A stretch of 64,000 nt of DNA, from positions 248,001 through 312,000 of the forward strand of contig NW_027139272.1 in assembly GCF_035084215.1 (NCBI RefSeq), in the 5' to 3' direction. Source of the DNA: Heptranchias perlo. Lineage: Eukaryota. The position numbers and the translations under genes are program-made. The notes under the pieces were generated by a model that was given only the letters and a program-made list of their open reading frames with translations, did not search any database and had not been told where the DNA came from. Positions 1 through 64,000 of this stretch are shown here, one piece after another; position 1 is the stretch's first letter; the number at the start of each line of letters is the position of its first letter.

Positions 1-468
1 CAATACACTCTCCCGGTAAACACCAATAGATATACCGCAATACACTCTCCCGGTAAACACCAATAGATATACAGCAATTTACTCTCCCGGTAAACACCAA
101 TAGATATACCGCAATACACTCTCCCGGTAAACACCAATAGATATACCGCAATACACTCTCCCGGTAAACACCAATAGATATACCGCAATACACTCTCCCG
201 GTAAACACCAATAGATATACCGCAATACATTCTCCCGGTAAACACCAATAGATATACCGCAATACACTCTCCCGGTAAACACCGATAGATATACCGCAAT
301 ACACTCTCCCGGTACGCACCAATAGATATACCGCAATACACCCTCCCGGTAAACACCAATAGATATACCACAATACACTCTCCCGGTAAACACCAATTGA
401 GAAACCGCAATACACTTTCCTAGTACGCACTGATAGATATTCCATAAACCTCTCCCCTGGTAAACACT

Positions 469-577
469 TCAAGGAGATCTTGAAACATTTACCTGAGGAA
501 GGAGAAAATCTCCGAAAGCTTGTGAATTTAAAATAAAATTGCTGGACTATAACTTGGTGTTGTAAAATTGTTTACAA
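469..577 (+). mobile_element. Short Penelope-like element (pLTR) fragment inserted into the satellite
   Basis: 109 bp of non-satellite sequence flanked by a 12-bp direct repeat CTGGTAAACACT (457-468 and 578-589), which occurs once in an uninterrupted B monomer. It carries a hammerhead motif and a small 5' inverted repeat TTCAAG..CTTGAA. The Penelope assignment is inferred from the hammerhead architecture. Confidence 0.7.
487..527 (+). ncRNA. Minimal type I hammerhead ribozyme motif
   Basis: Stem I ATTTAC (487-492) pairs with GTGAAT (522-527). Core CTGAGGA at 493-499 plus an extra A. Stem II GGAG(A)/(T)CTCC at 501-513. GAAA at 514-517, a palindromic AGCT stem III, and a predicted CUU cleavage triplet at 519-521. 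Confidence 0.7.
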
Positions 578-3500
578 CTGGTAAACACTGGTAGATTTAC
601 CATAAACCTCGCCCCTGGTAAACACTGGTAGATTTACCAAAAACCTCTCCCCTGGTAAACACCAGTAGATTTACCATAAACCTCTCCCCTGGTGAACACT
701 GGTAGATTTACCATAAACCTCTCCCCTGGTAAACACCAGTAGATTTACCATAAACCTCTCCCCTGGTGAACACTGATAGATTTACCCTAATCCACTCTCT
801 CGGTAAATACCGATAGATTTACCCTAATCCCCTCTCTCGGTGAACACTGATAGTTTTACTCTAATCCCCTCTCTCGGTAAACACCGATAGATTTACCCTA
901 ATCCCCTCTCTCGGTAAACATTGATAGATTTACCCTAATCCCCTCTCTCGGTAAACACCGATAGATTGACCCTAATCCCCTCTCTCCTGGGAAACAACGA
1001 TAAATTTACCCCAATCCCCTCTCTCGGTAAACACCGATAGATTTACCCTAATCCCCTCTCTCCTGGTAAACACCGATAGATTTACCCTAATCCCCTCTCT
1101 CCTGGTAAACACCGATAGATTTAACCCAATCCCCTCTCTCGGTAAACATCGATAGATTTACCCTAATCCCCTCTCTCCTGGTAAACACCGATAGATTTGA
1201 CCCTAATCCCCTCTCTCCTGGTAAACACCGATAGATTTACCCCAATCCCCTCTCTTGGTAAACACCGATAGATTTACCCTATTCCCCTCTCTCCTGGTAA
1301 ACAACGATAGATTTACCCTAATCCCCTCTCTCCTGGTGAACACCGATAGATTTACCCCAATCCCCTCTCTCCTTGTAATCACCGATAGATTTACCCCAAT
1401 CCCCTCTCACGGTAAACACCGATAGATTTACCCGAATCCCCTCTCTCCTGGTGAACACCGATAGATTTAACCTAGTCCCCTCTCTCAGTGAACACCGATA
1501 GATTTACCCGAATCCCCTCTCTCGGTAAACACCGATAGATTTACCCTAATCCCCTCTCCCGGTAAACACCAATAGATATACCGCAATACACTCTCCCGGT
1601 AAACACCGATAGATATACCGCAATACACTCTCCCGGTAAACACCGATAGATATACCGCAATACACTCTCCCGGTAAACACCGATAGATATACCGCAATAC
1701 ACTCTCCCGGTAAACACCAATAGATAGACCGCAATATACTCTCCCGGTAAACACCAATAGATATACCGCAATACACTCTCCCGGTAAACACCGATAGATA
1801 TATCGCAATACACTCTCCCGGTAAACACTGATAGATATACCGCAATACACTCTCCCGGTAAACACCAATAGATATAACGCAATACACTCTCCCGGTAAAC
1901 ACCGATAGATATACCGCAATACACTCTCCCGGTAAACACCGAAAGATATACCGCAATACACTCTCCCGGTAAGCACCGATAGATAGACCGCAATACACTC
2001 TCCCGGTAAACACCAATATATATACCGCAATACACTCTCCCGGTAAACACCAATAGATATACCGCAATACACTCTCCCGGTAAACACCGATAGATATACC
2101 GCAATACACTCTCCCGGTAAACACCAATAGATATACCGCAATACACCCTCCCGGTAAACACCAATAGGTATACCGCAACACACTCTCCCGGTAAACACCG
2201 ATAGATATACCGCAATACACTCTCCCGCTAAACACCGATAGATATACAGCAATACACTCTACCGGTAAACACCGATAGATATACCGCAATACACTCTCCC
2301 GGTAAACACCGATAGATATACCGCAATACACTCTCCCGGTACGCACCAATAGATATACCGCAATACACCCTCCCGGTAAACACCAATAGATATACCACAA
2401 TACACTCTCCCGGTAAACACCAATAGTTAAACCGCAATACACTCTCCTAGTAAGCACCGATAGATATACCATAAACCTCTCCCCTGGTAAACACTGGTAG
2501 ATTTACCATAAACCTCTCCCCTGGTAAAAACCAGTAGATTTACCATAAACCTCTCTCCTGGTGAACACTGATAGATTTACCCTAATCCCCTCTCTCGGTA
2601 AACACCGATAGATTCTAATCCCCTTTCTCGGTAAACACCGATAGATTTGCCCCAATCACCTCTCTCGGTAAACACTGATAGTTTTAACCTAATCCCCTCT
2701 CTCGGTAAACACCGATAGATTTACCCTAATCCCCTCTCTCGGTAAACGCCGATAGATTTACCCTAATCCCCTCTCTCCTGGTAAGCACCGATAGATTGAC
2801 CCTAATCCCCTCTCTCCTGGTAAACACCTATAGATTTACCCCAATCCCCTCTCTCGGTAAACGCCGATAGATTTACCCAAATCCCCTCTCTCCTGGTAAA
2901 CACCGATAGATTTACCCTAATCCCCTCTCTCGGTAACACCGATAGATTTACCCTAATCCCCTCTCTCGGTAACATCGATAGATTTACCCTAATCCCCTCT
3001 CTCGGTAAACACCGATAGATTTACCCTAATCCCCTCTCTCCTGGTAAACACCGATACATTTACCGCAATCCCCTCTCTCGGTAAACACCGATAGATTTAC
3101 CCTAATCCCCTCTCTCCTGGTGAACACCGATTGATTTACCCCAATCCCCTCTCTCGGTAAACACTGATAGATTTACCCTAATCCCCTCTCTCGGTAAACA
3201 CCGATAGATTTACCCTAATCCCCTCTCTCGGTAAACACTGACAGATTTACCTTAATCCCCTCTCTCCTGGTAAACACCGATAGATTTACCCTAATCCCCT
3301 CTCTCGGTAAACACCGATAGATTTACACTGATCCCCTCTCTCGGTAAACACCGATAGATTTACCCTAATCCCCTCTCTCCTGGTAAACACCGATAGATTT
3401 ACCCTAATCCCCTCTCTCGGTAAACACCGATAGATTTACCCTAATCCCCTCTCTCGGTAAACACCGATAGATTTACACTAATCCCCTCTCTCCTGGTGAA

Positions 3501-6500
3501 CACCGATAGATTTACCCTAATCCCCTCTCTTGATAAACACCGATAGATTTACCCTCATCCCCTCTCTCCTGGTGAACACCGATAGATTTACCCTAATCCC
3601 CTCTCTCGGTAAACACCGATAGATTCACCCTAATCCCCTCTGTCCTGGTGAACACCTATAGATTTACCCTAATCCCCTCTCCCGGTAAACACCGATAGAT
3701 ATACCGCAATACACTCTCCCGCTAAACACCGATAGATATACAGCAATACACTCTACCGGTAAACACCGATAGATATACCGCAATACACTCTCCCGGTAAA
3801 CACCGATAGATATACCGCAATACACTCTCCCGGTACGCACCAATAGATATACCGCAATACACCCTCCCGGTAAACACCAATGGATATACCACAATACACT
3901 CTCCCGGTAAACACCAATAGTTAAACCGCAATACACTCTCCTAGTAAGCACCGATAGATATACCATAAACCTCTCCCCTGGTAAACACTGGTAGATTTAC
4001 CATAAACCTCTCCCCTGGTAAAAACCAGTAGATTTACCATAAACCTCTCTCCTGGTGAACACTGATAGGTTTACCCTAATGCCCTCTCTCCTGGTAAACA
4101 CCGATAGATTTGCCCCAATCACCTCTCTCGGTAAACACTGATAGTTTTAACCTAATCCCCTCTCTCGGTAAACACCGATAGATTTACCCTAATCCCCTCT
4201 CTCGGTAAACACCGATAGATTGACCCTAATCCCCTCTCTCCTGGTAAACACCTATAGATTTACCCCAATCCCCTCTCTCGGTAAACGCCGATAGATTTAC
4301 CCTAATCCCCTCTCTCCTGGTAAACACCGATAGATTTACCCTAATCCCCTCTCTCGGTAACACCGATAGATTTACCCTAATCCCCTCTCTCGGTAACATC
4401 GATAGATTTACCCTAATCCCCTCTCTCGGTAAACACCGATAGATTTACCCTAATCCCCTCTCTCCTGGTAAACACCGTTAGATTTACCCTAATCCCCTCT
4501 CTCCTGGTAAACACCGATACATTTACCGCAATCCCCTCTCTCGGTAAACACCGATAGATTTACCCTAATCCCCTCTCTCCTGGTGAACACCGATTGATTT
4601 ACCCCAATCCCCTCTCTCGGTAAACACTGATAGATTTACCCTAATCCCCTCTCTCGGTAAACACCGATAGATTTACCCTAATCCCCTCTCTCGGTAAACA
4701 CTGATAGATTTACCTTAATCCCCTCTCTCCTGGTAAACACCGATAGATTTACCCTAATCCCCTCTCTCGGTAAACACCGATAGATTTACACTGATCCCCT
4801 CTGTCGGTAAACACCGATAGATTTACCCTAATCCCCTCTCTCCTGGTAAACACCGATAGATTTACCCTAATCCCCTCTCTCGGTAAACACCGATAGATTT
4901 ACCCTAATCCCCTCTCTCGGTAAACACCGATAGATTTACACTAATCCCCTCTCTCCTGGTGAACACCGATAGATTTACCCTAATCCCCTCTCTTGATAAA
5001 CACCGATAGATTTACCCTCATCCCCTCTCTCCTGGTGAACACCGATAGATTTACCCTAATCCCCTCTCTCGGTAAACACCGATAGATTTACCCTAATCCC
5101 CTCTCTCCTGGTGAACACCGATAGATTTACCCTAATCCCCTCTCTCGGTAAACACCGATAGATTTACCCTAATCCCCTCTCTCGGTAAACACCAATAGAT
5201 TTACCCTAATCCCCTCTCTCCTGGTAAACACCGATAGATTTACCCTCATCCCCTCTCTCCTGGTGAACACCGATAGATTTACCCTAATCCCCTCTCTCGG
5301 TGAACACCGATAGATTTACCCTCATCTCCTCTCTCCTGGTGAACACCGAAAGATTTACCCTAATCCCCTCTCTCGGTAACACCGATAAATTTACCCTAAT
5401 CCCCTCTCTCGGTAACATCGATAGATTTACCCTAATCCCCTCTCTCGGTAAACACCGATAGATTTACCCTAATCCCCTCTCTCCTGGTGAACACCGATTG
5501 ATTTACCCCAATCCCCTCTCTCGGTAAACACCGATAGATTGACCTTAATCCACTCTCTCGGTAAACACTGATAGATTTACCTTAATCCCCTCTCTCCTGG
5601 TAAACACCGATAGATTTACCCTAATCCCCTCTCTCGGTAAACACCGATAGATTCACCCTGATCCCCTCTCTCGGTAAACACCGATAGATTTACCCTAATC
5701 CCCTCTCTCCTGGTAAACACCGATAGATTTACCCTAATCCCCTCTCTCGGTAAACACCGACAGATTTACCCTAATCCCCTCTCTCGGTAAACACCGATAG
5801 ATTTACCCTAATCCCCTCTCTCCTGGTAAACACCGATAGATTTACCCTAATCCCCTCTCTTGGTAAACACCGATAGATTTACCCTCATCCCCTCTCTCCT
5901 GGTGAACACCGATAGATTTACCCTAATCCCCTCTCTCGGTAAACACCGATAGATTTACCCTAATCCCCTCTCTCCTGGTGAACACCGATAGATTTACCCT
6001 AATCCCCTCTCTCTCGGTAAACACTGACAGATTTACCCTCATCCCCTCTCTCCTGGTGAACACCGATAGATTTACCCTAATCCCCTCTCTCGGTGAACAC
6101 CGATAGATTTACCCTAATCCCCTCTCTCCTGGTGAACACCGATAGATTTACCCTAATCCCCTCTCTCCTGGTAAACACCGATAGATTTACCCTAATCCCC
6201 TCTCTCCTGGTGAACACCGATAGATTTACCCTAATCCCCTCTCTCGGTAAACACCGATAGATTTACCCTAATCCCCTCTCTCGGTGAACACCGATAGATT
6301 TACCCTAATCCCCTCTCTACTGGTAAACACCGATAGATTTACCCCAATCCCCTCTGTCCTGGTAAACACTGATAGATTTACCCTAATCCCCTCTCTCGGT
6401 AAACACCGATAGATTTAACCTCATCCCCTCTCTCCTGGTGAACACCGATAGATTTACCCTAATCCCCTCTCTCGGTAAACACCGACAGATTTACCCTAAT

Positions 6501-9500
6501 CCCCTCTCTCGGTAAACACCGATAGATTTACCCTAATCCCCTCTCTCGGTGAACACTGATAGATTTACCCTAATCCCCTCTCTCGGTAAACACCGATAGA
6601 TTTACCCTGATCCCCTCTCTCGGTAAACACTGATAGATTTACCCTAATCCCCTCTCTCGGTAAACACCGATAGATTTACCCTGATCCCCTCTCTCGGTAA
6701 ACACTGATAGATTTACCCTAATCCCCTCTCTCCTGGTAAACACCGATAGATTTACCCTAATCCCCTCTCTCAGTTAACACCGATAGATTTACCCTAATCC
6801 CCTCTCTCCTGGTAAACACCGATAGATTTACCCTAATCCCCTCTCTCGGTAAACACCGATAGATTTACCCTAATCCCCTCTCTCAGTTATCACCGATAGA
6901 TTTACCCGAATCTCCTCTCTCGGTAAACACCGATAGATTTACCCGAATCCCCTCTCTCGGTAAACACCGATAGATTTACCGCAATACACTCTCCCGGTAA
7001 ACACCGATAGATATACCGCAATACACTCTCCCGGTAAACACCAATAGATATACCGCAATACACTCTCCCGGTAAACACAGATAGATATACCGCAATACAC
7101 TCTCCCGGTAAACACCAATAGATATACCGCAATACACTCTCCCGGTAAACACCAATAGATATACCGCAATACACTCTCCCGGTAAACACCGATAGATATA
7201 CCGCAATACACTCTCCCGGTAAACACCAATAGATATACCGCAATACACTCTCCCGGTAAACACCGATAGATATACCGCAATACACTCTCCCGGTAAACAC
7301 CGATAGATATACCGCAATACACTCTCCCGGTAAACACCGATAGATATACCACAATACACTCTCCCGGTAAACACCAATAGATATACCACAATGCACCCTC
7401 CCGGTAAACACCGATAGATAAACCGCAATACACTCTCCCAGTAAACACCAATAGATAAACTGCAATACACTCTCCTAGTAAGCACCGATAGATATACCAT
7501 AAACCTCTCCCCTGGTAAACACTGGTGGATTTACCATAAACCTCTCCCCTGGTAAACACTGGTAGATTTACCATAAACCTCTCCCCTGGTAAACACTGGT
7601 AGATTTACCATAAACCTCTCCCCTGGTAAACACCAGTAGATTTACCATAAACCTCTCCCCTGGTAAACACCAGTATATTTACCATAAACCTCTCCCCTGG
7701 TAAACACGAGTAGATTTACCATAAACCTCTCCCCTGGTGAACACTGATAGATTTACCCTAATCCCCTTTCTCGGTAAACACCGATAGATTTACCCTAATC
7801 CCCTCTCTCGGTAAACACCGATAGATTTATACTAATCCCCTCTCTCCTGGTGAACACCGATAGATTTACCCTAATCCCCTCTCTTGATAAACACCGATAG
7901 ATTTACCCTCATCCCCTCTCTCCTGGTGAACACCGATAGATTTACCCTAATCCCCTCTCTCGGTAAACACCGATAGATTTACCCTAATCCCCTCTCTCCT
8001 GGTGAACACCGATAGATTTACCCTAATCCCCTCTCTCGGTAAACACCGATAGATTTACCCTAATCCCCTCTCTCGGTAAACACCAATAGATTTACCCTAA
8101 TCCCCTCTCTCTCGGTAAACACCGATAGATTTACCCTCATCCCCTCTCTCCTGGTGAACACCGATAGATTTACCCTAATCCCCTCTCTCGGTGAACACCG
8201 ATAGATTTACCCTCATCCCCTCTCTCCTGGTGAACACCGAAAGATTTACCCTAATCCCCTCTCTCGGTAACACCGATAAATTTACCCTAATCCCCTCTCT
8301 CGGTAACATCGATAGATTTACCCCAATCCCCTCTCTCGGTAAACACCGATAGATTTACCCTAATCCCCTCTCTCCTGGTAAACACCGATACATTTACCCT
8401 AATCCCCTCTCTCCTGGTAAACACCGATACATTTACCGCAATCCCCTCTCTCGGTAAACACCGATAGATTTACCCGAATCCCCTCTCTCCTGGTGAACAC
8501 CGATTGATTTACCCCAATCCCCTCTCTCGGTAAACACCGATAGATTTACCTTAATCCCCTCTCTCGGTAAACACTGATTGATTTACCTTAATCCCCTCTC
8601 TCCTGGTAAACACCGATAGATTTACCCTAATCCCCTCTCTCGGTAAACACCGATAGATTCACCCTGATCCCCTCTCTCGGTAAACACCGATAGATTTACC
8701 CTAATCCCCTCTCTCCTGGTAAACACCGATAGATTTACCCTAATCCCCTCTCTCGGTAAACACCGATAGATTTACCCTAATCCCCTCTCTCGGAAAACAC
8801 CGATAGATTTACCCTAATCCCCTCTCTCCTGGTAAACACCGATAGATTTACCCTCATCCCCTCTCTCCTGGTGAACACCGATAGATTTACCCTAATCCCC
8901 TCTCTCGGTAAACACCGATAGATTTACCCTAATCCCCTCTCTCCTGGTGAACACCGATAGATTTACCCTAATCCCCTCTCTCTCGGTAAACACTGACAGA
9001 TTTACCCTCATCCCCTCTCTCCTGGTGAACACCGATAGATTTACCCTAATCCCCTCTCTCGGTGAACACCGATAGATTTACCCTAATCCCCTCTCTCCTG
9101 GTGAACACCGATAGATTTACCCTAATCCCCTCTCTCCTGGTAAACACCGATAGATTTACCCTAATCCCCTCTCTCGGTAAACACCGATAGATTTACCCTA
9201 ATCCCCTCTCTCGGAAAACACCCATAGATTTACCCTAATCCCCTCTCTCCTGGTAAACACCGATAGATTTACCCTAATCCCCTCTCTCGGTAAACACCGA
9301 TAGATTTACCCTAATCCCCTCTCTCGGTGAACACCGATAGATTTACCCTCATCCCCTCTCTACTGGTAAACACCGATAGATTTACCCCAATCCCCTCTCT
9401 CCTGGTAAACACTGATAGATTTACCCTAATCCCCTCTCACGGTAAACACCGATAGATTTAACCTCATCCCCTCTCTCCTGGTGAACACCGATAGATTTAC

Positions 9501-12500
9501 CCTAATCCCCTCTCTCGGTAAACACCGACAGATTTACCCTAATCCCCTCTCTCGGTAAACACCGATAGATTTACCCTAATCCCCTCTCTCGGTGAACACT
9601 GATAGATTTACCCTAATCCCCTCTCTCGGTAAACACCGATAGATTTACCCTGATCCCCTCTCTCGGTAAACACTGATAGATTTACCCTAATCCCCTCTCT
9701 CGGTAAACACCGATAGATTTACCCTGATCCCCTCTCTCGGTAAACACTGATAGATTTACCCTAATCCCCTCTCTCCTGGTAAACACCGATAGATTTACCC
9801 TAATCCCCTCTCTCAGTTAACACCGATAGATTTACCCTAATCCCCTCTCTCCTGGTAAACACCGATAGATTTACCCTAATCCCCTCTCTCGGTAAACACC
9901 GATAGATTTACCCTAATCCCCTCTCTCAGTTATCACCGATAGATTTACCCGAATCTCCTCTCTCGGTAAACACCGATAGATTGACCCGAATCCCCTCTCT
10001 CGGTAAACACCGATAGATTTACCGCAATACACTCTCCCGGTAAACACCGATAGATATACCGCAATACACTCTCCCGGTAAACACCAATAGATATACCGCA
10101 ATACACTCTCCCGGTAAACACAGATAGATATACCGCAATACACTCTCCCGGTAAACACCAATAGATATACCGCAATACACTCTCCCGGTAAACACCAATA
10201 GATATACCGCAATACACTCTCCCGGTAAACACCGATAGATATACCCCAATACACTCTCCCGGTAAACACCAATAGATATACCGCAATACACTCTCCCGGT
10301 AAACACCGATAGATATACCGCAATACACTCTCCCGGTAAACACCGATAGATATACCGCAATACACTCTCCCGGTAAACACCGATAGATATACCGCAATAC
10401 ACTCTCCCGGTAAACACCGATAGATATACCGCAATACACTCTCCCGGTAAACACCGATAGATATACCACAATACACTCTCCCGGTAAACACCAATAGATA
10501 TACCGCAATACACTCTCCCGGTAAACACCGATAGATATACCCCAATACACTCTCCCGGTAAACACCAATAGATATACCACAATACACCCTCCCGGTAAAC
10601 ACCGATAGATAAACCGCAATACACTCTCCCAGGAAACACCAATAGATAAACCGCAATACACTCTCCTAGTAAGCACCGATAGATATACCATAAACCTCTC
10701 CCCTGGTAAACACTGGTAGATTTACCATAAACCTCTCCCCTGGTAAACACTGGTAGATTTACCATAAACCTCTCCCCTGGTAAACACTGGTAGATTTACC
10801 ATAAACCTCTCCCCTGGTAAACACCAGTAGATTTACCATAAACCTCTCCCCTGGTAAACACCAGTAGATTTACCATAAACCTCTCCCCTGGTAAACACGA
10901 GTAGATTTACCATAAACCTCTCCCCTGGTGAACACTGATAGATTTACCCTAATCCCCTTTCTCGGTCAACACCGATAGATTTACCATAACCCCCTCTCCT
11001 GGTAAACACCGATAGATTTACCCGAATCCCCTCTCTCGGTAAACACCGATAGATTTACCGCAATACACTCTCCCGGTAAACACCGATAGATATACCGCAA
11101 TACACTCTCCCGGTAAACACCAATAGATATACCGCAATACACTCTCCCGGTAAACACCGATAGATATACCGCAATACACTCTCCCGGTAAACACCGATAG
11201 ATATACCGCAATACACTCTCCCGGTATACACCGATAGATATACCGCAATACACTCTCCCGGTAAACACCAATAGATATACCGCAATACACTCTCCCGGTA
11301 AACACCAATAGATATACCGCAATATACTCTCCCGGTAAACACCGATAGATAAACCGCAATACACTCTCCCGGTAAACACCAATAGATATACCGCAATACA
11401 CTCTCCCGGTAAACACAGATAGATATACCGCAATACACTCTCCCGGTAAACACCAATAGATATACCACAATACACTCTCCCGGTAAACACCGATAGATAT
11501 ACCGCAATACACTCTCCCGGTAAACACCGATAGATATACCGCAATACACTCTCCCGGTAAACACCGATAGATATACCGCAATACACTCTCCCGGTAAACA
11601 CCAATAGATATACCGCAATACACTCTCCCGGTAAACACCGATAGATATACCGCAATACACTCTCCCGGTAAACACCGATAGATATACCGCAATACACTCT
11701 CCCGGTAAACACCGATAGATATACCACAATACACTCTCCCGGTAAACACCAATAGATATACCACAATACACCCTCCCGGTAAACACCGATAGATAAACCG
11801 CAATACACTCTCCCGGTAAACACCAATAGATAAACCGCAATACACTCTCCTAGTAAGCACCGATAGATATACCATAAACCTCTCCCCTGGTAAACACTGG
11901 TAGATTTACCATAAACCTCTCCCCTGGTAAACACTGGTAGATTTACCATAATCCTCTCCCCTGGTAAACACCAGTAGATTTACCATAAACCTCTCCCCTG
12001 GTAAACACCAGTAGATTTACCATAAACCTCTCCCCTGGTAAACACCAGTAGATTTACCATAAACCTCTCCCCTGGTGAACACTGATAGATTTACCCTAAT
12101 CCCCTTTCTCAGTCAACACCGATAGATTTACCATAACCCCCTCTCCTGGTAAACACCGATAGATTTATCCGAATCCCCTCTCTCGGTAAACACCGATAGA
12201 TTTACCGCAATACACTCTCCCGGTAAACACCGATAGATATACCGCAATACACTCTCCCGGTAAACACCAATAGATATACCGCAATACACTCTCCCGGTAA
12301 ACACCGATAGATATACCGCAATACACTCTCCCGGTAAACACCGATAGATATACCGCAATACACTCTCCCGGTATACACCGATAGATATACCGCAATACAC
12401 TCTCCCGGTAAACACCAATAGATATACCACAATACACCCTCCCGGTAAACACCGATAGATAAACCGCAATACACTCTCCCGGTAAACACCAATAGATAAA

Positions 12501-15500
12501 CCGCAATACACTCTCCTAGTAAGCACCGATAGATATACCATAAACCTCTCCCCTGGTAAACACTGGTAGATTTACCATAAACCTCTCCCCTGGTAAACAC
12601 TGGTAGATTTACCATAAACCTCTCCCCTGGTAAACACTGGTAGATTTACCATAAACCTCTCCCCTGGTAAACACTGGCAGATTTACCATAAACCTCTCCC
12701 CTGGTAAACACCAGTAGATTTACCATAAACCTCTCCCCTGGTAAACACCAGTAGATTTACCATAAACCTCTCCCCTGGTAAACACCAGTAGATTTACCAT
12801 AAACCTCTCCCCTGGTGAACACTGATAGATTTACCCTAATCCCCTTTCTCAGTCAACACCGATAGATTTACCATAACCCCGTCTCCTGGTAAACACCGAT
12901 AGATTTACCCGAATCCCCTCTCTCGGTAAACACCGATAGATTTACCGCAATACACTCTCCCGGTAAACACATATAGATATACCGCAATGCACTCTCCCGG
13001 TAAACACCAATAGATATACCGCAATACACTCTCCCGGTAAACACCGATAGATATACCGCAATACACTCTCCCGGTAAACACCGATAGATATACCGCAATA
13101 CACTCTCCTAGTAAGCACCGATAGATATACCATAAACCTCTCCCCTGGTAAACACTGGTAGATTTACCATAAACCTCTCCCCTGGTAAACATTGGTAGAT
13201 TTACCATAAACCTCTCCCCTGGTAAACACCAGTAGATTTACCATAAACCTCTCCCCTGGTAAACACCAGTAGATTTACCATAAACCTCTCCCCTGGTAAA
13301 CACCAGTAGATTTACCATAAACCTCTCCCCTGGTGAACACTGATAGATTTACCCTAATCCCCTTTCTCAGTCAACACCGATAGATTTACCATAACCCCCT
13401 CTCCTGGTAAACACCGATAGATTTACCCGAATCCCCTCTCTCGGTAAACACCGATAGATTTACCGCAATACACTCTCCCGGTAAACACCGATAGATAAAC
13501 CGCAATACACTCTCCCGGTAAACACCAATAGATATACCGCAATACACTCTCCCGGTAAACACCGATAGATATACCGCAGTACACTCTCCCGGTAAACACC
13601 GATAGATATACCGCAATACACTCTCCCGGTATACACCGATAGATATACCGCAATACACTCTCCCGGTAAACACCAATAGATATACCACAATACACCCTCC
13701 CGGTAAACACCGATAGATAAACCGCAATACACTCTCCCGGTAAACACCAATAGATAAACCGCAATACACTCTCCTAGTAAGCACCGATAGATATACCATA
13801 AACCTCTCCCCTGGTAAACACTGGTAGATTTACCATAAACCTCTCCCCTGGTAAACACTGGTAGATTTACCATAAACCTCTCCCCTGGTAAACACTGGTA
13901 GATTTACCATAAACCTCTCCCCTGGTAAACACTGGCAGATTTACCATAAACCTCTCCCCTGGTAAACACCAGTAGATTTACCATAAACCTCTCCCCTGGT
14001 AAACACCAGTAGATTTACCATAAACCTCTCCCCTGGTAAACACCAGTAGATTTACCATAAACCTCTCCCCTGGTGAACACTGATAGATTTACCCTAATCC
14101 CCTTTCTCAGTCAACACCGATAGATTTACCATAACCCCGTCTCCTGGTAAACACCGATAGATTTACCCGAATCCCCTCTCTCGGTAAACACCGATAGATT
14201 TACCGCAATACACTCTCCCGGTAAACACCGATAGATATACCGCAATACACTCTCCCGGTAAACACCAATAGATATACCGCAATACACTCTCCCGGTAAAC
14301 ACCAATAGATATACCGCAATACACTCTCCCGGTAAACACCAATAGATAAACCGCAATACACCCTCCCGGTAAACACCAATAGATAAACCGCAATACACTC
14401 TCCCGGTAAACACCAATAGATATACCGCAATACACTCTCCCGGTAAACACCGATAGATTTACCCTAATCCCCTCTCTCCTGGTAAACACCGATAGATTTA
14501 CCCAAATCCCCTCTCTCGGTAAACACCGATAGATTTACTCCAATCCCCTCTCTCGGTAAACACCGATTGATTGACCCTAATCCCCTCTCTCCTGGTAAAC
14601 ACCGATAGATTTACCTCAATCCACTCTCTCGGTGAACACCGATAGATTTACCCTAATCCCCTCTCCTGGTAAACACCGATAGATTTACCCTAATCCCCTC
14701 TCTCCTGGTAAACACCGATAGATTTACCCAAATCCCCTCTCTCGGTAAACACCGATAGATTTACCCTAATCCCCTCTCTCGGTGAACACCGATAGATTTA
14801 CCCTAATCCCCTCTCTCGGTGAACACCGATAGATTTACCCTAATCCCCTCTCTCGGTGAACACCGATAGATTTACCCTAATCCCCTCTCTCGGTGAACAC
14901 CGATAGATTGAGCCTAATCCCCTCTCTCGGTGAACACCGATAGATTTACCCTAATCCCCTCTCTCCTGGTAAACACCGATAGATTTACCCTAATCCCCTC
15001 TCTCGGTGAACACCGATAGATTTACCCTAATCCCCTCTCTCCTGGTAAACACCGATAGATTTACCCTAATCCCCTCTCTCGGTGAACACCGATAGATTTA
15101 CCCTAATCCCCTCTCTCGGTGAACACCGATAGATTTACCCTAATCCCCTCTCTCGGTGAACACCGATAGATTTACCCTAATCCCCTCTCTCAGTAAACAC
15201 CGATAGATTTACCCTAATCCCCTCTCTCGGTGAACACCGATAGATTTACCCTCATCCCCTCTCTCGGTGAACACCGATAGATTTACCCTAATCCCCTCTC
15301 TCAGTAAACACCGATAGATTTACCCTAATCCCCTCTCTCAGTAAACACCGATAGATTTACCCTAATCCCCTCTCTCGGTGAACACCGATAGATTTACCAT
15401 GTGAGGTTTGGTGTTAACGCTGTTGTCTGTAGCTGTTCTGATGACACAGTGAGTTTATGAAATAGGTGGTTGAGCCCCAGATGAAGATTGCAGGTTCCAT

Positions 15501-15671
15501 CCTTGGTCTGTTTTAATCAGCTGGTCATCCCCATACCTATTACTGAGGAGTCAGGGCCGTCTGGGGCAGCCCCATTCGCAATGGGAAGGACTGCGAGCAG
15601 TCTCTGGATTTCTCCCTACGCCCTGCAATATGGTATTCACTTCATGAACCTCAGACAGTTGAAAGGCTGAG

Positions 15672-15748
15672 TGGACGTTGTTGGGATTCAAACCTGGGAC
15701 CCTTAACCCCTTCGTCCAGCTCTCAACCAGCTGAGCTACCCAACGCTC
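15672..15748 (-). mobile_element. tRNA-derived SINE head or degenerate tRNA pseudogene
   Basis: The minus strand reads TAGCTCAGCTGGTTGAGAGC (A box/D arm) and GGTTTGAATCCC (B-box-like). The anticodon arm and acceptor stem do not fold properly. Confidence 0.55.
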
Positions 15749-16162
15749 TGAAGGAACGTCGACCTGTTGAGCTGAGATTATCGGGGCCCTGGGCCACTGG
15801 CAGAGCCTTGCACACAGCGTGTGGATCATTGGAGGTGCCCACAATTCTTGGTCCATTGCCATTAATGAATGGAAAATCACGGGCAGTGGGCCGACTATTT
15901 ACTGATAAACTGCCCTCTGGGGGTGAGGGCCCATCGCTGGAGCAGGGAGTCCGAAAATACCACCGCCCCCACCCCCCTTCAATGCCGCAACCAACTGGAG
16001 ATACATGCACAAGGATCAAACTTCAATAAACTCTGCACACGGAGACTCATTTGTATTTTTATTATAAAGCCGGACATGATCTCCTTTAAGGATGAAGTGA
16101 AATCATTCATTCAATGTGTATCTAATACGTGAGGTCATTACAGTGAACATAAAAACAAGTCT

Positions 16163-16781
16163 CCCACTCTGACCCGACTGAGTCCCACTCCCCACTCTGA
16201 CCCGACTGAGCCCCACTCCCCACTCTGACCCGACTGAATCCCACTCCCCACTCTGACCCGACTGAGTCCCACTCCCCACTCTGACCCGACTGAGCCCCAC
16301 TCCCCACTCTGACCCGACTGAGCCCCACTCCCCGCTCTGACCCGACTGAGCCCCACTCCCCACTCAGACCCGACTGAGTCCCACTCCCCACTCTGACCCG
16401 ACTGAGTCCCACTCCCCACTCTGACCCGACTGAGCCCCACTCCCCACTCTGACCCGACTGAGCCCCACTCCCCAATCTGACCCGACAGAGCCCCACTCCC
16501 CACTCTGACCCGACTGAGTCCCACTCCCCACTCTGACCCGACTGAGCCCCACTCCCCACTCTGACCCGACAGAGCCCCACTCCCCACTCTGACCCGACTG
16601 AATCCCACTCCCCACTCAGACCCGACTGAATCCCACTCCCCACTCTGACCCGACTGAGGCCCACTCCCCACTCTGACCCGACAGAGCCCCACTCCCCACT
16701 CTGACCCGACTGAATCCCACTCCCCACTCAGACCCGACTGAATCCCACTCCCCACTCTGACCCGACTGAGGCCCACTCCCC
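16163..16781. repeat. 28-bp minisatellite (CCACTCTGACCCGACTGAGCCCCACTCC), about 22 copies
   Basis: Tandem periodicity of 28 bp seen directly (GACCCG at 16171, 16199, ...). Confidence 0.95.
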
Positions 16782-17575
16782 AATTAATTCCTATCCCCTA
16801 TGGACCCACAAATAACAAGAATTGCTTGAGACGGCCCTAAACTCTCCTCACATGAAACCTTTATCGACCTTTCATCTGGGTTGTATTTAAACTCAGGTGA
16901 AAGACAGATTTTCTCATAAACCTCCCCAGTTTAGTAATAGAAGAATCTTTCTGTAACTTTACACACAGAGGAAAATATTCCCCAATTGATGTGATTTTCT
17001 TTATGGATCCTCTATCTCCTGTGGCATTTCTAGCCTGGGCCAAGTTAGCTGACCTGAGCACCAATCATTCTCGGCTCTCCCTGGGCTGGGGGTGAGTCAG
17101 ACTCTGAGCTACGGTTCCTGGTCCTGATCCCTCGCCCGTGTGGGAATCCGGTGGGGCCCGGGTCAGGCTGAGCTGTGATGCCTTCCACAGTCGAATAATA
17201 GCTTGCCAGCAGTCCCCGGGCAGGTTGATATATGAAGGTCGGCCGTGTGGGTAAGATACTGAAGGTACTAGGGCTCTATTGGAATCAGATCAGAGCAAGG
17301 TATCAATACCCCTGTATCGAGAGAAGGGGAAATGTTGATAAAGGTGAACGATTCCCCTGCGGGATTGTGGAGGGGGCGAGTCAGAGGATATACTGTTTCG
17401 TAAAGAGGGGTGTTATCGGCAAGATATGAGGGGGGAACGTGTCCCCAGAAGGAATTGTGTACTGTATGCAAAGCCGATAACACCTTCTCGATATATCACC
17501 TTGGATTTCAGTATTTTCATGTTCCAGTTATAATTGTCGAATGTTTATAACGTTCTCCCTGTCTATTATTAAAAG

Positions 17576-18106
17576 TGCTGGCTCTGATCACTCTCGATCC
17601 CAGAACCGGGCAGTCCAGGCTTGTAGTACCTGAGGACCTGACCATGGTGGACGCCAATGATCTGAGCCAATAACCTAAACAACGTCTGCCAGGGGTATGA
17701 GCAGTGCACCTGCGTTCTGAGCAGCCAGGGATTCACCTCAGGGAATCACTACTGGGAGATGGAGGCGGCCAACAAGACCCACTGGGACTTGGGACTGGCC
17801 CAGGAGATGGCCAACAGGAAGGGGCAGATCACGCTGACCCTCGATTGGGTAGTGGACCATCTGTCAGAGGTACGAGCACATCGAAGGGGCTCTGACCTCA
17901 CCCTCCACTGTCCTCAAACTAACAACCAAGCCCAGGAAGGTCAGGGTCTATGAGGGAGGACAGGTGTCCTTTTACAATGCTGATGACATGTTCCATCTCT
18001 GCACTTTTTCACTCACACGTTCAAAGACAAACTGTTCCCTTTCTTTAATCCTTGGTTGAACAAAAGTAGGAGAAACACGGAACCTCTTTTAAACGGCGTC
18101 ATTTGA
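17576..18106 (+). pseudogene. Disabled B30.2 (PRY-SPRY) terminal exon of a TRIM- or butyrophilin-type gene
   Basis: After the acceptor ...ATTAAAAG (17575), manual translation across three frameshifts gives ITLDPRTGQSRLVVPEDLT / CVLSSQGFTSGNHYWEMEAANKTHWDLGLAQEMANRKGQITL / [44 protein letters not shown] / [20 protein letters not shown]. These match the LDP, GxHYWEV, VSFY and LxPFFxP motifs. Stops are TAA 17671 and TAG 17850, and the usual LDY is missing. Confidence 0.88.
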
Positions 18107-19409
18107 AACTGTAATGAGTTAACGGGGCCGAATTCTCCTGGAGAGGTAACGGGGGGCTCACGACACACGTCGTTATTAATGCACAAATCGGCCAGCAAGG
18201 TCAGGGGATTAAGAGACACACCGTGAGATGCAAATCTCCGGAATTTGCTGGTCGATTTACGCCGTTCCACCATTTGCTTCTCACGACCTCAACCTCCGTT
18301 ATTTTTAAGAACTTGCTGGATTTGCACATTAATCGCCCGTTAAACTCGCCTCAAAGTCAGGGCTGGAACTTAACATCGTAAATACCCTCTTAACAATGTG
18401 ATAATTGTTAATGCCAATCAATCTCTCCAGCCCAGAAAGGGGACGATTTAAACTGGTGAATCTCACCCGGCAGGTAGTAAATTCTTCTGAGAGATTTTTA
18501 AAATTTAAAATTTTACTTTTTTTTTCTTACTTTTCCTTTCTGTCTCTTTTTAATCCAATATTTTCTTCCCTCTTTATTTCTCTTTCAGTCCCTGATTTGA
18601 CACTAATTCACTCTGTCGTTCCTCTGATTCTTTCTCAATCCTTAAATCTCAATGGTTAAGGAGATGGACTTTTGGTCTCGACAGTCACTGAGGTCCCAGA
18701 TTCCCCTTTGCCCTCTCCGTGCCCGTTATCAGCTCGCACTTCCAGAAAGTTGACTGCACACGAGGTGATATCCAGTATGGGGTTATCGTTAAGTCTTTTC
18801 ACACTCGGCCTCTGTAACCATCTCCCATCACCATAAGCATCAGTAATAAGGTGCCCACTTAAACCGTATTAAGTAGGCCGACCATTTCGGGCAGTTCAAA
18901 CAGCTGTTCGCACATCTGTAAAGGGCGATCACCTGTCATTATGTCCTTCCAGGCAGCCCCCTGCTGCCATCTGTCACCCCCCCATCCCGCGCCCCTCCAT
19001 GGCCGCTATAACTCCTGCGATTACTTCTCACAAATATTGACCTGCTGTGGTGGTGGAGTGGGCCGGAGATGAAACTGGCCAGGACCGCTGCGTGTTTCAG
19101 CCCGAACTCCAGAACCTCTTTAGCAGAACGCTCCCCGTGTCCCCACTCGGAGCAGTAGATACGCAGAGTAAACTCTCATCACGAGTAATGAATCTTACAT
19201 TAATCGGCTACTTTAGAAACTTCACCAGGAAACCCACCCCGGCTGCAATGGCGAGAGTAGAGTAAAGGGTCACACTCACAGCATGGCAACGGCCAATCAC
19301 AAACCAAAAATTGATGCTGTCGCCAGTGTTTAAATCTAAACTTGAGTGACGTGAGTTTACAAAATATATCTCGAAAATACCAACAGGTTTCAAGAGGCCT
19401 GACCCTGAT

Positions 19410-20820
19410 CAGTGTGAGGGAGCACTGCGCTGTCAGAGGGGCAGTACTGAGGGAGTGCTGCAATGTCAGAGGGGCAGTGCTGAGGGAGTGCTGCACTGTC
19501 AGAGGGGCAGTACTGAGGGAGTGCTGCACAGTCGGAGAGCAGTACTGAGGGAGTGCTGCACAGTCGGAGGGCAGTACTGAGGGAGTGCTGCACAGTCGGA
19601 GGGCAGTACTGAGGGAGTGCTGCACAGTCGGAGGGCAGTACTGAGGGAGCGCTGCACAGTCAGAGGGGCAGTGCTGAGGGAGTGCTGCACAGTCAGAGGG
19701 CAGTACTGAGAGAGTGCTGCACAGTCGGAGGGGCAGTACTGAGGGAGTGCTGCACAGTCGGAGGGCAGTACTGAGAGAGTGCTGCACTGTCAGAGGGGCA
19801 GTACTGAAGGAGTGCTGCACAGTCGGGTCGGAGGGGCAGTGCTGAGAGAGTGCTGCACTGTCAGAGGGGCAGTACTGAGGGAGCACTGTGCTGTCAGAGG
19901 GGCAGTACTGAGAGAGCACTGCGCTGTCGGAGGTGCAGTACTGAGAGAGTGCTGCACAGTCGGAGGGCAGTACTGAGGGAGCGCTGCACAGTCGGAGGGC
20001 AGTACTGAGGGAGTGCTGCACAGTCGGAGGGCAGTACTGAGGGAGTGCTGCACAGTCGGAGGGCAGTACTGAGGGAGTGCTGCACAGTCGGAGGGCAGTA
20101 CTGAGGGAGCGCTGCACAGTCAGAGGGGCAGTGCTGAGGGAGCGCTGCACTGTCGGAGGGTCAGTCCTGAGGGAGCGCTGCACTGTCGGAGGGTCAGTAC
20201 TGAGGGAGCGCTGCACTGTCGGAGGGTCAGCACTGAGGGAGCGCTGCACTGTCGGAGGGTCAGTACTGAGGGAGTGCTGTACTATCTGAGGGTCAGTACT
20301 GAGGGAGTGCTGTACTATCTGAGGGACAGTACTGAGGGAGTGCTGCACTGACGGGGTGCCATCTTTCGGATGAGATGTTAAACCGAGGCCCTGTCTAACC
20401 TCTCTGGCAGACGTAAAAGATCCCATAACACTATTTCGACCACCCACTGAGCAATAGCTGACACCGTTGGGTGGTGGTAGACGGGTTCGTGCGAGGGGGA
20501 TTCACCTGCTATTCGCGGTGGACGATGTGACCTGATGGCCGAGCCCCTGGAGGTGGTGGGAAGCATGGCGAGGGTTTGTGCTGTATCCTGTTCTCCCTGG
20601 TGTCCTGGCCAATATTTATCCCTCAACCAACATCACTGAAAAACAGATGATCTGCTCATTATCACGTTGCTGTTTGTGGGATCTTGCTGAGTGTAAATCG
20701 GCTGCCATGTTTACTACATGACAACAGTGACTACACTTCAAAAGTACTTCATTGGCTGTAAAGGTTTGGGACGACCTATGGTCGTGAAAGGCGCCATATA
20801 AATGCAAGTACTTTCTTTCA
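19410..20820 (+). mobile_element. Deu-domain SINE (SacSINE1/AmnSINE1-like) with internal 32-33-bp tandem expansion (about 19410-20350)
   Basis: An array of CAGTACTGAGGGAGTGCTGCACAGTCGGAGGG is followed by GTGCCATCTTTCGGATGAGATGTTAAACCGAGGCCC...GTGACTACACTTCAAAAGTACTTCATTGGCTGTAAAG...TATAAATGCAAGTACTTTCTTT. About 145 bp of foreign sequence lies at about 20440-20585. Confidence 0.8.
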
Positions 20821-21044
20821 ATCCAATTGTCCCCTCTCGGTGGGAGCGAACCTTTGGCTTAACTGTAGAATTCTTGCCCCTGAGTCAGAAAGGGCAGGGT
20901 TTGATCCCCAGTCCCAGCGAGTGGAGACTCACCCTGAATTCTGGGTTGACATCTAGCGGAATACTTGCCTCTGGTGTGTGGGTGTGGGTTGTGGGAACTT
21001 TTGCTGTATAGGACAAACCACAGCTGGTATAAACATGGGTATGG

Positions 21045-22372
21045 CCAGGTACACCATGGGCTAGATAGAGTGAATCTCCCTCTACACTGTCCCATCAAAC
21101 ACTCCCAGGGCAGGTACAGCATGGGTTAGATACAGAGTAAAGCTCCCTCTACACTGTCCCATCAAACACTCCCAGGGCAGGTACAGCATGGGCTAGATAG
21201 AGTGAATCTCCCTCTACACTGTCCCATCAAACACTCCCAGGCCAGGTACAGCATGGGTTAGATACAGAGTAAAGCTCCCTCTACACTGTCCCATCAAACA
21301 CTCCCAGGCCAGGTACAGCATGGGTTAGATACAGAGTAAAGCTCCCTCTACACTGTCCCATCAAACACTCCCAGGGCAGGCACAGCACGGGTTAGATACA
21401 GAGTAAAGCTTCCTCTACACTGTCCCATCAAACACTCCCAGGGCAGGTACAGCAGGGGTTAGATGCAGAGTAAAGCTCCCTCGGCACTGTCCCATCAAAC
21501 ACTCCCAGGGCAGGTACAGCACGGGTTAGATACAGAGTAAAGCTCCCTCTACATTGTCCCATCAAACACTCCCAGGGCAGGTACAGCATGGGTTAGATAC
21601 AGGGTAAAGCTCCCTCTACACTGTCCCATCAAACACTCCCAGGGCAGGTACAGCACGGGTTAGATACAGGGTAAAGCTCCCTCTACACTGTCCCATCAAA
21701 CACTCCCAGGGCAGGTACAGCAGGGGTTAGATGCAGAGTAAAGCTCCCTCTACACTGTCCCATCAAACACTCCCAGGGCAGGTACAGCACGGGTTAGATA
21801 CGGAGTAAAGCTCCCTCTACATTGTCCCATCAAACACTCCCAGGGCAGGTACAGCACGGGTTAGATACAGAGTAAAGCTCCCTCTACACTGTCCCATCAA
21901 ACACTCCCAGGGCAGGTACAGCACGGGTTAGATACAGGGTAAAGCTCCCTCTACACTGTCCCATCAAACACTCCCAGGGCAGGTACAGCATGGGTTAGAT
22001 ACAGAGTAAAGCTCCCTCTACACTGTCCCATCAAACACTCCCAGGGCAGGTACAGCATGGGTTAGATACAGGGTAAAGCTCCCTCTACACTGTCCCATCA
22101 AACACTCCCAGGGCAGGTACAGCATGGGTTAGATACAGAGTAAAGCTCCCTCTACACTGTCCCATCAAACACTCCCAGGGCAGGTACAGCATGGGTTAGA
22201 TACAGAGTAAAGCTCCCTCTACACTGTCCCATCAAACACTCCCAGGGCAGGTACAGCACGGGTTAGATACAGAGTAAAGCTCCCTCTACACTGTCCCATC
22301 AAACACTCCCAGGGCAGGTACAGCACGGGTTAGATGCAGGGTAAAGCTCCCTCTGCACTGTCCCATCAAACA
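21045..22372. repeat. 67-bp minisatellite, about 20 copies, just downstream of the class I gene stop
   Basis: Unit GGGTTAGATACAGAGTAAAGCTCCCTCTACACTGTCCCATCAAACACTCCCAGGGCAGGTACAGCAY, period 67 (21123, 21190, ...). Confidence 0.95.
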
Positions 22373-22534
22373 TCTGAAGAAGGAGCACGGGTGATATTCT
22401 GGGTGGTCCTGGCACGTACACCAGTTAAGAGTTTGCAACTTCAGGAGAATATGGGAGGAGAATGGAAGAAAATATATCGTTCGTGGAATTAACTCCTGAA
22501 AATGGATCTTGTTGGTCAGCAGGTGAGGAACCTG

Positions 22535-22780
22535 CTGTTCTCTGCTCGTCTCTGACATTGTCTGTCTCTGCTGGACTCTGTCGCTTTCTGCTGGTCTCTG
22601 CCAGTCCCTTCTGGTCTCTGATGTTCTCTGCTGGTCACTGCAGAACTCTGCCGGTCTTACTGATCTCTGCCGGTCACTGCAGGACTCTGCCGGTCTCTGC
22701 TCATCACGGCAGGACTCTGCCAGTTTCTACTGGTCTCTGATGGGCTTTGCTGGTCTCTGATGGGCTCTGCTGGTCTCTCC
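22535..22780 (-). repeat. Degenerate 10-bp repeat (AGAGACCAGC-like) spanning the cytoplasmic tail and 3' UTR
   Basis: Minus strand: AGAGACCAGC AGAGCCCATC AGAGACCAGC AAAGCCCATC AGAGACCAGT AGAAACTGGC AGAGTCCTGC ... Confidence 0.8.
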
Positions 22781-22894
22781 TGTTTTGCCTCTTGCTCCAG
22801 AAGCCAATTCCGACGATGATGCCAAGAAGAGTGAGTGAGACGGCTGCTGCTCCAGTCCCAATCCCGACATTCGTGCCTCCTTCTGTCGCCCTCT
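22704..22894 (-). CDS. MHC class I-like exon: connecting peptide, transmembrane helix and cytoplasmic tail
   Basis: Acceptor TTCAATAG, phase 1 with alpha3. Translation ERATEGGTNVGIGTGAAAVSLTLLGIIVGIGFWSKRQNRRDQQSPSETSKAHQRPVETGRVLP ends at TGA TGA. The hydrophobic segment is followed by a basic stop-transfer KRQNRR. Not present in the ORF track. Confidence 0.8.
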
Positions 22895-25800
22895 CTATTG
22901 AATTTTAAAATGATGTTGATCAATAATTATTTCCTAATGATTTCATTAGGTGCTTCATTAAGCTGCACACTGGTACAGTACATGTCTGATAGGGTAATGA
23001 ACAATTTAAAATGGATTGAAACATGCCTAACTGGCTCCATTACAAATAATAAGCAGAATACAACTAGTTACCATTCATTAATCTCAGAAACAGGGCAGTT
23101 CCTGACTAGTTACAGAGTTTAAAGTGCAATTCCTGTACTCTGCAGATTAAATCAACACACGAACCATCTGATATCAGGGATAGAGGCTGCAGAATTACAC
23201 ACTGTAAAATAACAGTGCAATGCCAAGGAGGGGAAACTATTGGCCATTTCTTTACACAGATGATGGTTGCAGATTGCAATGTTTGGCCACAGGGAGTGGT
23301 TGAGACAGAGACCATTGTATGTTTTAAGGGAAGGGTGGCTAAACATTCGAAGCTTAGGGAGATACAGGGCAGTGAGGTTAGTTTGGGATTGATACAGGGC
23401 TATGGGGAGAGAGCGGGGCAGTGGGATTAGTTTGGGATTGATACTGGGCTATGGGGAGAGAGTGGGACAGTGGGATTAGTTTGGGATTGATACAGAGCTA
23501 TGGGGAGAGAGTGGGGCAGTGGGATTAGTTTGGGATTGATACAGGGCTATGGGGAGAGAGCGGGGCAGTGGGATTAGTTTGGGATTGATACAGGGCTATG
23601 GGGAGAGAGCGGGACAGTGGGATTAGTTTGGGATTGAATCAGGGCTATGGGGAGAGAGTGGGGCAGTGGGATTAGTTTGGGATTGATACAGGGCTATGGG
23701 GAGAGAGTGGGGCAGTGGGATTAGTTTGGGATTGATACAGGGCTATGGGGAGAGAGTGGGACAGTGGGATTAGTTTGGGATTGATACTGGGCTATGGGGA
23801 GAGAGTGGGACAGTGGGATTAGTTTTGGATTGATACAGGGCTATGGGGAGAGAGTGGGACAGTGGGATTAGTTTGGGATTGACACAGGGCTGTGGGGAGA
23901 GAGTGGGACAGTGGGATTAGTTTGGGATTGATACAGGGCTATGGGGAGAGAGTGGGACAGTGGGATTAGTTTGGGAATGATACTGTGCTATGGGGAGAGA
24001 GTGGGGCAGTGGGATTAGTTTGGGATTGATACAGGGCGATGGGGAGAGTGGGGCAGTGGGATTAGTTTGGGATTGATACAGGGCTATGGGGAGAGCGTGG
24101 GGCAGTGGGATTAGTTTTGGATTGATACAGGACTATGGGGAGAGAGTGGGACAGTGGGATTAGTTTTGGATTGATACAGGGCGATGGGGAGAGAGTGGGA
24201 CAGTGGGATTAGTTTGGGATTGATACAGGGCTATGGGGAGAGAGTGGGACAGTGGGATTAGTTTGGGATTGATACAGGGCTATGGGGAGAGAGTGGGGCA
24301 GTGGGATTAGTTTGGGACTGATACAGGGCTATGGGGAGGGCGCGGGGCAGTGGGATTAGTTTGGGATTGATACAGGGCTATGGGGAGGGCGCGGGGCAGT
24401 GTGATTAGTTTGGAATTGAGTCAGGGCTATGGGGAAAGGGCAGTCTCTCCAATTGAAATCCTCCCACTCAGCAGAGGCCAGGGGTTAAATCTGGGACCCT
24501 CTGGTCTGTCCGTCTTTGTTCCACATTGGGCAGGTCATTTACCAATTGTGCTATTGGGTAAATTGAAGGGGATTTTGCTCAGTGTAACACCGTGAAAGGT
24601 GGGCATGTGCTATTGAAAGAGAAAAGGAAGAGGTGTATTTATATAACACCTTTCATGAGCTCAGGATGTCTCAAAGCACTTTACAGCCAATTAAACTATT
24701 TTGAAGTGTAGTCACTGTTGTGATGTGGAAAACCCGGCAGCCAATTTGCGCACAGCAAGATCCCACAACCAGCAATGTGATAATGATCAGATCACTTTTT
24801 TTATATTCATGTTTATTGAGGGATAAATATTGTCCAGGACACTGGGGATAACTCTCCTGCTCATCCTCGAAATAATGTCATGGGATGTTTTACCTCCACC
24901 TGAGATGGCAGTTGGGGCCTTGACTTAACATCTCATCCGAAAGCTGGCACCTCCCACAGTGCAGCTCTCCCTCAGTACTGACCCTCCGACAGTGCAGCAT
25001 TCCCTCAGTACTGACCCTCCGACAGTGCAGCTCTCCCTCAGTTCTGACCCTCCGACAGTACCGCACTCCCTCAGTACTGACCCTCCGACAGTGCAGCACT
25101 CCCTCAGTACTGACCCTCCCACAGTGCCGCACTCCCTCAGTACTGACCCTCCGACAGTGCAGCACTCCCTCAGTACTGACCCTCCGACAGTATCGCACTC
25201 CCTCAGTACTGACCCTCCGACAGTGCAGCTCTCCCTCAGTACTGACCCTCCGACAGTATCGCACTCCCTCAGTACTGCCCCTCCGACAGTGCAGCGCTCC
25301 CTCAGTACTGACCCTCCGACAGTGCAGCACTCCCTCAGTACTGCCTCTTTGACAGTGCAGCTCTCCCTCAGTACTGACCCTCCGACAGTGCCGCTCTCCC
25401 TCAGTACTGACCCTCCGACAGTGCAGCTCTCCCTCAGTACTGACCCTCCGACAGTGCCGCTCTCCCTCAGTACTGCCCCTTTGACAGTGCAGCTCTCCCT
25501 CAGTACTGACCGTTCGACAGTGCAGCACTCCCTCAGTACTGACCCTCCGACAGTGCCGCACTCCCTCAGTACTGCCCCTTTGACAGTGCAGCGCTCCCCC
25601 GAAGGATGCAGAGACACGGGGAAGGACCCTGCGGCACAGGGAATGACCTTGAGGCACAAGGAATGACCTCGAGTCACAGGGAATGATCTAGAGTCACAGG
25701 GGAGGATCCAGAGAAGTGGGGAAGGACGCAGAGACACAAGGAAGGACCCTGAGGCACGGCAATGACCCAGAGGCACAGGGAAGGATGCAGAGGCACAGGG

Positions 25801-28800
25801 AATGACCCTGAGACACAGGGAAGGACCCAGAGGCACGAGGAAGGACCCAGAGGCACAGGGAAGGATGCAGAGGTACGAGGAATGATCCAGAGGCACGAGG
25901 AAGGACCCAGAGGCACGAGGAAGGACGCAGAGGAACGGGGAATGATCCAGAGGCACGGGGAAGGATCCAGAGGCACGGGGAAGGATCCAGAGGCACAGGG
26001 AAGGATGCAGAGGCACGGGGAAGGACCCAGAGGAACGGGGAAGGACCCAGAGGCACAGGGAATGACCCAGAGGCACAGGGAAGGACCCAGAGGCACGGGG
26101 AATGACCCAGAGGCACATGGAAGGACGCAGAGGCACGGGGAATGACCCACAGGCACAGGGAAGGATGCAGAGGCACGAGGAATGATCCAGAGGCACAGGG
26201 AAGGACCCAGAGGCACAGGGAAGGATGCAGAGGCACAGGGAATGATCCAGAGGCACGGGGAATGATCCAGAGGCACGGGGAAGGACCCAGAGGCACGGGG
26301 AAGGACCCAGAGGCACAGGGAATGATCCAGAGGCACAGGGAAAGACCCAGAGGCACGGGGAAGGACCCAGAGGCACAGGAAATGATCCAGAGGCACAGGG
26401 AAAGACCCAGAGGCACGGGGAAGGACCCAGAGGCACAGGGAATGACCCAGAGGCACGGGGAATGACCCAGAGGCACGGGGAATGACCCAGAGGCATGGGG
26501 AATGACCCAGAGGCATGGGGAAGGACCCAGAGGCACGGGGAATGACCCAGAGGCACAGGGAATGACCCAGAGGCATGGGGAAGGACCCAGAGGCACGGGG
26601 AAGGACCCAGAGGCACAGGGAATGATCCAGAGGCACAGGGAAAGACCCAGAGGCACGGGGAAGGACCCAGAGGCACAGGAAATGATCCAGAGGCACAGGG
26701 AAAGTCCCAGAGGCACGGGGAAGGACCCAGAGGCACAGGGAATGACCCAGAGGCACGGGGAATGACCCAGAGGCACGGGGAATGACCCAGAGGCATGGGG
26801 AATGACCCAGAGGCATGGGGAAGGACCCAGAGGCACGGGGAATGACCCAGAGGCACAGGGAATGACCCAGAGGCATGGGGAAGGACCCAGAGGCACGGGG
26901 AATGACCCAGAGGCACAGGGAATGATCCAGAGGCACAGGGAATGACCCAGAGGCACGGGGAATGACCCAGAGGCATGGGGAAGGACCCTGTGGGCCCCCA
27001 AGACACGGGGAAAAGCCCTGCGGCCCTCCCGAGAATCGGGGATGGACCCAGAGTTCCAGGAAGTACCTCGCGGCCCCCCCGAGACACAGGGAAAGACCCT
27101 GAGCCCCCCCCCGATTTGCCACTCACCCCAGGGTACGTTGATCCCCCGCAGGAGGCTGGCGTGCTCGATATGACAGGAGTAGCTCTTCCTGTCGTCTCCA
27201 CTCAGCTCGATCGTTTTCAGTACCCGATAGGTCATATCCTGGTTGGGCAGCACGTCACTGGATTCAATGTCAGCGACCTCCTCGCCATTCCCCAACCAAG
27301 TCACCTCGATGGCCCAGGGGTAGAACCCCGACACAAGGCAGGAGACCCTTAGCACTCTGTCCCCGTCACTCCTCTTCCCAATAAACACCTCAGGGGCGAC
27401 TGAGAGATTTAAACAAAGAGTACAATCGGTGACAAGTTCTCTTCTTTTGCCTTCATTTCTTCCCCGCCCACCACCATCAATTTTCTCGGCCTGAAGGCAG
27501 ATGACTGATGCTGAGAGACAGCTGGAGTTCACCGGAGTTCAGCTGAGGGGTCACCTGATAGAGGTCGTTAAGATTATGAAAGGGTTTGATAGGATAGACG
27601 TAGGGAAGATGGGCGCTAAATAGGGCCGTGTAGCGCCCGTTGTTTCGGTGCTAGACGGCCTCTCCGACATCCAAGATCGCATCTCGGATGCGCACGCACG
27701 TTTCCTGCGTGACGTGCGCCAGACGCCATCTTGGTATAGGAGTTCGTGCAGGCGCAGATAACGAACACTGGAATCATGTAAAGTAGGGAGAAAATGGCTT
27801 CAGTCAGTGTGCAACGCTGATTTAAAGTGATAGACACCATTTCGGGACTTAACGCTCAACTCAACCCACAGTCTTAACCCTGACCATCTGAACGTGTCTT
27901 ACAGTTCCTGGAGGACCCCCCACCGGCACTATTTAAAGGGACCATGCAGGATTTACAGGTTAGTGGCTGGATTATTGCTTCTGGCTGCCGAAACATTCAA
28001 AACTGTTTTTGGAGGTCTCCTACACTTGAATACTAGGACGCGGGGACATCGCGAAACATTTAGAGCCAGGAGGTGCAGGAGTGAAGTTAGGAAATGCTTC
28101 TACACACAAAGGGTGGGAGATGTTTGGAACGCTCTTCTGCAGACGACAGTTGATGCTAGCTCACTTGTGAATGTTAAATCTGAGATTGATCGATTTCTGT
28201 GAAACAAGGGTATTATGGGATATGGGGCTAAGGTGGGTATATGGAGTTAGGTCACAGGTCCACCATGATCTCATTGAATGGTGGAACAGGCTCGAGGGGC
28301 TAAATGTCACTGCCACTTGCTGCCTCTTGATATGCGCCACCTTCTCCTGTGTCTGGGTGATGTGCCTGTCATGGTTGAATAGCTGCCAGTGCGTGTGGCC
28401 TGTGAGTTGTGGGTGGGCGGCTTGAAACAGTGGTAATGTGGAAGGGTGAGAGGAAGCATCTGATGGGAAGAGTTGAGTACTGATGGAAAGAGTTTGTTGG
28501 TATGTGGGTGATGGGGGTGTAGTGTGTGGGGCAGTTGGTTGGAGACACCACTTGACAGTTGACCTCACTCACCTTGACCACTCATGTCAAAGCATTGAAC
28601 TTCTTCCTGCACTGCATCCATGTTCATGATGCTGTGAGCCTGGCATTGACTTCGTCCCCCGTTGCCTCCCACTGGCTTTTGAGTATATGTCTGGAGGGTC
28701 TCTGCCCCCCCCCTCCCTTCCCCCCACTGTGGATATAGGATGTCCCCCCTTCTGTCCACCTCTTGCACCAAGGCCTCTAGTGCATCAGCAGAGAACCTTG

Positions 28801-31800
28801 GTGCACGCACTCTCACAGGGCTGGTACCAACTCAGATCGGCAGATTGGTGAGGTCTGTTGTGCAGATTGGAGGATGTGGGATTTAGTAGTGTGCAACCTT
28901 TATTCAATGTTTTAACATAACTCATCAGTGTGTAAACATAGGGATGGGACCTGCATCGTGTTTTACGTATGTGATGTCTGATCTCCGTTCAGACTCCGTG
29001 CAGACTGTTATTTTCAGCAAATAACAGGTACCAGCTACCTTTAAGAGATTTCCAACAAACATCCTCCCTTTAAGAGATTGGACTCCCTCTGGTGGTGGAA
29101 AGTGTGAATTGCATTGATTCCAGGTGCAAGGCCTGGGATGGAACGTTGATCGCAGGTCGGTCCTCGGGTGGGTCGAAACTTGCATCCTGCCTGCGCCGGG
29201 ACCATTGGACACGGGGTAAAGCACATCGCGCTGCCCCCGCCCAAAAACGGCCACATCCAAATTTTTCCCTCGATGTTTCCACTTGTGGCAGAGGCCAGAA
29301 CGAGGGGCCATAAATATAAGAGAGTCACTAATAAATCCAATGGGGAATTCAGGAGAAACTCAGAGAGTGGTTTGAATGTGGAGCTCGCTCTCACAAGGAG
29401 TAGTTGAGGCGAATAGCACAGATGCCTTTAAGGGGAAGCTGGATAAACACATGAGGGAGAAAGGAATAGAAGGATATGCTGATAGGGGGAGATGAAGTAG
29501 GGAGGGTGCAGCAATAACACTGGCATAGACCTGTTGGGCCGAATGGCCTGTTTCTGTGTTGTAAATTCCATGTAACGGGTCACGTTCCGGTAACGCACAC
29601 AAGCACCCAGTGTTCACGAGTGAGCCTTCACAGTGAGGACCAGGACGCTATTCAACCATGGGGGTATTACAACTTAGTTGAACCCCGTTCTCACCCGATG
29701 TCAACACGCACGGGCTTTCCAGCCGGGGAGACTGAGTCGGTCATCGGATTTAGGTCACCTGCCCGATTATCTCCCCCATCCCCACCCCACCCACCCCAAG
29801 GGGTACTGAGGCCAGGTGCAGACTGGGAATATAAACTTTGCCTGTCCGGCACCTCCAGTTCCCGCTCGCTCGAGGTACCTTTCCTCTGTAGTGCTTCTCG
29901 CCCAGCCCGAAGGTATATCAGCAGCCACTTCACACAGTCCTTTTCCAACAGGGTCTTGAAGTATTTGTTCATGAAGGTGTTCGCATTCCACCGGTCTGCT
30001 AAAGTCTGGAACTCTGGATTCACCGCAATCCAACTCAATCTGTCCTTGTCAAAAACATACGCGTCCTCCCCGTCATATCCAAACTTTATAAACCCCTCCG
30101 TGGAGTTGTCGCTGTTCAGTTCGCAGCCACACATTCCCTGGACAAAGAAAACACCTGGAAAAACAACTCAAGTCAATTGAAAATGTGAAAAGGGTTCGAT
30201 CGGGTACATACAACAACAACAACTTGCATTTATATAGCGCCTTTCACGGAGTAAAACATCACAAGGCACTTGACAAACAAAATTTGACACTGAGCCACAT
30301 AAGGAGATATTAGGACAGGTGACCAAAAGCTTGGACAAAGAGGTAGGTTTGAAGGAGCATCTTAAAGGAGGAGAGAGAGGCGGAGAGGTTTAGGGAGGGA
30401 ATTCCAGAGGGACTATTTCCTCAGGTGGGGGAATCAAGATCTTCGATTTAAAGCCAGGCCATTTAGGAGTGAAATCAGGAAGCACTTTATCACACAAAGG
30501 GGAGTGGGAATCAGGAACTCTCTCCCCCAAAAGGCTGTGGGATGCTGGCGGCCCATTGGAGCTTTCAAGACTGAGATTGTTAAATTTTTGTTAGGTAAGG
30601 GTATCGATGGATAGGAAGCAAAGGCTGGAAAATGGAGTTACGGTGCAGATTAGCCATGATATAAATGAATGGTGGAGCAGGCTCGAGGGGCTGAATGGCC
30701 TCTTCCTCTTTCGATGCTCCTAAGCAGCTGTGTTACGTTGAGGTTCCATTTATGTCCTGCTGTCTTGAACTTTAACCTTAGCAATAGGTTAGATTGTCAC
30801 AAAGAGTCATCGATCTCTGGAATTTCAACGGGATGAGAACAGATCTGGTCCCGGGTAAATCGGAATCAAAGATTGTCAGGCAAAACTGTAATTGAACAGC
30901 GGGCGGCCTTTAAGGAGGAGATGGTTCGGGTACAGTCTCCACGAGGGGGAAAGGGAGGGCAACTAAAGCCAGAGCTCCCTGGATGACAAAAGAGATAGAG
31001 AGTAAGATGAAACAGAAAAAAGGGGCATATGACAGATGTCAGGTTGATAATACAAGTGAGGACCAGGCAGAATATAGAAAGTTCAGAGGGGAAGTGAAAA
31101 AGGAAATAAGAGGGGCAAAGAGAGAGTCTGAGAATAGACTGGCGGCCAACATAAAAGGGAATCCAAAAGTCTTCTATAGGCATCTAAACAGTAAACAGGT
31201 AGTAAGAGGAGGGGTGGGGCCGATTAGGGACCATAAAGGAGATCTACTCATGGAGGCAGAGGAGATGGCCAAGGTACTAAATGAGTAATTTGCATCTGTC
31301 TTTACCAAGGAAGAAGATGCTGCCAGAGTCTCAGTAAAGGAAGATATAGTTCAGGTACTGGATGGGCTAAAAATTGATAAAGAGGAGGTACTTGAAAGGC
31401 TAGCTGTATTTAAAGTAGATCAGTCACCCAGTCCGGATAGGATGCATCCTAGGTTGCTGAGGGAAGTAAGGGTGGAAATTGCGGAGATACTGGCCATAAT
31501 CTTCCAAACATCCGTAGATACAGGGGTGGTGCCAGAGGACTGGAGAATTGCAAAAGTTATATCCTTGTTCAAAAAAAGGTGTAAGGATAAACCCAGCAAC
31601 TACAGGTCAGTCAGTTTAACCTCGGTGGTGGGGAAACTTTTAGAAATGATAATCCGGGACAGAATTAACAGTCACTTGGACGAGTGTGAATTGATTAGGG
31701 AAAGCCAGCACGGATTTAAAGGCAAAACATATTTAACTAACCTGATACAGTTTTTTGATGAGGTAACAGAGAGAGTAGATGAGGGCAATGCAGTTGATGT

Positions 31801-34800
31801 GATGTGTATGGACTTCCAAAAGGCGTTTGATAAAGTGCCGCATGGTCGGCTTATCATCAAGATTGCGGCCCATGGAATAAAGGGGGCAGTAGGGACAGGA
31901 AACAGAGAGTAGTGGTGAACGATTGTTTTTCGGACTGGAGGGAGGTGCACAGTAGTGTTCCCCAGGGGTCGGTGCTGGGACCACTGCTTTTCTTGATATA
32001 TATTAATGACTTCAACTTGGGTGTACGGGGCACAATTTCAAAATTTGCAGATGGCACAAAGCTCGGAAAGGTAGTGAACAGTGAGGATAGTGATAGACTT
32101 CAAGAGGATATAGACAGGCTGGTGGAATGGGCAGACACGTGGCAGATGAAATTTAATGCAGAAAAACGCGAAGTGATACATTTCGATAGGAAGAACGAGG
32201 AGAGGCAATATAAACTAGAGGGCACAACTCTAAAAGGGTACAGGAACAGAGAGATCTGGGGGTATACGTGCACAAATCATTCAAGGGAGCAGGGCAGGCT
32301 CAGAAAGCGGTTAAAAAAACATCCTGGATCCTGGGCTTTTTAAATAGAGGCATAGAGTACAAAAGTATGGAAGTCATGATGAACCTTTATAAAACACTGG
32401 TTCGGCCACAACGGGAGTATGGTGTCCAGTTCTGGGCACCGCACTTTAGGAAGGATGTGAAGTCCTTGGAGAGGGTGCAGAATAGATTTACCAGAATGAT
32501 TCCAGGGATGAGGGACTTTAGTTATGTGGATGGACTGGAGAAGCTGGGGTTGTTCTCCTTGGAACAGAGACGGTTGCGAGGAGATTTGATCGAGGTGTTT
32601 AAAATCATGAAGAAACTATTCCCATTGACAGAAGGGTTAAAAACCAGAGGTCATAGATTTAAGGTGATTGGCAAAAGAAGCAAAGGTGACTTGAGGAAAA
32701 ACTTTTTTACACAGCGAGTGGTTAGGATCTGGAATGCACGGCCCGAGGGGATGGTGGAGGCAGATTCAATCGTGGACTTCAAAAGGGAACTGGATAAGTA
32801 ATGAAAGGAAAAAATTTGGAGGGCTACAGGGATAGGGCAGGGGAGTGGGACTAGCTTGATTGCTCTTGCATAGAACCAGCACGGACTCGATGGGCCGAAT
32901 GGCCTCCTTCCGTGCTGTCACCTTTCTGTGATTCGATGAACAAGTTGCCTGCATGCACAGTGTGTGTGTGTGGACTGCAAGTGTTGGAAAGGGGACTGGC
33001 GACCAATAGAAAGTATCTCGAGTTATAGGAGGTGTGTGGGGTTAATGGGGACCAGTGATATCAGACACTGTGGTCTCCTGCACCTTCCTCGATTCCCTGG
33101 GGGGGGGGGTCGCAGAGGAATCTCCCAGAGTGTTTGCTTTCCTAACTTGGCCTCAGTTTCATCCTCTTTCTTTGGCCTCTCCCAGGAGATTGTGTGACTG
33201 TGGGAGGGAGAGGGTGCTGATGGTGTGTGTGTGTGTGTTGTTTCACCGTGCCAAGACAGGACAGGCTTGATGGACCCGCCTGTCCTGATTTCATCTGTTT
33301 GTTAGTAACCCTGGCAACGCAGCTTTAGAAGAGGAGAAACAAGTGGCAGCGATGATTTCATTCCAACGTTCAAGGTGCTCACATCAAATCCCTCAGTGCT
33401 GCCCCTCCCTCAGTGCTGCCCCTCCCTCAGTGCTGCCCCTCCCTCAGTGCTGCCCCTTCCTCAGTGCTGCCCCTCCCACAGTGCTGCCCCTCCCTCAGTG
33501 CTGCACTCCCTCAGTGCTGCCCCTCCCTCAGTGTTGCCCCTCCCTCAGTGCTGCACTCCCACAGTGCTGCCCCTCCCTCAGTGCTGCCCCTCCCTCAGTG
33601 CTGCCCCTCCCTCAGTGCTGCCCCTCCCTCAGTGTTGCCCCTCCCTCAGTGCTGCACTCCCACAGTGCTGCCCCTCCCTCAGTGCTGCCCCTCCCTCAGT
33701 GCTGCCCCTCCCTCAGTGCTGCCCCTCCCTCAGTAATCCCCTCCCACAGTGCTGCCCCTCCCTCAGTGCTGCCCCTCCCTCAGTGCTGCACTCCCTCAGT
33801 GCTGCCCCTCCCTCAGTGCTGCCCCTCCCACAGTGCTGCCACTCCCTCAGTGCTGCTCTCCCTCAGTGCTGCCCCTCCCTCAGTGCTGCCCCTCCCTCAG
33901 TGCTGCACTCCCTCAGTGCTGCCCCTCCCTCAGTGCTGCCCCTCCCTCAGTGCTGCCCCTCCCTCAGTGCTGCCCCTCCCACAGTGCTGCCCCTCCCTCA
34001 GTGCTGCCCCTCCCTCAGTGCTGCCCCTCCCTCAGTGCTGCCCCTCCCTCAGGACTGCACTGGGAGTGCCAGCCGAGATTTTGTGCTCCAGTCTCTGGAG
34101 TGGGTCTTGAACCCACAACCTTCTGAACTAGAGGTGAGAGTAAGAAGGTCGTGGTTTCAGGCCCCACTCCAGAGATTTCAGCGCATAATCCGGGCTGACA
34201 CTCCAGTGCAGGACTGAGGGAGCGCTGCACTGTCGGAGGGGCAGTACTGAGGGAGCGCTGCACTGTCGGAGGGGCAGTACTGAGGGAGTGCTGCACTGTC
34301 GGAGGGGCAGTACTGAGGGAGTGCTGCATTGTCGGAGGGGCAGTACTGAGGGAGTGATGCATTGTCGGAGGGGCAGTACTGAGGGAGTGCTGCATTGTCG
34401 GAGGGGCAGTACTGAGGGAGTGATGCATTGTCGGAGGGGCAGTACTGAGGGAGTGCTGCACTGTCGGAGGGGCAGTACTGAGGGAGTGCTGCACTGTCGG
34501 AGGAGCAGTACTGAGGGAGTGATGCATTGTCGGAGGGGCAGTACTGAGGGAGTGCTGCACTGTCGGAGGGGCAGTACTGAGGGAGCGCTGCACTGTCGGA
34601 GGGGCAGTACTGAGGGAGTGCTGCACTGTCGGAGGGGCAGTACTGAGGGAGCGCTGCACTGTCGGAGGGGCAGTACTGAGGGAGTGCTGCATTGTCGGAG
34701 GGGCAGTACTGAGGGAGTGATGCATTGTCGGAGGGGCAGTACTGAGGGAGTGCTGCACTGTCGGAGGGGCAGTACTGAGGGAGTGCTGCACTGTCGGAGG

Positions 34801-37800
34801 AGCAGTACTGAGGGAGTGATGCATTGTCGGAGGGGCAGTACTGAGGGAGTGATGCATTGTCGGAGGGGCAGTACTGAGGGAGTGATGCATTGTCGGAGGG
34901 GCAGTACTGAGGGAGTGATGCATTGTCGGAGGGGCAGTACTGAGGGAGTGATGCATTGTCGGAGGGGCAGTACTGAGGGAGTGCTGCACTGTCGGAGGGG
35001 CAGTACTGAGGGAGTGCTGCACTGTCGGAGGAGCAGTACTGAGGGAGTGATGCATTGTCGGAGAGGCAGTACTGAAGGAGTGCTGCACTGTCGGCGGGGC
35101 AGTAGTGAGGGAGCGCTGCACTGTCGGAGAGGCAGTACTGAGGGAGTGCTGCACTGTCGGAGAGGCAGTACTGAGGGAGTGCTGCATTGTCGGAGGGGCA
35201 GTACTGAGGGAGTGCTGCACTGTCGGAGGGGCAGTACTGAGGGAGTGCTGCACTGTCGGAGGGGCAGTACTGAAGGAGTGCTGCACTGTCGGCGGGGCAG
35301 TACTGAGGGAGTGATGCATTGTCGGAGAGGCAGTACTGAGGGAGTGATGCACTATCGGAGGGGCAGTACTGAGGGAGTGATGCATTGTCGGAGGGGCAGT
35401 ACTGAGGGAGTGATGCATTGTCGGAGGGGCAGTACTGAGGGAGTGCTGCACTGTCGGAGGGGCAGTACTGAGGGAGTGCTGCACTGTCAGAGAGGCAATA
35501 CTGAGGGAGTGCTGCACTGTCAGAGAGGCAGTACTGAGGGAGTGATGCACTATCGGAGGGGCAGTACTGAGGGAGTGATGCATTGTCGGAGGGGCAGTAC
35601 TGAGGGAGTGATGCATTGTCGGAGGGACAGTACTGAGGGAGTGATGCATTGTCGGAGAGGCAGTACTGAGGGAGTGATGCACTGTCGGAGGGGCAGTACT
35701 GAGGGAGTGATGCATTGTCGGAGGGACAGTACTGAGGGAGTGATGCATTGTCGGAGAGGCAGTACTGAGGGAGTGATGCACTGTCGGAGGGGCAGTACTG
35801 AGGGAGTGATGCACTGTCGGAGGGGCAGTACTGAGGGAGTGCTGCACTGTCGGAGGGGCAGTACTGAGGGAGTGCTGCACTGTCGGAGGGGCAGTACTGA
35901 GGGAGTGCTGCACTGTCGGAGGGGCAGTACTGAGGGAGTGATGCACTGTCGGAGGGGCAGTACTGAGGGAGTGCTGCACTGTCGGAGATGCCGTCCTTCA
36001 GATGAGACGTTAAATCGAGGCCCCGTCTTCCTGTTCAAACGAACATAAAAAGAACCAATTGCTCCCATTTCTCCCTCAATCCAAACCAATAAAAACAGAT
36101 GAACAAATCAATCATCTCATTGCCATTTGCTGTGCTGAAAATGTCTGCCATGTTGCTCCCAGATAGTGCCAATGACCAGGTCATCCCAAGTCATTTAATG
36201 GGTGTAAAGTGGTTCGGGACATTTCTCCGAGACAGGATAAGGCTCTATATGGATACAAATCCTTTCCTCCTGTCAGTCGATAGCTGCACCGGCTCTGTGA
36301 GGATACTCACTCGAGGCACCGTGTTGCTGTCGGTAAAATATCTCGGCGTTTCCTCTGACCAGACCATGGAACCCCGCCATTGTGATGGCGATGGCGTCCC
36401 AGTGATGGTTGTCGAAGGAGTCGGCCATCCACTGCTGTCTGGGCACAGTCCGCTGCAGGGTGCTGTCGAAATACACTATCTCATAGTCATCGAGCATCGC
36501 GACCAAGCTGTACTCGGGCATCTCGGCCCCGCCACGGCTCAGTATGTAGTAAAATGCGAGGATGTGGAAATCTGCAGGATCACAGACAGAAACCAGTCTC
36601 AAAAATGACGTTAATCATAAGTAACTCAAAGTGGAAACGACTAATGCTCAGCCTGGTTAGACCATAAGACCATAAGAGATAGCAGCAGGAATAGGCCATT
36701 CAGCCCCTCGAGCCTGCTCCGCCATTCAATGAGATCATGGCTGATCTGATTTTTACCTCAACTCCACTTTCCCGCCCTTTCCCCATATCGTTTGACTCCC
36801 TTGCTGATCAAAAATTTGTCTAACTCAGCCTTGAATGTGTTCAATGACTCCACAGCTTTTTGGGATAAAGAATTCCAAAGATTCACAACCCTCTGGGAGA
36901 AGAAATTCCTCCTCATTTCCGTCTTAAACGGGCGACCCCTTATTCTGAGACTATGCCCCCTAGTTTTAGATTCCCCCATGAGGGGTAACGTCCTCTCAGC
37001 ATCTACCCTATCGAGTCCCCTCAGAATCTTGTATTTTTCATAAGATCTCCTCTCATTCTTCTAAACTCCAATGAGTATTGACCCAACCTGTTCAATCTTT
37101 CCTCATAAGACAACCCTTCCATACCCGGAATCAACCTCGTGAACCTTCTCTGAACTGCCTCCAATGCAAGTATGTCCTTCCTTAAATAAGGTCACCAGAA
37201 CTGTACGCAGTGCTCCAGGTGTGGTCTCACCAGCACCCTGTACAGTTGGAGCATGACTTCCCTGCTTTTATACTCCATCCCCCGAGAAATAAAGGCCAAT
37301 ACTCCGTTTGCCTTCCGGATTACCTGCTGCACCTGTATGTTGACTTTTTGTGTTTCATGTCGGAGGACACCCAGATCCCTCTGTACCGCAGCATTTTGTA
37401 TTATTTCTCCATTCAAATAATATTTTGCTTTTTTATTTTTCCTCCCAAAGTGGATGACTTCACATTTTCCCATATTAGGCCACAGTGAGGACGTTGCGTC
37501 CGATTTTGGATACCATGTGTTGAAGAGGATGTCAAGCTCACGGAGAAGGTCGGGAAGAGATTTGCTCGGGCGATCCCAGGGAATCTGGTGGACAGCTCCA
37601 AAAATGGAATGGCTAATGGAACATTGGCCTTTATCTCGGGGGCTGGAATACAAAGGGGAGGAAGTTATGTTCCAGCTGTTCAGAGCTCTGGTCAGACCAC
37701 ATCTGGAGATACTGTGTTCAGTTCTGGGAACCGCACCTCAGGAAGGATAGATTGGCCTTGGAGATTTAGCAGAATGATACTGGGGCTTAGAGGGTTAAAT

Positions 37801-40800
37801 TATGAGGACAGGTTGCATCGACGAGGCTTGTATTCCCTTGAGTGTAGAAGATTAAGGGGTGATCCAATTGAGGTGTTGGAGATGATTAAAGGATTTGATA
37901 GGGGAGATAGAGAGAAACTATTTCCTCTGGTGGGGGGAGTCCAGAACAAGGGGACGTAACCTTAAAATTAGAGCTGGGCCGTTCAGGGGTGATGTCAGGA
38001 AACTCTTCCACACACAAAGGGGAGTGGAAATCTGGAACTCTCTCCCCCGAAAAGCTGTTGAGGCTGGGGGTCAATTGAAAATTTCAAAACTGAGATTGAT
38101 GGATTTCTGTCAGGTAAGGGTATTAAGGGATACGGAATCAAGGCTGGTAGATGGAGTTAAGATATGCATCAAGCCATGATGTAATTGAATGGCAGAACAG
38201 GCTCGAGGGGCTGAATGGCCTCCTCCTATACCTAGGTTCCGATGAGAGGCTTCAGTTATGAGAACAGACTGGGATTCTTTTCACTGGTACAGAGATAAGA
38301 ACATAAGAAACAGGAACAGGAGTAGGCCATCCGGCCCCTCGAGCCTGCTCCACCATTCAACAAGATCATGGCTGATCTCCTACCTCAACGCCATTTTCCT
38401 GCACTATCCCCATATCCCTTGATGCCTTTAATATCTGGAAATCTATCGATCTCTGTTTTGAATGTACTCAGTGACTGAGCCTCCACAGCCCTCTGGGGTA
38501 GAGAATTCCAAAGATTCACCACCCTCTGAGTGAAGAAATTTCTCCTCATCTCAGTCCTAAATGACCTACCCCTTATTCTGAGACTGTGACCCCTGGTCCT
38601 AGACGCCCCAGCCAAGGGAAACATCCTCCCTGCGTCTGCCCTGTCGAGCCCTGTAAGAATTTTGTATGTTTCAATGAGATCACCTCTCATTCTTCCAAAC
38701 TCTAGAGAATACAGGCCTAGTCTACTCAATCCCTCCTCATACGACAATCCCGCCATCCCAGGAATCAGTCTGGTGAACCTTTGTTGCACTCCCTCTATGA
38801 CAAGTATATCCTTTCTTGGAGACCAAAACTGCACACAATACTCCAGGTGTGGTCTCACCAAGGCCCTATATAATTGCAGTAAGACATCTTTACTCCTGCA
38901 CTCAAATCCTCTTGTAATAAAGGCCGACATACCATTTGCCTTCCTAATTGCTAATGGTCAAGGGGATCTGATGGAGGGGTCCAAACTATCAGGGGTTTGG
39001 TAAAATAAAGAGAATAAACACTTTCCGTTGGTCAGTAAGTCGGAAACTAGAGGGCATAAATTTAAGATCAAGAGCAAAGGGAGAGATTAGGGGGAATTTT
39101 GTTAATGGAGAGGGATGTTCGGAGACGGAGGCTGGGATTTCCTGCTTCAGTGCTCCAAGCGGACACCACTAGCCCACGTTGGAAAATTCCTCAGCCGTGA
39201 TTCTCCCACCATTCATTTTACTGGCTAGAAGTTCAGAGCTTTGTGAAGTGGCAGCTTCCGTTAGGAGCTCCCAGGAGTTCTGGAGCAGGAAAGCATTGGT
39301 CAGACTGCCCGACCAGAGGGCAGAACAGGTCCCACAATAGCTGCTCAAAGGAAAGTGGATAAATATTTTTTTTAATTTTTCTTTTTAAAAGAGTCTGGGC
39401 AAAGGTCAGGAGAAAGTGGGTAGTGCTTTCAGAGAGCCAGCATAGCATGATGGGCCAAATGGCCTTCTTCTGTGCTGTACAATGTTATGTTCCTACGATT
39501 CCTACTGTTAACAAGATGGCTCCTGGGCTGGCTGCTCCCTCGGGAGCTCCTTTGCTGGACAATCCTATCCTTGGTCATCCGTTGCCATCCTTTGCCCTTT
39601 CTCCCCCAATCTCCTCTCTTCCACTGTTTAAGTTCCCTGGCTCTAATAGTGGGTGCATTTTACCCCTACCCACAAGTTCAAGCTGCAAGTTTAAACTTAC
39701 CTGGGCCCACTGCCCATTCCCCGACCGGGCCTGCTCTTTGTTTACATCAGTGAAAACTGGATCTTTGCTCAAATTTGGCTTCTGAATTCCTCGACTTCTC
39801 AACACTACGCTACTGCACTGGAAGACTCAGCTGCTTAAGAGTTAAGGTAACTTTGTCCAGCCCACAGCCCATCCCCCAGCTATTACCTGCTGAGTTTATG
39901 ACTGTACTACTGGTTTTTCAGCTTTATTTTTCTACAGTCTGGTTCCTGGCCAGAAATTCACTCCCCTGGGCCGAAGTCCATTCCTCCGCTGCTTCTAGAT
40001 CTTACAGTGACCTCCAACTTCACCATTGTTCTTCTGCTCTGCGATCGATTCTCCAAACCTCCTGACTCTTCATCCCCACGGAAATCCCCCCCAGCAGTGC
40101 GTCCTCAGATAATCTACCCTTCAAATAGCTTCTGGACTCACTCACCCTCCACACCCTGTCACCGAACCTGGACATCAGTTGGTTGATGCTCCAAGCTGAC
40201 TCCACCCTATCTACATCAACTTTATCCCACCACAGGACCTCTGACTTTAACTGTGGACTCCCTCCTATTGTCTCCTCTCTGTTCCCCGTTTAGTAACAGG
40301 TCACATGGTGCGCCCCATTTATACCCTGCCCGATTTTACGCTCCATTGAAGCTGAACCAAATCCATCCCATTCCCTCTGGACAGGTTAGGTTAAAATCGA
40401 GGCTTTAGCATGAGGAAGATATCATCCTGACGTCTGTCCCAAGTTGCCTTTTACTCGTTTGAACCTAAGTCGTACTCCCACAATTTAGTGTGAAGTATTG
40501 TAAAAAAAAAACGGATGAGGTCCTGCAAGCAGAATATAGGGAGATAGGAAATAAATTAAAAAGCAGGACCTCTAAAGTAGTAATCTCAGGATTACTCCCA
40601 GTGCCACATGCCAGCGAGAGCAGAAAATAGGAGAATAGACCAGATGAATGCGTGGCTTGAGAGATGGTGTAGGAGGGAGGGGTTTAAATTCCTGAGGCAT
40701 TGAGACCGATTCTGGGAAAGGCGGGACCTGTACAAGATGAAAGGATTGCACCCAAACAGAACCGGGACCAGTATCCTCGTGGGGACATTTGCTAGTTGTG

Positions 40801-43800
40801 TTGGGGAGGGTTTAAACTAGTATGGTGGGGGATGGGAACCAAAGGGCAGGTACAGATAGGACAAATTCAGACCAGGAAACGCAAAGTAGAAAAGCAGTTA
40901 GTGACGTAGTTAGCGACTCAGAAATGCAAAAAAGCAAAGGTTAAATAGTGTTCAGCACAGGAATTTGACGGGGTTAAAGGGTATATACTTCAATGCAAGG
41001 AGTATTACAAACAAAGCAGATGAGCTAAGGGCACAGATAGACACGTGGCAGCATGATATCATTGCTATAATGGATACCTGGCTTAAAGAGGGGGATAATT
41101 GGCAGCTCAATATCCCTGGATATAGAGTGTTCAAGCAGGATAGAGTGGGTGATATAAAAGGAGGGGGGTAGCATTATTGGTTAAAGAATCAATTAGAGTT
41201 GTGAGAAGGGATGATATGCTAAATGGATCATCAATCGAGGCCGTATGGGTTGAGCTAAGGAATAAAAAAGGGGCAGTCACACTACTAGGAGTGTACTCTA
41301 GACCCCCGAATAGCGAAAGGGAGATAGAAGAACAAATATGTTGGCAAATTTCTGAGTGCAAAAATAAGAGGGCAATAATAGTAGGGGATTTCAACCACCC
41401 TAACATCAACTGGGATTCAAACAGTGTGAGGGGCACAGAGGGCTCAAAATTCTTGATCGGTGTCCAGGAGAACTTTTTTAGCCAGTACGTGACAAGCCCA
41501 ACAAGAGGGGATGCCATTCTAGATTTCGTCCTGGGAAATGAAGATGGGCAAGTGGGTGAAGTGACAGTGGGTGACCATAATGGGGATAGTGACCACAATT
41601 CAGTTAGTTTTAGCATTATTATGGAAAAGGACAGTGTTAAATCAGGAGTAAACATTTTAAATTGGGGGAAGGCAAATTTTACAGAACCAAGAGGTGATTT
41701 GGCAGAAGTGGACTGGACACAACTACTTGAGGAGAAATCAGTGGCAAGCCAGTGGGAGGCACTAAAAAGTGAAATTCTACGGGTACAATGCAGACACGTC
41801 CCCTCAAAGAAAAAGGGTGGCACTGCCAAATTTAGAGCCCCCTGGTTGTCTGGAAGTATACGGGGCAAGATAAAGCAGGAAAAGAAAGATTATGACTGTC
41901 ACAGAAAACTAAATACTGCAGAAAGCCTGGAGGAGTATAGAAAGTACAGGGATGACGTAAAAAAGGAAATAAGGAAAGCAAAGAGAGGGCATGAAGAAAT
42001 ATTAACTAGTAAGATTAAAGAAAACCCAAAGATGTTTTATCAGTACATTAAGAACAAGAGGATAGCTGAGGAAAAGGTGGGACCTATCAGGGACGATAAG
42101 GGTAACTTGTGTGTTGAAGCAGAGGATGTGGGTAGGGTTTTAAATGAATATTTTGTCTTCGTATTCATAAGGGAAAGGGATGATCTGGACGTAGTAGTTA
42201 AAGAGGAGAGGTGTGAAATATTGGATAAAATAAACATAACGAGAGAGGAAGTACTAGAGGGACTGGAATCCCTGAAAGTTGATAAGTCACCAGGGCTGGA
42301 TGGATTGTTTCCTAGGCTATTGAAGGAAGCCAGGGAGGAAATAGCGGATGCTCTGAGGATCATTTTCCAATCCTCACTAGATAAAGGGGAGGTACCGGAG
42401 GACTGGAAGACTGCAAACGTAGTACCGTTGTTTAAAAAGGGTACGAGGGAAAGGCCGAACAATTATAGGCCGGTCAGTCTTACCTCGGTGGTGGGCAAAC
42501 TATTAGAATCAATACTGAGAGATAGAATAAACTGTCACTTGGAAAGGCATGGTTTAATCAGGGATAGTCAGCATGGATTTGTTCAGGGAAGGTCATGCCT
42601 TACAAATCTGATTAAACTCTTTGAGGAAGTGACAAGGAGGATTGATGAGAGTGATGTCTACATGGATTTTAGTAAGGCATTTCACAAGGTCACACATGGC
42701 AGACTGGTCAGAAAGGTAAAAGCCCATGGGATACAGGGAAATGTGGCGAATTGGATCCAAAATTGGCTCAGTAACAGGAAACAAAGGGTAAAAGTCGATG
42801 GATGTCTTTGCGAATGGAAATCCGTTTCCAGTGGTGTGCCACAAGGCTCAGTGTTGGGTCCCTTGCTGTTTGTGGTATATATTAATGATTTGGACTTGAA
42901 TGTAGGGGGCATGATTGGCAAATTTATAGACGACAAAAATTGGCCGTGCAGTTGATAGTGAAGAGGATAGCTGTAGACTCCAAGAAGATATCAATGGGTT
43001 GGTGGAGTGGGCGGAAAAGTGGCAAATGGAGTTCAACCTGGAGAAGTGTGAGGTAATGCACTTAGGGAGGGCAAACAGTAAAAGGGAATACGCAGCAAAC
43101 GGGAATATATTGAGAGGGGTAGAGGAAGTGAGAGACCTTGGAGTGCATGTGCACAGGTCCCTGAAGGTGGCAGTACAGGTAGATAAGGTTGTGAAGAAGG
43201 CATACGGAATGTTCTCCGTTATTAGCAGAGGCATAGAATACAAAATCAGGGATGTAATGATGGAACTGTATAAAATGCTGGTAAGGCCACAGCTGGAGTA
43301 TTGTGCGCAGTTCTGGTCACCACATTACAGGAAGGACGTAATTGCTCTGGAGAGAGTGCAGAGAAGATTTACAAGAATGTTGCCAGGGCTTGAAAATTGC
43401 AGCTAGGAGGAGAGATTGGATAGGCTGGGGTTGTTTTCCTTGGAGCAGAGGAGGCTGAGGGGAGACTTGATTGAGGTGTACAAAATTATGAGGGGCCCAG
43501 ATAGAGTAGACAGGAATTACCTGTTTCCCCTAGCGGAGAGTTCAAGAACTAGAGGACATAGATTTGAGCTGATTGGCGGAAGGATTAGAGGGGACATGAG
43601 GAAAAACTCTTTTACCCAGAGGGTGGTGGGTGTATGGAATTCGCTGCCCGAATTGGTGGTAGAGGCAGGGACCCTCAACTCTTTTAAAAAGTACCTGGAC
43701 CTGCATCTAAAGTGCTGTAAGCTGCAGGGCTACGGACCGGGTGCTGGAAGGTGGGATGAGAATGGGCACCTGGTTGTTCTTCGAGCTGGCACGGACACGA

Positions 43801-46800
43801 TGGGCCGAATAGCCCCCTTCTGTGCTGTATCTTTTGTATGGTTCTATGCCGTTAAAACCGGAAGTGGTCGGTTTGAAGGCGGGTTTTAGATTTTTACAAT
43901 TTTTACCTTCCCACCTGCACCCAAACCCACCCGTTCATGGGGTTAAAATCGACCCCTTAGAGTTCACCTTGGCTTTGACGTGCTCAGAGACTACAATAAA
44001 CAGGCAGTGTTTGACCAGAAATAAATGTCAGTCATGGACACGGATTAACCAGGAGAGAAGCTGCTGTAACAGTAACTTAATCTCTTGCGTTTTCAACACC
44101 ACTCGAGTCTGAAGCTACTTATTGGTGCTTGTGTGCAGCACGTCTGATAACCAGATCCAGTTAGAATGGAGGGACTTGTTCTGGTCACTGGGTCCCAGGG
44201 AGTGGAGTCTGAGCCTGCATCTTACAGCAGGGGTTCACACTGAGGCCCAGCCCAGTATTAACACCGAACCATCGCATCTGTTTACACCCCCTGTATTTCA
44301 ATGGTCTATTCCAGACTCCCACTTTCACCCCTCCCATTCTCTTCCCAATGCACCGACTCTCACTGGCAATGGGACCACAAAGAAAAGAGAGACTCACATT
44401 CCTATTGTGATTTCACCACCTCAGGACCTCCCAAAGAGTTTTACAGACAGTGAAGTATTAGTGAAGTGTCGTCACGGTTTTAATGTAGGAAACACGGCAG
44501 CCAATTTGCGCACAGCAAGATCCCACAAACAGCAACAAGATAATGACCAGATAATCTCCAAACTCCCTCTCCCTCCGCTCCCCCTCCTCATCCCCCTCTC
44601 CCTCCCACAATCCCTCTTTCCCTCTCCCACCCTCTCCCTCCCCCTCCCCTCCCCCTCCTCGTCCACCTCTCCCTCCCACCATCCCTCTCTCCCTCTCCGA
44701 TTCTCTCCCTCTCCCTCCCCCTCCCCATCTGCCTTGTCCTCTTCCCTTTCCTCTCCCTCTCTTTGTCTGACTCCCCCTCTCCTTCCCCATCTCCCCACCT
44801 TTACCCTCTCTCTTCACTCACACACCCTCCCGCACCTCTCCCTCTCGCTCCCCTTCTCTGTCCCTTCCCCATCACCCTCCCTCTCTCCCTCTAGCTCCCC
44901 CAGCCTCTCCCTCCCCTCCACTCTCCCTCCCCTTCACACTCCCTCCCCTCCCCCTCAGCCTCTGCCTCCCACTCTCCCTCCGACTCCCCCTCCCCTTCTC
45001 CCTCTCCATCTCCCTCCCACTATCCCTCTCCCTCCCTTTCCCCCTCCCCCTCAGTTTGAGCATGACGTCCACTGACTGGATTTGGTGACATTGTTCAATG
45101 TTCTGTTATCCTCATGGATTGCTGTTCTGAGGAGCCTCATGTTAAGCGCGACTCGAAGACGGTGCATTGAAAATTAACATAAAAATCTGTCTGTGAATTT
45201 GCTTCGATGCCAATTTATTCTAATTCACCCAGATCAACATCACTGTGAGTATTTTTGCCTCGAGCACCAGTTGATTATTGAAGAGTCAGCAGCTCATTCT
45301 CCCCACAATCGGACACACAGAGTTCACTTTGGCCTTGACCCGCTCAGAGACTATAATAAACGGGCAGTGTTTGCTCAGAAATAAAAGTCAGTCGTGGGCC
45401 TGAGCAACACATCGGACATCGGACAGTCCAAAGTCCATTGTGTTGCTGTGAGGTGAAGGTGGGAACGGGGGGGCAGGCTTCGAATCTGCTTCGATTTCAG
45501 TGTCACCCTGCTGAAGCAGCACAAGAAGGTTCGGAAAGAACAAAAGATCTTTTTATACATCACCTTTCACAACCTCAGGATGTCCCAAAGCGCTTCACAG
45601 AAAGTGAAGTAATGTGAAAGTGTCATCACTGTTGTAATGTCGGAAACGCCATTCATTATGAGAAGTACTTTCATACCGGGGGCTGAAAGGGTTAAATTAT
45701 GAGGACAGGTTGCACAGACCAGGCTTGTATTCCCTTGAGTGCAGAAGATTAACGGGTGCTGTAATTAAGATCATTGAAGGATCTGATAGGGTAGATAGAG
45801 AGAAACTATTTCCTCCGGTGGGAGAGTCCAGAACAAGGGGGCGTCACCTTAAAATTAGAGCCAGGCCGTTCAGGGGTGATGTCAGGAAGCGTTTCTTCAC
45901 ACAAAGGGGAGTGGAAATCTGGAACTCTCTCCCCCAAAATGCTGTTGAGGCTGGGGGTCAATTGAAAATTTCACAACTGAGATTGATCGATTTTTGTTCG
46001 GCAAGGTTATTATGGGATATGGCAACAATGCGGGTGGGTGGTGTTAAGAAACAGGTCGGCCATGATCTAATTGAATGGCGGAACAGGCTTGAGGGGCTGA
46101 ATGGCCTCGTCCTGTTCCCATGTTCCGATGAGATGCTTTGACTGTGTGCAGCAGCTTACATTACTCCAGCAGCCCTCGTGTGCAGGGAGACGCCTCAGAG
46201 CACAGAGCAGGAGGGAGGAGCCCAAAGAGAGGATTTAAGAGGAGCCAGAATCACGGACAGAAGTTGATTCAGGAACAGTGGAGAGGCCGGGAAGGGACAA
46301 GGCAGGAATCCTGAGGGAGATTGCTGGAGAGGGCAGGGACAGGAGAGACTGAAGGATCGGCTCTCAGTGGTGGAACAGAGGCAGTGGAGAAGGAGAGGTT
46401 AGGCCGGTGTGGGAGGAGCGGAGGGGGCATGTGGGGGCATGAGATTGGGGGAGATTGCGGAGGTGGGAAGGGAGGAGGACAGAGAGGGCTTTAAAGGTGA
46501 AGAAATGAACCTTCGAGTCAATTCTGTGGAGTTGGAGGAGCTGATGGGGTTTTGGCACGAACAAGGGATGGGGGTGAGAGGGAGGAGGCAGAACACATCG
46601 ATCAGAACACAATCTCTGAAAGGTTCACACGTGTCTGTGGTCCAGTAATATTGAGGTCGATTTTCACCTTTACCACCTGGGTGTTCAGCATCAACTGGGC
46701 GGGGCAGAGAGAGAGCAAAATCTGGAGAGGAGGATCACACGGCAGGAACAGAACCTGGAGCATTTTCCATCCATTGAAATCCCCCCCGCCCGGCCAGATT

Positions 46801-47386
46801 TCCGTTCTGAACTCAGCCCAGGTGATGCCTAATGTCTCGGAGCTAAAACCACAATCGAGCCCGTTATGTGAAAGGGGATAATGGAATCCTCCTTCAAACA
46901 CCATCCGAGGGAAAGGGTTTTCCTTCCCTCCCCTTCCATTCCCTTTCCCTTCCTTTCTGATTCCTTCCCTTCCCTTTCCCTTCCTTTTCTTTCCTGTCCC
47001 TTCCCATTCCCTCCATCCCCTTCCCTTCCACTGCTTCCGAGGTACAGCTCTAATACCTCACCCCCCAAATGGCTGTTATTTGTCTGTGAGCCTTGACAAT
47101 AATTGAAGAAAAGTGCCTCAAACAAACACTTTGCAAACAGATCAGTGACACAACCTCTCCCAGTGACCCCTCCCCAGAACAGGGATCATCCTTAACCTGA
47201 ATCTCTCACACACCCAAGGCAATGAGATAGTCCAAACCCAGGGGCCGCTCGAGAGCATCTTGTGATGAAGATGGGTTCAATCTCGGTGTCCCCTCAAATA
47301 CTGTCCACAGATAGAAGCTGTTTGATTTGCTTACCAGAGGAGACGTTGGGCACACAGTAAACGTTCAGTAAAGTAACAAGCAGCAT
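22704..47386 (-). CDS. Non-classical MHC class I-like heavy chain gene, 5 coding exons, 350 aa: complement(join(22704..22894,27127..27399,29879..30154,36311..36571,47335..47386))
   Basis: Exons of 52+261+276+273+191 = 1053 nt splice in frame through four GT-AG phase-1 introns with no internal stop. Domain order is leader, alpha1, alpha2 (C101-C164), Ig-C1 alpha3, TM, cytoplasmic tail. The lineage name cannot be assigned from sequence alone. Confidence 0.9.
23270..24440 (+). repeat. CR1 3'-end fragment expanded into a 49-bp minisatellite (about 21 copies), intron 4
   Basis: WPQGVVETETIVCFKGRVAKH..IQGYGERAGQWD (CR1 ORF2 C-terminus) runs into tandem GATTAGTTTGGGATTGATACAGGGCTATGGGGAGAGAGTGGGGCAGTGG, period 49. 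Confidence 0.88.
24620..25597 (-). mobile_element. Deu-domain SINE with 33-bp tandem expansion (about 24950-25597), intron 4
   Basis: Reverse complement of the SINE body at 20350-20820, followed by (CCCTCAGTACTGACCCTCCGACAGTGCAGCACT)n. Confidence 0.82.
25600..27000. repeat. 20-bp minisatellite (GAAGGACCCAGAGGCACGGG), about 70 copies, beginning close to the alpha3 donor
   Basis: Strict 20-bp periodicity, with degenerate copies continuing to about 27110. Confidence 0.95.
27127..27399 (-). CDS. MHC class I-like exon: alpha3 Ig C1-set domain
   Basis: Acceptor TCTCTCAG, donor G|GTGAGT, 273 nt. Translation VAPEVFIGKRSDGDRVLRVSCLVSGFYPWAIEVTWLGNGEEVADIESSDVLPNQDMTYRVLKTIELSGDDRKSYSCHIEHASLLRGINVPW contains CxxxGFYP, W, LPNxDxTY and YxCxxxHxSL. 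Confidence 0.95.
27611..29271 (-). mobile_element. Degenerate PIF/Harbinger-type DNA transposon with a Myb/SANT-like remnant, inserted into a CR1 3' fragment and itself carrying a CR1 3' fragment (about 28030-28305)
   Basis: The CR1 sequence ..GTAGGGAAGAT (27610) resumes as GATGTTTCCACTTGTGG at 29272, with GAT duplicated. The minus strand at 28816-28565 reads RAPRFSADALEALVQEVDRR, then after a frameshift WEATGDEVNARLTAS*TWMQCRKKFNALT*VVK and a GTGAGT donor. Confidence 0.65.
29879..30154 (-). CDS. MHC class I-like exon: alpha2 domain
   Basis: Acceptor TTTTTCCAG, donor AAG|GTACCT, 276 nt (typical alpha2 exon size). Translation SVFFVQGMCGCELNSDNSTEGFIKFGYDGEDAYVFDKDRLSWIAVNPEFQTLADRWNANTFMNKYFKTLLEKDCVKWLLIYLRAGREALQRK contains the GCEL, YDGED and CxxWLxxYLxxG motifs. 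Confidence 0.95.
30210..30720. mobile_element. L2-type LINE 3' tail (minus, about 30210-30410) abutting a CR1 3' fragment (plus, about 30410-30720)
   Basis: (CAA)n-CTTGCATTTATATAGCGCC is the reverse of the tail seen at 57950-57990. The following segment has the CR1 3' UTR motif GGCTCGAGGGGCTGAATGGCC. Confidence 0.65.
30830..32940 (+). mobile_element. 5'-truncated, disrupted CR1 LINE (RT domain and 3' end), intron 2
   Basis: ORF fragments HPRLLREV..NYRSVSLTSVVGK..DFQKAFDKVPH, VPQGSVLGPLLFLIYIND..KFADGTK and RRLRGDLIEVFK. Several stops, frameshifts and deletions. Confidence 0.93.
33389..34140 (-). repeat. 18-bp minisatellite (CCTCAGTGCTGCCCCTCC) attached to a minus-strand SINE head
   Basis: Tandem 18-mers at 33389-34052. 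The unit is a shortened form of the 33-bp SINE-derived unit. A B-box-like GGTTCAAGACCC lies on the minus strand near 34105. Confidence 0.88.
34140..36260 (+). mobile_element. Deu-domain SINE with about 54 copies of a 33-bp internal tandem expansion (about 34205-35990)
   Basis: Head AGAAGGTCGTGGTTTCAGGCCCCACTCCAGAG..GCTGACACTCCAGTGCAG, then array CAGTACTGAGGGAGTGCTGCACTGTCGGAGGGG, then GATGCCGTCCTTCAGATGAGACGTTAAATCGAGGCCCC and a degenerate tail. Confidence 0.85.
36311..36571 (-). CDS. MHC class I-like exon: alpha1 domain
   Basis: Acceptor ATCCTGCAG, donor A|GTGAGT, 261 nt. Translation DFHILAFYYILSRGGAEMPEYSLVAMLDDYEIVYFDSTLQRTVPRQQWMADSFDNHHWDAIAITMAGFHGLVRGNAEIFYRQQHGAS contains the class I H3, DD, FDS, PRxxWM and WD motifs. 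Confidence 0.93.
36661..37475 (-). mobile_element. CR1 LINE 3' fragment
   Basis: Minus-strand ORFs GKCEVIHFGRKN..LVRPHLEHCVQFW and TRGHSLRIRG..RNFFSQRVVNLWNSL; 8-mer tail (TCTTATGG)n at 36661. Confidence 0.9.
37590..38240 (+). mobile_element. CR1 LINE 3' fragment
   Basis: RGLEYKGEEVMFQLFRALVRPHLE, GLYSLECRRLRGD and FHTQRGVEIWNSLP fragments, plus a CR1 3' UTR. Confidence 0.88.
38297..38950 (-). mobile_element. CR1 LINE 3' fragment
   Basis: ORF 38385-38930 LYRALVRPHLEYCVQFWSP..RMRGDLIETYK..QRVVNLWNSLP; TTCTTATG tail at about 38300. Confidence 0.92.
40502..43848 (+). mobile_element. CR1 LINE: ORF1 C-terminal remnant plus full-length but disrupted ORF2 (APE endonuclease and RT), intron 1
   Basis: Endonuclease motifs YFNARSI, GDFNHP and SDHN; RT motifs GVPQGSVLGP and FIDD. 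Frameshifts near 41170 and 42935, stop at 43404; tail ..TTCTATG. Confidence 0.95.
44555..45052. repeat. Polypyrimidine (C/T) low-complexity tract; paralogous tracts at about 51546-52035 and 54910-55350
   Basis: About 0.45-0.5 kb of almost only C and T on the plus strand in each duplication unit. Confidence 0.9.
47335..47386 (-). CDS. MHC class I-like exon: signal peptide MLLVTLLNVYCVPNVSS (proximal copy)
   Basis: ACAACATG start context (A at -3), hydrophobic 17-mer ending VSS, and donor G|GTAAG (47334-47330). Phase 1, in frame with alpha1. Confidence 0.72.
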
Positions 47387-47928
47387 GTTGTAAAGTCACC
47401 CGAGGCGCTGATTAACCAGGAGAGAAGCTGCTGTAACAGTAACTTAATCTCTTGTGCTTTTCAACACCACTCGAGTCTGAAGCTACTTATTGGTGCTTGT
47501 GTGCAGCAGGTCTGATAACCAGATCCAGTTAGAATGGAGGGACTTGTTCTGGTCACTGGGTCCCAGGGAGTGGAGTCTGAGCCTGCATCTTACAGCAGGG
47601 GTTCACACTGAGGCCCAGCCCAGTATTAACACCGAACCATCGCATCTGGTTACACCCCCTGTATTTCAATGGTCTATTCCAGACTCCCACTTTCACCCCT
47701 CCCATTCTCTTCCCAATGCACCGACTCTCACTGGCAATGGGACCACAAAGAAAAGAGAGACTCACATTCCTATTGTGATTTCACCACCTCAGGACCTCCC
47801 AAAGAGTTTTACAGACAGTGAAGTATTAGTGAAGTGTAGTCACTGTTTTAATGTAGGAAACACGGCAGCCAATTTGCACACAGCAAGATCCCACAAACAG
47901 CAACAAGATCATGACCAGATAATCTCCC

Positions 47929-50900
47929 CACAACGACATAGGTAAAAAAAGGGATGAGGTCCTGCAAGGTGAATTTCAGGAGTTAGGAGATAAATTAAAA
48001 AGCAGGACTTCAAAGGTAGTGATCTCAGGATTACTACCGGTGCCACGTGCTAGTGAGTATAGGAACAGGAGAATAGACAGGATGAATGCGTGGCTGCAGG
48101 GATGGTGTAGGAGGGAGGGATTTAGATTCCTGGGACATTGGGACCGGTTCTGGGGAAGGTGGGACCTGTACAAGCGTGACGGTTTACACCCGAGCAGGAC
48201 CGGGACAAATGTCCTCGCGGGGGTGTTTGCTCGTGCTGTTGGGGAAGGTTTAAACTAGAGTGGCAGGGGGATGGGAACCTGAGTGGGGAGTCAGAAGGGA
48301 ATAAAGTTGAGAGCAGCAAGAGAGGGGAAGACCCAGGGGAAATTTACAATACAAATAGTACAAACAGTTGTTCAAGAACAAGTGAAAGGGAAAAGCATCG
48401 AGCAGCGGAAAGAAAGTGTACTTTAGGCACTTTAGGCACGACAGATAAAATAAAAACTAGAAGGCGGAAGGCGATGAACCCAGCATCAAAGCTGTGGCAG
48501 GGGGTTAGGAACCTGAGCAGGGAGACAGAGGAAAGCATATCAGGAAGGGACAGAAGGTATGGAGTAAAAGGTAAAGTGTTAAAAAAGGAAAAAGCAGGAA
48601 CTAAGTGTCACAAAACATATTTGAAAGTTCTTTATCTGAATGCACGTAGCATTCGTAACAAAATGGACGAGTTAACAGCACAAATAACGACGTATGGGTC
48701 TGATCTTGTGGCCATTACAGAAACATGGCTGCAGGGTGACAACGACTGGGAATTAAATATGCCAGGGTATTTAACAATCAGGAAGGACAGGCAGGAAGGA
48801 AGGGGAGGTGGGGTGGCTATGTTAATAAGGGAAGGAATCACTGTAACACAGACAAAAGATATTGGGACAAAGGATCAGGATAATGAAACAGTTTGGGGAG
48901 AGATAAGGAATAATAAGGGGCAAAAAACACTCGTGGGCATAGTATATAGGCCTCCTAATAGTTGCAACTCTGCTGGAAGAAGTATTAATCAGGAAATAGT
49001 CGGGGCATGTAATAAGGGAACAGCTATAATTTGGGGGGATTTTAACTATCATATTAACTGGACAAATCAAATTGGGCAGGGTAGCCTTGAGGAAGAGTTT
49101 ATTGAGTGTATTAGGGATGGATTTCTTGAGCAGTATGTAACTGAACCAACAAGGGAGCAAGCAACCTTGGACCTGGTCCTGTGTAATGAGCCAGGATTAA
49201 TTAATAATGTCCTAGTTAAGGATCCCCTTGGAATGAGTGACCATAACATGGTTACATTCCATATCCAATTAGAGGGTGAGAAGGTTGGTTCTCAAACAAG
49301 CGTACTGAGCTTGAATAAAGGAGACTATGATGGTATGAGAGCGGAATTGATTAAAGTGGACTGGGAAAATAGATTAAAGGGTAAGACGGTACATGAGCAG
49401 TGGTGTTCATTTAAGGAGTTATTTTACAACTTTCAAAAAATATATATTCCACTGAGGAAAAAAGGGTTTCAAAGAAATGACAGCCATCCATGGCTAAGTA
49501 AAGAAATTAAGGATAGTATCCGACTAAAAACAAGGACATATAAGGTAGCCAAACTTAGTGGGAGGATAGAAGATTGGGAAGTCTTCAAAAGACAGCAAAA
49601 AGTAACAAAAGGATTGATTAAGAAAGGGAAGATAGATTATGAAAATAAATTAGCAAAAAATATAAAAACAGATAGCAAGAGTTTCTACAGTTATATAAAA
49701 AGAAAAAGGGTGGCTAAGGCAAACGTAGGTCCTTTGGAGGATGAGACCGGGAAATTAATGGTGGGAAACATGGACATGGCAAAAATGCTGAACAAATATT
49801 TTGTTTCAGTCTTTACAGTAGAGGACACTAAGAATATCCCAACAGTGGACAAACAGGGGGCTCTGGGGGGAGGAGCTAAATACGATTAAAATCACTAAGG
49901 AATTGGTACTCAGTAAATTAATGGGACTCAAGGCGGATAAATCCCCTGGACCTGATGGCTTACATCCTAGGGTCTTGAGGGAAGTGGCAGTAGGGATTGT
50001 GGATGCTTTGGTAATAATTTTCCAAAATTTTCTGAACTCGGCAAAGGTCCCGGCAGATTGGAAAACTGCCAATGTTACACCGTTATTTAAAAAGGGTAGT
50101 AGGCAGAAGGCTGGAAATTATAGACCAGTTAGCTTAACATCTGTGGTGGGTAAAGTTTTGGAGTCTATTATTAAGGAGACAATAGCAGAACATTTGGATA
50201 AACATAATTTAATAGGACAAAGTCAGCATGGCTTTACGAAGGGGAAGTCATGTCTGACAAATTTGCTTGAGTTCTTTGAGGATATAACGTACAGGGTGGA
50301 TAAAGGGGAACCAGTGGACGTCGTGTATTTGGACTTTCAGAAGGCATTCGACAAGGTGCCACATAAAAGATTATTGCTCAAGATAAAGAATCACTGGATT
50401 GGGGGTAATATTCTGGCATGGGTGGAGGATTGGTTATCTAACAGGAAGCAGAGAGTTGGGATAAATGGTACATTCTCGGACTGGCAACCTGTAGCCAGTG
50501 GTGTTCCGCAGGGGTCGGTGCTGGGTCCCCAACTCTTTACAATCTATATTAACGATTTGGAGGAGGGGACCGAGTGTAACATATCAAAGTTTGCAGATGA
50601 TACAAAGATGGGAGGGAAAGTAGAGAGTGAGGAGGACATAAAAAACCGACAAGGGGATATAGACAGGCTGGGTGAGTGGGCGGAGATTTGGCAGATGCAA
50701 TACAATATTGGAAAATGTGAGGTTATGCACTTTGGCAGGAAAAATCGGAGAGCAAGTTATTATCTTAATGGCGAGAAACTGGAAAGTACTGCAGTACAAA
50801 GGGATTTGGGGGTCCTAGTGCAAGAAAATCAAAAGGTTAGTTTGCAGGTGCAGCAGGTGATCAAGAAGGCCAACGGAATGTTGGCTTTTATTGCTAGGGG

Positions 50901-51545
50901 GATAGAATATAAAAACAGGGAGGTATTGCTGCAGTTATATAAGGTATTGCTGAGACCGCACCTGGAATACTGCATACAGTTTTGGTCTCCATACTGAAGA
51001 AAAGACATACTTGCTCTCGAGGCAGTACAAAGAAGGTTCACTCGGTTAATCCCGGGGATGAGGGGGTGGACATATGAGGAGAGGTTGAGCAGATTGGGAC
51101 TCTACTCATTGGAGTTCAGAAGAATGAGAGGCGATCTTATTGAAATATATAAGATTGTGAAGGGGCTTGATCGGGTGGATGCGGTAAGGATGTTCCCAAG
51201 GATGGGTGAAACTAGAACTAGGGGGCATAATCTTAGAATAAGGGGCTGCTCTTTCAAAACTGAGATGAGGAGAAACTTCTTCACTCAGAGGGTAGTAGGT
51301 CTGTGGAATTTGCTGCCCCAGGAAGCTGTGGAAGCAACATCATTAAATAAATTTAAAACAGAAATAGACAGTTTGCTAGAAGTAAAGGGAATTAGGGGTT
51401 ACGGGGAGCGGGCAGGAAATTGGACATGAATTTAGATTTGAGGTTAGGATCAGATCAGCCATGAAATTATTGAATGGCGGAACAGGCTCGAGGGGCCGAT
51501 TGGCCTACTCCTGCTCCTATTTCTTATGTTCTTATGTTCTTATGT
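47929..51545 (+). mobile_element. Relatively young CR1 LINE (ORF1 esterase-like C-terminus plus ORF2) inserted only in duplication unit 2
   Basis: ORF1 NDIGKKRDEV..DGLHPSRTG; ORF2 YLNARSI, GDFN, SDH and KFADDTK. Only one frameshift (about 49870, in a G run) and one nonsense codon (50995). Clean (TTCTTATG)n tail; candidate TSD TCTCCC at 47923-47928 and 51546-51551. Confidence 0.95.
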
Positions 51546-54321
51546 TCTCCCTCTCCCGCCCCCTCCTCGTCTATCTCTCCCTCCCACCATCCCTCTCTCC
51601 CTCTCCCACCCTCTCCCTCTCAGTCCCCTCTTCTTCCCCCTCCTCATCTCCCTTGTCCTCTTCCCCTTCCTCTCCCTCTCTTTGTCCGACTCCCCCTCTC
51701 CCTCCACTCACACACTCCCTCATCCACGTCTCCCTCTTGCTCTCCTTCTCTGACCCTCCCCATCTGCCTCCCTCTCGCTCCCGCTCACCCTCTGCCACTC
51801 CATCCTATTCCCCATCACCTCTCCCTCTCCCAATCCCTCCTCTCCCCACTCCCTCTCTCTCCCCCTCTCTCTCGCTCTTTCCCTCTCCCTCTCCTCCCAA
51901 ACCCAACTCCCACCCCATCTCCTTCGCCCTCTCCCCTTCTCCCTCTCCATCGCCCTCTCCTCCTCCATCCCCCTCCCACCCCCTCCCTGCCCCTCCCTCC
52001 CACTATCCCTCTCCCTCCCTTTCCCCCTCCCCCTCAGTTTGAGCATGACGTCCACTGACTGGATTTGGTGACATTGTTCAATGCTCTGTTATCCTCATGG
52101 ATTGCTGTTCTGAGGAGCCTCATGTTAAGCGCGACTCGAAGACGGTGCATTGAAAATGAACATAAAAATCTGTCTGTGAATTTGCTTCGATGCCAATTTA
52201 TTCTAATTCACCCAGATCAACATCACTGTGAGTATTTTTTCCTCGAGCACCAGTTGATTATTGAAGAGTCAGCAGCTCATTCTCCCCACAATCGGACATA
52301 CAGAGTTCACTTTGGCCTTGACCCGCTCAGAGACTATAATAAACGGGCAGTGTTTGCTCAGAAATAAAAGTCAGTCGTGGGCCTGAGCAACACATCGGAC
52401 ATCGGACAGTCCAAAGTCCATTGTGTTGCTGTGAGGTGAAGGTGGGAACGGGGGGACAGGCTTCGAATCTGCTTCGATTTCAGTGTCACCCTGCTGAAGC
52501 AGCACAAGAAGGTTCGGAAAGAACAAAAGATCTTTTTATACATCACCTTTCACAACCTCAGGATGTCCCAAAGCGCTTCACAGAAAGTGAAGTAATGTGA
52601 AAGTGTCATCACTGTTGTAATGTCGGAAACGCCATTCATTATGAGAAGTACTTTCATACCGGGGGCTGAAAGGGTTAAATTATGAGGACAGGTTGCACAG
52701 ACCAGGCTTGTATTCCCTTGAGTGCAGAAGATTAACGGGTGCTGTAATTAAGATCATTGAAGGATCTGATTGGGTAGATAGAGAGAAACTATTTCCTCTG
52801 GTGGGAGAGTCCAGAACAAGGGGCCGTCACCTTAAAATTAGAGCCAGGCCGTTCAGGGGTGATGTCAGGAAGCGTTTCTTCACACAAAGGGGAGTGGAAA
52901 TCTGGAACTCTCTTTCCCCAAAATGCTGTTGAGGCTGGGGGTCAATTGAAAATTTCACAACTGAGATTGATCGATTTTTGTTAGGCAAGGTTATTATGGG
53001 ATATGGCACCAAGGCGGGTGGGTGGAGTTAAGAAACAGATCAGCCATGATCTAATTGAATGGCGGAACAGGCTTGAGGGGCTGAATGGCCTCCTCCTGTT
53101 CCCATGTTCCGATGAGATGCTTTGACTGTGTGCAGCAGCTTACATTACTACAGCAGCCCTCGTGTACAGGGAGACGCCTCAGAGCACAGAGCAGGAGGGA
53201 GGAGCCCAAAGAGAGGATTTAAGAGGAGCCAGAATCACACTCAGGAGTTGATTCAGGAACAGTGGAGAGGCCGGGAAGGGACAAGGCAGGAATCCTGAGG
53301 GAGATTGCTGGAGAGGGCAGGGACAGGAGAGACTGAAGGATCGGCTCTCAGTGGTGGAACAGAGGCGGTGGAGAAGGAGAGGTTAGGCCGGTGTGGGAGG
53401 AGCGGAGGGGGCATGTGGGGGCATGAGATTGGGGGAGATTGCAGAGGTGGGAAGGGAGGAGGACAGAGAGGGCTTTAAAGGTGAAGAAATGAACCTTTGA
53501 GTCAATTCTGTGGAGTTGGAGGAGCCGATGGGGTTTTTGCACGAACAAGGGATGGGGGTGAGAGGGAGGAGGCAGAACACATCGATCAGAACACAATCTC
53601 TGAAAGGTTCACACGTGTCTGTGGTCCAGTAATATTGAGGTCGATTTTCACCTTTACCACCTGGGTGTTCAGCATCAACTGGGCGGGGCAGAGAGAGAGC
53701 AAAATCTGGAGAGGAGGATCACACGGCAGGAACAGAACCTGGAGCATTTTCCATCTATTGAAATCCCCCCCCCCGCCCGGCCAGATTTCCGTTCTGAACT
53801 CAGCCCAGGTGATGCCTAATGTCTCGGAGCTAAAACCACAATCGAGCCCGTTATGTGAAAGGGGATAATGGAATCCTCCTTCAAACACCATCCGAGGGAA
53901 AGGGTTTTCCTTCCCTCCCCTTCCATTCCCTTTCCCTTCCTTTCCGATTCCTTCCCTTCCCTTTCCCTTCCTTTTCTTTCCTGTCCCTTCCCATTCCCTC
54001 CATCCCCTTCCCTTCCACTGCTTCCAAGGTACAGCTCTAATACCTCACCCCCCAAATGGCTGTTATTTGTCTGTGAGCCTTGACAATAATTGAAGAAAAG
54101 TGCCTCGAACAAACACTTTGCAAACAGATCAGTGACACAACCTCTCCCAGTGACCCCTCCCCAGAACAGGGATCATCCTTAACCTGAATCGCTCACACAC
54201 CCAAGGCAATGAGATAGTCCAAACCCAGGGGCCGCTCGAGAGCATCTTGTGATGAAGATGGGTTCAATCTCGGTGTCCCCTCAAATACTGTCCACAGATA
54301 GAAGCTGTTTGATTTGCTTAC

Positions 54322-54373
54322 CAGAGGAGACGTTGGGCACACAGTAAACGTTCAGTAAAGTAACAAGCAGCAT
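54322..54373 (-). CDS. Second, identical copy of the MHC class I-like signal-peptide exon (distal)
   Basis: Same 52 nt as 47335-47386 at an offset of 6987 bp, with intact ATG and G|GTAAG donor. Confidence 0.68.
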
Positions 54374-56614
54374 GTTGTAAAGTCACCCGAGGCGCTGATT
54401 AACCAGGAGAGAAGCTGCTGTAACAGTAACTTAATCTCTTGCGCTTTTCAACACCACTCGAGTCTGAAGCTACTTATTGGTGCTTGTGTGCAGCAGGTCT
54501 GATAACCAGATCCAGTTAGAATGGAGGGACTTGTTCTGGTCACTGGGTCCCAGGGAGTGGAGTCTGAGCCTGCATCTTACAGCAGGGGTTCACACTGAGG
54601 CCCAGCCCAGAATTAACACCGAACCATCGCATCTGGTTACACCCCCTGTATTTCAATGGTCTATTCCAGACTCCCACTTTCACCCCTCCCATTCTCTTCC
54701 CAATGCACCGACTCTCACTGGCAATGGGACCACAAAGAAAAGAGAGACTCACATTCCTATTGTGATTTCACCACCTCAGGACCTCCCAAAGCGTTTTACA
54801 GACAGTGAAGTATTAGTGAAGTGTAGTCACTGTTTTAATGTAGGAAACACGGCAGCCAATTTGCGCACAGCAAGATGCCACAAACAGCAACGAGTTAATG
54901 GCCAGATAATCTCCCTACTCGCTCTCCCTCCCCGTCCCCTCCTCCTCCTCTAACTCCCACCATCCCTCTCTCCCTGTCCCACCCTCTCACTCCCATCTCC
55001 CTCTCCCTCCCCTCCTCATCTCCCTTCTTGTCCTCTTCCACTCCCCATCTCCTTTCCCTTCCTCTCCCTCTCTTCATCCAATTCCCCCCTCCCTCCTCAT
55101 ATCCCCTCCTTCCCCCTCTCCCTGCACAATTCCACCCAATCCTCCACCTCTCTTTCTCCTTCTCCATCCCCGTCCCCTCTCCCTCCTCATCCCTTTCCCT
55201 CTCATCTCCCTACCCCTCACTATCTCCCACTCCCATCTCCTCCCCCCCCTCTCTCCGTCTCCCTCCCCCTCTCCTTCTCCCTCCTCCTCTCCCACATCCT
55301 ATCCCTCTGCCTGCCCCACGCTCTCCCCCTTCCCCTTTCGCCCTCCCCCTCAGTTTGAGCATGACGTCCACTGACTGGATTTGGTGACATTGTTCAATGT
55401 TCTGTTATCCTCATGGATTGCTGTTCTGAGGAGCCTCATGTTAAGCGCGACTCGAAGACGGTGCATTGAAAATTAACATAAAAATCTGTCTGTGAATTTG
55501 TTTCGATGCCAATTTATTCTAATTCACCCAGATCAACATCACTGTGAGTATTTTTGCCTCGAGCACCAGTTGATTATTGAAGAGTCAGCAGCTCATTCTC
55601 CCCACAATCGGACACACAGAGTTCACTTTGGCCTTGACCCGCTCAGAGACTATAATAAACGGGCAGTGTTTGCTCAGAAATAAAAGTCAGTCGTGGGCCT
55701 GAGCAACACATCGGACATCGGACAGTCCAAAGTCCATTGTGTTGCTGTGAGGTGAAGGTGGGAACGGGGGGGCAGGCTTCGAATCTGCTTCGATTTCAGT
55801 GTCACCCTGCTGAAGCAGCACAAGAAGGTTCGGAAAGAATAAAAGATCTTTTTATACATCACCTTTCACAACCTCAGGATGTCCCAAAGCGCTTCACAGA
55901 AAGTGAAGTAATGTGAAAGTGTCATCACTGTTGTAATGTCGGAAACGCCATTCATTATGAGAAGTACTTTCATACTGGGGGCTGAAAGGGTTAAATTATG
56001 AGGACAGGTTGCACAGACCAGGCTTGTATTCCCTTGAGTGCAGAAGATTAACGGGTGCTGTAATTAAGATCATTGAAGGATTTGATATTGTAGATAGAGA
56101 GAAACTATTTCCTCCGGTGGGAGAATCCAGAACAAGGGGGCGTCACCTTAAAATTAGAGCCAGGCCGTTCAGGGGTGATGTCAGGAAGCGTTTCTTCACA
56201 CAAAGGGGAGTGGAAATCTGGAACTCTCTCCCCCAAAAAACTGTTGAGGCTGGGGGTCAATTGAAAATTTCACAACTGTGATTGATCGATTTTTGTTCGG
56301 CAAGGTTATTAAGGGATATGGCACCAAGGATGGAGTTGAGATGCAGATTGGCCATGATCTAATTGAATGGCGGAACAGGATCGAGGGGCTGAATGGCCTC
56401 CTCCTGTTCCTATGTTCCAATGTGATGTTTTGACTGTGTACAGCAACTTACAATAAAACAGTGTACAGGGAGACACCTCAGAGCACAGAGCAGGAGGAAG
56501 GAGACCAAAGAGAGGATTTAAGGGGAGCCAGAATCACGGACAGAAGGGGATTCAGGAACTGTGTGGAGACAGGAAGGAAGAAGACAGGAATCCTGAGGGA
56601 GACTGCTGGAGAAC

Positions 56615-56912
56615 CAGAGAGGTTTAGGGACGGAATTCCAGAGCTTAACGCCGAGGCAGCTGAAGGCACGGCCGCCAATGGTGGAGCGATTAAAATCGGG
56701 GCTGCGCTAGAGGCCAGAATTGGAGGAGCGCAGAGATCTCGGAGGGTTGTAGGGCTGGAGGAGGTTACAGGGAAAGGGAGGGCGAGGCCATGGAGGGATT
56801 TAAAACAAGGATGAGAATTTTAAAATCGAGGCGTTCCCGGACCGGGGGCCAGTGTAGGTCAGCGAACGCAGGGGGTGATGGGAGAACGGGACTTGGTGCG
56901 AGTTAGAATACG
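56615..56912 (-). mobile_element. L2-type LINE 3' region fragment
   Basis: Reverse complement of the 57540-57800 sequence (GGCGGCCGTGCCTTCAGCTGCCTCGG..GGAATTCC). Confidence 0.75.
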
Positions 56913-57539
56913 GATTTCAAGCACTGAATCGAAAGCAAATTCTCGACACTCCTTCCCTCACCAACTCCCTTCTCTCCTCCTCCTCCTCTCTTGAATCCAT
57001 TAACCTCTTGCTGGATAGGGTTCCACAGACAGGGGTCACTCTCCAGTATATCGCCCCAGTGACCATTAAACACCTGTGAGCCTTGACACTAAGCATCAAT
57101 AGGCTTTTCAACACAGCCTGGCCAGATCCTGGCCCGTCCGATGTCCAGACACGCACAGTTCCAACACTGTTTGATTTAGAGTGGGGATAACAGTCCCCTC
57201 CCTAACCCAGGGGCCCTGAGGCCACATGTCGCGGCCCTACAACCATCACCCCAGTTGGGATCAGTTTAAAGTGGCTTTTAACCACCCAGCACAGAGAGTG
57301 TCTAAAACAGTGACTGGTGACCCTCTGTGCACAGTCTCTTTGGGTTACAGTCCAGTCTACCTCCAATCCTGAGACACCAGCCGAGTCACCCCACTGGCCA
57401 CAGGTACTGGAGCATCATTCGATTGCTCAAGCCCACTTACTCTTGCTCAGGCGACTACAAAGTATGACCCAGAAACTACCCAATAGCATCCAGAAAATGT
57501 GGTGTTCCCTTCCCTCCCTGTCACCCGTTCCCCACCCAC

Positions 57540-57990
57540 CCCGTGCTCGCTGACCTACATTGGCTCCCGATCCGGGAACACCTCGATTTTAAAATTCCTC
57601 CATGTGTTCAAATCCCTCCCTGGTCCCGCCCTTCCCTATCCCTGTGACCTCCTCCAACCCTACAACGCTCCGAGATCTCTGCACTCCTCCAATTCTGGCC
57701 TCTTGCGCATCCCCAATTTTAATCTCTCCACCATTGGCGGCCGTGCCTTCAGCTGCCTCGGCCCTCAGCTCAGGAATTCCCTCCCTGAACCTCTCCGCCT
57801 CTCCACCTCTCTCTCCTCCTTTAAGATGCTCTTTCAAACCTACCTCTTTGACCAAGCTTTTGGTCACCTGTCCGAACATCTCCTTACGTGGCTCAGTGTC
57901 AAGTCTTGTTTGATAATCGCTCCTGTGAAGTGCCTTGGGACGTTAAAGGCGATATATAAATGCAGGTTGTTGTTGTTGTTGTTGTTGTTA
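57540..57990 (+). mobile_element. L2-type LINE 3' end
   Basis: VLADLHWLP-like start, then FKSLPGPALPYPCDLLQPYNAPRSLHSS..GGRAFSCLGPQLRNSLP, ending ATATAAATGCAG(GTT)n. Confidence 0.8.
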
Positions 57991-57994
57991 CAGC

Positions 57995-58680
57995 GACGAT
58001 GAAAGAACAGCGATATATTTCCAAGTCGGGATGGTGTGTGACTTGGAGGGGAACGTGCAGGTGGTGTTGTTCCCATGTGCCTGCTGCTCTTGTCCTTCTA
58101 GGTGGTAGAGGTCGCGGGTTTGGGAGGTGCTGTCGAAGAAGCCTTGGCGAGTTGCTGCAGTGCATCCTGTGGATGGTACACACTGCAACCACAGTGCGCC
58201 GGTGGTGAAGGGAGTGAATGTTTAGGGTGGTGGATGGGGTGCCAATCAAGCGGGCTGCTTTGTCCTGGATGGTGTTGAGCTTCTTAAGTGTTGTTGGAGC
58301 TGCACTCATGCAGGCAAGTGGAGAGTATTCCATCACACTCCTGACTTGTGTCTTGTAGATGGTGGAAAGGCTTTGGAGAGTCAGGAGGTGAGTCACTCGC
58401 CGCAGACTACCCAGCCTCTGACCTGCTCTCATAGCCACAGTATTTATATGGCTGGTCCAGTGAAGTTTCTGGTCAATGGCGATCCCCAGGATGTTGATGG
58501 TGGGGGATTCGGCGATGGTAATGCCGTTGAATGTCAAGGGGAGGTGGTTAGACTCTCTCTTGTTGGAGATGGTCATTGCCTGGCACTTGTCTGGTGCGAA
58601 TGTTACTTGCCACTTATCAGCCCAAGCCTGGATGTTGTCCAGGTCGAGCTGCACGCGGGCACGGACTGCTTCATTATCTG
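57995..58680 (-). mobile_element. CR1-group LINE of a different family: RT C-terminal/thumb fragment
   Basis: ORF 57899-58654 LQLDLDNIQAWADKWQVTFAPDKC..ILGIAIDQKLHWTSHI..IYKTQVRSVMEYS..IQDKAARLI. Confidence 0.85.
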
Positions 58681-59709
58681 AGGGGACTGAGACTACAAAA
58701 ACATCACCTGGTGTTTACGATGGTCTCCCACAATATTTCAAGGCCTCCTTATCTCTAGCCTTCCAGGCAGTTCGAATAACACTTTTCCAACGTGGCCAAC
58801 CTGCCCAGCATGCCGCCTTGAACAGTCAGTTCAACAGTTCCGATGTTGAATTAATACTTTTAACCAAACTCAGCTCCTTTAGCAGGTAATTAATCCTTAA
58901 AACTGGTATTTAAAAGTCCAAAATCCTTCACTGTAAAGTGCTTTTGGTCACTTCCACCGGGATCTAGTCCTGATACGGACCCTACAGGAGTACTTAGTGT
59001 TGGGGGGCACTGGGGAGCGGAACTGAGGGAGTTCTGATGGATGGTGCCATGTTTACAGTCCCATCTCTTCCAATGATGTCCGCATGGAGTGGGGGTGGAG
59101 GGGGGTGGAAAGGACACAAGAGGTGACCCCTCACACTCTCGGTGAAATTTCCCAACTTTGGGGGAAAAAAGGGATGGAGACCTGGAGCAGCCGGGTCCAG
59201 TTCCAGAATCCAGCCCCGATTACATTGCCTCTGCCACCACCCCACTCCCCAAAGGAATTTCGGGCCCAGATTTTGTGAGGAAAGCAGGGACTTGAGAGAG
59301 GGAGAGGTTGGGGAGGGTGTCCGCCTGGAGAGAGATGGGGGCAGCGGGGCAGCCAAGGATCGTACAGCATAGGAGAGCAAACAGAAGCGGGAGCAGTCGG
59401 GAAAAATCAAATGAGGAGCAGTGTGAGAGACGGAGAGACCAGTAAAGAATGGGGCCCTGGGGTAGAGGTAGGGAGCAGCAGCAGAACGGAGGCCTGAAGA
59501 GGGAGGGAGTGGCAAGCAGATCATGGGCCTAGGAAGGAGCTTTTAAATTCAAGTGCCAAGCCAGAAGTCTTGCATTACAGTCTCGTGCAGAACCTCAGCG
59601 TCCGGGCACCGGGCTTTTTTTAATGGATGAAAGAGACCATTTTTATTTTCCCAACAGTATTCTCCATCTAATTATGTCGGAAACTAATTCTGAATCAGGG
59701 ACCATAATT

Positions 59710-61190
59710 AACAGTAATGAAGAAAATAATGGCACTAAAGAGTGACAAATCCCCAGGACCAGATGGTTTCCATCCCAGGGTTTTGAAGGAAGTCGGTGAG
59801 AACATTCCAGAAGCTCTAACCATAATCTTCCAAAGTTCTCTCGATTCAGGAACCGTTCCTTTAGATTGGAAAATTGCACACGTCACTCCACAATTTAAGA
59901 AAGGTGAGAGAGAGAAACCAGGGAATTATAGACCAGTTAGCCTAACATCTGTTGTTGGGAAATTACTAGAGTCTATAATTAAGGATCGAGTGACTGAACA
60001 CCTCGAGAATTTTCAGCTGATCAGAGAGAGCCATCATGGATTTGTAAAGGGTCATGCCTTGAAGAGGTGACTCAAGTAATGGATGGGGGAATGTCTATGG
60101 ATGTTGTTTATATGGACTTCCAGAAGGAAATTGATAAAGTCCCTCATAAGAGAATGTTAGCTAAAGTTGAAGCTCATGGAATTGAGGGCAAATTATTGAT
60201 CTGGTTAGGAAATTGGCTGAGCGGCAGGAGACAGGGAGTAGGGATAATGGGCAGGTACTCAAATAGGCAGGATGTGACTAGTGGTGTCCCACAGGGATCT
60301 GTGTCGGGGCCTCAACTATTCACTGTATTTATGATGACAGAAAGAAAGACAGCATTGTCAGCAGTGCAGATGGAAGCATAAAATTACAGAGATATTAATA
60401 GATTATGTGAATGGGCAAAACTGTGGCAAATGGATTTCAGTGTAGGCAAATGTGAGATCATCCACTTTGGACCTAAAAAGGAGAGATCAAAGTACTTTCT
60501 AAATGGTCAAAAGCTGGAAACAGTGAAGGTCCAAAGAGACTTAAGGGCCCCTGTACATAGATCATTAAAATGTTATGGACAGGTGCAGAAAATAATCAAA
60601 AAGGCTAATGGGATGCTGGCCTTTATATCTAGAGGACTAGAATACAAGAGGGTAGAAGTTATACAGCTGTACAAAGCCCTGGTTAGACCACACCTGGAGT
60701 ACTGTTCTGGGCACCGCACCTTAGGAAGGGAGTACAGTGTAGATTTACGAGAATGATACCTGGGCTCCAAGGGTTAAATTACGAGGAGTGATTACACAAA
60801 CTAGAATTGTATTCTGTGGAATTTAGAAGATTAAGGGGTGATTTGATCGAAGTTTTCAAGATATTAAGGGGAACTGATCGGGTAGATTGAGAGAAACTAT
60901 TTCCGCTGGTTGGGGAGTCCAGGACGAGGGGACACAGTCTAAAAATTAGAGCCAGGACTTTCAGGAGTGACGCAAAGGGCGGTAGAAGTTTGGAACTCTC
61001 TTCCGCAATCGGCAGTTAATGCTCGCTCCATTGGTTTTAAATCTGAGTTTGATAGATTTGTGGTAACCAAAGATATAAAGGGATGTGGGGATAAGGCTGG
61101 TGTCTGGAGTCAGCTCACAGATCAGCCAGGATCTCAATGAATGGCAGAACAGGCTTGAGAGGCGAAATGGCCGATTCCTGTTCCTGTGTC
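59710..61190 (+). mobile_element. Degenerate 5'-truncated CR1 LINE
   Basis: KSPGPDGFHPRVLKE..NYRPVSLTSVVGK, YMDFQK..GVPQGSV and KCEIIHFG..LVRPHLEYC, with many indels. Confidence 0.92.
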
Positions 61191-61745
61191 CTGTGTCCCT
61201 CGGCGATCAGCGCCCCTGGACTGGGGGGGAAGCAGGTTGTGGGGGGAGAGGGGGCACATTAGGAAATTACACATTCCAGTCCATGATTTTATGATCGTTA
61301 ATTGAAATAGATGGAAAGTCACGGGCTGTTGGGGGACAATTCTCTGACACTCAGAAGGGGAAAGACTCCTTGCTGAGCTGTGAGTTTCAATCACCCACTG
61401 ATTCCTCTCCAATCAGCCCTGTGGGTCGCGCATTTACTTTGTGGGAACTTGTTGATTTTCCTGAAACTAAAAGTATTTTACAGTTTTCTTTGTAAAAAGA
61501 ATCTCTGCGTGGAATGGAATTCGAGCTGCTGAAGAACAACCTGGGCCAAGTGACAATTCCTCATGGAAGCCCATCAGTCTCAAATGTAACGGGGAATCGA
61601 TGGGGGAACTGGACACTTCCCGGATAATAATGTCTCTTGATCGGGAACTGGATTCTCTTTTCTCTCTCATCCAATTCCACTTGGATATTCACTGAAGATC
61701 GAGGCATGAAAGCGATCCAGCTTCACAGCGCATCCCGGCTGATCA

Positions 61746-64000
61746 ATGGTGGGATTCCCCCCTGTCTGTCTGGTGTTTTGGTCAGTCTGGGAGCGGTCAC
61801 TGATGGTGAGATTCCCCTCTGTCTGTCTGGTGTTTTGGTCAGTCTGGGAGCGGTGACTGATGGTGAGATTCCCCTCTGTCTGTCTGGTGTTTTGGTCAGT
61901 CTGGGAGCAGTGACTGATGGTGAGATTCCCCCCTGTCTGTCTGGTGTTTTGGTCAGTCTGGGAGCGGTGATTGATGGTGAGATTCCCCCCTGTCTGTCTG
62001 GTGTTTTGGTCAGTCTGGGAGCGGTGATTGATGTTGAGATTCCCCCCTGTCTGTCTGGTGTTTTGGTCAGTCTGGGAGCGGTCACTGATGGTGAGATTCC
62101 CCTCTGTCTGTCTGGTGTTTTGGTCAGTCTGGGAGCGGTCACTGATGGTGAGATTCCCCTCTGTCTGTCTGGTGTTTTGGTCAGTCTGGGAGCGGTGACT
62201 GATGGTGAGATTCCCCCCTGTCTGTCTGGTGTTTTTGTCAGTCTGGGAGCGGTCACTGATGGTGAGATTCCCCTCTGTCTGTCTGGTGTTTTGGTCAGTC
62301 TGGGAGCGGTGACTGATGGTGAGATTCCCCCCTGTCTGTCTGGTGTTTTGGTCAGTCTGGGAGCGGTGATTGATGGTGAGATTCCCCTCTGTCTGTCTGG
62401 TGTTTTGGTCAGTCTGGGAGCGTTGACTGATGGTGAGATTCCCCCCTGTCTGTCTGGTGTTTTGGTCAGTCTGGGAGCGGTGACTGATGGTGAGATTCCC
62501 CCCTGTCTGTCTGGTGTTTTGGTCAGTCTGGGAGCGGTGATTGATGGTGAGATTCCCCTCTGTCTGTCTGGTGTTTTGGTCAGTCTGGGAGCGGTGATTG
62601 ATGGTGGGATTCCCCTCTGTCTGTCTGGTGTTTTGGTCAGTCTGGGAGCGGTGATTGATGGTGAGATTCCCCCCTGTCTGTCTGGTGTTTTGGTCAGTCT
62701 GGGAGCGGTGATTGATGGTGAGATTCCCCTCTGTCTGTCTGGTGTTTTGGTCAGTCTGGGAGCGGTGACTGATGGTGAGATTCCCCCCTGTCTGTCTGGT
62801 GTTTTGGTCAGTCTGGGAGCGGTGATTGATGGTGAGATTCCCCTCTGTCTGTCTGGTGTTTTGGTCAGTCTGGGAGCGGTGACTGATGGTGAGATTCCCC
62901 CCTGTCTGTCTGGTGTTTTGGTCAGTCTGGGAGCAGTGACTGATGGTGAGATTCCCCCCTGTCTGTCTGGTGTTTTGGTCAGTCTGGGAGCGGTGATTGA
63001 TGGTGAGATTCCCCTCTGTCTGTCTGGTGTTTTGGTCAGTCTGGGAGCGGTCACTGATGGTGAGATTCGCCCCTGTCTGTCTGGTGTTTTGGTCAGTCTG
63101 GGAGCGGTGATTGATGGTGAGATTCCCCTCTGTCTGTCTGGTGTTTTGGTCAGTCTGGGAGCGGTGATTGATGGTGAGATTCCCCTCTGTCTGTCTGGTG
63201 TTTTGGTCAGTCTGGGAGCGGTGACTGATGGTGAGATTCCCCTCTGTCTGTCTGGTGTTTTGGTCAGTCTGGGAGCGGTCACTGACCGTGGGATTCCCCC
63301 CTGTCTGTCTGGTGTTTTGGTCAGTCTGGGAGCGGTGACTGATGGTGAGATTCCCCCCTGTCTGTCTGGTGTTTTGGTCAGTCTGGGAGCGGTCACTGAT
63401 GGTGGGATTCCCCTCTGTCTGTCTGGTGTTTTGGTCAGTCTGGGAGCGGTGATTGATGGTGAGATTCCCCTCTGTCTGTCTGGTGTTTTGGTCAGTCTGG
63501 GAGCGGTGACTGATGGTGGGATTCCCCTCTGTCTGTCTGGTGTTTTGGTCAGTCTGGGAGCGGTGATTGATGGTGAGATTCCCCTCTGTCTGTCTGGTGT
63601 TTTGGTCAGTCTGGGAGCGGTCACTGATGGTGAGATTCCCCCTCTGTCTGTCTGGTGTTTTGGTCAGTCTGGGAGCGGTCACTGATGGTGAGATTCCCCT
63701 CTGTCTGTCTGGTGTTTTGGTCAGTCTGGGAGCGGTGACTGATGGTGAGATTCCCCTCTGTCTGTCTGGTGTTTTGGTCAGTCTGGGAGCGGTGACTGAT
63801 GGTGAGATTCCCCTCTGTCTGTCTGGTGTTTTGGTCAGTCTGGGAGCGGTGACTGATGGTGAGATTCCCCTCTGTCTGTCTGGTGTTTTGGTCAGTCTGG
63901 GAGCGGTGACTGATGGTGAGATTCCCCCCTGTCTGTCTGGTGTTTTGGTCAGTCTGGGAGCGGTGATTGATGGTGAGATTCCCCCCTGTCTGTCTGGTGT
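61746..64000. repeat. 57-bp minisatellite, at least 39 copies; runs off the right edge of the window
   Basis: Unit GATGGTGAGATTCCCCTCTGTCTGTCTGGTGTTTTGGTCAGTCTGGGAGCGGTGACT; the ORF track shows the corresponding 19-aa periodicity. Confidence 0.97.

Follow-up and report, generated by a model that had tools for sequence, protein, structure and literature searches.

Gene structure, transcripts and copies

The analyzed window is a stretch of 64,000 nucleotides from the sharpnose sevengill shark Heptranchias perlo (RefSeq assembly GCF_035084215.1, contig NW_027139272.1, positions 248,001 to 312,000). Its minus strand carries a gene for an MHC class I heavy chain, divided into five exons that run from 47386 to 22704 of the window. 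The leader exon nearest to alpha1 (47335..47386; 17 codons plus 1 nt) encodes the N-terminus of the RefSeq protein P0016, and is followed by the alpha1 exon (36311..36571, 261 nt), the alpha2 exon (29879..30154, 276 nt), the alpha3 exon, which encodes a C1-set Ig domain (27127..27399, 273 nt), and the exon for the connecting peptide, the transmembrane helix (302-327 in the structure model), a tyrosine-free tail and the stop (22704..22894), all on the minus strand. The four introns are all GT..AG and in phase 1, the only stop in the 1053-nt reading frame is codon 351, and the translation of 350 aa shows no differences from P0016 (XP_067834402.1/XP_067836280.1, a Heptranchias perlo RefSeq model). 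The intact five-exon class I gene of the original prediction is thus borne out by the open frame, the splice sites and the identity to the RefSeq model, and a pseudogene was rejected. The span given in that prediction, 29879-36571, includes the alpha1 and alpha2 exons, whereas the leader, alpha3 and transmembrane/tail exons lie outside it.

A second leader exon, 100% identical to the first and previously overlooked, lies at 54322..54373 on the same strand with its own upstream region, inside a tandem duplication of ~7 kb; the alpha1 exon could splice to either leader. A third copy of the upstream region (44043..44559, minus strand), 98% identical, ends short of the ATG. Simple patterns for ISRE, kappaB, CRE and TATA gave no match in the 700 bases upstream of either leader, a result that says nothing about how the gene is regulated.

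One of the four predicted junctions was seen spliced: in an RNA-type contig, alpha2 and alpha3 are joined at the exact exon ends. A spliced contig spans the whole alpha2 exon and spliced contigs span the whole alpha3 exon; they come from three runs of one sample in one study, none of which is recorded as RNA. Although the lineage is functional, the copy in the window might itself be silent, either left over from a local amplification of recent date or duplicated in the assembly. In favor of this, the contig of greatest depth has I238 where the window copy has V238, and there are 12 near-identical gene models in the assembly, on small unplaced scaffolds (copy number and gene order were derived from RefSeq accessions and scaffold lengths). 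The intact gene structure argues against a silent copy, as does a second contig with 0 differences from the window copy's alpha3 exon, although V238 is also found in three other proteins; we consider this explanation unlikely.

Ten other proteins of the same shark show two alpha1/alpha2 substitutions, with none at the 37 groove positions, in this one assembly, and a groove polymorphism of the classical UAA type was rejected on these counts. UGA proper of Heptranchias perlo (P0203) adjoins one copy of the gene.

Class I fold and phylogenetic position

The product has an alpha1-alpha2 platform, a C1-set alpha3 domain, a transmembrane segment and two disulfides, as expected of class I, and matches the Pfam families MHC_I (E 1.7e-27) and C1-set (E 1e-15). 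The structure model (pLDDT 86.8) matches UGA best (9CH4, Z 28.9, rmsd 1.8 over 268 residues), followed by a tied group of chicken CD1-1 (26.5), ZAG (26.2), a classical marsupial MHC molecule (25.9) and HFE (25.7). Since these scores are tied, the fold does not pick a function. The ESM Atlas returned generic class I clusters only.

Orthologues were found in at least 13 sharks and rays, including four batoids; none turned up in Callorhinchus, Heterodontus, Carcharodon, Rhincodon or Ginglymostoma by word-seeded searches, which cannot establish absence. In the tree, this lineage and UGA form two reciprocal clades with support of 100/100 each. Their sister grouping is supported at 89/81 in the whole ectodomain tree; it is missing from the alpha3-only tree, where the lineage groups weakly with a UEA-like clade (84/0.90). 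A wider clade uniting the lineage with UFA has support of 91/83. The closest relative of the lineage is UGA, and then UFA.

Strict orthology to UGA, defined by the elasmobranch orthologues of 9CH4, was rejected when the window protein was forced together with shark UGA (p-AU 4.3e-7). Because of this rejection, and because the same shark has its own UGA, the lineage is not UGA itself. Two broader constraints were not rejected: the lineage with UGA and a chimaera sequence labelled UGA (p 0.159), and UGA with the chimaera sequence but without the lineage (p 0.092).

UEA/UCA, UFA, UDA, MR1 and UAA were rejected as well. UEA/UCA is a multi-copy shark clade not known from rays; its alpha1 and alpha2 domains are 23-36% identical to those of the window protein, it forms a separate clade, and the present lineage occurs in the four batoids. 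This clade was labelled by its likeness to the G. cirratum 'UCA' row of a published supplement (PMC10751288). The same supplement contains a UHA-labelled stingray row, in which alpha2 is without both cysteines and alpha3 is unlike that of the window protein when compared by eye. Orthologues of 8GM8 place UFA in a separate 100/100 clade, with groove-domain identity of 21-34%. UDA rows hold six to eight peptide anchors, and P0217, assigned to UDA by eye as it matches Gici_UDA of the supplement, lies apart in the tree. In MR1 orthologues a lysine is expected at position 43, in the A' pocket; the aligned place is Thr in the window protein and T/I/C/A in its orthologues, and an MR1-like row is far off in the tree. 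The window protein also falls outside classical UAA, and a UAA allele was rejected on this position and on the loss of anchors. The original prediction allowed for either a named shark non-classical lineage or an undescribed one; a separate lineage with UGA as its sister is upheld, whereas orthology to any named lineage compared is not. The lineage appears to be separate from those named lineages, and may be a UGA paralogue. A literature search, with subscription papers and theses outside its reach, found no publication naming it.

Peptide anchors and the groove

Residues are given in HLA-A2 numbering, which was checked by eye against the HLA-A2 rows of a published alignment. The window protein keeps two of the eight peptide anchors, compared to eight of eight in three classical UAA-type sequences of sharks and rays, so that a classical UAA molecule was rejected on this count too. 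The alpha1 exon encodes F7, Y9, H59, I63, M67, F70, N77, F81 and Q84, with a row of glycines at 69, 72 and 76; the alpha2 exon encodes G97, a free C99, the C101-C164 pair and an N-S-T sequon, together with L143, R146, W147, M152, F156, L159, D163, W167 and Y171. The anchor replacements that had been predicted (F7, H59, Q84, L143, R146 and L159, with W147 and Y171 kept) were all confirmed, our alignment restored none of the lost anchors, and I63 and A123 differ as described. The same holds for the apolar groove residues F7, Y9, L24, I63, M67, F70, L73, V74, F81, I114, F116, L143 and L159, and for the residues of the fold and the beta2m contact, H3, V25, D29, Q96, G100, C101/C164, D119, G120 and D122, with P235 read from the sequence. 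The N86 glycan site is lost (position 86 is His, as read from the sequence). Two features had been overlooked: a replacement N-glycan sequon at N121 of the precursor, shared by 13 of 13 orthologues, and the free Cys99, which stands beside Gly97 on the groove floor. Cys99, His59, Arg146 and the relocated glycan site are the lineage's own marks. H3, D29, Y35, R48, Q96, G100 and D122 are invariant where covered, and pairing of the heavy chain with beta2m is likely.

In the groove, 24 of 37 positions are apolar and two are charged. Mean groove hydropathy is 1.13 for the window protein and 1.33 for 12 orthologues, compared to 0.90 for UFA (n=2), 0.70 for UGA (n=18), 0.16 for UEA-like (n=29), 0.09 for UAA/UBA-like (n=5) and -0.58 for UDA (n=6) sequences; thus, the groove of this lineage is the most apolar among the groups compared. 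The predicted non-classical, apolar-grooved status is upheld by this hydropathy and by the anchor count.

A groove of this kind may still present peptides that are hydrophobic or lipid-modified and are held mostly by their C-terminal end. Such presenters are known among non-classical molecules (HLA-E, H2-M3 and the binders of myristoylated peptides), and the hydrogen-bond rim of the F pocket is partly preserved here: W147, N77, W167 and Y171 are retained, and position 146 is still basic. The N-terminal network of Y7, Y59 and Y159 is lost, however, together with T143 and R84, in every orthologue covering the position, and peptides are an improbable ligand.

Across 13 species, 21 of the 37 groove positions are invariant. 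Identity among orthologues is 64-80% in alpha1/alpha2 and 58-70% in alpha3, and the better-kept alpha1/alpha2 would be the pattern of a fixed ligand; the excess of invariance in the groove over other alpha1/alpha2 positions is not significant (p 0.065), and the species are related rather than independent. Strong conservation is equally compatible with a fixed protein partner. The groove could be closed and empty, with its bulky apolar residues packed together, in which case the molecule would act as the ligand of a fixed receptor, immune or not, as do HFE, FcRn and MIC. Bulky walls (mean side-chain volume 165, versus 156 in UAA) are consistent with such packing, which the invariant glycines of the alpha1 helix could permit, and HFE belongs to the tied group that comes second by fold. 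The floor suggests a cavity instead: G97, C99 and A123 are small and do not vary (13 of 13 orthologues), and a mean floor side-chain volume of 155, versus 165 in UGA and 169 in UAA by this crude measure, may fit one. Furthermore, UGA, with the same helix motifs, is described as lipid-holding in a review (PMC12562908). A closed groove is quite unlikely in our estimation.

Free Cys99 might capture a small reactive metabolite or an electrophilic lipid covalently, as MR1 does through its lysine. It is unpaired in 13 of 13 orthologues and found in 0 of 18 UGA sequences, which carry Phe, and His59, invariant in the lineage, is common to MR1. Against this, the place of MR1 Lys43 is taken by Thr, the groove floor is nearly without polar or charged residues, and Cys99 may just enlarge the pocket; Cys99 is also present in ordinary HLA alleles. 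We regard covalent capture as highly improbable.

Proposed function

We favor, with a probability of about 60%, an intact non-classical class I molecule of a shark-and-ray lineage, likely paired with beta2m and likely holding a lipid-like ligand instead of peptide; both the binding of a lipid or small molecule and that of beta2m are inferred. The acyl part of the ligand would lie in the apolar groove, deepened by the small floor residues Gly97, Cys99 and Ala123, while Arg146, Asn77, Gln84 and Trp147, at the rim of the F pocket, would hold its anionic head group. An innate-like T-cell receptor or an NK-type receptor would recognize the top surface, which hardly varies (Gly69, Gly72, Gly76, Tyr155 and Asp163). 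The architecture follows classical class I, combined with a strongly apolar groove, and is closer to chicken YF1 than to CD1 proper.

A bolder version, which we consider very doubtful, is a third lipid-presenting lineage, already in place when sharks and rays diverged, that presents a single fixed class of lipid to innate-like lymphocytes, with possible covalent capture by the groove-floor cysteine and a roughly twelvefold amplification in the sevengill with the groove unchanged. If true, this amplification would point to selection for dose rather than diversity. The age of lipid versus peptide presentation is a question lately reopened by UFA and UGA, and a third lineage that is conserved in sharks and rays, has a more apolar groove than UGA and keeps fewer anchors would mean that early jawed vertebrates had already divided non-peptide presentation among several specialized molecules. 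The novelty is lower than originally implied, because the lipid-binding shark class Ib molecules UFA and UGA already have crystal structures and a review description. The value is also limited in that the gene is already annotated, its kind is known, and those who study UGA may already regard the lineage as a UGA paralogue. Since UGA and UFA have been crystallized, the lineage is directly testable by the same route.

Comparison with known systems

The nearest known system is UGA (PDB 9CH4; a nurse shark sequence so labelled in the supplement of PMC10751288), which is the best sequence match (E 1.8e-70) and a neighboring gene in the class Ib region. Groove identity is 47% with UGA and 16-27% with every other group. 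The two share T66, G69, F70, H71, G72, G76, G97, M152, F156, L159 and D163, including the alpha1 motif T66-x-A-G-F-H-G and the alpha2 set M152/Y155/F156/L159/D163. Identity per groove domain is 29-48%, whereas true orthologues reach 64-80%, and both genes co-occur in Heptranchias perlo, sawshark, catshark, sawfish and skate. UGA has Y59, Q77, W81, F99, K146, L167 and the N86 glycan, in contrast to H59, N77, F81, C99, R146, W167 and a glycan at the 107 loop in the present lineage. UGA keeps about five anchors and the lineage one or two, with a more apolar groove; therefore, their ligands need not be alike.

According to the review (PMC12562908), both UFA and UGA bind lipids like those of CD1d, the UGA claim being a personal communication. 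UFA (PDB 8GM8), reported as CD1-like, shares the apolar groove and the one or two anchors, but groove identity is 16%, Z is 22.8, and UFA is without W133 and W147, both kept in the window protein. CD1 and EPCR have an apolar groove and lost anchors as well (Z 26.5 for chicken CD1-1, 23.7 for human CD1d and 18.8 for EPCR); the lineage differs by the classical Trp set (60, 133, 147 and 167), a tyrosine-free tail and identities of 27% and 21%. MR1 shares His at 59 and a conserved groove, is the best PDB match for alpha2 alone and supplies the automatic NCBI name, but its Schiff-base lysine is Thr here. Chicken YF1 sets a precedent (PMC2998441): its fold is classical, its groove is hydrophobic, and acetate is bound by an Arg close to the F pocket. 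YF1*7.1 has basic residues above the F pocket and binds non-peptide ligands; it belongs to an unrelated avian lineage and offers a functional analogy only, drawn without alignment.

Relationship of the window protein to UGA and UFA

The top PDB match of the window protein was 9CH4 ("shark nonclassical MHC class I, UGA"), and 8GM8 is UFA; P0039 (E 1e-138 to 9CH4) and P0030 (E 1e-80 to 8GM8) were taken as representatives of UGA and UFA. Using FastTree (90 rows), domain trees (34 rows) and IQ-TREE with bootstraps (28 rows that we selected from the 90), we found that all three tree sets place UGA and the shark and ray orthologues of the window protein (this lineage) in two clades, each with 100/100 support and each containing sharks and rays; therefore, the duplication predates the shark-ray split, roughly 270-300 million years ago. 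The two clades are sisters (89/81), and UFA joins them at 91/83, neither branch being starred. In the alpha3-only tree the sister link to UGA is gone and this lineage groups weakly with a UEA-like clade (84/0.90), which could reflect noise or an old exon exchange. Membership of the window protein in shark UGA was rejected by a constrained tree (p-AU 4.3e-7). The UGA of Heptranchias perlo itself (XP_067834249/250) lies on a 529,794-base scaffold that also carries a copy of this lineage under the adjoining accession, XP_067834248.

The structure model (143 sequences, pLDDT 86.8) has the standard class I fold. Compared with 48,161 chains, it matched UGA first (Z 28.9, rmsd 1.8, 268 aligned), with chicken CD1-1 (Z 26.5), ZAG (26.2), marsupial classical MHC (25.9) and HFE (25.7) tied behind; Z was 23.7 for CD1d and 22.8 for UFA, and the Foldseek TM was 0.94 to UGA and about 0.88 to MR1. 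The predicted fold establishes kinship rather than function.

In PMC10751288, the UGA label is extended to a chimaera sequence. When this sequence was joined to UGA, neither the tree with this lineage (p 0.159) nor the tree without it (p 0.092) was rejected; therefore, a broad "UGA family" could include this lineage. It should be noted that the Callorhinchus milii sequences so labelled in the supplement (P0060 and P0094) fall outside elasmobranch UGA in unconstrained trees, so the label is not settled. In the trees, a long-branch class I protein with a short alpha2 helix region (P0110) fits none of the named shark lineages. The query files of PMC10751288 name UAA, UAA-2, UBA, UCA, UDA, UFA, UGA and UHA, and motifs of this lineage are absent from those files (HILAF 0, MNKYFK 0). 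In its sawfish table, one gene named "class I-related" is classed simply as MHC-Ib and is followed immediately by three more MHC-Ib genes; matched by name and number only, these are probably the sawfish orthologue (P0006) and three sawfish UGA proteins. Our literature search found no publication naming this lineage; the primary papers on UDA, UEA and UFA/UGA, together with theses, lay outside its scope and may include it.

Orthologues were found in 9 sharks and 4 batoids, plus Scyliorhinus canicula, mostly as one gene per species (two in the sawshark), with identities to the window protein of 64-79% in alpha1, 71-80% in alpha2 and 58-70% in alpha3. In most species, the chromosome of the orthologue matches in length that of the other class I genes. 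Invariant columns make up 21/37 of the groove, 56/142 of the remaining alpha1/alpha2 and 26/91 of alpha3 (groove versus other alpha1/alpha2, p 0.065; alpha1/alpha2 versus alpha3, p 0.024; both p values are rough, as the species are related).

Gene structure, splicing and copies

A six-frame reading of the window located the alpha1, alpha2 and alpha3 exons on the minus strand, and a scan upstream of alpha1 ranked a 17-codon exon, which occurs twice, top among the leader-like candidates. The five exons, i.e., leader (exon 1, 17 codons, 47386-47335), alpha1 (exon 2, 36571-36311), alpha2 (exon 3, 30154-29879), alpha3 (exon 4, 27399-27127) and exon 5 (22894-22704), all on the minus strand with canonical splice sites in phase 1, extend over ~24.7 kb and splice into 350 residues with no difference from the RefSeq model P0016 (XP_067834402.1/XP_067836280.1, Heptranchias perlo). 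The gene is already annotated, under the automatic name "class I-related". The original prediction had placed it at 29879..36571; by this reconstruction, alpha1 and alpha2 lie inside that span and the other three exons outside.

The alpha2 exon was found, whole or in part, in three sequencing runs of one sample, presumed to be RNA. In a 1438-base contig of run X1, bases 540-812 correspond to 27127-27399 and bases 813-1088 to 29879-30154 with no gap; therefore, alpha3 and alpha2 are joined at exact exon ends. The contig extends 539 and 350 bases beyond the two exons, which fits, by arithmetic only, the transmembrane segment with the 3' UTR on one side and, on the other, alpha1 and the leader (together 313 bases) with a short 5' UTR. 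Over these two exons it differs from the window copy once, at V238I, a variant present in 7/10 other H. perlo proteins of this lineage, and a contig of run X3 equals the alpha3 exon of the window copy with no differences. Thus, the genes of this lineage in H. perlo are spliced as a family, and the window copy may be among those expressed. In H. perlo, the cluster comprises 11 proteins (12 accessions) distributed over at least 7 scaffolds, two of which hold three each, with only 2 substitutions in alpha1/alpha2; some copies may be uncollapsed haplotypes.

The two leader exons are identical and derive from a ~7-kb tandem duplication 5' of alpha1 (44043-56612), with upstream regions 98.6% identical; a third upstream copy there ends before the ATG. 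This duplication could provide two starts or higher transcription. A degenerate 10-base repeat (22564-22782) passes through the region coding for the cytoplasmic tail; the tail of another H. perlo protein (P0022) is shifted and longer, and the sawshark orthologue has a long repeated tail. The alpha1-alpha2 intron contains a broken LINE reverse-transcriptase remnant in several frames (30914-32801, plus strand; family assigned by eye), with further remnants upstream. A B30.2/SPRY-like remnant in two reading frames (17666-18059, plus strand) lies opposite in strand to the class I gene, and its two matches to Pfam SPRY fall below the cut-off (E 0.008 and 0.019); the likely sawfish orthologue is also preceded by TRIM39-like genes. 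A satellite with a 37-base unit (about 412 copies) spans 8-15398, a 57-base array occupies 61746-64000, and the many minisatellites surrounding the gene could favour local amplification.

Groove and proposed mode of action

The 37 groove positions follow class I structures, and the window protein was numbered as in HLA-A2, a numbering compared visually with the HLA-A2 rows that PMC10751288 gives in its supplement. With this numbering, the groove-residue and anchor assignments of the original prediction hold. Two of the eight anchors (conserved peptide-end residues) are left in the window protein, and of the groove positions 24 are apolar and 2 charged. We consider it improbable that the ligand is a hydrophobic or lipidated peptide. 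H59, T66, N77, Q84, L143, R146, Y155, F156, L159, D163 and Y171 are invariant in this lineage, and the N86 glycan is lost, with an N-S/T-T sequon instead (13/13). G97, C99 and A123 are also unchanged in 13/13; these conservation data and the sequon add to the original account. That the groove is closed seems unlikely, and covalent capture at C99, which has no partner cysteine in the window protein, is less likely still.

We favour, with a probability of about 0.6, a beta2m-bound surface molecule with a lipid-like ligand. The window protein would pair with beta2m at the cell surface; the ligand would be loaded with its tail pointing down into the groove, which residues 97/99/123 would deepen, and with its head group at R146/N77/Q84/W147, and the loaded molecule would be recognised by a receptor of limited diversity. 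The cytoplasmic tail has no tyrosine; therefore, CD1d-like endosomal sorting is not indicated.

UFA and UGA are described in PMC12562908 as single- or low-copy and MHC-linked, and, in a personal communication cited there, as binding CD1d-like lipids (crystal structure and mass spectrometry); PMC10751288 refers to UFA as CD1-like (unpublished). YF1 is reported to have a classical fold and a hydrophobic groove, with acetate bound by F-pocket arginines (PMC2998441), and CD1 and YF to bind hydrophobic ligands (PMC9586880). The mean hydropathy over the 37 groove positions was 1.33 in 12 orthologues of this lineage, higher than in UFA (0.90, n=2), UGA (0.70, n=18), the UEA-like clade (0.16, n=29), UAA/UBA-like proteins (0.09, n=5), UDA (-0.58, n=6) and the rows from chimaeras (0.45, n=3) and bony fishes (-0.16, n=3).
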